Position numbers and translations under genes: made by a program | Shown here: piece by piece, positions 1 through 64,000 of the stretch | How the letters are laid out: every line of letters begins with the position of its first letter | Position numbering within the stretch: the first letter of the stretch is position 1 | Origin: Bugula neritina | Lineage: Eukaryota > Animalia > Bryozoa | Direction: 5' to 3' | NCBI GenBank assembly: GCA_964035545.1 | Contig: OZ037767.1 | Location: forward strand, 3,798,707 to 3,862,706 | DNA length: 64,000 nucleotides | Notes under the pieces: model-generated | Database searches by the model: none | What the model was told of the DNA's origin: nothing | What the model saw: the letters and a program-made list of their open reading frames with translations, nothing else

Positions 1-120
1 CCAAACAAGCTGATGGTTGCCACGGAAACATACTACAAGAATTACTGAGAGGTTGACAGCAGTAAGAGAGACTTCAACCCTGCTGACAAGGCCATCAGCG
101 GCAGATAAAGGAGAGCATAC

Positions 121-3100
121 CTGTAGGTGTGGTCCATTGTTGGCACTTCAGTTATGATGATTGGGGAGGTGGCGCGACGGCTCCTCCTTGTCGTCCTCGC
201 CTTGTCCTCCGAACTGCCGAACTCTGGAGGACTCGGGGATCTGGAGCGACTTCTCTCTCGCGCATTGAATGGCCTTGACCTGCCTTCTGCACACAAAAGA
301 TGCTACTAAACAGTGTGTATCGCGCTCATATCTCTCTGTGTAAGTAACATTTTTGAGAAAAAAGAAACCATTTTGAAAGTGATTCACTGATACTAGTCCC
401 TGCACAAAATACATGTTTAGTCTATAAAATAACGCGCATCAGACTGTTCAACTCGCTACGTGAAACTATAACTAACGTGAACAGAAACGTAAAAGTGGGA
501 AAGCAAAGAGGAAAATCTTAGACCAACTTACTGTGTCGGATAGCAGAGCGGGTCAAGGGTGATTTCTTTAAGGAAACTAGTGCTTTCGCTACATCAATAT
601 CAGTGTCTAAATAATAGAGAGAGGTGACAACTCATAAACATACAGCTCAGTGTAACACTAAATATATAAATTAATTTAAATCATAGTTGAAAACCCGTGT
701 GATATCACTTTAAGTAGCGACATGGAGATGAATATCCACTAAGCCGAAGTGGCATACTTTACAAGTTGATACTTAGCAGACCAAAGTACAAATGATCCGG
801 CAAATTACAGTAAATAGACCTTTTTCCAACATCCCTTGCGTTCAATTTATAATTGAGAGTTATGCCCTCTTAGCAAGTACATACTAATGTCAAGTTTCTA
901 TTAACCAGAGTGGCGACAGCTAGCACAATGAGTCATTATTGGGGTTTATATCCTAGCTGCCACTTTAGCACTTTCCAACAAACAAATGACTAAATGCTTT
1001 CAATTTAATTTTTGTTTTTACAAGACATTATGAAAACATATTAAATAATTTATTGAAATACTAATATGTGTGCTACTACCAAAATATTTATTTCCTAAAA
1101 GAACAAGTATATATAGCATAGCAGTCAAACTTTAAAGCTTTATTTAGACTACTCTATATAATAAGGTTAAAGTGAGTACCACTACAGGGGCACAACTCTC
1201 AATTGCAAATTGGAACATTGAGAAAAGGACTATTATAGCGAGATCAGCTAATGAGTTACTATTCAGCGTAATTTCACAAACTCAAGAAATTCCAACACCA
1301 AACAGCTGACTGACTGAAAACAGGTGAGATTGTTGCGGCATCCCGAGTCTCACCAAAGAACATGGAATATGCCGGAAGGGCTTACACCGAGGAGGCAGTG
1401 TAAAGCCAGAGCACACAAACCAAACCCCTCACAGGACAGCGCACACAAATCAATAGGCCATGGTGAAAGGACGGGCAACAGACGCTGAAAGAACAGAGGC
1501 TACAATAAGGTGTGTACATACCTAGACTATCCGACTGAGGCTTATTAAGGTGCTTGCTGAGAAAGGGAAACAGATCTACAACAGACAACATGGCGGACTG
1601 AGAAACACACATGGATCTGATGTAACAAAACTTTAAAGACAGTAAAACTGGTTGATACAATCATGACAGAGAAAGTAAATACACACTAGTGTTTGTGTAA
1701 AGTGACCGATAGTATAAACTCATATACATTTATAACGGCAGCAGGATTATAAATCCGACCAATGAAATAGTGACACACTTACGTGGCGACACGTTGTTGT
1801 GAGGCGAACCGAACCTGTTAATGAAGGGATTCTTAGAAGGCGTCCTGTAAGTCAAACAAAGCATGGTAAGTAACAGCAAATACTGTAAGTCACTGCAGAT
1901 AACATTCACACAGTATGAGTATTCCAAGAGATACAGGGGCAGACAATTCACACTCACATATTATTTAGAGGTGATACTGACATCATTTGCAGCTGATGGT
2001 AGGGGTGGTAGGGAGTCTTCCGTAGAGCCTGCAGGAGAGTGGGCCTGTAATCTGGGTCTATGCACCAATACGATCCTTTGCCAATGTTCTGTATAATACG
2101 AGATAGGAGTATAATGTAAGATAGGAGTATAATGTAACACATGTGTAGTTTTTCATGCCATAATCTTGAAAGGTGCCACACATCATATACAGTATATCAG
2201 CCAGCCATTAGTTAGTAGAGGACTTTGTGAATCAGTACAATTGGTCAGACAACTCTTGATGCAGCCAACGTAGTCTGCACTGCCAGATATTGGCTGAACA
2301 GATTGCAGCTTTACAACTCAAGTGTAGTTGAGGCAAAGTCAATGAGAATGTGAAGTTATTGAACCATGAAGTCAGCATTAATTATTCACTACTGTTACTA
2401 CAGGCCAGTCTATGAAAGGCTTCAATCTAACATTAACTGAGTTACAGCTACTGCTACATCAAAGTTAACAGGTCCCTTGCAAACATCCCACTTGTGGATC
2501 GAAGGCATAAGCACCCACCCTTAAGCAGATGGCATATTCAAGAGTGCTCTAGGCTAAACCAATAGCGAAAGTAAATAAAGAGATAATTTAGTTTACTTGT
2601 TGTCATGGCTACATGACAACAGAGCAGTATACTATGCCTGCAGATGTTACATTACCACACTTATACATTTTCTTAGGAACTGACAAACAATACTGTGACT
2701 CAAATGAATAACCAATAAAATACACAATACTTAAGTATATATTATACTCAACAATCAAAGCATAAATTATTAAATTGAAAATATTTGAACAAATGAGAAA
2801 AGCTCAGCAGCTGTGATTCATAGAAAAACATCCTGTTTATCAAAGAGTTGTAATTACTACACAATGGTTCAACTAATTAAAAGTTCAGTGAAAAGAGCTA
2901 GTAGCTTACAACAACTGTGACTCAATGAAAGGGAAAATATACACATATCTCACTCACGGAATTTTTGTCTTTGTCAACTTTCTGAAAGCATTTATTCAGA
3001 CTGAGATTGTGACGAACAGAGTTCTTCCACCCCGTAGGTGCATTTTTAAAGTAAGGAAAGTTGGCTAGAATCCATGAGTATATGTCCTACAATGTAGACA

Positions 3101-4565
3101 TGCCCAGTAAAGTGAAAAAAAATATTATAGTGTATATAAGGAGAGTAAAAATGGTAGCAACAGTTTATTGGCTCTACAAAAGTTACAATGTATTTTATTG
3201 GCTCTACAAGAGTTACACTGTATTTTATTGGCTGAGAGACTAACCTTGACAGGAAGTTTCTGGTCAGACGAATCCTCAATGGCCATGAATATAAGGCAGC
3301 TGAAACTGTACGGAGGTTTACTGAGGATGTGTTTCTGTGGGTTATAAGGGATGTGACACGGGTGGGGTAGGGGGGACGACCCGCTGTTGAAACTAGTGTT
3401 CAGGGAATCGTTTTCTTTTCCTGTTCAAAACAAAATGCTACATAAAAACATGAGCAATGCCTCGCTGGATGGAGCCAACACTTCAGGTGTTTGACAAGGC
3501 AAAACCAACTCAAAAGAAGACAAGCAAACAGTTGAAAGAAAATAAAACCAAGCAACTAAATTTAAAATAGCCAAAGTTGTAAAAAAGATGGAGACACTCA
3601 AGACACACCCACTGTCGACTAACCTGGTAGCTACTAGCAGTGGTTGGCTGTAACAATCAAGCACACGATAAGAAAAACTGGATGTTAACCATGCGACAAC
3701 TTAGCATGCCACGCAGAAAGAAAGAAGCACCTGCTGCTGGGCGTCACAATATAAATCATTCACAGATTGTCTCCATTTTGTTTACAACTTTGTCATGTAT
3801 ACAGATGCGACAGCCAGGATAAAATGATAGAAGGAGAAGAGGAGATAACAACTAATAAGTAAAGCATACCATTGAGTGCAGCAGGCGTACCTGATTCATA
3901 GTCTAGATCTGAAAGATCGTCTTCAGAACTTAACGGGGAGGGGCACAGCCTTCCACTCCCTGTAAAATACATGAGAAAAGAGGCTAGGCACGTGCTACAC
4001 ACATAGCCTTAGGAAACAAACAGTCCACAGCAAGTAGGGGTTGAAGGTGCTACGTACCGCCTATATCCTTCAGCAGATTGCTGTTCTGCAGCCAGTCGAG
4101 GCACGTCAGTTCATCATCCTCAAAGTCGTCCACACCTTTATCCAACCGGATTTGTGAGAAACAGCTCTGCGTCAGGACATCGTTTTCAATTTTCACCTAC
4201 AACGGAGCAACACACACCTAAGACTTGTGGGTAATTATTAAATTTGTCAGTCAATAATCTCTCAACAAAGCTAAGGAATATTTTTCTCCCAACATTCCAT
4301 ATCCAAAGTGAGTTATATAACCAGTGAGCAGATTTCAGAGTGCAATCATGTGACCAGGAAGTTGGTGGGTGGATCAAACCTGAGCCAAGGCGGAGTCTAG
4401 GGCTCCGTTGGTGTAGGTGGAGCTGAGGGAGTTGAGAAGCTTGTTCTTAGAGAGTTGTTCCTGCTCCTCTGTCTCGCCAATTATGACATCATGGAGCGGC
4501 ATCAGGTCATCAGCGTCCATCTGAGGGGGCGGAGAGCGCGCGATAGGGGGTGCTAAAGACGGCAT
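121..4565 (-). CDS. FOXN3: Forkhead box N2/3 transcription factor (multi-exon; 3' end beyond the left window edge)
   Basis: Exons join in frame with GT/AG sites: 4565-4380, 4196-4058, 3959-3891, 3420-3245, 3086-2958, 2088-1958, 1844-1783, 1575-1522, 606-532, 286-121. Translation gives [17 protein letters not shown] (FoxN2/3 N-terminal motif), the forkhead domain [21 protein letters not shown]|[39 protein letters not shown]|[29 protein letters not shown], then [13 protein letters not shown] and DHTY. Likely a co-orthologue of vertebrate FOXN2/FOXN3. The true start may lie in an upstream alternative exon. Confidence 0.95.
3163..3233. repeat. ~30-bp minisatellite, about 2.5 copies, in a FoxN2/3 intron
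   Basis: Repeated unit ttttattggctctacaa(a/g)agttaca. Confidence 0.75.
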
Positions 4566-5423
4566 GTTATCTCGCTGTATTTCCTAAAAGACACATTAAT
4601 GTTAGTTAGTTTCCTTGTACAAAATCGGAGGGGGGGGGGTAGTGCCCACATAAACCATACCTTTAGAGACACTGATAATGAATGCACTGAAATATTCCGG
4701 ATTATTGTAGAAATTGGTATCATTTGCAGAGTAACAACACACAGTAGCTCAGAATGAAATAATCACTGCATGTGATGGATGAAAAAAAAACTATTTTTCC
4801 TTGAAATGTATACAAATGTTGATAAAAATCTAAAAAGATAATCATCTGTTAAATTTGCACTTTGAACTAAAACTATAGCATGTAACTTGCAGGAGACAGC
4901 TGACTAACCCAAACTTGTCACAGATATCCATTCCGTTTTAACTCAACTATAAACTTTGCCATTATTTTGTAATATACATTAAAACCTCCATATTCAACAA
5001 ACTACCAATTTAAACTATTGTCTAATATACAATACATCTCCATACTCAGGAAACTATTATTTCAAACTAATAATAGGAAACAATAGAGGCAGAGTTAAAT
5101 AAGAATGACTATGAATATTGCTAGAGATGATGAAATTGCTTCAGCAAAACTTGTGTACCAATAACTACTACTATAATGTCATTAATACCCCCTTCCTAGT
5201 ACAAAGTGAAATGATGATACAATAAACCAATAGCAGAGTATAATAGCACCATTTATACCATGATGTTAATATAGACCATAATATAACTGTATTAAAGCTG
5301 CTGCAAGTTCAATATATCATTTTCAACTGAAAATAATAAATCATAAGACATTTTTATTGCATAATTTCATGGCAATAGACATTTAAATTGTCAGAATTAA
5401 GAGAAAGGTTCACCAAATTAAAT

Positions 5424-5552
5424 ACTGAGCTACAGTCTATAAGTATCGACCGAGTTACAGTCTACAAGGACTGAGATACAGTCTACAAGGACTGAGCTAC
5501 AGTCTACAAGGACTGAGTTACAGTCTACAAGGACTGAGTTACAGTCTACAAA
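5424..5552. repeat. 21-bp minisatellite, about 6 copies
   Basis: Repeated unit actgag(c/t/a)tacagtctacaagg. Confidence 0.85.
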
Positions 5553-8429
5553 CACTCATAACAGCACAAAGAGTGTATACCTTCATAGCCCTGTTGATCC
5601 ACTCACCCATACGCTGTGTGAACAACAGCATGATTTCTGATTAATGAATACAAACTGGTGACAAAAGACGAATCTTTAATGGACAGTCGGAATGATGTTG
5701 AAAAACCAAAAGCTTGCACAACTGCGACCAGTTCACTTTACCACTTGTAATATAAGTAACAGTTGGCTCAATAGCCCTCAACATTGTGGCTTCATAGAGC
5801 ATGTGCAGTGAGATGCTAAGCAACTGGTAAACAATCCATACTCCAGTATCTAATTAGATTTGCTGACAATGACACACGTACTGCTGCCAGCTGCCAGCAT
5901 TGATTGCATCATAAGCTCTACATATAATTTCCAAACTTCCTTTTCTATTCTTGAAACTTTCAATAATTTTCAGTCAGTTCCAAAGCAAGGGCTTTTTTGG
6001 AAATAAACACCTGTGCATTCAAAGTTTGACTCACTTTTGATATCATTTGAATAAAGGGATAACAGTGAAACTGATCATTAAACAATTTGAGGTAAGAAAT
6101 GAAATGCTGCGGATAAATGGAGAAGATGCATAGAAGCAAACACGCTGCTTTAGGATGACAAGATGCCAATACAGGGAGAGGAACAACTAACTAAATTAGA
6201 AAAACAAAGCAGATAAGTTCCAACAATCAAGAAAATAAAAGAGATGAGCACTGATGCAGACCTTATTTAAGAAAATATGTATTGACAGATACTGAGCGGT
6301 CAAAAATGGGGGTAGGAGAATAGAGTTTGGAAGGATGCCAACAACAGCAGATTGAGCAAAAATAAAGGTTGCTAAAGGAATGTACAAGATACTCAAACAG
6401 GGTTACTACATAGGCTCGAATAGCCCAGTCTATTATACGTTAGAGTAGCGAATCGACCTCCAAGTAAATGTCAACGCATTATAAAGTAAATATTGATAAG
6501 AGCGGTGAACAAAAGCATGTTTGACCTATTGTCAACACACACCCATGTAGCTGCATAAACAACTGCCTGCCCTGAAAACCTGGAGAGTCCCACTTACGTG
6601 AGAGAAATAGGTCAGCTTATCAGGTCAAAGGTGAACTCTAGTAATTGAAAACCATGATATGACAAGCTTGTGCCAGATGAACAAGGTTTTACAAAGCAGT
6701 CTGAAACCATGAAGAGATAACTCTTAATTACAGTATTACAAGAGTACACAATTCTACTCACAATTTAAGAAGTTATGAAGGTTTAGACACTTCAGAGTGA
6801 CTAATTTGTAGGCCAAGTAGACGCATGGAATTGTAAGCTAGCATAGTTGAATGATTAGTGTGTTGGATGAGCACATTAACATTGTTCATTACTGTAAAAG
6901 AAGGAAACATTTCACAGACAAACAAAACTAATATATGTTGCTCATCAAAAACTCAACTTTAAAAACTAGCGCCATCATATTTGCCGTTAGAGTAGCAAAA
7001 GTGAGCCAAAACAAAACAAACAAACCTAATAAGCTTTAAGGCTATCAAATCGATTACAGCATTCTGAAAATTTGCCTTGAATAGCATTATGTAACAGGAA
7101 AGACTCCATGCCCATTCAATTGTTTACAATATCAAGCTGGTGACATGTTTACTATTTAGGCAGACATTTCGTACGTTACAGCCTAGGTTTATGATGAACA
7201 ACTGGATTTGCTTATTATCAGAAAACATGAGCAAAGCATAGAGAAGACTTGAAACGATCAGAATGGGTTTGAGCTGGGACATGTCTTCACTAGTTGAGTG
7301 AGTTGAGCGAGTGGAGATAATGCAGTTGAAAGCTGAGGGTGATATAACAGAGCAAACCATTAGGATAAACAACTAGATAACTTATCTTCTCTTTACCCCT
7401 ACCCCTATATTACATCGAGCTAATCAGCATTGAGCCCACTAAAACGTAAAATAAAGTGGGGGAGAAAGACCAGTTGCCTTATTGATTTATGTTTACACCT
7501 TCTAGCTATAAGATTTTTAAAGGAACATAGACTGAAGAGCAGGTTTTTACTGTCCTTCAGTCTTCTACTATAAATGTTGACTGCTGGTAGTGCGCACAAT
7601 CCATAAACAATGGTGAAAGAAACATAAGATGAGTAGTCGAACACGTGTATCAGTATGAGCTAGTACAATGGGACCGCAGCATAGGTTTAACACAACAAGT
7701 GAAAAAATTTCGCAGTGAATTGCAGAACGAGTTATAAAAGTTCAGTTTTATAAAATCTGAAGTGAGAAAACTTGAAAGTAAACATATTATACTCAATAAC
7801 TCTGAAATAAAAAATAATCTTAACCCAATACAAACGGTCTTCTGCGACTTCGAAAAAAGTATCTTGAATGCTTCAACTTTTGAATCATCATTGAATGACT
7901 ATTGTATTAGTATAAATTATCATGTTGAAAAATATATCTTATTAATATTCTCAGTTGGAAACGAGTACATTAAAATTTCTAACATCGATATTTATAATTT
8001 AAATCATACGCAGCAATTATATTTATTGGCACGAGTACTTTCACCAGGCTTTTAATAAAACAACATAAATGCTAGTTATAGAAAGGAAAAAATATCCAAT
8101 TGTAGCCATTTTCAATACACTATTACTAAAAGTAAATAATAAAGGGCAATTGTAAAGCAATACTACATCAATTTGAATATAGATAATCATAATGACATTT
8201 TCATTTGCCTTTCAGTTTCTATCTATTTTAAAATTTTGATGTTCAGTTTAAAAACTCACCTCAATCATTACGTAGAGTAAATAAAGTGTATTAATCCACA
8301 AAATGCATAATCATGACAAAAACATAGAAATGGGTAAAAAGAATTAGTTTTTACAAAATCTACAAATAGTGCCACACGGCAAGTTACTACCTACTACTTG
8401 AACATCTTCCTCTAGGGTTGTAGTAATAC

Positions 8430-8545
8430 TTCGACCAACGGCCAATAAGAAGCGCCACATTGTGACATGTGATGAGAAATGCCATAGTAACGGCATTTCA
8501 TTGGTGTTTAGTTACTAGGCAACAAAACCCATTGCCTTAACAACA
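8430..8545. promoter_or_regulatory. Putative FoxN2/3 promoter/enhancer with CCAAT boxes and clustered RFX X-box-like sites
   Basis: CCAAT at 8442-8446 and ATTGG at ~8500. X-box-like palindromes ATGCCATAGTAAC (8479-8491), GTTACTAGGCAAC (8511-8523) and TTGCCTTAACAAC (8532-8544). A minus-strand donor (GAG|GTGAGT) sits near 8254-8259. Confidence 0.45.
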
Positions 8546-11059
8546 AGAGGTCTTCCAAAGGGTTACGGACCCTTGCCGACTAATTGCGAACAAGTTAAAT
8601 TCACTCTCGCTAGATTTGAATTGACAAATGATCTGCTTGATAACTTGAGAAATATGAATAGAAGGGTTGGTGCGAGTTAAACTAACTGAAACCTTATTAT
8701 AAATTATTATGCATGATAATCAGGGTCCATCAACAATAACAACCATTTACAACCTGCAGCAAGTATTAAGCAAGATAAAAACCAAAATATTGATGGCTAA
8801 TTCCCAGACAAAATCATAGAATGGTACATATTTCAGGTAATTTAGGCTGCTCAATTTTAAAATTAGACTAGCCCTCCAAGGTTTAAATAAAAAACACATT
8901 TATCAAGAGAAACTTTAGAGTGAATCAAATATAATTATTTACTTGCTAATTATGTCTCAAAACTGTAACTAAATTTTTAAAAGAAATCTAAAATATAAAT
9001 AATTAGTGTCATTGCTATTCCCTTCATTGCAACATTATTTTAGCAAACTGTATCAACGTCTGCAGCTCTCGTGTACCATGCTAATAAAAACAATTAATGA
9101 TTGGACTCGACCACACAGAGCTTCCAGTAAAGTAATACTATAAAACAGCACTATGCCCGGCAGAAATTCCCTCAGCTTCATCACTCCAGTCACAAAGTGT
9201 AGAAATAATTGAGATGAGTTGCCATGGTACCACTGCTAACAATGTAGTGCTATAAGCTTGCCAGCATAATTACTAACATCCCAAATAGTGATTAATTGCG
9301 TTTCGTTGCATAGCATGTTATAAACACTTTCACGATATACGTATACATTTTTGTGCTATACATTATATACCAGTTATGAGTTTGAGTGCACCTAGTAAAA
9401 TAAACAACCTCCCTCATTTAGCTACAAAGAAAAAAACTCTTTGGTTGCCGCAAGGTACTAATTTAGTGGGGAAATAAAAATTTGATCAACATAATTATAC
9501 TATATTCAATTATCTTAAACTCAATCTTACAGTTTTTCTTTGATAATTTGTCTTGCTTTCCAGGGAAGGTGGATGGCAAGAAATTGGAAAAACCAGAAAG
9601 TGAGATTAGAGTTTCAAAGACTTACCTAACATACCAGATTATATAATTTATATTTGTAAAAAAGGCTGCTTAAGAATTATTTTCACTTTTCACCATCACC
9701 GCCAGTTTCAGCTGTAGCTATAACTACATTAATTGAGCTTATATGATTATATAGCAGTTGCCAGGATTTGACAACTCCTAGTAGTCTCCTGCTGTAATAT
9801 ATTTTTAATGGTCTAGACTCTAGACTCTAGTAGTTTATAGACTAGTAGTTTATAGCTTCTAGAATGTAGGAAATTTTATAAAATGATACCAGTACATGTT
9901 CCAAGGGCTTTTGCTAATCAGAAATCAGATTTTGCAATTAAAGAATTATGTACACAATAATTAGTAATAGCAAAAATCTCATTTTGATTAAGGATTGAGG
10001 TGATAAATATGTGAACCAAATATCTACTCTCATTGTCCAATCAGATTGCATCTAAGACGAAGCAGCTACACATTTTACTGCTGACTTAACATAGATACCA
10101 TAATACTTGTATTATATTTCTAACTGTTTATAAAGGTATACATTAATTAACATTAAACAAATCTCACAATAAATAACAAGCTATAATTTCAATAACTGTT
10201 TGAAGTAGTTAAAACTGTAATGCAAAACTAGTATAAATGTGAATGTATTCTAAATAAATGATAGTATACGAATCTCAATGTTAGACAGGTGATAGCAAAT
10301 CTACAAAATAAAATCTTGCAAAACTTTTTAACTTTGTTTTTTTTCTGAAAAAAAGTACCAATTTAATCACAGACACTTATATATGTTTTTGGTTTTGCAA
10401 AAACAATATATATATGTCATAGCAGAGAAGAATGTATACAAATCTATTTAGATGCAAAATAAATTGGCAATGCCACACTACACATGAACACAGAATGAGA
10501 CATATTGACATTTAACAAATAAAAAACAGTTTCTAGTGCTGGTTCCTGACTATAATATAACAGAAGATGACAGCTTGAAATCTATTTACTTGTTAACATG
10601 ATGAATGCAGTAAAGACAGAAAAGCTGAGTTAAATTTACTCTGATACTCAACAGTTTATTACATACTTCGTACACAAATTTAGGTATTATACTTACATTG
10701 ATAACAATAATATGTACTACACAGTGCATACTTAAAAGGATAGCATTGTGATAGTGTAATCATTAAGGTAATCATGAATATAAACTTAAATATCAATGTG
10801 AAAATTAAGTTCAGTATCAACACCAATATTGGGGTGTGTAATTATAACCCACTATTTAGTAAACTATACCACTGTTATGATTAACTGTAACAGTATCATA
10901 AACCAAGACCATATGTAACTATAAATATAAATGTTACATATTATATTTACATTTAGGATGCAGCAAAGTATTAGTTGAACTTAACCTTATATAACATAAT
11001 CACTATAATAATAGCCTAGTAATAATTACTAGAAAATATTGGGTAAGCCTAAAGAATGG

Positions 11060-11860
11060 TAAATTTATATTTATTACTATTAATTAATTAATAATACTAG
11101 CTATTAAGCCGCTAATAATATGTATTTTAACAATATTATAATATCTATATTAGTAAAACTTGGTAATAGTAATACTAACAACAACAATCACTATTAGTAA
11201 TCCACATACAGATAATGATATACTAATAGTAATAGTAATAGCTTTAGTATTTATTGGTGATACTTATAGTTATAATTATACCAATATTAATATTTAGTAG
11301 TACTAATTGTAATAATAATATATGAATACAGAACATTACTCAAGTTTTCAAATTTAAAGATTTTAAGACTATCACTAATAGTAATAGTGATCACTATAAG
11401 TTTAACTATTATTATTAGTATTACTATTAGTATTAAATATTAGTATTACTATTAATTATTATCATTAGACTTAGTATTACTATTAGTATTAGACTTAATA
11501 TTACTATTAGTATTAGTGTTACTATTAGTATTACAAACTGAAATACTTATACTACTACTACTACCAGACCTAGTCTCTGTCCTAGTACTACTGTTACTGT
11601 TAGACTTAGTGTTAGCATTACTATTGTAAATTGTTGATTAGGCCTACTCTTAGTCTTAGCAACACTAATACTAATAGTAATATTAATACTAATGTAATAG
11701 TAATATTAATAGAATAATACTTATAATAAGCCTACTACTGCTAGTAGTACTACTGCTACTAGTACTAGTAGTAGTACTAGTAGTTGAAATTTATCATTAT
11801 CATTAATATTTAATTATCATAATCATTATGATTATGTAAATGTTATACTTATTAATACTT
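11060..11860. repeat. Degenerate TAA/TAG/TAC trinucleotide low-complexity tract
   Basis: Runs such as tattactattagtatt and ctactactagtagtag. Confidence 0.75.
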
Positions 11861-14800
11861 CATCAACATTTACACATCTAGAAGTACGATCAAAATAACC
11901 AAGTTTTAAACACACGCTTGTTGGCAAAATAAAATAACGCATAATGATATTCTAGCTTCGTCTTACCTTACTACTAAGTTCCAACTCAAACTGTTTGGTT
12001 TTTCCTAAAATGCATGAGACTGAGTTGCATGGCAGGCAATTGTTTATTCGTCGTTCACATGCTCTGAAGTTTCCGTTTCCTATAAATTCGAACTGAGCAA
12101 TAGCGGTGGAAGTAGACAACTTCAATTTGCACAAAACAGCTGCGTGATAATATTTTAACTGTGTATTATAACGGCTTTCAATAATATGCAAAAACGTTAG
12201 ACTTGTTTTGTATTTTTACATAGTGTTTTTGTCTTGACACAATATTGACATTGAAACATTCTAGTCCAAAAATTACAGAGGACTTGAGATTTAATAGAAA
12301 ACAGTAAAAATCAACAGCTATGGCTTCACACAACTTCACAATAACTATATTGCAAATTAGGCAGTTGAAATTCTATGCATTTAAATACTTTAAAAACGAT
12401 GTTTCAAAGTAACTTATTCTCAAGTGTTGTGGACTATTTCAGAGTTGTGCACTAATAAAGAGAAGATAACTCAGCTATGTATAATGGGCCTTCAAGAGAC
12501 TTTTTAGTGGCTTTAGCTAAAAACTAACGAACATATTATATATAATTTTGTTGTTTATACATAATTCTTTAAAGGAATCTCTGAAAGTTTTTCAAAACTA
12601 ATACATCCATAAAGATTAGTCAATATTAATCAAATGGTATCATGCCTATGCATACCATAATCATATTGTAATTATTGCTATTTGAACTACATTGGAGCAA
12701 GCTTGTTATTGGATAGTAACAAGAAAGTTAACAGTTAGCATGTGACAAAGAGACACAATATTTGAATACAATAAAGGCTTAAAATTAAAACTTAAAATCA
12801 ACAAAGCTGTCCTGCTATTAGTTGGAGAATGGTTTTCCTTATTTTAGATATTTAAAATAATTGCCCCCACTGGGTTCAAACCACAGCAAGCAGGCACTAA
12901 CCAATCACACTACAGGGGCTTCGAGATTCCAAACAACAGAAATATTCAAGCTTACAGTCTACAAAATAGGAAGGCAATATTATGGTTTAAAAAACTGGCA
13001 TCCGTCAATGAATTTATGGAAGACACGCTTGGCCTTCCTCCACAATGAATTACTTATTGTTTGAGGAACATAATATTATTAGCATCTTTATGCTGAAGTA
13101 GATTTCGTAAACCTCTTTATTAAATCATCTTTCAAATATATACACTCACACATTATTTAAAACATGATTTACCAACAAGATTTACTTAGTCTACTAAGTA
13201 AAAGTTGCAGCATGACATTGGATTTATGTCCCCTTTTGATTAGAATATGGATTGAATGACAATTAGTAAAATCACGAGATTATTAGGAATGCTAGAGATA
13301 AACATTCAACATGTTTCAAAGTTCAAAAAAGCCCAAACAAATCAGGACACACTGGTACAAGAGTCATCAACTCAAACTAGTTTGACCCCAGTATCAATAT
13401 GAACTTTCACATCAGTATCTGTGGTTGTTAGTACCACTACTCAAATTATCAGTGTTGCTAGTAGTTATTTCTCCTCATCAACACTGAATCATCTTTAAAG
13501 CTGAATAGCCACATAAGGAAATCAATTCCTAGAGACCACCACTTGCTAGAATCTAGATAATCCCCATATCTTCCTGTAAATGTGACAATATGATTCAAAG
13601 GCCAACATCATTATGAACACAATCTTCGATAACTGAAGTTACAAAATCATTTAGTTAATATATTATGATATGCTTTATATAGAAATGGCAGAGGTGGAGG
13701 AATATTAGTATGAGTTACATCTTTACTGCTGCTACGCAAGTATATTAAAGATTAGCCAACACTGAACAGCGTGGAATGAAAGGTGAATATCACAATGCCT
13801 AATAAATACTAGACTGCAACTGCCAAGTGTAGTAATATAATATCTATAGAAGGAAAGGTCAAAAGCCTGCATAACAACTCATTAAAAGTAAGTTAGCAAC
13901 TGGAGGGCAGTAACTGTAAGCTTTGTTGGAAGTCATTGGAATAGAGAATAGTAACAGTAATTACTGGATTCAACGTGAATTATATAATTATGTTAATATC
14001 TTTTAATCATTTTTACATTTTAGCCCAAAACCTGATCATCAATACAACAATATTATTTGCAATGCCAGCAACTGGCAAAAGCTAGCTAAGTTTTATAAGG
14101 GTACCGATTATATTATAATATTATTGTACTGTAACCAAAATACCAGTGACTTGACTGCTACTAGTTGCATGAACAGAAAAATATTACTAAATAGTTCGCC
14201 TACTAAACAGAACTTCAGGAAGAGAGAGTTCTTTCCTTCTTTCTACAAGCCAAGAACTGACCACTGGCATAACCCACTGTTCTAAATGAAGGTTGGCTCC
14301 ATTGGATTACCAATGGACCTTCAGTTGGAATTGCACCAACCAGGTGAGGTCTGCCAATGACCTGAAAATTAACTATGAAATTGTATGTATAGCTATTCCT
14401 AAGGTTGTCAAATTATACCAGTTGAAGCAATTACTTTATCAATATGATCATAGTAATCTATAATGTTGAGCTCAATTAATATCATGCCACCAATATGAGT
14501 GAATACATAGCACATTTCCAATGAAGTTCATGATTATCCATATTCTGTATTCTACGGCAGATGGTAATTTTCCACTGAAATCTAGTTTCACCAACCTGAA
14601 GCTAAAGGAGCATTTACACTGTAAAACAAGCTTGAAATGTCAGCGTGGCTGGAAACCCCTATTCCCCGCCTACTTTACAATTGATTTTGTAATGCAACAT
14701 AATAAAAGAAGGGCAAACTTATCATACAGTAACAGCTAATAGATACCACAAAGTGTTACCTAGAAAAGTAGTTTATATCTAGCAGTTAATAATTGCTTAG

Positions 14801-15180
14801 CTAGGTGGAGAATTGGATTAAAATCATAACAGGTGCTTAGTATTGTTAGCTGTAGCAAAGAAGCATAGAAAATAATGTAAACTGCAGTTATCACAAGTCT
14901 GTCAAATGTGGCTTTAAAAATTGTCATCCAAAAGAGAATCATGTAAGCAGTAAGGGTATCCGAATAGCACCTCTGCTTCCTGCTGACTAAAATATGTATA
15001 TTCAACATCCAATAGAAACACAAGAAAGTTCTGCACCTGTTAAAATTGTAGTTTAACTATTTGGATATTTCTGAACTAGCCAATTTCAACATTTCACTGC
15101 TGGCTACGAAAATGTGACGTTTAAACATTATAGGAGAGGGTATGTAATTTTTGACTACAAGTCAACAGACATTTAATAAT

Positions 15181-18100
15181 TTTGTGCCCAAGCCACGTGA
15201 CAGACTGCAGTACAGAGTGTCACACAGCCCCAATCATTCACCCAAACATATAACTGAATGATTGCCACCACCCGGCTGCCGATACAATGCAGCCTCGCAA
15301 CAACATGTTTATTAAAAATGAACTAGAGGAGACGTAAAAACATGACTCACAGTTAAACTGTTTCTTCGCTATTTGTTTTAGATGTTGTCAGCTGAGAAGA
15401 AAGTACCAGAAACCATGGCGTAGCTGTGATAATGTAGATCAACCAATGAATAGGAGAGAACTTCATTGAGAAGAGATTACTTCATAGGACTGTGCTTTGG
15501 ATACTCTAAAACTACTTGATCAGACTACTCCCCCCCCCCCCCTCCAACAATGAAAATAGAAAATGCTTCAATATTTTACCGAGTTATTGTTATGCAGAAA
15601 TCAGATAATAATTGACAACTTACATCACGATGAACACTCATCAACCCATGGGGTGCCACTGTAACGGTGTGAGTATGTTAGAAGACCATTTTTCCTTTGC
15701 AATACTAGATTTATCAGCATGAACTGTTAAAACCTCTTCTTACTAGGGTTACTCTGAAACTACTCAACTAAAGACACATACCCTACATCTGTTCCAACAG
15801 TATAATTGATAGCATGTGGCGATTACGAGCTGAATGATGCGCTGCTAGTTCAAAACGAACAATGATTATATAAATTATATACTCACTAACTAGTTATGAG
15901 ACCTGTTCTCTCCTCTAGAGGGATTGAGAAACTGTGAAATTTTACACTTGCAACTAAATAGTGTGTGATGTTCCAAAAATTCATATTATGGACGATTTCT
16001 ATGGTTTTCAACCTAAGCCTGGCATAATCTTTCAATCAGAATGATTGGTAATACAGTTTTGTAAGAACACAATCAATACTTTGACAAGAGCACTGAATAT
16101 AATTGTATGGATTATAATAATATACCCCAGTTCGTTCACTTTTGCTATTTTGTCATTTTCATTGCCATCATCGCCAGGGTTCATAGAGCTAGCGCTGCAT
16201 CAGTTCATTTCAACATCAAACTGAACTTGTACAAACCAACAATATTTACTTCTTATGTATGTGGCTGTTTCCAACAAATTGCAGAGTAAGCATTCACAAC
16301 CTGAGGCAATCTGAAATAACTGGACTCAACAACAAAACATAGTTAACTAATTAATGGACATGCACCAGTATTAGCAGATTTTGCTATATTGAAGAATCTT
16401 GTAAATAACAGGTTGTAAAACTTAAACTGTTGGAAGAGAGTAACATGAGCTTTTACTAGCTTACTATTGCTGAAGTCAAAGAGATGAGCTGCAAGTTGTG
16501 CGCTGGATTGAGAGGCCATTATATGAACAGAGCCACAGTACGATATGACGCAGTTTACTGAAACAAGCCGGTTGCTGCCATTACTTGGAAACCACAGTAA
16601 AACTACCTCATAGATTATTACTACTTCTTCGTGGAGCTACTGAGAAGAGAAACCAAATAGTTATGTAATAATTTTGTGCCCAAGCCATGTGACAGACTGC
16701 AGTACAGAGTGTCACACAGCCCCAATCATTCACTCAAACATATAACTGAATGATTGCCACCACCCGGCTGCCGATACAATGCAGCCTCGAAAACAATTCG
16801 TAAAAAATAAGAAACAAATAGTAAAAAGTTACGAGATAAGAAGTTGCATTGCTTGATACTTGATAGCGAATAAAATACTTGATCTTTGGGAATGAGCATC
16901 AACCACTGAAGAACTCCACAGAGATTCTGTTGCTTCACGTGATATCAGCCACCAGATAGAGGAACAACTAGTCTAAGAGGAACAATTCTTCCTAGATACC
17001 ACCACTTCTCTGGAGCTGTTGCTTTGACTACTCTAAAACCACTTGTTCGTAAATTATGCCCCCCTCCCTTTCCCCGCACAAAACAAAACTAAATTAAAAA
17101 TTATATCCGTGAATTTTCTTTATGCAACACTCATTTGTGGAAATATATGTATATGGTTTTCATATGGAATGAAAAAGAATAACTTACTTCTTAAGAAGTT
17201 GTTTTAGAGACCTAGAATGCCAGAGGCGAGTTCAAAGTTTTGAGATATTGAGACAAACTACGAGTAGTACGGACTGTTGCATACTTCTGGTGGAGTTTTG
17301 TCTGCTCGAATGGATCTGAAACTACTGAAATAAAGACTACCCCTATCTAGAAGGCCTTATTTTACCATGTTTAAAAATATAAGCGTATCAACAAGAAATA
17401 TTCTTGGGGGAAAACCAAAAAACAACCATCACAAAGTGGACTAACTATAAAATCAACTAAATCAATACAGTATAGGTGAATAATATACCCCAGAAGTTAA
17501 CCAATTTGCAACATCAGTTGGGGAGAGCACCAGGCTTTCAGATAGAACACTTGGAGAATAATACTTGTGTAGCCCATCTAATTATCTGATCGATTCTAGG
17601 GAAGTAGAGGCATATCTCTAGAGTATGTAGTAATTTTCAGCCAGTTACAGAACTTGAGTTGACAATTCGAAAATCAATCTGAAAGAACTAAACTCAACAC
17701 AAGACGAAATGCATTACGTTCGGCTGCATGCAAAATAATCATCAAATTCAACACTGTCACCACAGTAATCGAGTAAATGGCTTTATATGTTATGTTGTAT
17801 TACCTCAACCTTAAAGTTCTGTGCTTATAACGTTCACAATGCTCTTATTAAAGTTATTTTGATGTGTACTTGATTAAGATAAGGCAGTAGAATTTGGAGA
17901 TGATACAATCGATGTTCGACATAATGGCAACTTGTTTCCACAGAATACGTATTTCTTCACTGTCACTTGGAAAACGCAATAAGACTACCTCGTATGTAAC
18001 TAATCTTTCCTGCAACTATTCTGAAGAAACACCAAATAGTTATGTAGTACTTTTGTGCCCAAGCCATGTGACAGACTGCAGTACAGAGTGTCACACAGCC

Positions 18101-21100
18101 CCAATCATTCACCCAAACATATAACTGAATGATTGCCACCACCCGGCTGCCGATACAATGCAGCCTCAAAAACAATCCGCAAAAAATAAGAAACAAATAG
18201 TAAAGAGTTATGAGATAAGAAGTTGCATTGCTTGATACTTGATAGCGAATAAAATACTTGATCTTTGGGAATGAGCATCAACCACTGAAGAACTCCACAG
18301 AGATTCTGTTGCTTCATGTGATATCAGCCACCAGATAGAGGAACTACTAGTCTAAGAGGAACAATTCTTCCTAGATACCACCACTTCTCTGGAGCTTTGA
18401 CTACTCTAAAACTACTTGTTTGTAAATTATGCCCCCTCCCTTTCCCAGCACAAAACAAAACCAAATTAAAAATTATATCCGTGAATTTTCTTTATGCAAC
18501 GCTCATTTGTGAAAATATATGTATATGGTTTTCATATGGAATGAACAAGAATAACTTACTTCTTAAGAAGTTGTTTTAGAGACCTAGAATGCCAGAGGCG
18601 AGTTCAAAGTTTTGAGATATTGAGACAGACTACGAGTAGTAGGAACTGTTACATACTTCTGGTGGAGTTTTGTCTGCTCCGGTGGATCTAAAACTACTGA
18701 AATAAAGACTACCCCTATCTGGAAGACCTTACTTTACCACCAAGATTAAAAGTATAAGCCTATCAACAAGAAATATTCTTGGGGAAAACCAAAAAACAAC
18801 CATCACAAAGTGGACTAACTATAAAATCAACTCAATCAATACAGTATAGGTGAATAATATACCACAGAAGTTAACCAATTTGCAACATCAGTTGGGGAGA
18901 GCACCAGGCTTTCAGATAGAACCTTTGGAGAATACTTGTGTAGCCCATCTAATTATCTTTTCGATTTTAGGGAAGTAGAGGCATATCTCTAGAGTATGTA
19001 GTAATTTTCAGCCAGTTACAGAACTCGAGTCGACAATTCGAAAATCAATCTGAAAGAACTGAACTCAACACAAGACGAAATGCATTATGTTCGGCTGCAT
19101 GCAAAATAATCATCAAATTCAACACTGTTATCACAGTAATCGAGTAAATGGCTTTATATGTTATGTTGTATTACCTCAACCTTGAAGTTCTGCGCTTAAA
19201 ATGTTCACAATGCTCTTATTAGAATTATTTTGATGTGTACTTGATTGTCAAGATAAGGCAGTAGAATTTGGAGATGATACAATCGATGTTCGACATAATG
19301 GCAACTTGTTTCCACAGAATACGTATTTCTTCACTGTCACTTGGAAAACGCAATAAGACTACCTCGTATGTAACTAATCTTTCCTGCAACTATTCTGAAG
19401 AAACACCAAATAGTTATGTAGTAATTTTGTGCCCAAGCCATGTGACAGACTGCAGTACAGAGTGTCACACAGCCCCAATCATTCACCCAAACATATAACT
19501 GAATGATTGCCACCACCCAGCTGCCGATACAATGCAGCCTCGAAAACAATCCGTAAAAGAAAAGAAACAAATAGTAAAGAGTTATGAAATAAGAAGTTGC
19601 ATTGCTTGATACTTGATAGCGAATAAAATACTTGATTTTTGGGAACGAGCATCAACCACTGAAGAACTCCGTAGAGATTATGTTGCTTCACGCGATATCA
19701 GCCACCAGATAGAGGAAGAACTAGTCTAAGAGGAACAATTCTTCCTAGATACCACCACTTCTCTGGAGCTGTTGCTTTGACTACTCTAAAACTATTTGTT
19801 TGTAAATTATGCCCCCCTCCCCTTCCCAGCACAAAACAAAACCAAATCAAAAAATTCTACATAGATTTTCTTTGGTACAGACTTGAACTTTATGCACTTG
19901 ATTTTTCATGTAAAATGAAGAACTTACTTCATAAAAAGTTGTTTTAGAGACCTAGATTGCCAGAGGCGAGTTCTAAGTTTCTAAAGGGAAGTTTACTCTT
20001 GCTTCGAGATATTAAGATAAACTACGAGTAGTACGGACTGTTGCATACTTCTGGTGGAGTTTTGTCTGCTTGAGTTGATCTGAAACTACTGAAATAAAGA
20101 CTACCCCTATCTGGAAGACCTTACTTTACCACTATGATTAAAAGTATAAGCCTATCAACAAGAAATATTCTTGGGGAAAACTATAAAATAACCATCACAA
20201 AGTGGACTAACTATAAAATCAACTAAATCAATACAATATAGGTGAATAATATACCACAGAAGTTATCCAATTTGCAACAGCAGTTGGAGAGAGCACCAGG
20301 CTTTCAGATAGAACACTTGGAGAATAATACTTGTGTAGCCCATCCCAATATTTGATCAAATCTAGGGTAAATGCATATCTCTAGAGTTTGTAGAAATCTT
20401 CAGCTAGTTGTAAAACTTCAATTGACAATGTGAAAATCAATCTGAAAGAACTGAACTCAACACAAGACGAAATGTATGTTATGTTCAGCTGCATGCAACA
20501 CTGTTACGACAGCAATCAAATAATTAATGGTTGTAGATGTTATGTTGCATTACCTCAACCTTGAAATGTTTGTGACAAAACTTTCATGATGTTTTTATTG
20601 AAGTTATGGTGCTGTGAGCTGGACTATCAGGATAGAGCTAACAGAATTTAGAGATACAATTGACGTTGGGCGAAATAACAATTTGCTTCAGCAGAATGTT
20701 TGAAGCTTGGGTCACTTGAAAGCCGCAGTATTTCCTGTAACTATTCAGAAGAGAAACCAAATAGTTATGTAATAATTTTGTGCCCAAGCCATGTGACAGA
20801 CTGCAGTACAGAATGTCAACACAGCCCCAATCATTCACCCAAACATGTTACTGAATGATTGCCACCACCCGGCTGTTTACAGCCTCAATAACAATCTATG
20901 AGAAGAGAAACAAATAGTAAAAAGTTACGAGATAAGAAGTTGCATTGCTTGATACTTTATAGCTAATAAAATACTTGATCTTTGGGAACGAGCATCGATC
21001 AGTGAAGAACTCCACAGAGAATCTGTTGCTTCACGTGATACCAGCCACCACCAGACAGAGGAACAACTCTTTTAAGAATAACTTTTCCAGGAGGCCACAA

Positions 21101-24100
21101 TGTGACAGGATTTGCTTTGGATACTCTGAAACTACTTGATTGGAGATAATGCCCCCCCTCTTCCCCCGCACAAATTGCAAAACCAAGTGATTTCAGAATT
21201 TTATAAGTTTTATTTTACATATATTACACTTCTACCTCTGATACACTCGTAGTTTAACTGAAATACACAAAAAGAAGAACTTACTATAAGATAAGTAGTT
21301 TTGGTGGTGTAACATGACAGAATGCAGTGAGTCAAGGTTCTGGAGACACCATCTGTGCCTTGTGGATAATATGATAATCCATTGGAAAACATTTCTCTAA
21401 GCTTCTGTCAACTTGGAAAAATCTGAAACTACTCCACAAAACACACGATGTGTCTACCCCTATTTGGAACTTATGAAAAATCTTAGTATAAGCAATGGAG
21501 TAACTTATTCTTAATAGGCACACAAGAAATCAAAAGATTCAACTGGTAGAATGTGTTACCTCAATAAACTAGGTGAACGAATGTAGTTTTTATGTAGTAC
21601 TACCCCATAGTCGAAACCTGTGTGTGCAGAATTCCCATTTTCATGTTATTGAAGTTTTTGGACGAAGTCATATGTACTGGATTGCTAGTCAGCTACACTA
21701 CATCAAGAGCACTTGCATAAATTGGGATGACATTTCTCCTGTCACTAGTCGTAGCAAAGTCCCAAGACTACTTTCTCCTGTAACTATTCCAAAATGAAAC
21801 CAAATAGTTGTCATAATTTTGTGCCCAAGCCATGTGACAGACTGCAGTACAAAATGTCAACACAGCCCCAATCATTCACCCAAACATATAACTGAATGAT
21901 TGCCACCACCCGGCTGCTGGAATAAACAGCCTCTGGCCAATTGTTCGTTGAACAACTCAAGAAAAGAGCTGAGTAAAATGACTTACATTTAAATTGATTC
22001 ATCATTTGTTTTGTATGTTGTCAGCTGAGAAGAATGCATCAGAAATCATGGTGTAGCTGTGATAATGTAGATCAACCAATGAATAGGAGAGAACGTCATT
22101 GAAAAGAGATTACTTCATAGAACTGTGCTTTGGTTACTCTAAAACTACTTGACCAGAATACTCCCTCCTCATTGCACGATGGCATAAAAAAATTTTCAAC
22201 TATTTTAAGAATTGTCATGTAGTTGCTCACCAATGTGCTGCATACTCGTACATAGTTGGTAATAGAAATGCTCGCCATAAGATATTCAGTTTTCGCATAT
22301 CAAGTAGAACAGTCAACGTAACAGTGTGCTGGCATGTCTTGAAGACAGTAACAGTCGGAACTAGTCGGAACTGCTGAATACTTTCCATAAATTCTTTTTA
22401 CTAGGGTTACCCTGTAACTACTCAACTAAAGACATACCCTACATCTTTTACAACAGTATATTTGTGTGTGGCAGATTACAATGCAAGCTTAATGGTGTGC
22501 TACTATTTTGTAGTGCCCAAGGTTGTATAACTTGTATACTCACTAATTGGATGTGCAGTTGAGACCTTTCTTGAAAAGATGTGAAATCTACATGTATGTG
22601 AAGCTGAATGACGTAGACTGACCTGTGTGTTCAGAAGGCTAGACAATTCTGCTGTTTCAAACCTAAACCTGGCATTTTTAAGTCAAACTCACTAACATCT
22701 CTCGAGGAAAATAAAATGATGATTTTGAAGCGTGCAAGCAATGACAATTGTATGAACAATATACCGCGGTTTCTCCTTTCTGGAATTAGTGATTCACAAT
22801 GTCTTCATCACCAGAGCTCATAGATAGGCACCCATTTCATCCACTGAGTAGGCAACAATTAAGACGTACTTGCAATTTTCAACCAAGAGAAAGTGTGTTC
22901 ATAACTTGGGAGTCAATCTGAAAGAACTGGACTCAACAAAGCGAGGCAAAAGGTTATATGCTCAATTTCAATTGTTGGGAGCAGAATTATTAGTACTGAA
23001 TTACTTTATTAAACGAAATGACTCAACGTAGAACATGCGTTACCCATACTAGGAAGTTTCAGCTGATCGTGCTTACTGCTCTATGCCTTGAGAGGTCGCC
23101 AGTTGCTGGTCTAACACCATACACAAGAAGCCAAAATAATGCATCCAATTGGAAGATGTAGTGCGATCTAATCAGCTTTTCCTGGAACTATTCAGAAGAA
23201 ACACCGAATGGTTATGTAGTAATTTGTGCCCAAGCTGTGTGACAGACTGCAGTACAGAAAGTCAACACAGCCCCAATCATTCACCCAAACATATAACTGA
23301 ATGATTGCCACCACCCGGCTGCCGATACAATGCAGCCTCAATTTTTTTTAGCAATTTCAAGGTATAATGAAAGGAGAGCATGGAAGACTTACGTTTTGTG
23401 AGTATTCAGTTTATAGGCCATCAGTTGAGAGAGACGCATCGGAAATTATCGCATAGTTTTGGAAACATCAATTAACGAGTAGGATCGAAACGCCTCGGAA
23501 ACGAATGATGCTTTAGTTACTCCTAATTCTAAAATTACTGGACTAGCAACATACTCCTTGATAGCAGTATAACTTATGCTCGTACTCAACTTGACTTATA
23601 AATAAAATTAATATGCTGCCCGATTTGCATAAACGTGGTATGGTTTCATGCTCATGAAAACTGGTAAGACTTACACTACGTTGAACAGGTTTTAGGCCAC
23701 AGGATGCACGATGTGAGGATAAATTTTTGTAAGACGTAGACTTGTGCCTGGAGATGGTAGTCCAATGAGAACACTTCAAAAATTTCTTTCTGCTACGATT
23801 ACTCTACAACTACTCAACCAACAAACACGGCAACCTATCTCTTTACGCCACCTTACTTTGTAGTTTTGCTCTTTCATATAATACAAGTTAAATAGTGTTA
23901 ACAGTATTTCTATAAAACTATATACTCACTAATTTGTTGTGTGGGTATAAAACCCTGATCACTTCCATAGTGTCAGAAATCAGAAATTATAGATGCATGT
24001 GAAAATAGGTGGTGTATGCTGTTAGGCCACACTTTTAGATGCTGAACAATTTCTGCTGTATTGTACTTAAACCTAATAAGCTTTATAGTCCAAACATATT

Positions 24101-24714
24101 CATCGATGAAAATTTTGTAACATTCAAGTATGCAAAAATGTAGACTTGACTGAAATTAGTAGGTATATATGGATAATATGCATGTTTACTTTCCGGAAAT
24201 CTGGTAAAGGCTGCCATTATCTAGATTTGGTATGGAGTCTAACATCCTAGATCTGAATAAAAGCTGACAAACGAGGTGCACTCTCGGCAATTCTTAACCA
24301 ATCACAGGTATACTGAAAACGCGGAAGTAAATCTGAAACAATCCAATTCAACACAAAACGAGGTTATATTACGAAATACCAACAATCCTATCGTGTAAGC
24401 TGTTACCTTAGTAAAATATGTGAACGGTAGACTTTTGAAACACCTGTAACTTGTGATTCTTTATTTGGTTGGGAAGGCGCACATAAATTGGAATAAGAGA
24501 ATTTCTTTCATCACTATTGGTTGTTGAAAAGCCATCTAATACATGACTGCTTTCTCCTGCAACTAATCAGAAGAGACGAAAAATAGTTATGTAGTAATTT
24601 TGTGCCCAAGCCACGTGACAGACTGCAGTACAGAGTGTCACACAGCCCCAATCATTCACCCAAACATATAACTGAATGATTGCCACCACCCGGCTGCTGA
24701 GACAATGCAGCCTC
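15181..24714 (-). repeat. Tandem array of ~1.38-kb units, each marked by a near-invariant ~116-nt structured element (8 copies)
   Basis: Elements at 15181-15296, 16672-16788, 18051-18167, 19425-19541, 20776-20886, 21817-21933, 23223-23339 and 24598-24714. Units between ~16.8 and 20.8 kb are recent near-identical duplicates; the other units are diverged except at short motifs. Confidence 0.92.
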
Positions 24715-25195
24715 TTACACACTCTTGCTTATTTGTCTAATGCATGTAAAGGATGCCCATATTTATAAATTTATAACATATCTACACAAACTATCTGCAC
24801 ACACAGCCATATTGGCTGCCTGACAAAACACGCCAGCTTAAACAGCCAGTAGTTATAGCTGAGCCCACAAGTTCTATTAAAGTTTAGCCAAAACAATAGC
24901 AGAGCTATGAACACTTATAAACAATATAGAACTAGGTATGAATGAACAGGTGAAAAGAACTATATCAACATGGAATTAATATCCAAGTGGTGCTACAATA
25001 TGACCAATAAGCCTTAACCAATACTACAGTGAAGAAATTTCAATATCAAAGAGTAAAATAATAAGATAAACCAAACACACAATTACAGACTATATAGTAC
25101 CAGAGTGAGCATTCGTTATAAAATTCAATTACAAAGCAATGGTTAATGTACAGATGTCGAATAATAGGAGGGAAGTAGACAGCTAGTTAGAAACA

Positions 25196-28109
25196 TTCCG
25201 ATCACACTCTGAGGTAGTCTCATGGGACCGTACTAGTGCAAATAAATCAGTTACAGTCGTCAACTAACTTCAAACATACAAGCAAGAAACACCGGCTGCT
25301 GGTCTGGAAAACAGACATTACAGACATCTTTCGCTTTTTTGAGAAACGTTCTGCTGAGCATAGGTAATATGACTAAGGTTGACCAGCTGAAAATTTGAAA
25401 CAAAGTGGAAAATCCTTACCACAAAATATCAGTTGGAAGCTTCCTCTTCCCATAAATCCATGCAGTATGTGAACCCAAAGGTAAATAGAAAACAATAGAT
25501 AGCGCCACATACAATTTGGTGCCAATTCCAGAAACAAGAAATTAGTGAGGGTACTTAACTAAAGTCTATGTTAGAAGGTTGGTATGACAAAAAGGTTGGT
25601 GAATATCGTGGATAGAAACTCTTTAAAATATTAGATTAAATTGCAAACTAAAATCAAAGTTAATAAGTGACGGGAGGTGGAGATGCTGGAAGTGCAAATA
25701 TAGTTGTAAGAATAACTGCCAGTAGTGTGCTACAATCATGCTGGATAATTTCCCTTACACAGCTTACAAGACACTGCCAGGTTGAGATATAGGGAAAGCT
25801 TCAGTTAAGTAGAAAATAGCGATGGGACACAGGAACACAGCTGAGTGATCAGAATACAATTAGCAGCAAACAATATCCATTAACACAACTAGAATTAGCT
25901 GACAGAACTGGAACAGTTAGTTGACTAAAGTGTCTAAATGAAACAATAAGAATAGAGTTGCTGCAAGATAGATGGGAGCAAAACTTTCCGATCGCACATG
26001 GGTTACCCCAAGGGACCGTACTTAAACCAAGTGAGACAACTAACAGGTAGCATATTAGAATACTTAGCAAGAATATGCAGTATAAATATACCAGACTGTT
26101 ATGGTGAGCGGGAGCACAGTGTAGATGTGAAGGTTTGAAATTAGCAATTACATCATGGATGAGAGCATAGCAAATAGACAATACGCAGTGAAGTTTAACC
26201 AACTAATCGGCATAAAAGTTGAGGGCTGCATGCAAGACAAACTTAGAAAAACACACAGAATTGAAGACAAAACTTAACCGCATGAGGTAAACTTTGTGGC
26301 ATCACGTGATGAGCAAAAAATCAATGCAGATCCAATGACTAACAACTCATTGAATTTTAATACATGATTTTACTGATATGGCAAGCAGTTATACACCTCT
26401 TTAAAAAGCAGAAAGATATCAATTAATGATAATAGTTGGCAATGATGAACCATTAAGCCCTTGCACAAGTTTGATCTAGAACAAAAACAGATTAAGCTGC
26501 AGTAGTAAGCTAACCGTCTAGGCAACTAAAAGCAGTTTCAGACATTGAATCATCAGCGAATTTTTGAAACAAGTTAGCAAAAACACCCAACAAAACTGTA
26601 CTGGCACACTTCGGATTGTTGAATAATAATTAGGTACAAAAAGCATCACCCTTTATATCTAATACCTATGCATTGCAAAAGTTAATTGATGGCAAATCAT
26701 ATTATTAAACTACCTTGGGAATCAGGTGTGCTTGAATAGAAAATAGTGCGGGCCTTTCCGATCACACCAAGGGACCGTACTTGAGCCATGTAGGTGGAGA
26801 AACATTCTCTAGAACTACTTACAGCAGATATTCACCATGTACACGAGAGTAGAGGTCTATTAACAGAGCAGTATAGCAGCTGGTTATTCAGCAGAGAAAG
26901 AAAACTGCTACTTCTAAGAGAGCGTCTTGCCAGAACAGTTAACAGCAACATTTGCCAGGATTGGACAGTGGAGGAATAAAGAAGTACACGTGTAGGATCA
27001 GCGAGAGTCAACACAGCAACAGCAGGGCTGATGAATTTGATTGTGGGAGATTAGTCTACAGAATATCACCAGGAGGCACATGCAAGGCTTTCAGTTTTGG
27101 CACAGAGTTGTCCAACGGTAACAAAGCTATTTCAAGACTTGAAAATTGTGATAGGTGAAAAATGTAGCTGTAGTTTTTTTTAGCAGACTAAGAAAACTGG
27201 CTTCAAATGTCAATCATAGGTAATGCACTTACAATATGCTGTTGACAAGGCTTAGCAAGAAGGTATACATGAATTAGTACCCATCTCAAGATTGTTGGCA
27301 ATCTATCCATTTATAAGTTATTAAAAAACGTTTCACTCTGGAGAGCTGAGTGAGTAGCCCAATGCAATACGACAATCCATCATGCAGGTAAATTGAAGCT
27401 GTGCTCAACAGACAACCATTTCAACAATGAGCAAAATAATCATTAAGATCTACCACTACTTTGTCAGTTCTAAAAATATTAAATAAACAAACACATATTG
27501 AAGGTAGAAACAGTTGCAAACAGAAAGTTGGCTTTGCATTTTGAGTTATGGTGCTTGCAGCTTGTTTAGTGAAAAGGCTACCTTCCGATCACTCAAAGGG
27601 ACCGTACTAGGGTTATTCAACCGCATACCAACATAAATCAAATTGTGTTGTTTTATATCTGGCATGTTAACTTCAGCCAACTTTTAATTATATGATAGAC
27701 AGAAGAAACACAAAAAGACAAGAAAACATTTTAACTAAAGTATTAATAAAACTTCATTACAAAGAGACATACACTGCAGTAGTTATGAGCAGCAAACGGG
27801 GCTCTAATAGCAATTTAGTCCATACAGAAATAAAAAATTATAATAGCGTGACAGGAATAATTGGAACATGGGAATGGTTCGCAGTGTGGTTGGCAATGGC
27901 ACATGCAAAATAGCTTTGAAAAACTACTTGGATATTAATGATTGCATTGTAAGAAAAATACTTGACAATCAAAGGCAAAAGAGCAGCAGTAGCTACTACG
28001 GGTAGAGTGATATAAGTAGGTGTGGTTAAATACTCAAGTGAGAACCAATTCCGATCACACAAGAACCAGCAGCACCAGAGAAGAAACCACCAGTTCAAGG
28101 GACCGTACT
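25196..28109 (-). ncRNA. Five copies of a loop-E-like structured RNA motif (AGUA-CGGUC-CC[variable]-GAUCG-GAA)
   Basis: Copies at 25196-25234, 25986-26022, 26756-26781, 27583-27608 and 28049-28109. On the plus strand each reads ttccgatc...gggaccgtact, with unrelated flanks and a variable self-complementary insert. Confidence 0.65.
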
Positions 28110-30229
28110 CTGTACCGAGTGTTACACAATTCTGTTCTATTCTTGTTAGACGATACAACATCAAAGCAGCAGCACAGCAGCCATCTACTTCTTAGAACTG
28201 ATAGGAGGGAATTGTATTCATAAGTCTAGAAGCTACCGGACGGACGGTCATCGCTCAAGCACAACAGCTAGACAGAGAGAGAGATAGAGGGTGTCCGTTG
28301 AGTTAGCTATGAAATAGAGTTAACCAAAACAATCCAAACAAAGTGAGTGAGAAAATAAGGTTTGGCCAATTTTAAAGAAAAGCTGTGAACCTTACAAGTG
28401 TCGATTAAGAGGCATGCTGAAGGGTTATAAGATCATACACACAGGGTTCGCATAGCCTAGAAAAATCACAAAATTTAGCTAAGCTTCCATTCTATGCTAC
28501 CGCCAAAGTAAATAAAAGAGATGTAATTATCACCAGAATCTAGCAGTGTTTAGAAGCATACAAAGAGTGGTTACTGAAAAATACATTGTTTACAGTTTAG
28601 GAAATTTGTGATATCAGCAGATAAAAAAATCTTTATAGCTCGCTTGTGCATTGCAATAACTAAACTAGCCAATAATTAAAACACGGAAATGGCATTATAT
28701 CAAACATAGATTAGAAACACCAAACACAACTAATTATTGAAAGTTACAATTAGGCAAATAAGACCGAAAGTGACAACAGATGGCAAGGAAAAGTACCTGG
28801 TTCTAGACATAGGACTGGGTCACAAGTCAAAGAATTAAATTCAATTCACCATTTCCACCAAAGCACTTAACTAGCTAATGCATTGTGGATACTTGCAATA
28901 GAATTGCCTCCTTCACCAATATTTTTCATTCATAGGAAGGGCTTCAATATGCAAGTGGATCGAAGCCATTGATTTATTCTGATTCTGCTTTTTGTATGGA
29001 GGGGTCATAAATTTAATAAGAGACAACATCGCCAAGTTAGAACTTAACCATGCACATAGTGAGAGGCTTTCAGGAAACATTCACATAGCTACAATAGAAA
29101 AAAAAAACTTTTTTCAGACTTGGGATTGCATTGTGGGGTTGTAGAATTCTTGAGCATCAAGGAAATGATGATCCAAAACATGGTTGCTTCTAGATTCCCA
29201 TTTTATTTAGCTGATGCGATTGAAGGCCAAAACTATTTTTAAAGTTCCAAGTGATTTTGCATCAACAAAAAGTTGTAAAAGACAACGAAGCTTTTCTTGG
29301 TTTCAGCATTGAGCGCCGTTCGTCTTAAATTCATCTGTAGGTAAGGTAAAAAACCATAAAAAATAAATTTACTTTTAATGATTCTTAAAATTAGCTCCAA
29401 CAAGCTACCCCAGGAAAAAATTTAATTGCGTCAAATTTATGATCACTTCTGTACATTAACGATAGTTTTACCAAAATTTAACTCTGTATTTGTGCTTTAC
29501 AGTTGCAGCTATCGACTCGGAACACTTTAAATCACAAAACTTTTCATGACTTAAGCTAGGTTTGTTGAATTTGAAGCAAACTAAAATAACTTACAGAGTA
29601 ATATAAAATCAAATTTAAAATTGAATATAGTTTATATACTAATAATACACCAAATTGAAATCTAATGCTTATGCATACTTTCAACTGCTACACTAACACT
29701 TATTCTTACTGTTAACACTAAGTCCAACAGTAACAGTAACACTAATGACTAACTAGAACTAGAATTAGAATTATTGAATTTGATAAACCTACACTGACAG
29801 GCTACAAGTACATTTCACAACTAAAACTTTTAGTTTTAAAAAAGTTAACTAAAAGTAAAACTAATAAAATAATCATAATTTAAATTACAATGATGATAAT
29901 CAAAACATGAACACTAATCATAAAAATAACTCTAAATGATTACTAACTCATCATGATCAGATTCAAAATGATATTCATATTCATATTGATAATCATTATC
30001 ATAAACTTAAAGAAACTAGAAAGTATTAAGTAGAAACTGAAAGTCAGTCAAAGTTACCAAACTCAAACTGCTTCTGTGGTTTGTAACAACCCATGTCAAT
30101 ATTTCCATCAAATATTGAAACATAAACAGCTGAGTACAACAGGAACATTACAAATGATGGATAAGTTTTTTGTTATACTAAAAAGAAACAATATTTCATA
30201 ATTATAAAGAAATGAAAACACTATTGCAC

Positions 30230-30290
30230 TTGCCTTCGCAATGGCTTCAACTAGCTGACGTATGCTACATAAATAACGATGACGTCATAT
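30230..30290. promoter_or_regulatory. CRE/ATF-containing promoter-like region, possibly driving the minus-strand ncRNA
   Basis: Perfect TGACGTCA at 30280-30287, a half-site TGACGT at ~30257 and a C/EBP-like TTCGCAAT at ~30235. Confidence 0.4.
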
Positions 30291-31079
30291 TTATTAATAC
30301 GCTTGATAATATTGTAAAATTGTCTACATTATTTTTGTTATATATAAAAAATAGAAACAATTACAGTAGTTATTTTAATTTATTATTATTAATATTTAAT
30401 TTAACAATAGCAACAAAACATACATGCACTTTACAACTAATTTTAAATTGTTTTACTTAGCGTATTGACTAGTTCAAAGTGGTAAACGGCAAGTTTTGTA
30501 TAGGAAAGACAACTTCGGTTATGAACTTCATGTTTTACATGCATAACGTATGCAATGGCATTAGTATTTACATAATTAATAACTTGGATTTGTAATCAAA
30601 TTGTATAATGGTTTGTTCTGCTCCGTATACATAAGCATGAAGCAATAGACATAATGCAGTAGGTTGTTCACAATTACTTTGAAATCCCATGGCTTGTTCT
30701 TTTGCTTGATATTTTATAAAAATTATCAAATTGAAATTTTAGGGTATACTTGAAAGCCAGGTGACAATCTCAATAAGCTGCTACAAAATATAACATCAAA
30801 ACAACCATGTGTAATTAAATGTGTGAATTATATTCTGTGCACATGTAACAGCAGACCAGCATTTGCGACTTATAGCTGCTGCACTTTATTTCTATAAAAA
30901 TAATATAGCTAATTCTTCTGTTATAGAATTATAATCTTGTATTGCTAAACTTCAAGATAGTTAATTACAATGTAATTACTATGTGTGAACTATGAAGCTC
31001 AAATAGTAACACCAGAATTAATAAAAGGTCCTCACTAATAGTTTCACTGAAATCACTTTTAGAGTTAGAAATGTTAATT

Positions 31080-31147
31080 ATGTTATATATATAACTACAT
31101 ATATATAACTATATATATATATATATATAACTATATATATATATATA

Positions 31148-31214
<67 letters not shown>

Positions 31215-31221
31215 ATGTATG

Positions 31222-31290
<69 letters not shown>

Positions 31291-31346
31291 ATGTATGTAT
31301 GTATATATATATATATATATGTGTGTATGTATGTATGTATATATAT

Positions 31347-31404
<58 letters not shown>

Positions 31405-31452
31405 GTGTATGTATGTATGTGTGTATATGTGTATAAATGTATGTGTGTATAC
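31080..31452. repeat. Compound (TA)n/(TG)n/(TATG)n microsatellite
   Basis: Directly visible. It explains the spurious YI/HT/CV ORFs in the track. Confidence 0.97.
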
Positions 31453-31948
31453 ACTTACTTCAGCTACCACAGTATACATTGCTAAAAGTCAAACTCATTA
31501 CACAGGGAATATAATATTTTGCCAATAAATACAACTATTGCTATAAAGTATGTCATCTATATCATCATTTATTATTTTAAAAATTAGCACTGCCAGAAAC
31601 TAGATAGTAAACAACTTCAAAGAAAGCTAAAATATTGTATGTTTATTACTCAAACCTTCTTGGCACTGCTACAAGCTATCTAGAGATTTTTTACACATTG
31701 ATGAACTTATATAAAAACCTATTACACACAGTATTATATAATTAAGTATATAAATATGACACATCTATTAATCTACACTCTGCTCACTAGCTCACAGCTG
31801 ATTAAAATATGGCTAAATAAATTGCTATATATCTTAGATATTATAAATACATTGTTCACAGAATGTACAATTGCTTTATACATAGGCCTATAGGGCATGC
31901 ATGAACAATGCTGTGGTTATGTACAAAATAGGCTCTAAATTCGGTTGA

Positions 31949-34900
31949 TTACATCAGCAATTCATCATCCATATTAGCTGCGGCCATATATGCATCTAAT
32001 TCATTGTCCAATGAAGACTTGTTAGCTGTATTAGCTCCGCCTCCTCTCCCACCACGTCGAGCGCCACGCCCCCTGCCTCTTACAGCACCTCTCCCACCTC
32101 TACCGGTACCTCTACCCCTACCACCACGCCTGTGTAACAATGAATGGCATTCATCATATAGATATGCACACATATATATACCTATAATATAACTTATTGA
32201 GTACAGTTGTGGACATGCTGCAAGTGGTGCACGGGTTTACCATACTTCACGAAAAACCCTGCAACAGTAGAAAATATTTACCACAGCCTAGTAGAATTCT
32301 ACAAAGCACAACCTCATTTTCTAGGAAACATAAAACCTGCTACATTCATAGGAAGCATGTGCTAGGTGTGAGAATGACATATTGATTTACCCCCTTGAGT
32401 TTTCAAATGTCATAGATTGTTGAAAGCCTTCTCTAGATCCGCCCCTGAATGCTCCTCGCCCGCGACTGACACCTCTTTGGGGCCCCATAGCTGCACCCCT
32501 TCTACCTGAATCAGGAAAATCATGCTGTCAACATTCAATTTCCTAAACTTAGATATAGTCTTAATGAATTTTAGAATTATCACTTACAACAGTTAAAGAT
32601 ATTTACAACAGGTGATAGCATAGTTAATGGGGTTATAAAATGAGAGAGATGTTGATAGCCTTTGCTAGCTAAAGCTGATATGGCGGGCAGTTGGTAGGAC
32701 CCCCTCTCTCTTCTGTCAGAGTGATAAGATACCGTACGCAGATATCGCCAGTAAATTCCTTCTTTAAAACATGACACCAACTAACAGTACGTGCATTTGT
32801 TGTGAAAAATCAACCAACCTCCACGTCCTCTCATAGACACGCCCCTTCCTCTTCTAGTCACTCCCCCTCGACCTCTTGGAATACCTAGTCTCTCTATAAA
32901 AGACACGGGACAAACAAATAGAGAGCTTGGTTATAAAATGTCAAAACATCTTAAGACACTTACTACTACAAGTTGAGGATTGATTGTAATACTAGCTATA
33001 TTATGTTAGATGCTATACTCACTATACTATGTTAGATGCTATACTAAGTTAGATGCTATAATAGGCTAGATGCTATACTACTTTAGATGCTATACTATGT
33101 TAGCTGCTATACTATGTTAGCTGCTATACTAGGTTAGCTACTCTACCTTTCACATCAGATACTGGTGAAGCCAGAGCGGCACCACCGCGAGGACCCCCTC
33201 GCCCTCCCCTGCCTCTGCCACGCAATGTCATGCGGGACCTGAGGGCAGGCCTCCTGCTTGCCGGGGCTCCCCTCCCTCTACCAGAGAAAGATGGCCGTCC
33301 GTCTCCAGCACCACCTCGGCCAGAGGGCTCTGACTTGACCTATTTAGTAGAAAGGAATTCATGTTACATAGTGATAGCCTGTGAGAATATAATTATTCAT
33401 TCTCTTACCTGACTTACTCTATTATGAACACAACTAAACAATGCATTGGTATTGCAAATGGAGTGTACGTATTTAAAATCTAAAATGTTGAAACATCTCC
33501 GAAGTTATCTTCTCGTAAACCATAGCAAACTTAAGCTATAGAACTTCAAGTATTACACAGAATATCACTTAGAAAAGGCAAGTCAATGTCATACCAACTT
33601 TACAAAGTGATATGACAGCGATGTAAGTTTACAGCTGGTAACATTCTACTTAAAATTAGCAGAATAACTTGGCAATTACTAAACACCAGGAAATAAGAAC
33701 CATTAGAAGAGGCGTATTTTACTACTTAGCATAGCATAGTCTATTTCAACAAGAATAATGACATTGTTTCTATAGTTGGTGAGATGTACATTTCTACAAG
33801 AGATTAGTTGATTCCAAGGTGAAGGTCTGAGCCATGGTGCTTTCTTCTGATGTAAAGACAACTCCAAATAATAATCATCTGAATAAATGTAAAGATAATG
33901 CTAGTTGATTAGCTACCAGAGAATGCCGGTTTCTAGCGAGTACAGATAATGACATAATAACCCGTACCTGGGAGGAATTTCCCAATGCTAGCTGCACACT
34001 CGGCCGGTTGGCCATCTGCGCTGCCAGTCTTCTGTTTTTTGCCGAGGCTTGCTGCTGAAGGATCCTCTGTTGCTGACTTTGCTTCTGGCGGGCATCTTGC
34101 TGGGCTGGTGTCGGTTTGGGCAGCTTCTGGAACCTGCGAGTCAAGGTCGTTTAACATGCACACCACGAAACTTAGAAAAGTGAATCCCTATTGGTCAGCT
34201 TACAACAAAACTTAAGATCTTATTGGTCAGCAAACTGCATTAGAGCTGCCAACCTGTTGGGGTGATTAAGGAATACACAGTCCTTATAAAAACACACACT
34301 TATTAGAGTTCATATTCCCATAAAGTTGTGTTTTAATATACATTATTTTTTACTTCAAATCAGCAAATAAATGCCAAGAGAGGCAGTTTTATCTGTATGA
34401 AGACGGTTTTGGAAAGGTGAGGATTTATTTCAGCCATAGAACTTGGCACAATGGTAGCCTCTGCCACACAAGTATTTGCAATAACACGACAGTATTACAG
34501 CAAACAGGGTGAATGGCTACACAATATGATATTCACCCAAAATTCTACACGCTAATAGTTTTGTACCAACTCTTGGTGGTGAAGTCAAATGAGGCCACTC
34601 ATTGGTGCTTGGTGAAAGAATTACAGGTTTTAACGCCAGTCAAATATAGGAGAAAATAACTCCTGCATCTATGATGTAAGCGTGTTTTGCTTGCAATAGA
34701 ACATGGCATACAGCATGTGACCATTTTACCAGAGTAACTGAACTGTATATGTATCAAGTCTTAGGTTCATATCCCAGACAGACCTGTAATGAGTCAGAGC
34801 TGACACCACACTGCAAGTGCTTGTGAGCTCTCAGAGATCAGATAGATGCAAGAGAAAGCAAACTTATAATTATTAGAGAATCGTGAAGCAGGTATGAACC

Positions 34901-35223
34901 AGAAAGCCTCTACTCTATTAGCATACCAGATGCTACGAGTTTGACAAGCTGCTTGGCTTAGCTGCTACGGAAAACAGTAAGTCAGCTGGCAGTTTTCTGC
35001 TTTTGATTGGTGCATTTTTTGGTTATAATGTAACCAACCAATCACAGCTTTGCCTTATAAATCAGGTTATCAATGATGAAATCATTGACCATATTGCTGA
35101 ATACATGTTCCGTATAGGATCAGTGTAGACCTGATCTACAGTTAGCTTGTCACCTCACCTTTCATTCAATGAAATTCTTGAAGTGCCTTCGAGCACTAGC
35201 TTAACAGGCATATTACTTGCCAT
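31949..35223 (-). CDS. CHTOP: Chromatin target of PRMT1 (CHTOP/FOP), RGG-rich mRNA-export cofactor
   Basis: Exons 35223-35159, 34133-33968, 33339-33147, 32893-32819, 32504-32391 and 32129-31949 join in frame. N-terminus MASNMPVKLVLEGTSRISLNERF..QQQASAKNRRLAAQMANRPSVQLAL, central RGG/GAR region, C-terminal UAP56-binding-type motif SLDNELDAYMA. Confidence 0.93.
33000..33140. repeat. 17-bp minisatellite in a CHTOP intron
   Basis: Repeated unit gttag(a/c)tgctatactat, about 7 copies. Confidence 0.8.
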
Positions 35224-35826
35224 TTTGAAACCTAAAGGGTAAAAAGAAAAACAAAGAACATCTAAATTATTTCATTTAAATACCTATTGGATATGATAAA
35301 CGAGTTCTGTTTCCGTTTTATATTTTACGATTATCAAAGTGCCAGTGCACAACCAATAATAGAAGCAATCGTATCAGATTGCAAACTTTGCTTTATAATT
35401 TGCTGCAAATACTTTAACTTTAAGTTGGGTTTAAAAATGTCAAAAATTGCTTTGCTGCTCTGATGGAGGCCAACTAAAGAGGCCAGCATGGCTTGGGGCC
35501 ATGTAGCGGTATCCCAGAGTACCTTCTGATGAATTTTTACCACTACATAGTAATACTGATAGTCAATATTAATATTATACTATCATTAATAAAGTATTAG
35601 CATTACAATTACTATAAAATTTAAGACATAATCATAATGATAATAACTCCAACTCCAAGTATCATAACAACCATAAACACAGTGTCTGGACATGAATAAT
35701 AATTAATGTAAACTCATAGTAATAGTAATGATAACAGATGAGGTCAAACATAATCGTTAATCATAAAACTCTAACTACTAACTAGTGCTACTGCCTACTA
35801 TAACTATTGGTATTAGTGTTAACAAG

Positions 35827-36383
35827 CAGGGTTGGGGTCAATTACATGTGAATGTAATTAATTACAATTACAAGAAAATTTGACAATTACAATTATAATT
35901 ACAGTTTAAAGTAATTTAATTAATTACAATTATACGGCAATGTAACTAATTAAAATTACAATTACTTTTGTTCTCACAAGGGATAAATAGAAGTTATGCA
36001 ATCTAACTTTTAGGGTTCAACTACCAGGGGCAATTTTGACAGTGGTGAACTTTTTTTGTTCTTAACAGTGATACTATACCACATTGACTTAAGCTGAACT
36101 TGTTATTTAGCAGTAGGTATGGTAGAAAAAGTATGAGATTTTCAAGATTTTTAAGTTTGAAGTAATTAACATGTAATGATAAAGTAATTGTAAAAATTAA
36201 TTACATTAGATATGTAATTAATTACCATTAAAAATACATTTTTATACTTCAATTACAAATTACATCCGATTACTTGAAATATGCAATTATTATAATTATT
36301 AATTACAACAAATTACTATTACTATTAGTATTAGAATTACTATTACTGTATTACTATTACAAATTACAATTACCCCAACCCTG
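35827..36383. mobile_element. Non-autonomous hAT-like MITE upstream of the CHTOP start codon (likely 5' UTR intron)
   Basis: TIRs CAGGGTTGGGGT...ACCCCAACCCTG, internal aattac repeats, and a degenerate 8-bp TSD (ttaacaag / ctaacgag). Confidence 0.75.
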
Positions 36384-37394
36384 CTAACGAGTAAGTGTAA
36401 CTCAAGTCTGATGCATATCAAATTCAATGATTTGAGTTACACTATGAATATAAGTATGACTATAGTATTACTATTTCAGTATCTGTATTAAAAGAATTGA
36501 GATTAAAATAGTTAAACAAAATGAAAATTATGTTGATGTAATTGTATACTTATACTAAATCTAATACTCATAGTGTGAGTATATTACTATTAGTATTATT
36601 TATAATTATATTACACTTACTCTTAGTATTACTATTAGTATTAGACTTACACTTACAGTTACTCTTGTAGTACTAGTTGTACGAGTCAGAGTGTCAGTGT
36701 CGGTGTGAGTGTAGGATAGAAAAAATAAAACCAAGTTCCAGAATAAATTAGTTGGCTACGTTGATACCTACTCACAGTTAAGTAAAAGTAAATTTAATGG
36801 CAGCTACTAGTACTTCTACTTGACGCAGAGGTGTAGGGTTTATGCAAAGAGTTGAAGTTAGCAATGGGTTGAACTTGAAGTTAAAAGATCACACTGAAAG
36901 TTAATAAATAAATCACACTGGATTCGTGGGACTTTTATAAAAATTGGAGCCGCTATGCTTATAGAAGTTTGATTTAATAATCTGACGTTTTATGTCTAAA
37001 TAAATGAGCAAAACTACGTTCTGAGGTTATCAAATGATCCGAATAACATAAAGGGTGTAATAATTTAAGGCTTCGAAGACGTCACATGTTCTGTAACAGA
37101 CTAGTAAAGTAAAAGCCGACAACTCCGACTAATATACACATAATAAATGCAACATTACATAGTAACTACTATAATATTGTAGTAATTTGTGCAATTACTG
37201 AGCGTGAGTTATCTACTTGCGTATAGTTAGTTGGTTATTCTGCTAGTAATTAATAGGGTAGCTGTCGAGTAATTATATTTATTATCCACAATAAAGCATA
37301 AAACAAACATCACATCAAATTATCCTATACATCAGTCAACTACTAACACATGTTACTACTTCAAGCCTCCGCTTACAACAACGTGATATAATGT

Positions 37395-37445
37395 TAATAA
37401 CCCGGGAAGTGTCACGTGAACCGGAAGCATATCTTCCGGAGCTGC
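37395..37445. promoter_or_regulatory. Probable CHTOP promoter (ETS/GABP and E-box motifs)
   Basis: CpG-containing patch with GGAAGT, TCACGTGA, CCGGAAG and CTTCCGG, lying between the TRIM copy 1 3' end and CHTOP. Confidence 0.5.
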
Positions 37446-37970
37446 TAATTGGTTGCTACATAAGGGTCTTAGTATTCCAAGAGTAGAGAGAGGGCGATTC
37501 CCGTATTTGTACTTTGCACTACTCACTACAATATGCATTATTTTATTGTAATTAGACATTTTATTGTGTTTTTGACATTTAGATCAAGCTGAGGGATTGG
37601 TTTAGCAAGCACAATTTAATTTAAGATTTGCATAATAATTCTAAACCAACAGTTCTTAAGGCACTTCAGCTCCCACATCTGCATTTCCTCTAATTATGAA
37701 TTGAGAATGTTTTATGTAGTGACTAAACTGTTTAGTGATACTAGAACTTTACTTCTATATGGGAATTGTATATAAAAACTCAATTTACATAAAAAGCTGT
37801 TTATTCAATTGATTTGCAGCAAATAAGTATCATATAGTTATGCAAACCTGTACATAACATTTATTACCATAAATTCAAAATAAACTTGTATACATTGTTA
37901 TATGAAAAAATATATATGTAAAAGAAACCATGAAAACCAGAGAATATAAATAAACTATAATAAGCATTAG

Positions 37971-40900
37971 TTACTCAATTTTAAAAACCCTCACAGTTCC
38001 GTCAGAGCTACACACTGCTAATATATCTCTCTTCACAGCAACACCAATCACATCAGAACATTCTTGAAGTTGCTCATGAGACAAGCGGGACACTATAATT
38101 CCTATTAAAAATATATTGTAGCATATAATTTATATAAATGACAAATCTATGTATTATTTACAGGACAAAGTTATAGATGTTACAATCTCATAATTGAAAA
38201 CCATTTACTATTTTGTTTTAAGAAACAAAATGATTAAACATATTATTTGGCGATTTTTAGCATAATAAAACTTTTCACCATTAAATAACTTCAACGCAGG
38301 TTTAAAAAAGTTTTTATCTTACACTGCTTGAAAATTATAAAAAATAATTCATCAGTATGATGTCTGGCAATTAATTTTTGCAACTAAATCATCACATGGT
38401 AATCTGTGTGAAGTAACTAAAGAGCTATCAGCATAATTAAAGATGTAGTCATTAACTTCAAAGGCTTGTAGTAAACCAGCTTTATTTTTATGCATATCAA
38501 TTGACATTTTCATGATGTATGCTATAATGAGATATGCTGAAAGTTGAATCAATCCAAATAAATTAAATACATACCACTTGAGTCTCTAGCTATGACTTGC
38601 TTGGGGTAACTGAGAATCTGGTAGTTGTATCCAAATGAGTCTTTAGATTTAGAGCAGCATAATATTTTGCAATCAACATTTTGTGTTGTCCTTTGAGCTA
38701 TTTTCTGGGTTACCCCTTTGGTAGATTTACCATTCATTTCAGAAAATCTTTCCTGCAACTGCACCCGTTGAAAAGTATTTTCCGTGCCAGGACTTGATTC
38801 AGCTTTTTTTAAAGCTGGATGATTTTTTTCATTTGTTGGATTGAAAAGTAGCTGGGCAGGTAAGGTGTGTGGCTGTGAAAAAAGATCTGGTCCGAAGTTA
38901 AAAGCCATCGGGTGACAAATATTGTCAGAAGTAGTGCTGTTGGCTATCAGCAGGGAAGACTCGTAACTTGACAAATCTGGTCTCCATACTTTTACAGCAA
39001 AAGAGTTTCCTTTCATATGAACTAAGTATTTGGCTGACAAGATTTCTGTTACTGGATACTTTGCAATGGTAGAACTACACAGGCTGTAAACATACAGCTG
39101 CTTTTGACCAGACACAAGAAAAGCGACATATGTTTCAAAAACTACAACTGAAGCATCGGCAATAGGATTTGAATCTATCTGCAGCAACTCTTGCTTTACC
39201 CGTAAGCTAACAGTTGAATGCAGGTACAGAAAAATCTTCTTTTCTACTCGCTGCAGGCTTACAAGCCCATCACAGGTTACCAGGGGTGCAATGTCAAGCA
39301 GATGACCAGTAGCCTTGTCTGTTCCCAAATGATTTAGCTTTGAGTCGTAAATATGCATTTGGTCATGCACAGTTGTAAGTACTAGGTTATCGTTGAAAGT
39401 CCACATCATAGATTTTATATCTTTAATCAACACTTTTTTCAGAACGAGCTCCAAGTTCTCTGGCTTGAATGGCTCTATGGCAAAATGTGGTGTATCTAGA
39501 AACAGATGAGTGTAATACATATAGGCTATTATATGCAATGACTCACATACTAATTGAAATTTATGACAGTTTAATGGATGTCAGAGTCAGAATTTCACAG
39601 AAATAGTTCACAATGGTTTGGAAAAAATCGTCTGATAGGTGAATTATCGTTATAGCAGTAAGTTATATTGCAAGAGTTATCGTAGCAATCCAAGTGGATA
39701 TAAAGATGATAAACAGTCATGATTTATCTGATAATCTTTCTAGTACCTTATTCACTTAAAACAATACCTAAGATTAACTGTTCAAAATACCTGAAATATC
39801 ATGGAAACATGTTTATAGCTGGTCAAGGCATGACTGGAAGATCGATACTACATCAGTATTACTTAGAAATGAATGCAAATTTTTAACTTTATAGCAAGAA
39901 TATAGAGATCTTGAATATTCAATGCTAGCGAAATCAATTCAAACTTGAGCTAACAACATTTTTTATTGCTGCCCAAATAAATAGTTACTAACATGAACGG
40001 CACTGTATGCTTGTATTTTCAAGCGCCATATATTTGATGTTTTTCTGTAGGGCTGCTTCTACATCTCCTTTTTGTTCATGCAGTGTTCTAATGATATCTG
40101 GAAGACTACTTTCCTCGCTACATTGAGTCAGAACTTGTTCCAAAGTCTTTAGATTCACCATTTGTGATTCTATCTTCAGTGAGTGGCTAGCAGCTTTCTC
40201 CGAGTGGTCAGTCACTTTGGCAATGAGTTGCTGCTTGAATTCCTCTGCCTTCGTAATCATCTTTTTGTACTTTAAACATACACCAGCAGATTTTCAACAA
40301 ATTGGCTGAAAGATTATTTGTTAAAAACAAAACATAGAAATGACAAAGTGACAAAAACCATATTGCCAAGTGAATTAGTTTTTCCGGATATCCTATAAGA
40401 TATAGCTTTAAAGCAGTCGGAAATCAAGATTGTGAAAGAATTATTTGTTTCTCTTTTGAAAATTAAAGAAAAATATGTAACAATAAGTTTTATTTCTTTC
40501 AAGCAAAAATGATCTTTTTAGTTCATTTATACAAACTATGCAAATATAAATTTTGCATTTAATTTTTTTATATGCATGCGCAGTCAATGTAAGTTGTAAA
40601 TCTAAAAACTAAATATTAATTTATACCTCCTTTTCTACAAAATCATCTACTTTGCCTGTCAGTTTTGTAATGTGTCGTTCATTTTCTTCTACCAATTGCC
40701 AAGCCTGTTTCTCACTTCTGCAAACTTCAGTTTGTTTTACAGCCAGCTCTGACAGTTGATTGTTGAGCATTTGTCTGCAGTGATTCTCAAAATTTTTGAG
40801 AGGAACTGTTTTGTGTGACTGAGAAAATCTCACTGCAAATATAACCAATGTGGCAACACCATTAATATATGTTTTAGATTAAAAATTGCAACATTAAGGC

Positions 40901-43900
40901 ATACGTTTTGCTATATTAGGGTTGTACATTGGGTGGTTAAGATAGTGTGCTTGCGTGTGTTTGTAATTTATCACTAGTCGATATATAATTTCTAACTTGA
41001 CTATAACAAATTGGTTTACTCTTTTATATAACAATGTTTTTCATCTCTTTAAATGATAGTCTTTTTTCCACATTAACACAATATTACGTGTTTCTAAAAA
41101 TGTGTGTGTCAAAATTGGCTTCAGAAAAAATTAAGAACACTAACCTGCATTTGTGCTTTGTTTGACCAGCTTTTTAGTTGATTCATAGGAAGGTTTATGA
41201 GAGTAACATGAAGATACATAGGGCTTCTTAGGTGTCATTTTAAAGTCTAAACTTTTGCCCAGATTATTGACAAGGAAGCCCACAGCACTATCTGATCTAA
41301 AACTACCTGTAGTTGAAATGGTCACATTATTTACAGCTTTTGAAGTGTTTTTAAGGTGTCATCCCAAATAGACGCTTCCCAGTTAGACGATAGGCTAAAT
41401 TTCCCTTTTCGACGTTTCCCAGTTAGACGTTATTTATTTATATTTAAATATATATGTATATCTAAATAAAGCACATATTGAGCACATAAATGAACCTTTT
41501 TGATCTGCATTAACTTATTAATTTTACATATATTTTGCTTCTTGTTTAAACAGATACTTTGTTAATGAGTATTGACTAATTCAAGATAATGTTTATTATT
41601 AATATATTACGTTTTTTGTCCCACACAAATTTATGAGAATTAAAACATTATTCCAGATAATTCATGTTGGCTATTATAGCTATTAGCATTTTAGCAATGA
41701 ATGCAACAGTTATATAGGTATATTACTATAAAATTATATGGCACCAAAATAGAAAATAGCGTCTAAACTGGGAATCGTTTAAGTGGGATGAAACCGTTTT
41801 TAAGACTGAAGACTTTTTTAAAAACAGATCTACGCATAGTTTTTCTCAGTGCTGCAAAGTATGCTATTTACTGCTGCTGAAAAGTTAAACTCACAGCTGC
41901 AATGTTATAATTGCTATTTTTATGAAGCTTAGCAACATTTTAGTTTGTTTTACCTGTTTCTTTGTCTTTTTCTCCAAAATTGAATTTGTTCCAATTTGAT
42001 TTGGGAAATAGCTGTGGATGTTTATTATAGTCTTCCATTCTCAATTCCTAAAAACATTATATGTGTATTTTGTTACAGTTTAAAAGGTCAAAACGTAGCA
42101 CAGAGCAAAGTAATTTTATTTACTATTAGTTGCTAAATATAACATTTCCTAAAAAAACACTGGTTTACGTCTTAGATTAAACTGAGGAAGTTGCTCACAT
42201 ATAACTATTCAATGCAGTAAATTAATTGAGTTAATATTTAAACAAATTAAACGAATAACTAGTAACATAAGTAAAGTTTAATATACTTTGAAAACACTAG
42301 TAGATTATCAGTCATTACCAAAAACTGCCTCGGTCTTAAACTAAGCTCACAATTTTAAATAATAATTCGTTGTGCAGTATTGTTTAAACTTTAAACTCTA
42401 CTATAGACTGTTTTTGATAATTCTATAACTCACTTCCAAACTATAGGCTCCATAACTTTTCATTCCAGTGATGCAGTAATGCTTTGTTTTCACTGTAGTA
42501 GCAAGGCCATTTTTCATCATATTATCTTGGCCATCTGTTGGAACAAAACTAGTTTTGTAAGTGTCTGGTGGTGCAGAGTCAGATGAAAACTGGGTGGCAC
42601 TGAGAGCTTGAAAACCTGTTTTAGATGTGGATAGCTCTGATCCCCAGTTATTAGTAACATAACTTGTTGATGGTTTTGCTGGTTCTGTAGTGGCTCCAAA
42701 GCTGAAACCAGTTGCTGGTTCTGTAGTGGCTCCAAAGCTAAAACCAGTTGTTGGTTCTGTAGTGGTTCCAAAGCTGAGGCCAGTTGTTGCTCTTGTAGTG
42801 GCTCCAAAATTGACACCAGTTGCTGGTTCTGTAGTGGTTCCAAAGCTAAAACCAGTTGCTGGTTCTGTAGTGGCTCCAAATCTGAGACCAGTTGCTGCTC
42901 TTGTAGTGGCTCCAAAGCTGAAACCAGTTGCTGGTTCTGTAGTGGCTCCAAATCTGAGGCCAGTTGCTGCTCTTGTAGTGGCTCCAAAGCTGACACCAGT
43001 TGTTGGTTCTGTAGTGGTTCCAAAGCTAAAACCAGTTGCTGGTTCTGTAGTGGCTCCAAAGCTGAGGTCAGTTGCTGCTCTTGTAGAGGCTCCAAAGTTG
43101 AAAACAGTTGCCGGTTCTGTAGCGGTTCCAAAGCTGAGGCCAGTTGTTGCTCTTGCAGTGGCTCCAAAACTGAAACCAGTTGCTGGTTCTGTAGTGGCTC
43201 CAAAGTTGAGGCCAGTTGTTGCTCTTGCAGTGGCTCCAAAGCTGAAACCAGTTGCTGCTCTTGTATTGGCTCCAAGGCTGAAACCGGTCTCTGCTTTTGT
43301 AGTGGTTCCAAGGCTGACACTAGTTGCTGCCCCTGTAATGGCTTCAAAGCTGAAAGGCCCTAATGGCTTACCAAATGGTTGACTTGCATTAACCACAGAT
43401 GAGCTGGAAGCACTTTTTGATCCAAAAATATTTGTAGCAGAAGTGGTTGAAATTTTTCCAGCTTCTGAAGATGTGGCTCCAAAAATAGAATTTGTTGTTA
43501 CTGGCTTACCAAATGTTTGACTTGCAGTAACCAGAGACGAGCTGAGAGAACTTTTTGATCCAATGATATTTGTAGTAGAATTGATTGTTTTTTTAGCTTC
43601 TTTGGTCAACAATGTATCATACAAGTTAGCTGTTGGGTTAAACAAGTTTTTGTCTAATAGCTTATTAGATGATTCAAAAGAATTTAATAAATCAGTTGGT
43701 TTTGCAACAAAAGGAATTTCGATTGAAGTGGAGCTGGACAATTTTTCAGCAAATTTATGTGGCACTAAATTAGAGTTTCCTGTATCTGCAGCTTTCTCCT
43801 GCAATAGAAATTGAGATATATGAATGAAATAGTGAAGCCTGCACCTTACTTTTAGCTGAATGTTCCGTTCATTAAAATGGGCCTTTTCAGACACCTACAG

Positions 43901-45988
43901 AGTTGAAAAATCTTGAAAAAATAATTATACTATTTTGTAGTAAAATCTTTATGCACAAACTTGTTTGATTACAAGGATACTTACTATACTTTCTGAAGAG
44001 TCTGGGTTGTTTGTCTCACATGCCAATTTAGTTGTGTTTTCTTTGTCTTCAGCAGATGTATCACCTTAACAATAGCAACATCACATAATTCGCATAGAAA
44101 AGGTACACAAATGGCATCTTAGATTATCATAAGCATGCGATACACTTTATTGATATGTACATTCCAATTCTCAACTTTTGTCTGCACAGTTTTGCTTCAA
44201 TCAATGTATAAACTATCAAGACTAAATTACCATGTATTACCATATTTCATGGGTTATTAAATATACAGCTGTGTTGAGATACTTGAGTAGATTAGACCAC
44301 AAGCTAAGCTCAATGTTACACTCTTAATATTGATTAAAGATTACTATTTGACCAAGAGTTGTATGTATGCCAAACTTTATACTATCAACTAAATTATGAT
44401 CTCATAGCTTTAATTGAAAGTATATAACTATCTTGGTAATAATGTTTAACTTTAACAAACTAGAGGAAGAATATAGCAAACTTGTTGTAAGCTTGATTTA
44501 GAACTAAATATATATGGAAAACATGGAGTTGCTGATAAACTATGTAAAAAAGAGCTGTTTCACTCTTTGGTATTCAGCTATCAACATTATGCTGCTTAGA
44601 ATTATCACCGACTCGCAACCGAAGCAAAATAATGCTAGAGCTTGTAGCATTATTGTAATATTCATACACATCGAGAGACACTTTCAACATTACAACTTTC
44701 TAAGCGTGGCAACTGCTGTCTTTTATTAGTAAAGCAAATGAGTGCTTTCTAAATACCGTTGTGCGAAAGGGTCATTCTCATGCATGCCTTTAGCATGTTT
44801 TGATGGGCATACAGGTAAGTAATGAGGAAAAAACCAATACCCGAAGTTTATTATTATCCTTACAAATAAATTGATTTAGGGTGCAAGTTGACCTAGGATG
44901 CAACTTCACCATGTAGGACACAGGCTTTTTTAATTTCTCCATTACTCCATCTAGTTTACAAAAAGTTACACGTACATGTGCATAACCCAGTAATTAGCAG
45001 AAAATATCCCACTCACTTTCAGACACCCATCTACCAGTGCAGATGGTGTTGAGGTCACAGGACTGGCAGAAGAGTCTGTAGCAGAACTCACACCCTCTGG
45101 TTACGTTTTCATCCTCATGTTCAAAGCATTTTATCTTTCTGTATTTGGCTTTAGATTGAGCATATTTCATTATGGAAATCTTATCATGCTCCAAATCAAA
45201 GACTCTGTCATGATTCTAGAAGAAATATTTCGAAGGATACATCATCCAAGCATAAATTTGTCAACTGAGAAAAAAGATTTAAAGCTTGCAAATAATAGAG
45301 ATAATGCATCAGCTCGAATTTGTCAAACTTTTCAATGTATGACGTATACACAAGCCAAACTCAAGGACAGAGGACAATTGATTTCCTTACCTCTTCATGA
45401 CTTTTACAGAAAGCTCTCTCGCAGTGTAAACAGAAACTATGTGCCAATTCAGCTGGTTCTGTCTTGCAAGAATCACAGTAAATGAGCTCGTGGTCAGGTT
45501 CAGATGGAGCATACTCCTTTTTTATTGGGTTCAACTCCAAGTAGGTGCATGTTTTTCTAAAAATTTTATAACATGTAAGAAATTTACTAAAGTATATATA
45601 CATATAATATACACACATATACACACATATGTGTGTATATGTGCGGTGAATGTATATAATTATAATGCTTAATAGTGCATCACTAAAAAGAGCTCAATGC
45701 AGGGCAGAGCACAGTGAAAAAAAATTTAGAGGATATGATAAAATTAGACTAAAACATTTTATCACTAGTAGCTTCATGTGTACATGTAATCATGCTGGAT
45801 ATGTATATAAGTGTAAATAGTTATACGAACTGGCAGACTATGCAGGTGATAGTTTCTCCGCTGTTACTCCCATGCATGCAGGGTAAACAGAATCTGTGAG
45901 AGCAGGGAAGCTGTCTTGGCTGGTCAACATCTATCAGCCTTTCCAAACAATATCCACATCTTTCATCTTCTGCTTTGCCCTTATCCAT
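37971..45988 (-). CDS. TRIM protein copy 1: RING, B-box1, B-box2, [FG repeats + Nup98-type GLEBS], coiled coil, beta-propeller-like domain
   Basis: Exons: 45988-45831 (C3HC4 RING CGYC..LPCSHRFCLPC..CIVC), 45556-45391 (B-box1), 45215-45017 (B-box2), 44064-43985, 43798-42434 (FG repeats and GLEBS N-half), 42047-41954 (ELRMEDY), 41306-41145, 40832-40627 and 40269-39993 (coiled coil), 39495-38575, 38101-37971 (LAVCSSDGTVRVFKIE*, WD40/NHL-like last blade). Phases are consistent throughout. Confidence 0.85.
41355..41795. mobile_element. MITE inserted in a TRIM copy 1 intron
   Basis: Imperfect ~35-bp TIRs (ggtgtcatcccaaatagacgcttcccagttagacg / cgtctaaactgggaatcgtttaagtgggatgaaacc), 8-bp TSD gtttttaa, and absent from the homologous intron of copy 3 (~60280). 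Confidence 0.8.
42670..43360 (-). repeat. Coding 36-bp tandem repeat (12-aa ATGFSFGATTEP/RA unit, ~19 copies)
   Basis: Seen in ORF 42401..43894; 16 of the 19 units retain FG. Confidence 0.95.
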
Positions 45989-46384
45989 AGTGCTACTAAA
46001 ATGTTGACTATTTAGATACAAATATCTTCTACTGCGTGTTGAATAAAATAAATTGACAGATTCTATTGGTCAACAAAATCTTCCCTCTCTACGCTTTTCT
46101 ACAAATATGTATTGCTCATATATATACTGCCATAAAAGAATATCATGCTTTTGTAAGTTTCACTAACATATATAAGTAATATAACTTACATTTTCTGTAA
46201 TCTTAAGGCAGACTCAGATTGCCTTACCAGGCCCAACAAAAGGCAGAACTCTATTCACCTCTCTGTCTAAAATACTCTGTGTGGGTGCTTGTAGTGTGCG
46301 GCTCACTGAATTCTCATTGTTTGCTTTAGTCAATGCAATTTTGAATATTATACTGCAGTCAATGAAGGGGCTTTTTGCAAGCTT

Positions 46385-46394
46385 GGGACTTTCC
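46385..46394. promoter_or_regulatory. Canonical NF-kB site upstream of TRIM copy 1
   Basis: GGGACTTTCC, with a weaker GGGGCTTTTT ~18 bp away, just upstream of the likely non-coding first exon (donors near 46189/46227). Confidence 0.6.
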
Positions 46395-47654
46395 CCTTTT
46401 CAGCTATATGTGTGATCAATCTAATCAGAGCTACAATCTATATTCTGGACTCAAAGGTCTTTGGCTATTGAAATCAAAAACAATCTAATGCATATTAGTT
46501 TAGAACAATGCCTGTCTCTAATAACTAATTAGATCAATTCCAACCAATGGCCACTACTGCACTTCCACATAGCAACTTATAATGCTTTTTGCAGTTAACA
46601 TAAATCAACTACAATTAAAAAGTGTTCAAATATGAAGACTGTTTGTATAAAATCTCCACTCCTGGGATAGCCTCTGAGGGCTATAGAGAGAGTTTTTCAA
46701 ACCAAACTGCAGGCGATGGATTGTGCATGTTTTAACACAGCCCCAATTAGGATCTGTTGCTTTTTCTACTTTCCCTACTCCACCTGGCCCTACTAGAAAC
46801 AATGACTTAGTATATGCTAGCTAGGCCATTGCTCCAAGTCTAACCACAGTAGATCATACAGCTTCTCCCTAAATACTTTTTTTACTGTTTTTAAATTGCC
46901 TTTTTATATAATGTGAATGGTAATCACATGGTTTATGAAGGGTGGGGGGGGGGGGGGGAGGCAACTACAAACAACTAAATCTAATCATCATCAACTACTG
47001 TCCCTGCTCCAACTGCATATATTGAATTCATCTCACTTGGTTTAGAACACAAATTGTCTTGCTGAAAACGTTGCTATGTGCATAATGCCTTTATATTATA
47101 AAATTATTTCAGTTTTCAGTTATAAAAATTAAATATCTTTAGCAAACACAGTTCCGACTTTGTTTCCCATTTTTATTCATGCCTACTTATTATAGCCAGT
47201 ATTTACACTGAATTTCGCAACGTGTTTTTATGTCTGTGAAATGTAATAAATCAATCATTCAATCAAATAAAAATCAATTGCTAGAATATTGTAGTTACTA
47301 GCCCCTAATATTGACAATAAAATATTAGGCAAAAAATAGAGCTGCTTTTATTCATCAATATATACCTGGGATTTTGTAAGTTAATTTCTAAGGTGTACTT
47401 CATATATATTATTATTGCTTACATCTGAAAAATTCGCTGCGGCTGATATAAATTTAAGTCGTTTTACTTATTAAAACTCAATTTATACACAGAAAGCTGG
47501 TTGGTTTACTATAAAAAAAAGTTATATCACACAGACATGCAAACGGGTACATAAAATTATTGCCATAAATTCAAACACTTTTCTACTTGTATACATACGT
47601 ATAAAAAATCATCACAAACAGGAATTATAATAAATAAACTATAATAAGCATCAG

Positions 47655-54890
<7,236 letters not shown>

Positions 54891-55286
54891 GGTGCTATTA
54901 AAAAGTTCATTATTGATATACAAATATCTTATACTGCGTGTTGAATTAAATAAATTGACAGATTCTATTGGTCAACAAAATCTTCCCTCTCTTCGCTTTT
55001 CTACAAATATGTATTGCTCATATATATACTGCCATAAAAGAATATCATGCTTTTGTAAGTTTCACTAACATATATAAGTAATATAACTTACATTTTCTGT
55101 AATCTTAAGGCAGACTCAGATTGCCTTACCAGGCCCAACAAAAGGCAGAACTCTATTCACCTCTCTGTCTAAAATACTCTGTGTGGGTGCTTGTAGTGTG
55201 CGGCTCACTGAATTCTCATTGTTTGCTTTAGTCAATGCAATTTTGAATATTATACTGCAGTCAATGAAGGGGCTTTTTGCAAGCTT

Positions 55287-55296
55287 GGGACTTTCC
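55287..55296. promoter_or_regulatory. Canonical NF-kB site upstream of TRIM copy 2
   Basis: GGGACTTTCC in a promoter block nearly identical to that of copy 1. Confidence 0.6.
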
Positions 55297-56563
55297 CCTT
55301 TTCAGCTATATGTGTGATCAATCTAATCAGAGCTACAATCTATATTCTGGACTCAAAGGTCTTTGGCTATTGAAATCAAAAACAATCTAATGCATATTAG
55401 TTTAGAACAATGCCTGTCTCTAATAACTAATTAGATCAATTCCAACCAATGGCCACTACTGCACTTCCACATAGCAACTTATAATGCTTTTTGCAGTTAA
55501 CATAAATCAACTACAATTAGAAAGTATTCAAATATGAAGACTGTTTGTATAAAATCTCCACCCCTGGGATAGCCTCTGAGGGCTATAGAGAGAGTTTTTC
55601 AAACCAAACTGCAGGCGATGGATTGTGCATGTTTTAACAGAGTACCAATTAGTATCTGTTGCTTTTCCTACTTTCCCTACTCTACCTGGCCCTACTAAAA
55701 ACAATTACTTAGTATATGCTAGCTAGGCCATTGCTCCAAGTCTAACCACAGTAGATCATACAGCTTCTCCCTAAATATAACGGTTTAGGAAATTATCTGA
55801 ATTTTCATACAATACTTTTTTTACTGTTTTTAAATTGCCTTTTCATATAATGTGAATGCTAACCACATGGTTTATGAAGGGTGGGAGGACAACTACAAAC
55901 AACTAAATCTTATCATCATCTACTGTCTCTGCTCCAACTGCATATATTGAATTCATCTCACTTGGTTTAGAACACAAATTGTCTTGCTGAAAACGTTGCT
56001 ATGTGCATAATGCCTTTATATTATAAAATTATTTCAGTTTTCAATTACAAAAATTAAATATCTTTAGCAAACACAGTTCCGACTTTGTTTCCCATTTTTA
56101 TTCATGCCTACTTATTATAGCTAGTATTTACACTGAATTTCGCAACGTGCTTTTATGTCTGTGAAATGTAATAAATCAATCATTCAATCAAATAAAAATC
56201 AATTGCTAAAATGTTGTAGTTACTAGCCCCTAATATTGACAATAAAATATTAGAGCTGCTTTCAGTCATCAATACCTGGAATTTTGTAAGTTAATTTCTA
56301 AGGTGTACTTCATATATATTATTATTGATTACATCTGAAAAATTCACTGCGTCTGATATAAATTTAAGTCGTTTTACTTATTAAAACTCAATTTATACAC
56401 AGAAAGCTGGTTAGTTTACTATAAAAAAAGTTATAACACACAGACATGCAAACGGGTAAATAAAATTATTGCCATAAATTCAAACACCTTTCTACTTGTA
56501 TACATACGTATAAAAAATCATTACAAACAGGAATTATAGTAAATAAAGCTATATAAGCATCAG

Positions 56564-59500
56564 TTACTCAATTTTAAAAACCCTCACAGTTCCGTCAGAG
56601 CTGCACACTGCTAATATATCTCTCTTTACAGCAACACCAATCACATCAGAACATTCTTGAAGTTGCTCATGAGACAAACGGGACACTAGGGTTCCTATTA
56701 AAAATATATTGTAGCATATAATTTATATAAATGACAAATCTATGTATTATTTACAGGACAAAGTTATAGATGTTACGATCTCATAATTGAAAACCGTTTA
56801 CTATTTTTGTTTTAAGAAACAAAATGATTAAACATATTGTTTGGCGTTTTTTAGCATAATAAAACTTTTCACCATTAAATTACTTCAACGCAGGTTTAAA
56901 AAAGTTTTTATCTTACACTGCTTGAAAATTATTAAAAAAAGTAATTCATCAGTATGATGTCTGGCAATTAATTTTTGCAACTAAGTCATCACATGGTAAT
57001 CTGTGTGAAGTAACTAAGGAGCTATCAGCATAATTAAAGATGTAGTCATCAACTTCAAAGCCTTGTAGTAAACCAGCTTTATTTTTATGCATATCAATTG
57101 ACATTTTCATGATGTATGCTATAATGAGATATGCTGGAAGTTGAATCAATCCAAATAAATTAAATACATACCACTTGAGTCTCTAACTACGACTTGCTTG
57201 GAGTAGCTGAAAATCTGGTAAATGTATCCAAATGAGTCTTTAGATTTAGAGCAGCATGATATTTTGCAATCAACTTTTGTTGTTGTCCTTTGAGCTATTT
57301 CCTGGGTTACCCCTTTTGCAGATTCACCATTCACTTCAAGATATTTTTGTAGTAACTGCAATGATTGAAAAGTATTTTCCCTGCCATGACTTGATTCATT
57401 TCTTTTCAAAGCTTTTTCATTCGTTGGATCGAAACGTAGCTGTGCAGACGAGCTGTCTGACTGTATTGAAAAAGGATCTGGTCCAAAGTTAAAAGCCATC
57501 GTGTGACAAATATTGTCAGAAGTAGTGCTATTGGCTATCAGCAGGAAAGACTCGTAACTTGACAAATCTGGCTTCCAAACTTTTACAGCAAAAGAGTTTC
57601 CTTTCATATGAAGCAAGAATTTAGCCGACAAGACTTCTGCTACTGGATACTTTGCAATGGTGGAACTACACAGGCTGTAAACATACAACTGCTTTTGACC
57701 AGACACAAGAAAAGCGACATATGTTTCAAAAACCACCACTGAAGCATCGGCAATAGGATCTGACTCTATCTGCAGCAACTCCTGCTTTACCTGTAAACTA
57801 ACAGTTGAATGCAGATATAGGAAAATCTTATTTTCTACTCGCTGCAGGCTTACAAGCCCATCACGAGTGACCAGGGGTGCAATGTCAAGAAGATGGCCAG
57901 TGGCCTTGTCTGTTCCCAAGTGATTCAACTGTGAGTCCATGATATGTATTTTGTCATGTACAGTCGTGAGTACTAGATTATCGTTGAAAGTCCACATCAT
58001 AGATTTTATATCTTTAATCAACACTTTTTTTAGAACGAGCTCCAAGTTCTCTGGCTTGAATGGCTTTATGGCAAAATGTGGTGTATCTAGAAACAGATGA
58101 GTGTAACATATAGGCTATTATATGCAATGACTCACATACTAATTGAAATTGTAAAACAGTTTAATGGATGTCAGAGTCAGAATATCACAGGTCGAAATAG
58201 TTCAGAATGGTTTGGAAAAAATATATCAGTCTGATAGGTGAATTATCGTTATAGCACTAAGTTATATTGCAAGAGTTATCGTAGCAATCCAAGTGGATAT
58301 AAAAATGATAAACAGTCATGATTTATCTGATAATCTTTCTAGTACATTATCCACCTAAAACAATACCTAGGATTAACTGTTCAAAATACCAGAAATATTA
58401 TGGAAACATGTTTATAGCTGGTCAAGGCATGACTGGAAAATCGATACTACATCAGTATTACTTAGAAATGGTTGCAAATTTTTAACTTTATAGCAAGAAT
58501 ATAGAGATCTTGAATATTCAATGCTATTATAACGAAGTCATTTCAAACTTGAGCTAACAACATTTTTTAATGTCCAAATAAATTGTTACTAACATGCGTG
58601 ACATTGTATGCTTGTACTTTCCAGCTCCATACACTTAATATTTTTCTGTAGGGCTGCTTCAACATCTCCTTTTTGTTCATGCAGTGTTCTAATGATATCT
58701 GGAAGACTACTTTCCTCGCTACATTGAGTCAGAACTTGTTCCAAAGTCTTTAGATTCACCATTTGTGATTCTATCTTTAGCGTGTGGTTAGCAGCTTTCT
58801 CCGAGTGATCAACCACTTTGGCAATGAGTTGTTGCTTGAACTCCTCTGCTTTCATAGTCATCTTTTTGTACTTTAAACATACATCATTAAACTTTCAACA
58901 AATTTGCCAAAGGATTATTTACGAAAACATAAAATTTAAAAATAATAGGTTGCAAAAACCAAACTGCAATAGCTTGAAAGCCCTCTAAAATCAACATTGT
59001 GATTAAAAAATTATTTACGTCATTTTGAAAAAATCTATTATTGAACTTTTCATCCTTTTGTGACAAAATGGTATCTTTAGTTCATTTATAAAAATTAAGC
59101 AAAAATAAATTTTGCATTTGGTTTTTACATGTGTAGCTTATGTGACCTGCGTTGTAAGTCTAAAACTAAAAGCCAGCTACCTCCTTTTCTACGAAATCAT
59201 CTACTTTGCCTGTCAGTTTTGTAATGTGTCGTTCATTTTCTTCTACCAATTGCCAAGCCTGCTTCTCACTTCTGCAAACTTCAGTTTGTTTTATAGCCAG
59301 CTCTGACACTTGATTGCTGAGCATTTGTCTGCAGTGACTTTCAAAATCTTTAAGAGGAACTGTTTTGTGGGACTGAGGAAATATCTCTGCAAATATCCAT
59401 GTGGCAACACCTTTAATATATGACTTAAATTAGAAGTTGTATTGTTGGCATACTTATTGCTATATTTGGGCTGTGGATTGGGCGGTTAAGACAGTTAGCC

Positions 59501-62500
59501 ATAGTTAAAAAGAACTTAATAGTAATCATAGAAGGTACATTAATTTTGGTTTAGGAAGGAGTGTAAACTCAAGCAAGATGAGCTCAAGCTTTGCAACTGG
59601 CATAGCCTTAAGGCTTGAATCTACATATGCCTTTTAAATTTATATTAATGGAAAAATGGTTCTTTTTTCATGTACAGGTATGTGAGGATTTTACAGTCTT
59701 TTGTTTTTCGCTAGTGGAATAAGGGCGGAACCTGCAATAACAGCTGTTTACAAATTGCAACTTTTGAATTTTCATCATTTATTGTTACTCTGAAGATGAG
59801 AACAGCAGTGCCAAAAATATTAGTCAATTACTTTGTTTAATAAAGTAATAAAACTAAAATGTTACTCGTATACTTATCCATAAAAAAAATATATATATAT
59901 ATGTATGTATATATTTCTAAATTAAGAATAACAAATTGGTTCGCCCTCCAACAAAATTTTATTTGTTTCCTTCAATGATAACTTTTCTCTTACTTTTACA
60001 CAATAGTGTTTTTTTTCCAGAAATTTTTTGTCAAACTTGGTTTTAGAGAGAATTTAGAACACTAACCTGCACCTGCGTTTTGGTTGACCATCTTATTAGG
60101 TGATTCATAGGAAGGTTTATGAGAGTAACATGAAGATACATAAGGCTTCTTAGGTTTCCCTCTGAAGCCCAAACCTTTGCCAGGACGATCTAATTGGCCT
60201 GGATTATTGGCGAGGAAGCCCATAGCATTATCTGTTCTAGAAATACCTGTAACCAAGCTGGTGACATTATTTACAGCTTTTGAAGTAATTTTATAACTAA
60301 AAATTTTTCGAAAATACAGATTGATGCATAATTTTTCTCAGTGCTGTAAATTTACCTACTGTTGCTGAAAAGTTGAAGTAACACCTGCAATGCTATAATT
60401 GCTGTTTTCATGAAGCTTAGCAATATTTATCGTTCTAAAATTATTAAAATTTCTTTTACCTGCATCTTTGTTTTTCTCTCCAAAATTAAACTTGTTCCAA
60501 TTTGATTTGGGAAATAGCAGTGAATGTTTATTATAGTCTTCCATTCTTAATTCCTAAAAGTATCATTTGCAGATTGTTTACAGTTCAAAAGGTTAAAAGG
60601 TAGCTCAGACCGAAGTAATATTTGCTAGTATTTCCATAAAAAACATTTGCTTTCTAAGGAAGTTACTTACATGCAACTATACTGCAAGTGTTGAAAATAC
60701 AATGAATGAATAATTATGGCATTGCGTTTTTATTAAAAAACATCACAACTCTAAGTCAATAAGTTTTCTCACAGTTTAACTTGCTTTTCGTACCCCAGTG
60801 CCTGGTGGTGCAGAGTCAGATAAAAACTGGCTGGTACTGAGAGCTTGAAAACCTGTTTTAGATGTGGATAGCGCTGATCCCCAGCTATTAGTAACATAAC
60901 TTGTTGATGGTTTTGCTGGTTCTGTAGTGGCTCCAAAGCTGAAACCAGTTGCTGGTTCTGTAGTGGCTCCAAAGCTGAGGCCAGTTGCTGCTCTTGTAGA
61001 GGCTCCAAAGTTGAAAACAGTTGCCGGTTCTGTAGCGGTTCCAAAGCTGAGGCCAGTTGTTGCTCTTGCAGTGGCTCCAAAGATGGAAGTTGTTGTTACT
61101 GGCTTACCAAATGGTTGACTTGCAGTAACCACAGACAAGCCGAAAGCACTTTTTGGTCCAAAGATATTTGTAGTGGAATTGGTTGAAGTTTTTACAGTTT
61201 CTGAAGGTGTGGCTCCAAAGATGGAAGTTGTTGTTACTGGCTTACCAAATGGTTGACTTGCAGTAACCACAGACGAGCCAAAAGCACTTTTTGATCCAAA
61301 GATATTTGTAGTGGAATTGGTTGAAGAATCAGATAAAGTAGTGGATTTTGCAATGAAAGGAACTTCAATTAAAGTGGAGCTGGACAATTTTTCAGCAGAT
61401 TTATATGGCACTAAATTAAAATTTACTGGATCTTCAATTCTGTCCTGCCATAAAAATTAAGATATATGCATAAAATAGCAAAACTTGCACCTTACTTTTA
61501 GCTGAATGTTCATGAAAATGGGTTTTTTCAGAAACTTACAAAGTTTAAAAACCTTGAAAAAATAGTTACTATTTTGTAGTAAAATCTTTATGCATAAACT
61601 TGTTTGATTAAAAAGATACTTACTATACTTTCTGAAGAGTCTGGGTTGTTTGTCTCGCATGCCAATTTAATTTTGTTTTCTTTGTTTTCAGCAGATGTAT
61701 CACCTTGACAACAGCAATATCATAAATTATATGTAGAAAAAGGTACACAAATGACATATTAGATTATCATTAGCGCAATGCACTTTAATGATATGTACAT
61801 TTCAATTTTTAAGTTTTGTCTGTACAACACTTGCACAGTTAAACTTCAATCTTGGAATTAATAAACACACACTTGCATTATAAATTTACAACTATTAAGA
61901 CTAGATTACCTGATATTTATTAAAGATTACTGTTTGATAAGGAGTTATGTGATAAAGATTTATTTGATACTTAGGAGTCATTTTACTTCATTTAGTACAC
62001 ATCAGCAAATTATGACCTAAGATTAAAGTTTGCTCAAAATTCATTGAAATTTACTATATTGTGTGGTATTTTTATGTGCTGGTTCTAATTATGCATAACA
62101 AAAAAAGCTGGGAGGGGCTTCCCCAACATTAAAGCACCGTCATTGTCATATGCACTTAATATATAAGTGCGATTGTCATGAAAAAACCGCGATGGTCTAC
62201 AAATATCTAAATTAGCTAAATAATTAGGAAAAACATGAGAAATTAGGCAAAATTAAAATTAAAATTGATTATATAGTTGTATTTATTGATATCAATAATA
62301 TGCTATTAGTTTTGGGTAAAAACCCATATAAATTAGCAGCTAAATTGGGAAAAATACCAAAGACTGGAGATTTCGAGTGTGTACTAAATTAAGTAAAATA
62401 ATCGTATGCCAAACCTTTTACTACCAACTATATTATGATTTATCTTACATAGCAGCTTTATTTGAAAGTGCATAACTATCTTGGTAATAATGTTCAGCTC

Positions 62501-64000
62501 CAATAAACTACAGGAAGAATATAATGTATACTTAAAATATAAACAGATACGGAAACCATGGAGCTGCTGATCAATTACACAGAAAAAAAGGCTGTTTTGC
62601 TCTTTGGTGTTCAGCTATTAACAGTATGTAGCTTGGATTTATCATCTATGACTTAAGCTAGAGTGTACCAAACTTGAAAGAACGCTATTATAGTATGCAC
62701 TGACCTTTTTTGTAACATTCCTACACATTGAGAAACTCTTTAAACATTACAATTTTCTAAGCATGGCAACTGCTATTTCTTCATTAGTAAAGCAAATGAG
62801 TGGCTCGGCAAACATGATAGTGCAAGAGGGTTATTTCTATGCATGCCCATAGCATGTTTTTCTAGGCATACAGGTAAGTAATGAGGAAAAAATCAATAGG
62901 CGAAGCTGTTTATTATTTTTACGAATAAATTGATTTGGGGTGCAAGTTGACCTAGGATTCAACCTCACCATGTAGGACACAGGCTTTTTCAATTTCTCCA
63001 TTACTGCATCTACTTTAACAAAAAGTTACACATTGTGCATGTGCATAACCCAGTAATTAGTAGGAAATATCCCACTCACTTTCAGGTACCCATCTACCAG
63101 TACAGATGGTGTTGAGGTCACAGTACTGGCAGAAGAGTCTGTAGCAGAACTCACACCCTCTGGTTACGTTTTCATTCTCATGTTCAAAGCATTTGATCTT
63201 TCTGTATTTGGCTTTAGATTGAGCATATTTCATTATGGAAATCTTATCATGCTCCAAATCAAAGACTCTGTCATGATTCTAGAAGAAATATTTCGAAGGA
63301 TACATCATCCAAGCATAAATTTGTCAATTGAGAAAAAAGATTTAAAGCTTGCAAATAATAGAGATAAGGCATCAGCTCGAATTTGTCAAACTTTTCAATG
63401 TATGACGTATACACAAGCCAAACTCAAGAACAGAGGACAATTGATTTCCTTACCTCTTCATGACTTTTACAGAAAGCTCTCTCGCAGTGTAAACAGAAAC
63501 TATGTGCCAATTCAGCTGGTTCTGTCTTGCAAGAATCACAGTAAATGAGCTCGTGGTCAGGTTCAGATGGAGCATACTCCTTTTTTATTGGGTTCAACTC
63601 CAAGTAGGTGCATGTTTTTCTAAAAATTTTATAACACGTAAGAAATTTACTAAAGTATATATACATATAATATACACACATATACACACATATGTGTGTA
63701 TATGTGCGGTGAATGTATATAATTATAATGCTTAATAGTGCATCACTAAAAAGAGCTCAATGCAGGGCAGAGCACAGTGAAAAAAAATTTAGAGGATATG
63801 ATAAAATTAGACTAAAACATTTTATCACTAGTAGCTTCATGTGTACATGTAATCATGCTGGATATGTATATAAGTGTAAATAGTTATACGAACTGGCAAA
63901 CAGTGCAGGTGATAGTTTCTCCGCTGTTACTCCCATGCATGCAGGGTAAACAGAATCTGTGAGAGCAAGGAAGCTGTCTTGGCTGGTCAACATCTATCAG
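56564..64000 (-). CDS. TRIM protein copy 3 (5' end beyond the right edge; short FG region, GLEBS N-half deleted)
   Basis: Exons >64000-63894 (RING, partial), 63619-63454, 63278-63080, 61703-61624, 61444-60794 (donor GGG|GTACGA is inferred), 60553-60460 (ELRMEDY), 60246-60067, 59386-59181, 58870-58594, 58086-57172 and 56694-56564. Confidence 0.8.
61980..62399. mobile_element. MITE-like insertion in a TRIM copy 3 intron
   Basis: ~21-bp TIRs (attttacttcatttagtacac / gtgtactaaattaagtaaaat); absent from the homologous introns of copies 1 and 2. TSD not clear. Confidence 0.65.

Follow-up and report, generated by a model that had tools for sequence, protein, structure and literature searches.

Kept but mostly unused splice signals in a repeat array of Bugula neritina: a possible repeat-module long non-coding RNA

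Introduction

To our knowledge, most architectural long non-coding RNAs (lncRNAs) built of repeated protein-binding modules have been described in flies and vertebrates. GAS5 and other snoRNA host genes are non-coding, have unconserved exons and carry structured RNA in short introns. Drosophila hsr-omega (omega speckles), in the account of 10.1101/695486, has a single intron, first terminates about 700 nt past it, and retains in its diverged repeats a UAG-rich nonamer to which hnRNPs bind. For Gomafu (MIAT), branch-point repeats kept in the exon are described to bind SF1 (PMC3116199). Decoy exons are reported to bind U2AF but to splice poorly (PMC6097662), and U1 motifs to retain lncRNAs on chromatin (10.1101/310433).

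The window analyzed here, a stretch of 64,000 nucleotides, contains an array of repeat units of 1.4 kb. The array forms the 3' portion of one transcript, which is flanked by CHTOP and a FoxN2/3-like gene. It is transcribed from the minus strand, two introns are removed, and no long ORF is present. Transcripts pass unspliced through most splice-site look-alikes and drop one short array intron; the look-alikes are therefore likely docking sites, not cut points. Our preferred reading, held with about even confidence, is that the array is a repeat-module lncRNA like hsr-omega and Gomafu, and that its kept, mostly unused splice signals likely serve splicing factors as decoys or docking sites.

Layout of the Locus and Comparison with Described Systems

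All array motifs and elements are on the minus strand. CHTOP is encoded on the same strand, 2.5 kb upstream of the locus. Found in the 5' part of the transcript are a 490-nt intron, a second hairpin motif (element B) in five copies, and two short leaders. Units 4-6 are 86-96% alike and represent recent duplicates; old unit pairs, outside the element and motifs, mostly have 57-65% identity versus 54-64% for shuffled sequence. A search of the window found no tRNA genes.

The likeness to hsr-omega, as that RNA is outlined in 10.1101/695486, consists of a unique 5' part, an intron, a termination site 600-700 nt further on, and diverged tandem repeats keeping a short UAG-rich motif. The Bugula units, however, are 1.4 kb long and contain one 116-nt structured element and four acceptor-like motifs apiece; the likeness is architectural, and no sequence likeness is claimed. 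With Gomafu the locus has in common that exonic repeats of a splice-signal look-alike are kept despite divergence (PMC3116199). In Gomafu this is a tandem branch-point heptamer, whereas the Bugula locus has acceptor- and donor-like sites about 340 nt apart, one pair of which is used. The decoy exons of retained introns (SF3B1 intron 4) are likewise described as conserved non-coding cassettes with rarely used splice sites (PMC6097662), but they lie inside introns of coding genes, while the Bugula sites are arrayed in a non-coding transcript. As in architectural lncRNAs, the transcript is long, largely unspliced and devoid of a long ORF, and a short motif is kept in its diverged repeats.

In the mature form as mapped, the longest ORF that starts with ATG encodes 107 aa, which is within the range of shuffled sequence (median 77, 95th percentile 120), and when all donor-acceptor pairs are joined, no stop-free stretch exceeds 104 aa. 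The intervening segments, annotated as non-coding in the first pass, have stops in all three frames in 9 of 10 cases, and their lengths (125-155 nt between motifs) keep no frame.

Splicing in RNA Contigs

Transcript evidence comes from contigs of seven RNA-type runs (denoted by X and a number) from five studies; five of the seven were classed as RNA by an automated guess. Six carry a haplotype which differs by several percent (e.g., 67 letters in about 1180 nt), and their splice signals may differ from those of the window. Among the runs matching the locus, X20 aside, 13 of 20 have a share under 0.2. Because contigs, which carry no strand, level or location, drop rare forms, rare or conditional splicing may occur in addition to what is described here.

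The 490-nt GT-AG intron (28307..28796, minus strand) ends in CT..AC on the plus strand, from which the transcribed strand is the minus strand. It is preceded by the first mapped exon (28797..29088, minus strand), which has a shorter form ending at 28897 with a GC donor. The joint 28306/28797 is found in X1, X6 and X8, and 28306/28897 in X6. The only splice seen within the array removes a 203-nt GT-AG intron (21784..21986, minus strand), which contains copy 3 of the 116-nt element (element A). It joins 21783 to 21987 in X8 and X11 (two studies), and pieces end at one or both of these positions in X6, X10 and X14. As the joints 28306/28797 and 21783/21987 occur in the same runs, these report splicing where it is present.

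The first-pass annotation had predicted 4-5 introns per unit. Its donor at 21986 is indeed used, but the seven RNA-type runs have no other array joint. At least 19 of the 27 acceptor-like and at least 9 of the 12 donor-like sites are bridged unspliced, with at least 31 nt on each side; 8 and 3, respectively, are without a bridge among the pieces listed. For units 1-2, each site is bridged in 3-4 studies. The prediction of 4-5 introns per unit is mostly not borne out. Nor is an NCAG/G acceptor 3' of the element: at the sole site in use, the AG 6 nt ahead of the predicted one is taken. Joints going backward or skipping 1371-2735 nt span the length of one unit or of two; we took them for repeat artefacts. 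X10 and X11 (two studies) both stop at 15625, beside the donor at 15623, a weak hint at another splice.

A long exon-like stretch (21987..28306, minus strand) contains element B copies 1-5, element A copies 1-2 and units 1-2. It is covered by long unspliced pieces (X4 24671-27789; X6 25822-28306; X10 and X11 about 23298-24650; X8, X11 and X14 21987-23281), with gaps only within the repeated element; the coverage combines several pieces, none of which spans the whole stretch. Downstream, an AATAAA (21209..21214, minus strand), followed by a GU-rich tract, lies about 570 nt past the 203-nt intron and is likely a proximal poly(A) signal. Contigs end between 21132 and 21258 (X14 at 21191, X1 at 21199) and X20 continues to 20967, which is a weak hint that a proximal poly(A) site is located here.

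Two observations on contig cover were left out of the evidence. Depth drops below about 21.1 kb, and cover is absent at 13084-14835 (four runs) and at 14600-14956 (three RNA-type runs).

These data also bear on a GAS5-type interpretation, as proposed in the first pass. The array might belong to a multi-intron non-coding host gene whose sites serve in an isoform that is rare, stage-specific or fast-degraded; the assembled RNA would then be a detained precursor, and 200-nt introns would release the element as a stable small RNA. We regard this main alternative as possible but doubtful. The removal of the intron carrying element A copy 3 is what it would predict, and it agrees with the stop of contigs at 15625 that two studies share. 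The locus shares with GAS5 its non-coding nature, unconserved exons, splice-signal-like conservation and, for copy 3, structured RNA within a short removed intron. Against it, most introns are kept in the assembled Bugula RNA, so that short exons are not joined in the contigs that stand for steady-state RNA, and the look-alikes are bridged as described above.

Acceptor-Like and Donor-Like Sites

The acceptor-like motif, with the consensus ARUAGUUUCAGR, occurs 27 times (26 by pattern, plus 24557) within 15506..24568 on the minus strand, four times per 1.4-kb unit. The last G is at 24557, 24333, 23804, 23529, 23182, 22918, 22412, 22139, 21778, 21423, 21126, 20735, 20442, 20080, 19786, 19384, 19050, 18688, 18406, 18010, 17679, 17316, 17033, 16631 (CAC), 16311, 15754 and 15506. 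A strict pattern has 17 occurrences on the array minus strand, compared with a mean of 0.15 (maximum 2) in 200 dinucleotide shuffles, and one beyond 15.1-24.8 kb; the motif count is inflated by the recent duplication of units 4-6, and 14 copies sit in older, diverged units.

Motif cores are 82-91% alike across diverged units, versus 25-35% in the exon-side flank, and copies of different classes (one class coordinate being off by one) share 65% of the core versus 24-32% around it; these figures are partly circular because the copies were anchored on the motif. The first-pass annotation had distinguished three acceptor classes and an NCAG/G class. The motifs are found at its positions, all on the minus strand, but the classes are one motif. 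Several quoted forms are off by 1-3 letters, the actual ones being CAAGTGG.. at 17029, CAAATAG.. at 19783, ..TTTCAG at 21123, ..TTTTAG at 18687, ..TTACAG/G at 22408, ..TTGTAG at 23801, AGTTAT.. at 16308 and GATTGT... at 24331. NCAG/G is present 3' of the element, but it is CCAC/G after copy 7 and missing after copy 8.

A second AG lies 4 or 7 nt ahead of the last AG in 25 of 26 motif copies, while 9 of 9 acceptors of neighbouring coding genes are without another AG within 17 nt (four off-target rows, 7152, 10444, 10852 and 46008, being excluded). The word (G/A)U1-3AGU, which is given as the Musashi1 selection consensus (PMC6152312), is present in 17 of 26 copies. Motif cores are predicted to be no more single-stranded than background (0.42 vs. 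0.45).

Donor-like hexamers were found at matched places in diverged units, as had been noted. There are 12 (15345..23929, minus strand), with the G of GT at 23929, 23674, 23392, 22543, 21986, 21284, 19927, 18559, 17187, 15886, 15623 and 15350. GTRAGT as such is only mildly enriched (13 occurrences versus 7.0 on average, with 13 being reached in 9 of 200 shuffles). Several properties speak for the host gene. The hexamers are 89-100% alike versus 27-33% deeper into the intron side; a donor usable in silico is found in 20 of 26 intervals; and donor- and acceptor-like sites alternate at intron-like distances of about 120-205 nt. The free -4 position of the motif agrees with the true acceptor consensus, and together with the alternation it is what a real multi-exon gene would give.

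The persistence of these sites must also be weighed against simple decay. The units could be leftovers, i.e., decaying tandem duplicates of an old multi-exon unit with relic splice signals and a gene-converted or transposon-derived element, and the RNA could be CHTOP read-through with little function. Units 4-6 are in fact recent duplicates, and CHTOP is close by on the same strand. Outside the element and motifs, however, most pairs of old units are near shuffled identity, yet motifs of 6-12 nt have survived in them that drift would have erased, and the RNA begins with a processed 5' end of its own. We consider this explanation unlikely.

Structured Elements

Element A has eight 116-nt copies with three hairpins each by fold prediction, and these are its only copies within the 64 kb. 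All are on the minus strand. Copy 1 (24599..24714) has no donor ahead; copy 2 (23222..23339) has GTAAGT 53 nt upstream, which is bridged unspliced in three runs; copy 3 is at 21815-21933, copy 4 at 20774..20886, copy 5 at 19426..19541, copy 6 at 18052..18167 and copy 7 at 16673..16788; copy 8 (15181..15296) has GTGAGT 54 nt upstream and no acceptor motif after it. The GTRAGT that had been placed about 50 nt 5' of the element thus exists 53-54 nt ahead of copies 2, 3 and 8, but of only these three of the eight. A conserved branch-like tract and acceptor region follow 7 of 8 copies. While both features suit a host gene, five copies are without the upstream donor, and of the proposed ~210-nt introns one is removed around copy 3, whereas unspliced contigs enter copies 1 and 2 from both sides.

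Element A does not have the box layout of a snoRNA. Rfam gave no match at gathering score in the 64 kb and, with E<=10 in 13-31 kb, only one chance match (E 3.8) at 28120-28220, away from element A. Box D is absent from all eight copies, and a one-mismatch box C word is present in three. The H-like word and ACA are 5 nt apart past the last hairpin, with no hairpin between. Neither a C/D nor an H/ACA layout is thus given, and, unlike in GAS5, the same element is repeated. This counts further against a host gene of that type.

The predicted fold of element A rests on energy and on pair-keeping changes. All but 2 of 272 cells of predicted pairs stay paired, which is not expected of decaying leftovers. 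The observed covariation is reached by 103 of 500 shuffles and is therefore not significant; one pair changes on both sides. A predicted dimer through the palindrome of hairpin 3 is only 8 kcal/mol better than two monomers and is no more than a lead. In metagenomes, 32 loci match the hairpin-2 pattern; none is alike beyond it, and none has a blastn match to the 15.0-29.2 kb stretch. One viral locus with a 19-mer of element A was dismissed as a chance match. In a comparison with CORE/MIR-type SINEs, a MIR core oligo contains, side by side, two short words (10 and 8 nt) which in element A belong to hairpin 3 and the tail and are 26 nt apart (PMC6344866). This would fit a transposon-derived leftover; the eight array copies are the only ones in the 64 kb.

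Element B has five copies on the minus strand (28049..28109, 27583..27608, 26756..26781, 25986..26022 and 25196..25234). Copy 1 reads AGUAC-GGUCCC, a variable hairpin and GUGAUC-GGAA. A stem is predicted between the AGUA and GAA flanks, which we take to be bulged-G-like. The element is kept five times with free loops, again not as expected of leftovers. Its pattern had no match among viral loci.

The 5' End

RNA contigs have their 5' limit at a strong 3' splice acceptor (29088..29110, minus strand), with a U-run and TAG at 29091-29089. A transcription start at 29090 was dropped, as a splice acceptor sits there. Pieces of X4, X6 and X8 end at 29090, with a loose end of 25 nt in X4, one of 15 nt in X8 and 4 extra letters in X6. 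Two different short leaders, which rest on one contig each, join the acceptor at 29089; their last bases are common to both, and they have no match within the window. Spliced leaders have been detected from such soft-clipped 5' tails at an acceptor (PMC7986045). The leaders are possibly trans-spliced; they may also be distant cis-spliced exons or allelic sequence.

This raises the question whether the look-alikes themselves act as acceptors in trans-splicing, or as a sink for spliced-leader particles, with the locus being a downstream member of a CHTOP-led polycistron that is cut to unit-sized RNAs by leader addition. The shared last bases of the leaders and the excess of acceptor-like over donor-like sites (27 to 12) point in this direction. 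Among the rows listed, however, 0 of 27 motifs have a leader-type loose end, and the leaders themselves have the other possible origins just named. We consider this very improbable.

Proposed Mechanism and Implications

Under our preferred reading of a repeat-module lncRNA, the GURAGU copies would pair with U1 snRNP, and the UUNYAG half of the motif would be a binding site of U2AF. A protein of the hnRNP A/B or Musashi type, attracted to the AG or UAG 4-7 nt upstream, would spoil acceptor choice. With about 40 sites and 13 structured elements, the RNA would stay nuclear and concentrate the bound proteins, like hsr-omega and Gomafu. Splicing of the 203-nt intron together with the likely poly(A) site near 21190 would yield a short form, and read-through a long form with the remaining array.

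It is tempting to speculate further, though we think it rather less probable than not, that a nuclear-body lncRNA arose here independently of flies and vertebrates. It would consist of two unrecorded structured RNAs and unused paired splice sites, which titrate U1, U2AF and UAG-binding proteins, and would have a spliced-leader cap downstream of CHTOP; splicing of the element-bearing intron and poly(A) choice would set the number of modules.

The locus offers internal replicates (8 copies of element A, 5 of element B and 27 of the motif), each open to mutation. It adds two structured RNA motifs without an Rfam family match. If the leaders are trans-spliced, it marks trans-splicing in Bugula neritina. 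If the preferred reading is true, whole arrays of splice signals can be selected for without being used in splicing.

Genomic setting

The array, a series of tandem repeat units of about 1.4 kb, lies between a CHTOP-like gene (about 31950-35220; FoP_duplication match, E 1.2e-9) and, on its other flank, a gene whose forkhead exon most resembles that of FOXN3 (E 1.2e-7). All three are on the minus strand. The window is animal DNA with 25-41% GC. At 37800-64000, a block of 9-9.7 kb occurs three times in tandem; it contains one piece that is Nup98-like (FG/GLEBS), another that is B-box-like, and an unassigned ORF of 320-340 aa. A short tRNA- or SINE-like relic (12870-12940, minus strand) occurs as a single copy in the window; contigs from three runs match part of it and then continue with tRNA-like letters.

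Splice-like motifs of the array

The first-pass annotation had described splice-like motifs separated by segments that lack an exon frame. Such motifs are indeed present, on the minus strand, and no frame is kept between them. The acceptor-like copies, which had been divided into separate classes, are real but all belong to one motif, ARUAGUUUCAGR, with four copies per unit and 27 in total; its strict form occurs 17 times (0.15 expected). Donor-like hexamers alternate with these sites at matched places, as had been noted, but GTRAGT itself is only mildly enriched (13 versus 7.0).

The 3' half of the motif still fits a normal acceptor, with position -4 free, as it is in the normal acceptor consensus. 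A second AG is found 4 or 7 nt upstream in 25 of 26 copies. This is the case for none of nine acceptors predicted from the sequence in the two neighbouring coding genes (AG within 17 nt). Judged from the sequence, the extra AG may be a cause of poor acceptor quality at these look-alikes. The motif also contains the Musashi1 consensus (G/A)U1-3AGU in 17 of 26 copies, and the numb site, as printed in PMC6152312, has ten letters in common with the copies of one position class (class-a). We consider this Musashi1-type match a lead, being a likeness of consensus rather than a binding result.

In units 3-6 (17033-17209, 18406-18580, 19786-19948 and 21126-21305), base-pairing is predicted between the stretch just 5' of GTAAGT and the class-a motif, which follows some 150 nt further downstream. 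The predicted pairing would close the would-be intron and hide its acceptor.

Splicing in RNA contigs

At least 20 runs from 8 studies (labelled as biofilm, symbiont or marine samples) carry part of 15100-25000, and 8 of them were aligned. Seven are RNA-type, from 5 studies (2 are RNA on record, 5 are guessed), and one (X20) is of unrecorded kind and behaves as DNA. All RNA evidence consists of assembled contigs, from which assembly drops rare forms. At this level, the locus is transcribed, has two introns, is passed unspliced over long stretches and is devoid of a long ORF: the mapped 7.2-kb form has no ATG-initiated ORF of more than 107 aa.

One intron lies upstream of the array. Its GT-AG joint (28306/28797) was found in 3 of the first 4 runs aligned and thus assigns transcription to the minus strand. 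The other is bounded by the sole joint within the array (21987 to 21783), when unit-length repeat artefacts are excluded. In X8 (study P6) the long contig contains it, and in X11 (study P4) the long contig shows it by an end of 30 nt; pieces from X6, X10 and X14 terminate exactly at 21783 or 21987. An intron of about 210 nt bearing the 116-nt element had been predicted. The joint skips 203 nt, uses the predicted donor and encloses copy 3, but the intron ends in AATAG, 6 nt before the predicted NCAG/G. A DNA deletion is an unlikely source of this joint. Run X4 has two indels in common with X8 and still enters the intron, and X20 lacks the joint, though it represents the haplotype of the window. 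X20 itself skips 2161 nt (15970-18161) and 60 nt (23443-23504), so that the haplotypes may differ in the number of units or in structure.

The predicted 4-5 introns per unit were not borne out: among the pieces listed, unspliced passage is seen at 19 of the 27 acceptor-like sites and at 9 of the 12 donor-like ones. This also argues against a weaker version of the host-gene model, which we regard as rather unlikely. In its favour, contigs of X10 and X11 both end at 15625, next to the donor at 15623. We give about an even chance to the reading that the RNA is a repeat-module lncRNA whose paired splice signals have been preserved for binding, not for cutting. The ends at 15625 speak against such decoys, as do the diverged haplotype carried by six RNA-type runs and the loss of rare forms from contigs.

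The 116-nt element

Eight copies of this element, spaced by about 1.0-1.5 kb, are 92% alike by column. In the rest of the unit, identity between old units is close to the shuffled level for most pairs. That the array is a decaying relic seems improbable to us. The pairs of its three hairpins are retained across the copies, in 270 of 272 cells. Fold z-scores are -2.3 to -4.3 for five minus-strand copies and -4.6 for one plus-strand copy; G-U pairs and pair-keeping changes favour the minus strand. Covariation among the eight array copies is not significant. The element has no Rfam match and, according to the boxes checked in the copies, no snoRNA layout. Searches of metagenome and viral contigs yielded no relatives.

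The loop region of hairpin 3 contains an 8-nt palindrome (e.g., 18069-18076) that is identical in all eight copies, and four G-runs are also kept. Two short words in hairpin 3 and the tail, here 26 nt apart, match the MIR core start as printed in PMC6344866.

Upstream region and transcript ends

Long unspliced contig pieces cover 24671-28306. This region holds five minus-strand copies (25196-28109) of a second hairpin motif, element B, with 22 invariant columns, among them AGUA and GAA, which flank a short stem with a free loop. It has no Rfam match; we take it to resemble the bulged-G motif. In a low-depth contig of X4 (26050-28090), the 3' half of this element has different flanks and may come from a related organism or a paralogue; joints of this kind in metagenomes often stem from other organisms.

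A strong acceptor is located at 29088-29110 (minus strand), and contigs of three runs cease to match at 29090. Two continue with different leaders (25 and 15 nt) that have their last four letters in common; the third extends by exactly four letters. Neither leader was found anywhere in the window. Trans-splicing is the simplest reading and is possible, with one contig per leader; PMC7986045 served as the source for this spliced-leader lead. That the look-alikes of the array also act as trans-splice acceptors is highly improbable.

An AATAAA at 21214 and RNA contigs that end between 21132 and 21258 weakly hint at a poly(A) site.

Comparison with known systems

The overall interpretation as a GAS5-type host gene is supported only in part; the underlying observation was confirmed. 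Two tested features of GAS5-type snoRNA hosts are absent at the locus. A narrow search of the open literature turned up no paper that describes the locus, its elements or the leaders.

For a repeat-module lncRNA, the paired splice signals would bind U1, U2AF and UAG-binding proteins, the RNA would be retained in the nucleus, and there would be short and long transcript forms. Precedents for unused splice sites are decoy exons (PMC6097662) and U1-based chromatin retention (10.1101/310433), and the closest working likenesses are hsr-omega (10.1101/695486) and, beside it, Gomafu (PMC3116199). By analogy, we propose that this locus of Bugula neritina may function most like these two.

What the first reader, a model, noticed from the sequence alone, without database searches (positions are those of the whole stretch)
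25196..28109. Five dispersed copies of a loop-E/sarcin-ricin-type RNA module with swappable apical hairpins
Seen, minus strand: an invariant AGUA-CGGUC-CC...G(U/C)-GAUCG-GAA core, where CGGUC pairs with GAUCG (one G-U). The inserts differ but the long ones fold: UGAG-ACUAC-CUCA, UGGG-GUAA-CCCA (GNRA tetraloop) and GAACUGGUGG..CUGCUGGUUC; two copies have only a short loop. Spacing is ~0.5-0.8 kb with unrelated flanks. Established: AGUA opposite GAA is the bulged-G loop E motif of the sarcin-ricin loop, eukaryotic 5S rRNA and the HCV IRES. Inference: multivalent protein-binding modules in the 5' part of the same transcript as the eight-copy array, possibly a ribosomal-RNA mimic or scaffold.
Basis: partly seen in the sequence, partly recalled or inferred. 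Interest (0 to 1): 0.82.

Follow-up and report, generated by a model that had tools for sequence, protein, structure and literature searches.

The report
Invariant RNA hairpin repeated in lncRNA
A moss-animal (Bugula neritina) non-coding RNA next to the CHTOP gene carries five copies of a small RNA hairpin whose 21 core bases are identical in several other unidentified marine organisms, so it is probably a landing site for a still unknown conserved factor.

Summary
Five copies of AGUACGGUCCC...GnGnGAUCGGAA lie on the minus strand between 28109 and 25196, 0.5-0.8 kb apart. Pattern and covariance-model searches find no other copy in the 216-Mb Bugula neritina genome.

RNA contigs from four studies cover the region without a break. 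A GT..AG junction (intron 28796-28307) fixes the strand as minus, and the 5' exon carries a trans-spliced leader. All five modules sit in one long exon of a non-coding RNA. It starts 2.9 kb downstream of CHTOP and runs into the 117-nt array.

An exact-pattern scan of metagenome contigs found the same invariant bases in six other low-GC sequence groups, 2-4 per contig and always on one strand. Four of these groups share nothing else with one another. In two groups CHTOP lies upstream, as it does here.

Among 25 distinct modules the seven core pairs never change. The basal and apical helices keep pairing through changes on both sides (83.5% paired, against 30-37% when slid).

This is a real, conserved, undescribed structured RNA module with a loop-E-type AGUA/GAA internal loop. 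Its partner is unknown. I favour a multivalent docking site for a sequence-specific factor. The rRNA-mimic idea is neither shown nor excluded.

The parts
28049..28109 (-). Module M1, 61 nt, with a long apical hairpin (42-nt insert)
   Evidence: CM hits; lies inside an RNA contig (X1 record 6, X4 record 21, X7 record 30)
27583..27608 (-). Module M2, minimal 26-nt form with a UUU triloop
26756..26781 (-). Module M3, minimal 26-nt form with a UUG triloop; its basal helix GGCU/AGCC-like is the clearest in the window
25986..26022 (-). Module M4, 37 nt, apical UGGG-GUAA-CCCA hairpin
25196..25234 (-). Module M5, 39 nt, apical UGAG-ACUAC-CUCA hairpin. This is the same type as the commonest module of groups A-C
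   Evidence: In the about 4% divergent strain of run X2 its only change (25204) is one of the two bulged n positions (table 3)
28797..29088 (-). 5' exon of the non-coding RNA. The acceptor AG at 29090-29089 follows a T-rich tract and is joined to non-local leader letters
   Evidence: all four runs stop at 29090, with loose ends; sequence; the leader's 25 letters match SL-RNA-like genes elsewhere
28307..28796 (-). Intron, GT..AG on the minus strand, partly retained
   Evidence: table 5: joint 28306/28797 in X1, X4 and X7; sequence
24671..28306 (-). Long unspliced exon (at least 3.6 kb) that holds all five modules and reaches the first 117-nt element
   Evidence: table 8: X1 26427-28308, X4 25725-27041 and 27055-28306, X2 24671-27789 and 27763-29090. 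No joint inside. No ATG ORF over 55 aa
31949..35211 (-). CHTOP gene (exons found at 35211-35155, 34039-33887 and 32035-31952, with the stop at about 31951-31949), directly upstream on the same strand
24589..24696 (-). First (most upstream) copy of the 117-nt element of the eight-copy array, downstream of the modules on the same RNA
   Evidence: short high-depth RNA contigs at 24581-24714 in X1, X2 and X4

Best explanation
The five copies are a conserved structured RNA module carried in the long exon of a trans-spliced, spliced, non-coding RNA made just downstream of CHTOP. Each module is a hairpin. Reading inward, it has a basal helix of free sequence, then an AGUA/GAA internal loop of the loop-E (bulged-G) type. 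Next comes an invariant 7-bp helix: CGGUCCC paired with G-n-G-n-GAUCG, containing one G-U pair and two one-base bulges. The apex is dispensable and ranges from a triloop to a 74-nt hairpin. The 21 core bases are identical in every copy in every organism found, while everything around them drifts. I therefore infer that the core is read base by base by one conserved trans-acting factor, most likely a protein. I also infer that the RNA presents several such sites (five here, up to four per contig elsewhere) as a multivalent platform that collects, titrates or organises that factor. Shown: the sequence, its uniqueness in the genome, transcription and strand, exonic position, conservation, synteny, and covariation of the two variable helices. 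Inferred: the loop-E geometry, the existence and nature of the partner, and the platform role.
For: Five copies against 0.1 expected. They are the only copies in 216 Mb. RNA contigs of four studies cover 24671-29090, with a minus-strand GT..AG junction and no junction inside the module-bearing stretch. There is no ORF. The metagenome scan gave 30 low-GC loci in six groups (A1, A2, B, C, D, E) with up to 4 copies per contig, always on one strand. In contrast, 46 single hits in 596 Gb of prokaryote genomes are below my hand estimate of about 130 chance hits, and there were none in viral contigs. All 60 copies held are perfect in the 19 searched bases. No copy with 1-3 mismatches exists in those loci or the window. 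Only module words are shared across all groups. CHTOP exons lie 4-6 kb upstream on the same strand in L049 and L100, as in the window. Structure over 25 distinct modules: 83.5% of cells are paired against 30-37% when slid, 12 of 19 pairs change on both sides, and 0-2 of 500 shuffles reach the observed values. The 7 core pairs are invariant in 25 of 25. Basal-flank pairing beats mismatched partners, with 46 of 5000 permutations as good. Nearly all modules share one MFE shape. A group C RNA contig ends in AATAAA plus an A-run in the module-sense direction. Homologous modules of related lineages keep the core but have inserts of 31, 74 and 30 nt.
Against: No partner has been identified, and nothing here tests binding. 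The invariant core gives no covariation, so its helix and the loop-E geometry are not proven. The other organisms are unidentified and could all be fairly close relatives of Bugula, which would make the conservation less deep than it looks. The search pattern demanded the exact core, so diverged versions in other organisms would have been missed, and the claim of invariance holds only within the loci fetched. Alignment A4 was fitted to the model, which favours the structure. RNA evidence is from assembled contigs, not raw reads, so RNA ends, levels and minor isoforms are unknown.
Confidence: 0.55

Rival explanations
1. Ribosomal-RNA mimic or decoy. The module imitates the loop E arm of 5S rRNA or the stem of the sarcin-ricin loop. 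It would titrate a factor that normally reads that rRNA element, such as a TFIIIA-like or 5S-RNP protein, a translation GTPase, or a ribotoxin. This is a special case of the main explanation with a named class of partner.
For: The AGUAC...GGAA frame is the same as in Bugula's own 5S rRNA loop E/helix IV and, from established knowledge, the sarcin-ricin loop. The overall shape matches the 5S arm: loop E, a short helix, a small irregularity, then a hairpin. From my own knowledge, plants have a 5S rRNA mimic (P5SM) in the TFIIIA pre-mRNA.
Against: Apart from AGUAC/GGAA the sequence differs from 5S helix IV. The module has no GAGA tetraloop. The Rfam scan of the region gives no 5S or other hit even at E up to 10. 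The module's own invariant helix has no counterpart in the genome outside this locus, so it does not copy any rRNA segment.
Confidence: 0.12
2. Substrate or sensor hairpins for an RNA-modifying or RNA-cleaving enzyme. The analogy is the six METTL16 hairpins of the MAT2A 3' UTR, which copy a U6 snRNA site. The enzyme would act on a base of the core and thereby control the fate of the RNA or of the small RNAs made from its 3' part.
For: The architecture is the same: several copies of an invariant short motif on variable stems within one transcript. The two invariant bulge-flanking G and the G-U pair would suit an enzyme active site. In Bugula the same RNA goes on to yield an abundant 117-nt small RNA.
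Against: RNA contigs run through M1, M3 and M4 without breaks, so there is no sign of efficient cleavage. Contigs cannot show modifications. The 117-nt element is absent from the other organisms' loci, so the modules do not exist to serve it.
Confidence: 0.12
3. Self-contained RNA function without a protein partner. The modules would be docking points for RNA-RNA tertiary or intermolecular contacts that condense the RNA, or a small ligand-binding fold.
For: Invariant internal loops between freely varying helices are also the hallmark of tertiary-contact motifs and aptamers. Loop E motifs often serve as docking platforms in rRNA (established knowledge).
Against: The minimal form is only 26 nt. 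No second conserved element that could be the receptor is shared between the organisms. No eukaryotic precedent is known to me.
Confidence: 0.07
4. Target sites for a trans-acting RNA (microRNA, snoRNA-like or other guide) that pairs with the two conserved halves.
For: Base-for-base invariance is what pairing to an invariant RNA would give. The 3' half is complementary to nine bases of Bugula 5S rRNA (UCCGAUCAC).
Against: The two halves are complementary to each other, so a guide for both would fold on itself. The spacer varies from 7 to 74 nt. The covarying helices on both sides argue for the intramolecular hairpin. By my estimate the 9-base 5S match has about a 1 in 100 chance expectation, and it was found after the fact.
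Confidence: 0.05
5. A DNA-level element (binding sites for a DNA-binding protein downstream of CHTOP), or an artefact such as chance, adapter contamination or a repeat.
For: GATCGGAAG resembles the start of the Illumina adapter, and one metagenome hit (L031) is plainly adapter junk at a contig end.
Against: The copies are in a chromosome-scale assembly, are preceded by GnGn, and are followed by varied sequence. Spacer length varies tenfold while hairpin potential is kept by compensating changes, which DNA binding does not explain. All copies on every contig lie on one strand, and it is the transcribed strand wherever that is known. The chance expectation is far too low.
Confidence: 0.03

Closest known systems
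Loop E / sarcin-ricin (bulged-G) internal loop, as in eukaryotic 5S rRNA (loop E-helix IV) and the 28S sarcin-ricin loop
   Same: AGUA opposite GAA, closed by a C-G pair (AGUAC...GGAA) and set between two helices. Bugula's own 5S rRNA has the same frame.
   Different: The helix beyond the loop has a different, invariant sequence with two bulges. There is no GAGA tetraloop. The context is a long non-coding RNA with several copies, not rRNA. There is no Rfam hit.
roX-box stem-loops of Drosophila roX1/roX2 RNAs (own knowledge)
   Same: Several copies of a short invariant sequence are held in stem-loops of otherwise fast-evolving long non-coding RNA. They serve as binding sites for a protein complex, and the RNA is recognisable across species only by synteny and these boxes.
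   Different: The sequence, fold and partners (MLE/MSL2) are different. The roX boxes are not loop-E motifs. No dosage-compensation link is seen here.
MAT2A 3' UTR hairpins recognised by METTL16, which copy a U6 snRNA site (own knowledge)
   Same: Six copies of an invariant motif sit on variable stems within one transcript. They imitate a site of a housekeeping structural RNA and are read by one conserved enzyme.
   Different: There the motif sits in the hairpin loop of a coding mRNA's UTR. Here it is an internal loop plus helix in a non-coding RNA, and no enzyme is known.
NORAD and other multivalent 'sponge' lncRNAs (own knowledge)
   Same: A repeated unit architecture presents many sites for one RNA-binding protein. 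The repeats are exonic, and the RNA is polyadenylated.
   Different: NORAD's Pumilio sites are linear 8-mers. Here the site is a 21-base structured core.
P5SM, the plant 5S rRNA mimic in the TFIIIA pre-mRNA (own knowledge)
   Same: It is a precedent for a 5S-like loop-E element outside rRNA being used to bind a ribosomal protein.
   Different: P5SM is single-copy, occurs in plants, sits in a coding gene and regulates splicing. It has clear similarity to whole 5S domains, which the present module lacks.

Membership tests
Loop E / sarcin-ricin (bulged-G) motif | 5'-AGUA-3' opposite 5'-GAA-3' in an internal loop | tested here: met
   Present and invariant in all 25 distinct modules
Loop E / sarcin-ricin (bulged-G) motif | Watson-Crick helices on both sides of the loop | tested here: met
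   The inner 7-bp helix is present in all modules. In the basal helix 64% of cells are paired and all 6 pairs change on both sides. The second basal position pairs in 87% against 55% for mismatched partners
Loop E / sarcin-ricin (bulged-G) motif | Non-canonical geometry (bulged G triple, trans U-A, sheared A-G, parallel A-A) | not testable with these tools
   This needs JAR3D-type scoring, chemical probing or a solved structure
Loop E / sarcin-ricin (bulged-G) motif | Isosteric substitutions across homologues | tested here: inconclusive
   The loop bases never vary in the copies found, so there is nothing to compare
5S rRNA (Rfam RF00001) or a fragment or mimic of it | Match to the 5S model, or helix IV/loop D sequence | tested here: not met
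   No Rfam hit at E up to 10. Only AGUAC/GGAA is shared with the Bugula 5S gene
Sarcin-ricin loop proper | GAGA tetraloop closing the bulged-G stem | tested here: not met
   In place of the tetraloop there is a 7-bp helix plus a variable apex
Kink-turn / box C/D-type motif | Three-base bulge followed by tandem sheared G-A pairs (UGAUGA/CUGA-type boxes) | tested here: not met
   By reading the sequence: no GA follows GAA on the 3' strand, there is no CUGA, and GYGAUCG departs from RUGAUGA
Dispersed repeat / transposon fragment | Many copies spread over the genome, with shared flanks | tested here: not met
   There are five copies, all at this locus, with unrelated flanks
Any described RNA family (Rfam 15) | Score at or above a family's gathering threshold | tested here: not met
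   0 hits in the window at gathering thresholds. Only noise (E 0.9-8.6, not on the modules) appears in 24700-29100
Long non-coding RNA (spliced, polyadenylated) | Transcribed, spliced, no long ORF, recovered in oligo-dT libraries | tested here: met
   GT..AG junction seen in three runs. Oligo-dT run X2 covers 24671-29090. The longest ATG ORF on the strand is 55 aa
microRNA precursor | Stem of about 30 bp or more giving a 22-nt product | tested here: not met
   Two copies are only 26 nt long, and most stems total under 15 bp

The most novel reading that the evidence does not exclude
An ancient animal non-coding RNA, kept next to CHTOP, whose only conserved content is a 21-base loop-E hairpin. 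The hairpin would imitate an rRNA docking site and act as a multivalent decoy or assembly platform for a ribosome-linked factor, such as a 5S-RNP/TFIIIA-type protein, a translation GTPase or a ribotoxin. That would be the first rRNA-domain decoy lncRNA in animals, with a defined minimal 26-nt ligand that makes the partner directly fishable.
Probability: 0.12. Interest if true: 0.9.

Novelty: new variant of a known kind. Interest (0 to 1): 0.74.

Why it matters
Very few non-coding RNAs of invertebrates can be traced between species at all, and fewer still have a recognisable functional unit. Here the unit is small (26 nt in its minimal form), invariant, structurally defined and present in several copies. 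It also sits in a syntenic position next to a conserved gene, CHTOP, which encodes an mRNA-export factor. That gives a ready bait for finding the partner protein. It also provides a covariance model for tracing the RNA through animal genomes. And it is a clean case for asking how a long RNA can lose all sequence except its binding sites. If the partner proves to be a ribosome-linked factor, this would be a new kind of rRNA mimicry in animals.

Tried and rejected
1. Splice-site readings. I considered that A|GUACGG might be a 5' splice site, or that each module sits just upstream of a 3' splice site or branch point. I rejected both because RNA contigs run straight through the modules and show no joint inside 24671-28306.

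2. Coding repeat. Rejected because module lengths (26-61 nt) are not multiples of three and there is no ORF.

3. Link to the 117-nt element. No similarity was found and no obvious complementarity was seen by eye. The element is absent from the other organisms' loci.

4. Kink-turn, box C/D, SECIS, IRE, Roquin/Smaug loops, Y RNA/Ro helix, 7SK GAUC duplex, group II domain 5, twister. I compared each from memory with the core. None fits beyond 5-8 bases, and none was tested with a model.

5. The shared 8-mer UACGGUCC in the candidate SL RNA genes and the 9-base complementarity to 5S rRNA. I treat both as chance.

6. Upstream exon. The 15 leader letters seen in X1 and X4 are too AT-rich to place: 315 near matches against 85 in the control, and the exact matches share no common gene. 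The 25 letters of X2 did place.

7. RNAalifold on the MAFFT alignment A2 saw only the invariant pairs, because MAFFT does not align the apical hairpins by structure. The equal-length subset A3 and the model-fitted A4 solved this.

8. Shuffle z-scores of single inserts are weak (mean -1.05), since the inserts are short. The covariation counts carry the argument instead.

9. Literature. No paper holds the 10-mer in a relevant sense; the hits are a primer and a scrambled control oligo. Nothing was found on a CHTOP-adjacent lncRNA.

10. The organisms behind groups A-E were not identified. I ran no further search on it, because those tools return protein names, not taxa.
Full report
THE OBSERVATION

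On the minus strand the window holds five copies of AGUACGGUCCC ... GYGAUCGGAA. They lie at 28109-28049, 27608-27583, 26781-26756, 26022-25986 and 25234-25196.

The 11-mer alone gives 5 matches against 0.10 expected, and none of 100 shuffles reaches five. Spacing is 501-827 nt, and the repeat finder sees no shared flanks.

I did not verify the species name myself.

NOT A DISPERSED REPEAT

- The gapped pattern occurs nowhere else in the 216-Mb assembly.
- Two covariance models built later find only these five places.
- The one further candidate, on contig C1, has neither half of the core when read.
- Rfam gives nothing at gathering thresholds for the window.
- A permissive scan of 24700-29100 gives only noise that does not fall on the modules.

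TRANSCRIPTION, STRAND AND EXON STATUS

I laid contigs of four runs from four studies on 24001-30000.

- All four runs stop at 29090, and there is no cover at 29201-29400.
- A joint 28306/28797 with CT..AC on the plus strand, which is GT..AG on the minus strand, is present in X1, X4 and X7. This shows a spliced minus-strand RNA.
- From 28306 downward the contigs are continuous: X1 26427-28308, X4 25725-27041 and 27055-28306, and the oligo-dT run X2 24671-27789 and 27763-29090.
- No joint lies inside this stretch.
- All five modules therefore sit in one long exon of at least 3.6 kb.
- The longest ATG ORF on that strand is 55 aa, so the RNA is non-coding.
- Contig X2-14 ends inside the first 117-nt element (24696-24589). 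Contigs cannot prove a single molecule.

THE 5' END

At 29090-29089 a T-rich tract ends in AG. The contigs continue there with letters that are not in the window.

The 25 letters seen in X2 match five places exactly and two nearly, elsewhere in the genome. Five of the seven lie at C3:31.46-31.63 Mb. In those copies the letters are followed by AG|GTAAAT and about 110 conserved bases, and are preceded by a conserved upstream block. This is the layout of spliced-leader RNA genes, so the RNA is trans-spliced.

Two earlier notes of this scan reached the same conclusion for other genes. I found no paper on trans-splicing in bryozoans.

THE NEIGHBOUR GENE

Directly upstream on the same strand lies CHTOP. 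Its N-terminal exon is at 35211-35155, the KNRRLA..MANRPSV exon is at 34039-33887, and the C-terminal LDNELDAYM exon ends at about 31952. The non-coding RNA's first exon begins 2.9 kb after the stop codon.

THE SAME MODULE IN OTHER ORGANISMS

An exact-pattern scan of metagenome contigs returned 92 loci.

Most are GC-rich single hits of bacterial type. The parallel scan of 596 Gb of prokaryote genomes gave 46 single hits, below my hand estimate of about 130 chance hits. Viral contigs gave none.

Thirty loci are different. They have 39-45% GC and no long ORFs. They carry up to four copies per contig, 0.3-3 kb apart, always on one strand.

They fall into these groups:
- A1 and A2, about 76% identical to each other;
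- C, about 62% identical to A;
- B, D and E, which share nothing with the others except the module.

None resembles the window outside the module. Only module words are common to all groups.

In L049 (group D) and L100 (group E) the last CHTOP exons lie 4 and 6 kb upstream of the modules on the same strand, as in Bugula. L049 also shows FG-repeat coding sequence upstream of CHTOP, as the window does.

A group C contig ends in AATAAA signals and an A-run in the module-sense direction. At least four organisms are involved. They remain unidentified.

INVARIANCE

Across those loci and the window all 60 copies are perfect in the 19 bases searched. There is not one copy with one to three mismatches.

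Alignment shows two further invariant G, so the 3' half reads G-n-G-n-GAUCGGAA.

In the about 4% divergent Bugula strain of run X2, the only change listed inside M5 (25204) falls on one of the two n positions. Only the first 40 of 134 differences were printed, so this check covers M5 alone.

Homologous modules of A1, A2 and C keep the core while their inserts are 31, 74 and 30 nt.

STRUCTURE

Nearly every module has the same minimum-energy shape. Reading inward it is:
- a basal helix;
- the AGUA/GAA loop;
- CGGUC/GAUCG;
- two C-G pairs, each followed by a one-base bulge on the 3' strand;
- a hairpin, or in the 26-nt forms a triloop.

On nine equal-length modules, 87.7% of cells pair against 27-41% when the partner is slid. 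Eight pairs change on both sides against 3.0 in shuffles, and 0 of 500 shuffles reach this.

On 25 distinct modules fitted to model R2, 83.5% of cells pair against 30-37% when slid, and 12 of 19 pairs change on both sides. The seven core pairs are identical in all 25. That alignment is fitted to the model, which favours the structure. The slid controls and the unfitted set A3 point the same way.

The basal flanks pair better with their own partner than with those of other modules; 46 of 5000 permutations do as well. The base pair next to AGUA/GAA is free (U-A, A-A, U-U, G-U and others), and the next one out is paired in 87%.

WHAT IT IS LIKE

The AGUAC...GGAA frame is that of the bulged-G or loop E motif, known from established knowledge in eukaryotic 5S rRNA and the sarcin-ricin loop. 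Bugula's own 5S gene shows U-AGUAC-UUGG...CCUGG-GAA-U.

Beyond that frame the module is its own thing. It has no GAGA loop, a different helix and no Rfam match. By reading the sequence, kink-turn and box C/D signatures are absent.

In architecture it recalls roX boxes, the METTL16 hairpins of MAT2A and the repeat units of NORAD. These comparisons are from my own knowledge and were not tested.

HOW IT MOST LIKELY WORKS

A core kept base for base, including bases inside a helix where pairing alone would allow change, implies direct reading of the bases by one conserved partner. Free basal and apical parts, several copies per RNA and a constant strand imply a multivalent RNA platform.

I put 0.55 on this reading, with an unidentified protein as partner. 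The other readings are:
- an rRNA-mimic decoy, 0.12;
- enzyme substrate hairpins, 0.12;
- protein-free RNA docking or ligand binding, 0.07;
- pairing to a trans RNA, 0.05;
- a DNA element or artefact, 0.03.

Nothing here tests binding.

CAUTIONS

- The 3' half resembles the start of the Illumina adapter, and one metagenome hit (L031) is adapter junk. The modules themselves are preceded by GnGn, followed by varied sequence, and present in a chromosome-scale assembly.
- The pattern search could only find exact cores, so the true range of variation is unknown.
- All RNA evidence is from assembled contigs.

Noticed in passing
L014-L016 (G000:C3:31.46-31.63 Mb) and window 29088-29090: Candidate spliced-leader RNA genes. 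The 25 non-local letters joined to the acceptor at 29090 match five places exactly and two nearly. In the C3 copies the letters are followed by AG|GTAAAT and about 110 conserved bases, and preceded by a conserved upstream block. A second leader variant (15 letters) is seen in runs X1 and X4. I found no paper on trans-splicing in bryozoans.
   Followed up: partly
L013 (G000:C2:10831155) and L006/L007 (G000:C1): Leader-like sequence, with its upstream block, followed directly by other sequence without a GT donor (in L013 and L006). These may be retro-copies of trans-spliced RNAs or genes that share the leader exon.
   Followed up: no
window 24581-24714: The 117-nt element copy nearest the modules is covered by short contigs of much higher depth than its surroundings in X1, X2 and X4. 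This fits a stable small RNA. An earlier agent had no RNA data for this array.
   Followed up: partly
window 28090 joined to 26067 (run X2, table 5c): A low-depth contig of the divergent strain joins the 5' half of M1 to 35 other letters that hold a new 3' half (GAGC-GAUCGGAA) and a short UGAACU/AGUUCA hairpin, and then continues at 26067. It is either a variant allele with about 2 kb missing or a chimeric contig.
   Followed up: no
window 28267-28897: Alternative junctions are present: 28306/28897 (GC..AG on the minus strand, in X4) and 28267/28797 (in X7). There are also contigs across the unspliced intron, which indicates partial retention.
   Followed up: no
L049 900-1150 against window 51354-61199: FG-repeat coding sequence lies upstream of CHTOP in metagenome group D as in the window. 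The synteny may therefore span three genes: FG-repeat gene, CHTOP and the module RNA.
   Followed up: no
L034 136-516 against 3148-3527; L037 and L101 likewise: In group A the module-bearing units are themselves recent tandem duplicates of 2-3 kb, about 93% (A1) to 98-99% (A2) identical. This mirrors the unit structure of the Bugula array.
   Followed up: no
G000:C4:11198032-11257314: A 5S rRNA gene array of at least 47 copies, with a spacing of 789 nt or a multiple of it.
   Followed up: no
L031 9861-9899: This metagenome hit is Illumina adapter sequence (AGATCGGAAGAGC) left at a contig end, not a module.
   Followed up: yes

Follow-up and report, generated by a model that had tools for sequence, protein, structure and literature searches.

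GLEBS is a short nuclear-pore motif, the nucleoporin docking site that holds the mRNA-export factor Rae1, and Rae1 is attacked by several virus families. A 64,000-nucleotide stretch of contig OZ037767.1 of the bryozoan Bugula neritina (the window) raises the question how such a motif came to lie in a TRIM-type gene and what it may do there. The original prediction proposed three tandem genes of RING/B-box/B-box/coiled-coil/propeller layout, each with an FG-type region, and the capture of an FG-repeat plus GLEBS module from Nup98.

The window contains three tandem paralogues on the minus strand (Table 1), each combining a RING with two B-box-like exons, a middle rich in Ser and Thr, a coiled-coil region and a C-terminal exon rich in beta structure. 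The copy 1 model is an open frame with GT-AG sites at 10 of 10 introns. Its RING passes the profile cut-off of 21 bits, as does that of copy 2, and copy 1 is predicted to encode a ubiquitin ligase. The B-boxes remain below their Pfam cut-offs (exon 3 reaches 17.3 bits with PF00643, cut-off 24.1). Exon 2 fits what we take to be the B-box type 1 ligand pattern; the presumed B-box 2 pattern is unmatched within exon 3, and the final B-box 2 histidine sits after the cassette described below, apart from the other ligands, which counts against our preferred reading. A crude heptad scan for the coiled coil was positive only in windows starting at residues 758-779. Purifying selection acts on the ligase core (dN/dS 0.13-0.51; coiled-coil region 0.22-0.26). 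The middle region gives 0.6-1.0 among the copies, where repeat number is about 19, 5 and 5; dN/dS was clearly above 1 in none of the regions compared. The frameshift in the last exon of copy 2 is of 2 nt.

The propeller label of the C-terminal region is tentative. Two fold models of its exon are of low confidence (pLDDT 33.6 and 34.0); the leading fold matches are propellers, yet the best of them (Z 7.8, rmsd 2.9 over 78 residues) lies inside the background range, and searches of Pfam, including NHL and WD40, and of PDB sequences gave no match. Tandem paralogy and the RING of the predicted layout are borne out; the B-boxes stay below the Pfam cut-offs and the C-terminal exon is without a Pfam match. 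In the profile check RING and GLEBS pass.

Table 1. Features of the three TRIM-like genes, in positions of the window
Feature	Position	Strand	Remarks
Copy 1, TRIM-like gene	38352..45988	-	11 exons, 1,264-aa model, intact GLEBS
Copy 1 exon 1, C3HC4 RING	45831..45988	-	PF00097 26.8 bits; run X7 has the joint 45556-45831
Copy 1 exon 2, B-box type 1-like	45391..45556	-	falls short of the PF22586 cut-off (E 0.001)
Copy 1 exon 3, first seven B-box type 2 ligand positions	45035..45215	-	ends at phase-1 intron
Phase 1-1 cassette, frame-neutral	41145..44064	-	linker, Ser/Thr region, FxFG array, GLEBS, spacer
Copy 1 optional exon, 45 nt	43850..43894	-
36-bp tandem array, 18.9 units	42676..43355	-	encodes 12-aa (F/L/V)xFG repeats
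GLEBS part one (equivalent of human Nup98 164-201)	42434..42547	-	ends at phase-0 donor
Intron, 386 nt	42048..42433	-	splits E201 and E202 equivalents
Exon opening with ELRMEDY (GLEBS 202-208 equivalent)	41954..42047	-	ELRMEDY at 42027-42047
Inverted-repeat (MITE-like) high-copy insertion	41355..41795	.	30-nt arms; depth in thousands
Exon pair with the region of the final B-box 2 histidine and the coiled-coil region	39993..40832	-	heptad scan; X7 joints
Beta-rich, propeller-like C-terminal region	38352..39495	-	two exons, 38-nt intron
Copy 2	48022..54890	-	GLEBS absent; no FG in the repeats; last exon frameshifted
Copy 3	56949..64000	-	RING start beyond window; GLEBS 164-201 deleted; ELRMEDY exon retained
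Copy 3 ELRMEDY exon	60460..60553	-

The copy 1 segment scores as a Nup98 GLEBS. It exceeds the PF21240 gathering cut-off of 27 bits in copy 1 only, with 42.9 bits on the exon part alone and 46.4 bits, and the best seven matches among PDB sequences are all Nup98; taken by itself, the ELRMEDY exon matches nothing in PDB significantly. E201 and E202, which form salt bridges to Rae1 (PMC3783196), are retained across the splice junction, together with C188, M192, R204, D207 and Y208. In passing the cut-off and in E201/E202 the motif resembles the GLEBS of Nup98/Nup116 (PF21240; PDB 3MMY, 4OWR). Unlike these, it has three atypical residues that are almost never seen among GLEBS hits (S194 in 0 of 58, G196 in 0 of 58, Y198 in 1 of 58), and it lies in a RING/B-box/coiled-coil gene; Pfam showed no S59 autopeptidase or Nup96 domain in two scans of 14 and 11 frames. 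The spliced motif reaches 84.3 bits with a profile built from 33 members, which themselves score 57-108 bits leave-one-out. It outscores only four of them, which, like the three substitutions, counts against our preferred reading; the substitutions would allow that the motif is decaying. Likeness to Nup98 ends at the motif edges (3 of 20 residues upstream, no NRKG-type tail downstream) and, being confined to the motif, fits selection on it.

Where did the motif come from? Its closest counterpart is a Nup98-like exon, P0006, with 34 of 38 identical residues (next best 25 of 38) and several shared rare states, T167, N172, A179, Y187 and G191 among them. The two group in the tree with support 98/83, and all change since their common ancestor falls on the TRIM branch (0.11 versus 0 for P0006), a point against our preferred reading. 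P0006 is presumably the Nup98 of the host lineage. The intron break point is, as deduced, the same in 20 of 61 GLEBS hits, and apparently shared with GLEBS exons of other animals; a literature search found no published exon boundary for human NUP98. Because the motif has lineage-specific residues and its intron lies where many GLEBS exons end, it was likely captured at the DNA level, intron included, from the host lineage's own Nup98, and not by retrotransposition. The predicted GLEBS capture by a TRIM-type gene is thereby supported, on stronger grounds than the original prediction could offer. Residue sharing with P0006 could be mimicked by gene conversion from Nup98.

For the FG array such a capture is not supported. 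It is a recent 36-bp FxFG expansion and not of Nup98 type. Nup98 FG domains have GLFG-type motifs, a very low charge (median 2.5%) and about 6-10 FG per 100 residues according to the available text of PMC4283134. The copy 1 array is FxFG-type, has no GLFG and about 10% charged residues (D/E 5.2%, K/R 4.7%), with 8.3 FG per 100 residues within the array and 4.8 across the whole region. Against eight Nup98 N-termini the region scored 30.4 bits (maximum of 60 shuffles 28.5), a marginal value which we do not take as homology, since the sequence is periodic and shows no FG alignment to Lingula Nup98. Absence of GLFG, higher charge, recent expansion and the failed Lingula alignment leave a Nup98 origin of the array unsupported, so that of the predicted module the GLEBS part is supported and the FG part is not. 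The Ser/Thr-rich middle recurs in each copy as foreseen, but the copy 2 tandem repeats are FSLG/FSLE units containing no FG (23 FG in the copy 1 model versus 5 in the whole copy 2 model).

Array and GLEBS lie in a cassette inside B-box 2 whose 1,701 nt make 567 codons, a number divisible by 3, and skipping it leaves an open frame of 697 aa. In TRIM/RBCC proteins the coiled coil comes straight after the B-box (PMC6468550). With the cassette included 567 residues stand between the two, and only in the hypothetical skip form do they adjoin. The cassette appears to behave like an optional, fast-changing targeting module. An MITE-like insertion occurs in copy 1 only, within the intron that follows the ELRMEDY exon, and is absent from copy 3; that it breaks an exon was rejected, since an acceptor compatible with the frame is present downstream. 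In copy 3 the ELRMEDY exon persists, the 41 residues before ELRMEDY are gone, GLEBS 164-201 is deleted, an in-frame donor is new, and what remains reaches 0.4 bits with the local GLEBS profile. From copy 2 the entire motif is missing through an in-frame deletion that joins repeats to the spacer exon. That two of three copies are without the full motif counts against our preferred reading. Both losses keep the frame.

Taken together, we consider it an even call that the three genes form a young tandem family of TRIM-type ligases, that their ancestor took up the host Nup98 GLEBS with its intron into the B-box 2 cassette, and that copy 1 binds Rae1. As we picture it, a genomic piece of host Nup98 would have been copied into the frame-neutral cassette, and the copy 1 motif, predicted to bind Rae1, would hold the ligase at the machinery of mRNA export. 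The FxFG array may add weak binding to transport receptors, and the RING could then ubiquitinate Rae1 or Rae1-bound partners. Alternatively, the protein might compete with Nup98 for Rae1 and dampen mRNA export; free GLEBS displaces RAE1 and blocks mRNA export (PMC2133102).

Do the motif exons enter ligase mRNA at all? It is very unlikely that the gene is an artefact of modelling or assembly and that Nup98-like exons lie within a TRIM intron. The cassette could be skipped in frame, and in run X7, which is probably RNA (none of the listed runs is on record as such), no single contig holds RING, GLEBS and coiled coil, a result that counts against capture with Rae1 docking; nor is a GLEBS splice joint among the joints listed. 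Against an artefact stand the open frame of 567 codons bounded by GT-AG sites, a matching layout in copy 3, contigs of runs X3 and X4 that span GLEBS, intron and next exon, and X7 joints from exon 4 into the FG exon and from the last cassette exon into the coiled-coil exon. The X7 joints include 45556-45831, 40269-40627 and 40832-41145. The X7 contigs, one of which (contig 28) ends at 42433, are about 90-92% identical to these genes and therefore derive from paralogues or another strain; they probably represent spliced family transcripts with the last cassette exon. Several expected exon junctions are thus seen in probable RNA, a single transcript from RING to GLEBS is not. Hardly more credible is an ancient animal TRIM-GLEBS family in place of independent capture. 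In its favour is P0033, a divergent GLEBS that also has Y198, but the lineage-specific residues match P0006 and not lamprey, brachiopod or mollusc Nup98, and homologues of the C-terminal domain are found only in Bugula and JGI records. Word-indexed searches for longer relatives found none with the C-terminal exon or the GLEBS region, which is weak evidence; a viral sequence scan found no relative, and the one locus from a metagenome scan (L001), a bacterial kinase-like gene, was rejected as a chance match.

Once captured, the motif might be a tolerated passenger, a chance Nup98 fragment decaying in a disordered, skippable cassette. Two independent losses, three unusual substitutions, near-neutral cassette dN/dS and a skip form that restores a compact TRIM speak for it. 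We think this improbable: 34 of 38 residues and ELRxEDY are preserved between immediate flanks that can no longer be recognised on either side, X3, X4 and X7 contigs also carry the motif region, and both deletions preserve the frame. An antiviral integrated decoy, with Rae1 as bait by proxy and the FG array as capsid bait leading to ubiquitination of viral export blockers or capsids, would also be unlikely. The TRIM effector domains joined to host-derived bait recall engineered Trim-NUP153C, whose FG bait restricts HIV-1 (available text of PMC3795039), and the TRIMs that have naturally become joined to RanBP2-derived and CypA domains (PMC3137616); tandem duplication and the fast-changing middle agree with such a role. 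However, no dN/dS clearly above 1 was obtained, copy 2 repeats lost FG, two of three copies dropped GLEBS, and the bait is internal where in TRIMCyp and Trim-NUP153C it is C-terminal. In the ORF10 structure, moreover, the viral protein makes its contacts with Rae1 and scarcely any with Nup98, and therefore GLEBS could be bait only by proxy, via bound Rae1. Doubtful to the same degree is a convergent class of nuclear-pore decoys among animal immune ligases, in which TRIM ligases captured Nup98 GLEBS repeatedly, bryozoans independently, with Rae1 and FG as bait for viral blockers of mRNA export and for capsids crossing the pore, which would be ubiquitinated.

Capture of GLEBS, our preferred reading, has relatives among known systems. 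Zebrafish ftr52 (RBCC-RanBD-CypA) likewise joins a TRIM to nucleoporin-derived (RanBP2-like) multi-exon DNA; there, as far as the available text of PMC3137616 goes, the donor is RanBP2, the C-terminal domain is replaced and a premature stop occurs, whereas in copy 1 the donor would be Nup98 and the insert lies inside the gene, which retains its C-terminal domain. TRIMCyp, in the same source, arose by retrotransposition with the bait replacing the C-terminal domain; copy 1 retains an intron. Human TRIM34 is another TRIM that associates with RAE1, and it reduces the expression of host genes (PMC13189347), though the interaction may be indirect and GLEBS appears in the available part of that paper only in a reference title; for copy 1, Rae1 docking is a prediction. 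Plant NLRs with integrated domains (PMC5819176, in part) likewise capture host domains at the DNA level in a duplicating family, on another scaffold and in another kingdom; an immune role of the bryozoan genes is putative. A literature search, with subscription journals mostly outside its range and supplements not included, found no paper on a TRIM-GLEBS protein, so the claimed novelty of TRIM-FG-GLEBS holds to that extent, but TRIM-nucleoporin fusion as such has precedent in ftr52 and Trim-NUP153C.

GLEBS, a docking site of nucleoporins, is here a mobile exon module on a predicted ubiquitin ligase. If a convergent second origin were true, it would mean repeated selection to aim ligases at Rae1; should Rae1 binding fail, the locus would still be a tidy case of exon shuffling and decay at the DNA level. 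With the motif complete in one paralogue, partial in another and missing from the third, the family forms a natural experiment, with the intron and two losses within 26 kb.

The stretch, animal DNA, is rich in A and T and its introns are short; comparison with itself reveals three tandem paralogues on the minus strand. They bear out the three tandem RING/B-box genes of the original prediction. The RING lies above the Pfam cut-off in copies 1 and 2; both B-boxes are recognisable at scores under the cut-off. For the proposed propeller there is a poor predicted fold of the C-terminal exon (pLDDT 34, beta-rich), whose top structural matches are propellers, with Z values no higher than 7.8 and so at background level. 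No match to this exon was found in Pfam or among PDB sequences; one of its five homologues is a hypothetical protein of Bugula neritina (identity 85% over 53% of the query), and the other four are JGI records. Spliced as modelled, copy 1 is an open frame of 1,264 aa with GT-AG at 10 of 10 introns, copy 3 is open throughout its portion inside the window and copy 2 up to a 2-nt frameshift in the last exon. Pairwise dN/dS, by simple counting on three sequences, lies at 0.13-0.51 in RING/B-box, 0.22-0.26 in the coiled coil and 0.35-0.48 in the C-terminus, against 0.63-1.04 in the middle region.

Features of the TRIM array and its surroundings (window positions)
Feature	Position	Strand	Remark
Related units	15100-24750		about seven, ~1.4 kb each, 82-97% alike in parts, without long open frame
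CHTOP/Friend-of-PRMT1-like gene	31950-34200	minus	PF13865, 38.6 bits
Copy 1	38352-45988	minus	
Last intron	38537-38574	minus	38 nt, required by the model in 3/3 copies; unspliced frame hits a stop inside it
Introns matched by X7	40269-40627, 40832-41145, 45556-45831	minus	
Cassette, copy 1	41145..44064	minus	exons 4 to 8
MITE-like element	41355-41795		high-copy, copy 1 only, 30-nt inverted arms, apparent 8-bp target duplication
GLEBS, copy 1	42434-42547 + 42027-42047	minus	
X7 contig	42705-42433		listed part of a 645-nt contig
Optional exon	43850-43894	minus	45 nt, phase 0; copy 3 lost the acceptor; an X7 joint skips it
Copy 2	48022-54890	minus	
Copy 2 intron 3	52621-52916		oppositely oriented 15-bp repeat arrays, possibly a small transposon
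Copy 2 duplication	54167-54709		piece of intron 1 + exon 2; creates another possible acceptor
Copy 3	56949-64000	minus	to window end

The Nup98-type GLEBS, the Rae1-docking motif, claimed for copy 1 is confirmed: with a PF21240 cut-off of 27 bits, its exon part reaches 42.9, and seven of its eight PDB matches are Nup98. By the PDB Nup98 alignment the GLEBS intron sits between the equivalents of E201 and E202, described as making Rae1 salt bridges (PMC3783196); Nup98 181-224 is described as sufficient for RAE1 binding (PMC2133102). Of the positions that are invariant in 58 ungapped cores the motif retains nearly all, its oddities being S194 and G196 (each 0/58) and Y198 (1/58). The spliced 45-mer reaches 84.3 bits, above 4 of the 33 members of a profile (leave-one-out 57.0-107.8 bits, median 98.7), all picked by likeness to the query and five with one identical core. 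The 69-residue exon end, used as query for a full HMMER scan, had 61 matches, of which 41 are below 300 aa, many of them single-exon fragments, and which are therefore not a census of architectures. Pfam found GLEBS in 29 and neither RING nor B-box in any of the 31 matches examined, and a RING pattern hit 0 of the 61. Five animal Nup98-like proteins (P0007, P0008, P0010, P0018, P0023) carry two or three GLEBS each without S59 or Nup96 domain, suggesting that GLEBS exons duplicate readily.

The top match, P0006, is a 59-aa exon-like frame with a Nup98-like lead-in; it is identical to the copy 1 core at 34 of 38 positions (runner-up 25/38) and has rare residue states in common with it. Both fall into a five-member clade with support 98/83, the bootstrap not being settled (tree of 59 rows and 38 columns; 3 of the 61 matches excluded as non-alignable), with branch lengths of 0.11 for the TRIM motif and 0 for P0006. 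We infer that P0006 represents Nup98 of the host lineage. Between an ancient animal TRIM-GLEBS family and a fresh capture, the data favour the latter. The divergent GLEBS of P0033, in a clade with the TRIM motif and also showing the K198Y change, is possibly another captured copy. Past E201, 18 of the 61 matches continue into valine and two into Ala-Ser before similarity is gone, which is what reading through a GT or GC donor would produce. Of the remainder, 29 carry on without a break, one fits neither group and the pattern failed to catch 11. Animal Nup98 thus probably had this intron site ancestrally, and the break deduced at it in 20 of the 61 argues for capture of genomic DNA rather than mRNA.

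An FG-type region had been predicted in each gene, as part of a Nup98-like FG and GLEBS module. A 36-bp tandem repeat amounts to 18.9, 5.1 and 4.7 units in copies 1, 2 and 3; copy 1 has 23 FG, 10 FxFG and no GLFG at a nucleoporin-like density inside the array (8.3 per 100), and the units of copy 2 are without FG. Charged residues make up ~10% of the copy 1 array, in contrast to a median of 2.5% reported for Nup98 FG domains (PMC4283134), and against Lingula Nup98 the GLEBS alone aligns significantly. Only the GLEBS half of the module thus stands, the array being best read as a local expansion. Its FxFG spacing may be Nup153- or Nsp1-like.

Linker, Ser/Thr region, FxFG array, GLEBS and spacer form a cassette with phase 1 at start and end (567, 278 and 335 codons in copies 1, 2 and 3), and its in silico removal from copy 1 leaves an open 697-aa RING/B-box/B-box/coiled-coil/C-terminal frame. 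It splits B-box 2 after ligand position seven, setting this apart from the histidine preceding the coiled coil. The ligand spacing exceeds the usual one; a reference title gives the ligand order as CHC(D/C)C2H2. None of eight sequencing runs is on record as RNA, and the RNA status of X7, one of four compared (X1, X3, X4, X7), is a guess. X7 joints match three modelled introns exactly, joints found in none of X1, X3 and X4, and fit the predicted exon junctions to that extent; another X7 joint connects exon 4 with the FG exon, a loose end at exon 3 matches exon 2, and a contig (~92% identity), in its listed part, runs from TRIM-specific flank through GLEBS to end at the donor. Contigs of X3 and X4 cross GLEBS, intron and next exon, which argues against an assembly artefact. 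No single record among those listed for the four runs holds RING, GLEBS and coiled coil.

In copy 2 an in-frame deletion removed the entire motif, and copy 3 lacks 41 residues, GLEBS 164-201 among them, and splices from a new donor that is in frame. Decay of the captured GLEBS is a serious alternative to function. In copy 1 similarity to Nup98 stops at both motif edges, a pattern not easily accounted for unless the motif was under selection, if only for some time. An antiviral decoy role, as a speculative reading, has precedents: engineered Trim-NUP153C (PMC3795039), zebrafish ftr52 and TRIMCyp (PMC3137616), TRIM34-RAE1 (PMC13189347) and plant integrated domains (PMC5819176). Such a decoy would need Rae1 as true bait, because ORF10 is described as contacting Rae1 and hardly Nup98 (PMC7604486).

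Literature searches, at the level of listings, returned no TRIM-GLEBS paper; copy 1 is a real case of TRIM domain capture. The CHTOP-like gene adjoins the array just downstream; CHTOP has a role in mRNA export, and the neighbourhood may be chance. Most likely, the cassette-including protein would bind Rae1 via GLEBS, and the FxFG array would perhaps bind transport receptors. In human cells free GLEBS is described as drawing Rae1 off Nup98 (PMC2133102). The RING ligase would thereby be placed at the export machinery, or Rae1 would be drawn away from Nup98.

Follow-up and report, generated by a model that had tools for sequence, protein, structure and literature searches.

Gene structure

Three tandem TRIM-type gene copies (A, B and C), all on the minus strand, were found in the window, i.e. 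the whole stretch of 64,000 nucleotides of Bugula neritina DNA that was analysed. Copy C is the main subject of this work and is, as judged from its domains, a RING-Bbox1-Bbox2-coiled-coil gene of the TRIM ligase type. The coordinates of the original prediction, all on the minus strand, were borne out.

Exon 1 of copy C (45831..45988, ending in phase 2) carries the start codon and an N-terminal RING finger (Pfam zf-C3HC4, 26.8 bits against a cut-off of 21). Exon 2 (45391..45556, phase 2 to 0) contributes ligands 1-6 of B-box1, and exon 3 (45035..45215, phase 0 to 1) the last two His of B-box1 together with ligands 1-7 of B-box2. B-box1, which precedes B-box2, reads C-x2-C-x11-C-x2-C-x4-C-x2-H-x3-H-x7-H and has eight ligands with type-1 spacing; its Pfam matches are below cut-off, and its spacing is accommodated by the type-1 consensus given in passages of PMC5533445. 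Exons 4-7 form an inserted cassette, described below. Exon 8 (40627..40832, phase 1 to 0) holds the B-box2 tail with its His (codon 40815-40813) and the start of a putative coiled coil, the remainder of which is in exon 9 (39993..40269, phase 0 to 1). The putative coiled coil follows directly after the His and has weak Pfam matches only.

Exon 10 (38575..39495) appears to encode a beta-rich C-terminal domain, weakly propeller-like. It has no Pfam match, its structure model is of low confidence (pLDDT 34) with weak propeller matches only, and its look-alikes in the ESM Atlas are propellers. Exon 11 with the stop codon (37971..38101) has a weak WD40 match (E 0.036). No longer proteins were found with exon 10 as query, and the single bacterial match from a metagenome scan, L001, was judged to be a chance match.

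The Nup98-type cassette

The cassette consists of four exons between exon 3 and exon 8, a total of 1701 nt or 567 codons, and holds 21 FG motifs and a Nup98 GLEBS motif. Its first exon, exon 4 (43985..44064, phase 1 to 0), is present in all three copies. Exon 5 (42434..43798, phase 0 to 0) has 455 codons and covers a Ser/Thr-rich disordered region, an FG array and the N-terminal part of the GLEBS. The array (42690..43320) has 18 repeats at an exact spacing of 12 residues, almost every one of which ends in FG or LG, and the FG/GLEBS region is 49.5% Ser/Thr/Ala/Gly. The exon-5 part of the GLEBS (42434..42556) was identified both by Pfam Nup98_GLEBS (PF21240, E 6.6e-11, 42.5 bits against a cut-off of 27) and by the human Nup98 GLEBS peptide from the PDB (E 1.3e-7). 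A Pfam Nucleoporin_FG match to exon 5 (E 1.5e-5) is under cut-off. The GLEBS match ends at profile position 32 of 39, and the motif runs over a phase-0 intron into exon 6 (41954..42047, phase 0 to 1), which starts with the seven residues still expected; these residues, ELRMEDY, we take to be the GLEBS end. Exon 6 alone gave no match in Pfam or the PDB, and the final cassette exon, exon 7 (41145..41306, phase 1 to 1), gave none in the PDB when used alone.

Three introns lie within the cassette, one of them inside the GLEBS, and this points to an origin at the DNA level: a piece of Nup98 genomic DNA would likely have been copied into a long-established phase-1 intron. Human NUP98 presumably has a matching boundary; literature searches gave no confirmation of that match. 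A transposon-like insertion was observed in intron 6.

An annotated Bugula neritina protein from a second locus, P0007, shares the exon-5 ends and the GLEBS, the N-terminal part of which scores above the Pfam cut-off, and has a different FG repeat expanded.

The split B-box2

The B-box2 of exon 3 reads C-x2-H-x8-C-x2-C-x4-C-x2-C-x5-C and thus has seven ligands, the seventh (codon 45041-45039) being Cys and not His. Pfam zf-B_box covers profile positions 3-31 of 42 only, under the curated cut-off (E 0.0055). A profile of the family matches the B-box2 structures of TRIM28, TRIM63 and MID1/TRIM18 (best E 1.6e-5), which are the best structural-sequence matches and in which ligands 1-6 align. The ligands of zinc site I (1, 2, 5 and 6) are all within exon 3 and do not vary in any of the 19 aligned rows. 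For TRIM21 B-box2, the assignment of zinc sites and folding when only site I is present are described in passages of PMC5533445.

No contiguous B-box2 ending in H-x2-4-[CH] is found in this gene. With the cassette included, 574 residues separate Cys7 from the exon-8 His; with the cassette skipped the distance is 7 or 13 residues, depending on the donor, against 2-4 residues in the published consensus. With this spacing and a Cys as ligand 7, the skipped form too is a variant B-box2. A B-box1-tail motif derived from relatives ranks the window with the exon-8 His 1 of 1068 in copy C, 1 of 779 in copy B and 2 of 834 in copy A.

Exon 3 was modelled alone (pLDDT 68), and a fold search with the model gave no significant match; the best Z was 3.1, with the MID1 B-box2 at E 3.4. 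A resemblance of this model to C1 domains was rejected as an artefact, as it uses His residues belonging to B-box1. A two-chain prediction of the exon-3 core and exon-8 tail with zinc scored 0.02 and favours neither reading. One alignment that set exon 8 onto the B-box1 tail was a misplacement and was discarded, and a Cys reached by read-through of the second donor was rejected as ligand 8, being present in copy C only.

Cassette-free relatives

In the protein P0021, B-box2 is followed by 49 intron-like residues and then by a block of 68 residues, the same length as exon 8, to which it aligns without gaps, His on His and with the Trp also aligned. The alignment scores 35 versus a shuffle mean of -51 and is the best of 167 offsets; none of 5000 fixed-register and none of 1000 best-offset shuffles reached it. 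MAFFT aligns the two His independently, and BLASTP alone missed the match.

Two of 13 matches, P0013 and P0014, were left out as repeat proteins. Of 11 relatives other than P0021, nine have a Gly two residues past Cys7, followed in all nine by E, K, M, N or S, which is what is expected from read-through of a phase-1 GT(A/G) donor; P0011 and P0019 are without this signature. The introns of P0021 and the others are here deduced from read-through in protein gene calls. Subject to this, the search for a phase-1 intron in relatives that the original prediction had suggested was answered positively, by P0021 and nine of 11. These observations make it likely, from sequence comparison, that the cassette entered a pre-existing, old intron. 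The proposal of exon shuffling held to the extent that a cassette-free relative shares the phase-1 intron; shuffling at the level of DNA would follow from the introns carried.

The closest named relative, Watersipora subatra XP_067944533.1 (P0008), has an annotated end 16 residues past Cys7, with no His. This protein, P0009-P0012 and P0015-P0032 share the B-box1 tail/B-box2 exon with the gene studied here, including Cys as seventh ligand, but in contrast to copy C their sequences are without FG/GLEBS. Most of them are single-exon fragments, and a downstream cassette is therefore possible in most.

The claim that the insert splits B-box2 was supported, with one qualification. The insert separates ligand 7 from the last His, but only zinc site II is affected: the cassette likely splits site II, and site I is complete ahead of it. 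The B-box2 would then keep site I and lose or remodel site II. An alternative is that B-box2 reaches completion ahead of the insert or just within it, with the exon-8 His vestigial and site II formed by Cys3, Cys4, Cys7 and a local residue, for which the Asp at +2, a conserved Cys of exon 4 or a CxxH of exon 7 are candidates. The Asp lies two residues past Cys7, at consensus spacing, in all three included forms (first donor), where it could substitute for the distant His, and the Watersipora model terminates without a His. We nevertheless regard local completion as improbable, as the His is aligned in a cassette-free relative only 19% identical, and the Asp belongs to the cassette; supplied by the cassette, it would be a repair after the split and not a sign that no split took place.

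Splicing of the cassette

For exon 3 there are two candidate GT donors at a distance of 18 nt from each other, one following 45035 and one following 45017; both are in phase 1 and occur in all three copies. A local donor matrix built from 12 donors does not separate them (6.0 versus 5.4), and donor 45035 is favoured by the relatives only. The phase-1 end of exon 3 and the phase-1 start of exon 8 were as originally proposed. So was the in-frame skipping of four exons: as these total 1701 nt, the frame stays open after their removal with either donor, and no stop was found in any of 12 forms (three copies, two donors, include or skip). Symmetric blocks make up 16 of the 45 contiguous exon blocks of this gene, so symmetry alone is within chance. 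Moreover, any in-frame insertion into an intron of phase 1 must show 1-1 symmetry, which is consequently no evidence for a switch.

Joints were taken from contigs of run X1, which is only guessed to be RNA and the contigs of which are ~90% identical to copy C. The joints 45556-45831 (exon 1 to 2), 40832-41145 (exon 7 to 8, one contig, 113 letters on the shorter side) and 40269-40627 (exon 8 to 9) are exactly as modelled; 43798-43987 (exon 4 to 5) is offset by 2 nt from the model, and 39495-40001 was seen at exon 9. The exon 4-5 and 7-8 joints are inclusion joints. Among the 15 of 43 X1 joints listed, no skip joint (45035 or 45017 to 40832) was present, and contigs drop rare forms. Neither was any joint using an exon-3 donor, the exon 3-4 joint included, among these 15, and the absence of a skip joint is weak for this reason. 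Contig-joint depths were ~145-178 in the cassette versus 416-442 in flanking exons; contig depths are no measure of expression, and paralogues are summed in them. X2, which may be the source sample, spans the cassette as contiguous DNA (~99%).

We consider inclusion of the cassette to be probably the main form. Part of the mRNA could instead skip exons 4-7, in which case a conventional TRIM whose B-box2 is intact would exist alongside the bait form. Skipping would be in frame in all three copies with either donor, over a stretch of just 3.2-4.2 kb; it would restore C-x7-H, near the C-x6-H deduced for P0021, and the His with its tail motif is retained in all three copies. However, the cassette is also in frame in every copy, the symmetry is of the obligatory and common kind described above, and the joints listed at the cassette are of inclusion only, for which reason alternative splicing is unproven. 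Such a switch seems to us rather doubtful.

Cassette evolution in the tandem copies

Copy B (47655..54890, cassette 52328-51317) and copy A (56564..64000, truncated at its 5' end by the edge of the window, with cassette 61703-60067), both on the minus strand, have shorter cassettes that are in frame and have lost the GLEBS. The copy B cassette is 834 nt in two exons, in one of which exon 5 has become joined in frame to the end of exon 7; it has 3 FG and lacks the GLEBS. The copy A cassette is 1005 nt, has lost the N-terminal part of the GLEBS, keeps exon 6 and has 13 FG; it appears to use a new exon-5 donor after 60794.

The cassette dN/dS is 0.57 for C-B (172 codons) and 0.91 for C-A (154 codons), while that of the coiled coil and C-terminus is 0.21-0.36. 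The C-B dS is 0.36 in the cassette versus 0.07-0.17 elsewhere (mosaic divergence). All four indels in non-repeat parts of the cassette exons have lengths divisible by three, versus 11 of the 37 intron indels (the pairs share copy C).

These cassette ratios are compatible with a tolerated passenger and equally with a bait that changes fast. As a passenger, the Nup98 piece would have arrived recently and by accident in a gene family that is redundant and expanding, with the frame alone selected and the cassette decaying. Copies A and B have each lost the GLEBS, through different deletions, repeat type and number vary among the copies and P0007, and the insertion in intron 6 agrees with decay, as do the ratios themselves. 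Against this, copy C retains an intact GLEBS and P0007 its N-terminal part, some FG exons are kept in every copy, and FG arrays have expanded separately. On balance we find the passenger unlikely.

Proposed function and comparison with known systems

The anatomy and origin of this cassette-in-TRIM gene are held with high confidence. Its function is best read, by a slight preference, as that of a TRIM ligase bearing a disordered bait loop which derives from Nup98 and is included by splicing. The protein, likely in its normally translated form, would display a disordered nucleoporin bait beside the ligase end; the GLEBS would bind Rae1, the FG motifs would bind transport receptors or nucleoporin-docking viral proteins, and the RING would then ubiquitinate the caught protein. 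Viral proteins that bind the Rae1-Nup98 GLEBS are described in parts of PMC10454920 and PMC12666860, and an engineered TRIM5-NUP153 FG fusion restricts HIV-1 (PMC3795039). An antiviral decoy role is possible, and we propose it tentatively. Still bolder, and hardly probable as a whole, is a natural Bugula family of TRIM-nucleoporin decoys that would catch Rae1-targeting or pore-docking viral proteins and ubiquitinate them, in which the bait differs between paralogues through deletions and expanded repeats and a splice toggle chooses between an intact zinc finger and a bait-bearing broken one.

The GLEBS and FG repeats might also aim the RING at Rae1 or the pore so as to regulate mitosis or the export of mRNA, without any role for viruses. 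Over-expressed Nup98 GLEBS titrates Rae1 off the pore and blocks poly(A) export (passages of PMC2133102), and a GLEBS-bearing ligase could in this way control Rae1. A conserved regulator would not be expected to show tandem expansion, mosaic divergence and recurrent loss of the GLEBS, and such a housekeeping role is the least probable of the explanations considered.

The order of RING, B-box1, B-box2, helical region and C-terminal domain is that of TRIM/RBCC ligases with two B-boxes. Unlike in these, ligand 7 is Cys, and ligand 8 is in another exon. Many exons encode the tripartite motif here, while in TRIMs it often lies in a single one, according to part of PMC2533329. The GLEBS is flanked by FG repeats as in the N-terminal region of Nup98, but the 12-residue FG units are gene-specific and the segment sits within a ligase. 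In the exons scanned, no further Nup98 domain was detected, and in particular no autoproteolytic one.

Literature searches found no published description of a natural TRIM with a Nup98 cassette and no paper on antiviral genes of the bryozoan phylum. The gene offers what seems a clear example of exons shuffled into the interior of a zinc finger, and a relative shows what is probably the ancestral site still unoccupied. It also links a TRIM ligase with a Nup98 motif attacked by several unrelated viruses. In TRIMCyp, a TRIM effector is joined to a virus-bound host segment; the capture replaces the C-terminal domain, as it does in the engineered Trim-NUP153C fusion, and is intronless, TRIMCyp having arisen by retroposition. 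The present gene is not an intronless C-terminal replacement of this type. It shares with TRIMCyp and Trim-NUP153C (the latter from PMC3795039) a TRIM effector module with a virus-bound host segment, but here the capture is internal, splits B-box2, carries three introns and leaves the C-terminal exons in place. If the bait reading is true, the gene would be a natural counterpart of engineered TRIM-nucleoporin restriction factors and a route to new TRIM specificity with the C-terminal domain kept.

Gene copies and exon model

Three copies of one gene are found head to tail on the minus strand in the animal DNA of the window: copy C (45988-37971, 11 exons), copy B (54890-47655) and copy A (64000+ to 56564, running past the window edge). 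The intron phases of the copy C model are 2,0,1,0,0,1,1,0,1,1. Exon 10 is 85% identical to the B. neritina protein P0006, and another protein of the species, P0007, matches exon 5 from end to end. The cassette (exons 4-7, 1701 nt in sum) is flanked by exon 3, which ends in phase 1 with either of two donors, and by exon 8, which starts in phase 1. It can be skipped in frame as originally predicted: all 12 splice forms (inclusion or skipping, two donors, copies A, B and C) have an open frame, with phase 1 on either side.

Copies A and C (63619-63098 and 45556-45035) do not differ in exon 2 and are 98% identical in exon 3, while later exons show 85-95% identity, which suggests gene conversion of the B-box region. 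In copy B, a 5' piece of exon 2 is duplicated together with its acceptor (54443-54488), a possible pseudo-exon.

Splicing of the cassette

Contigs of sequencing run X1, guessed to be RNA, are around 90% identical to copy C. For these contigs, the joint table lists four of the modelled introns as joined, three of them exactly and one with a 2-nt offset, and the letters-between table adds a fifth. The joints of exon 4-5 and of exon 7-8 belong to these and show that the cassette is included. Neither exon 3-4 nor exon 3-8 is among the 15 of 43 X1 joints listed. The phase symmetry had been read as a pointer to a splice switch; it is no argument for one, because a cassette inserted in frame into an intron of phase 1 is bound to be 1-1, and among the 45 exon blocks in the gene 16 are symmetric. 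Alternative skipping of exons 4-7 is unproven. All copies keep the His tail encoded by exon 8; this is consistent with skipping, and also with a tail that reaches over the loop to dock. A high-depth X1 contig (40868-41374) spans intron 7 unspliced and without the exon-7 donor region, and is a paralogue, a retained-intron form or DNA.

B-box2 and the age of the intron

Profile comparison identifies exon 3 as a B-box2, with TRIM28, TRIM63 and MID1 as best matches (E 1.6e-5); the Pfam B-box match spans profile positions 3-31 of 42. Seven ligands are present, the seventh being Cys (Cys7) where His is usual. In TRIM21, according to PMC5533445, ligands 1, 2, 5 and 6 form zinc site I and ligands 3, 4, 7 and 8 form site II, and the domain is able to fold with site I alone. 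By this scheme site I is complete upstream of the cassette and site II is without its last ligand. The predicted split of B-box2 is supported for site II, whose last His lies in exon 8, and not for site I, complete within exon 3. Using a motif from the B-box1 tails of relatives, the exon-8 His window ranked 1 in two copies and 2 in the third.

A full search by HMMER, with exon 3 as the query, yielded 13 matches; two are repeat proteins and were removed, which leaves 11 true relatives. These relatives are mostly prokaryote-style gene calls, extending from a single exon into the intron. Gly is the second residue after Cys7 in nine of the 11, followed in all nine by E, K, M, N or S. Such residues are encoded by a read-through phase-1 GT(A/G) donor, so that of the two donors the one after 45035 is more likely to be ancestral. 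The signature is absent in the two relatives P0011 and P0019.

A cluster mate of P0011, P0021, matches exon 3 at E 8e-14 and continues with 49 residues and then a block of 68, equal in length to exon 8. At the predicted offset the block aligns with exon 8 without gaps, the best of 167 offsets, pairing His with His and Trp with Trp. The score was reached by 0/5000 and 0/1000 shuffles; BLASTP missed this match. At the protein level, the junction residues of P0021 agree with a phase-1 GT-AG intron. With this putative intron removed the Cys7-His spacing is C-x6-H, versus C-x7-H in the skipped form of the present gene. A phase-1 intron at this position fits P0021 and nine of the 11 relatives. Taken together, P0021, the donor signature and the independent His-window ranking support entry of the cassette into a pre-existing intron and a split of site II.

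The Watersipora protein XP_067944533.1 (P0008) is annotated with an end soon after Cys7, which may be intron read-through or a truncated gene model.

Content and evolution of the cassette

A Nup98 GLEBS is found at the end of exon 5 (Pfam 6.6e-11, profile positions 2-32 of 39; 1.3e-7 against the human Nup98 peptide), and we take the first seven residues of exon 6 to be its end. The cassette contains 21 FG motifs, with an exact 12-residue spacing in 18 units, and half of its residues are Ser, Thr, Ala or Gly. It is probably a genomic rather than a retroposed copy of a Nup98 piece, because it contains three introns, one of them within the GLEBS. Human NUP98 presumably has a matching boundary, which our literature search did not confirm.

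The cassettes of copy B (834 nt) and copy A (1005 nt) are both in frame and have lost the GLEBS through different deletions. In P0007 the N-terminal part of the GLEBS is kept and another repeat is expanded. Indels are divisible by three in 4/4 cases in non-repeat cassette exons versus 11/37 in introns. In pairwise comparisons with small counts, dN/dS is 0.57 and 0.91 for the cassette, 0.21-0.36 for the coiled coil and C-terminus, and 0.21-0.53 for the B-box exons. The reading frame of the cassette is under selection, and its residues weakly so.

Exon 7 (41145-41306) has a CxxH motif common to copies A, B and C; no database match was found for it. One X1 contig bridges the entire 12-residue FG array (42707-43502), which makes it a paralogue without the array, as in P0007. 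Intron 6 of copy C carries a MITE-like element (41355-41795) with 30-nt terminal inverted repeats of 83% identity; its summed contig depth in run X2 is around 17000 versus around 200 nearby.

Novelty and possible function

TRIMCyp is a case of domain capture by a TRIM. The present gene works alike in this respect, yet does not belong to TRIMCyp, and it differs from TRIMs in lacking a contiguous B-box2. We file copy C as an apparently new version of a TRIM-type ligase. No such GLEBS-TRIM gene, nor Bugula TRIM/B-box or GLEBS exon shuffling, was found in the freely accessible papers searched; the gene could figure in genome-paper supplements.

Most likely the long, cassette-included form is made. 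Its B-box2 would keep a firm grip on one zinc, and a disordered loop of 280-570 residues would jut out, with the RING/B-box end on one side and the coiled coil on the other. Within this loop the GLEBS is a putative Rae1 binder. GLEBS over-expression titrates Rae1 (PMC2133102), Rae1-GLEBS is bound by VSV M, coronavirus ORF6 and herpesvirus ORF10 (PMC10454920, PMC12666860), and a TRIM5-NUP153 FG fusion restricts HIV-1 (PMC3795039). Because of the tandem expansion and fast turnover we tentatively rank a decoy role as the single likeliest function, though still a doubtful one, ahead of the cassette being a passenger or serving as a pore regulator.

Other features of the window

Exons of a forkhead gene, presumably FoxN2/3-like, are found at about 150-4600 on the minus strand. 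An RGG-rich gene at about 31950-35220, also on the minus strand, is one which we assume resembles Chtop/FoP. Several near-identical units with a spacing of about 1.37 kb are visible as repeated ORFs at about 16700-22000.
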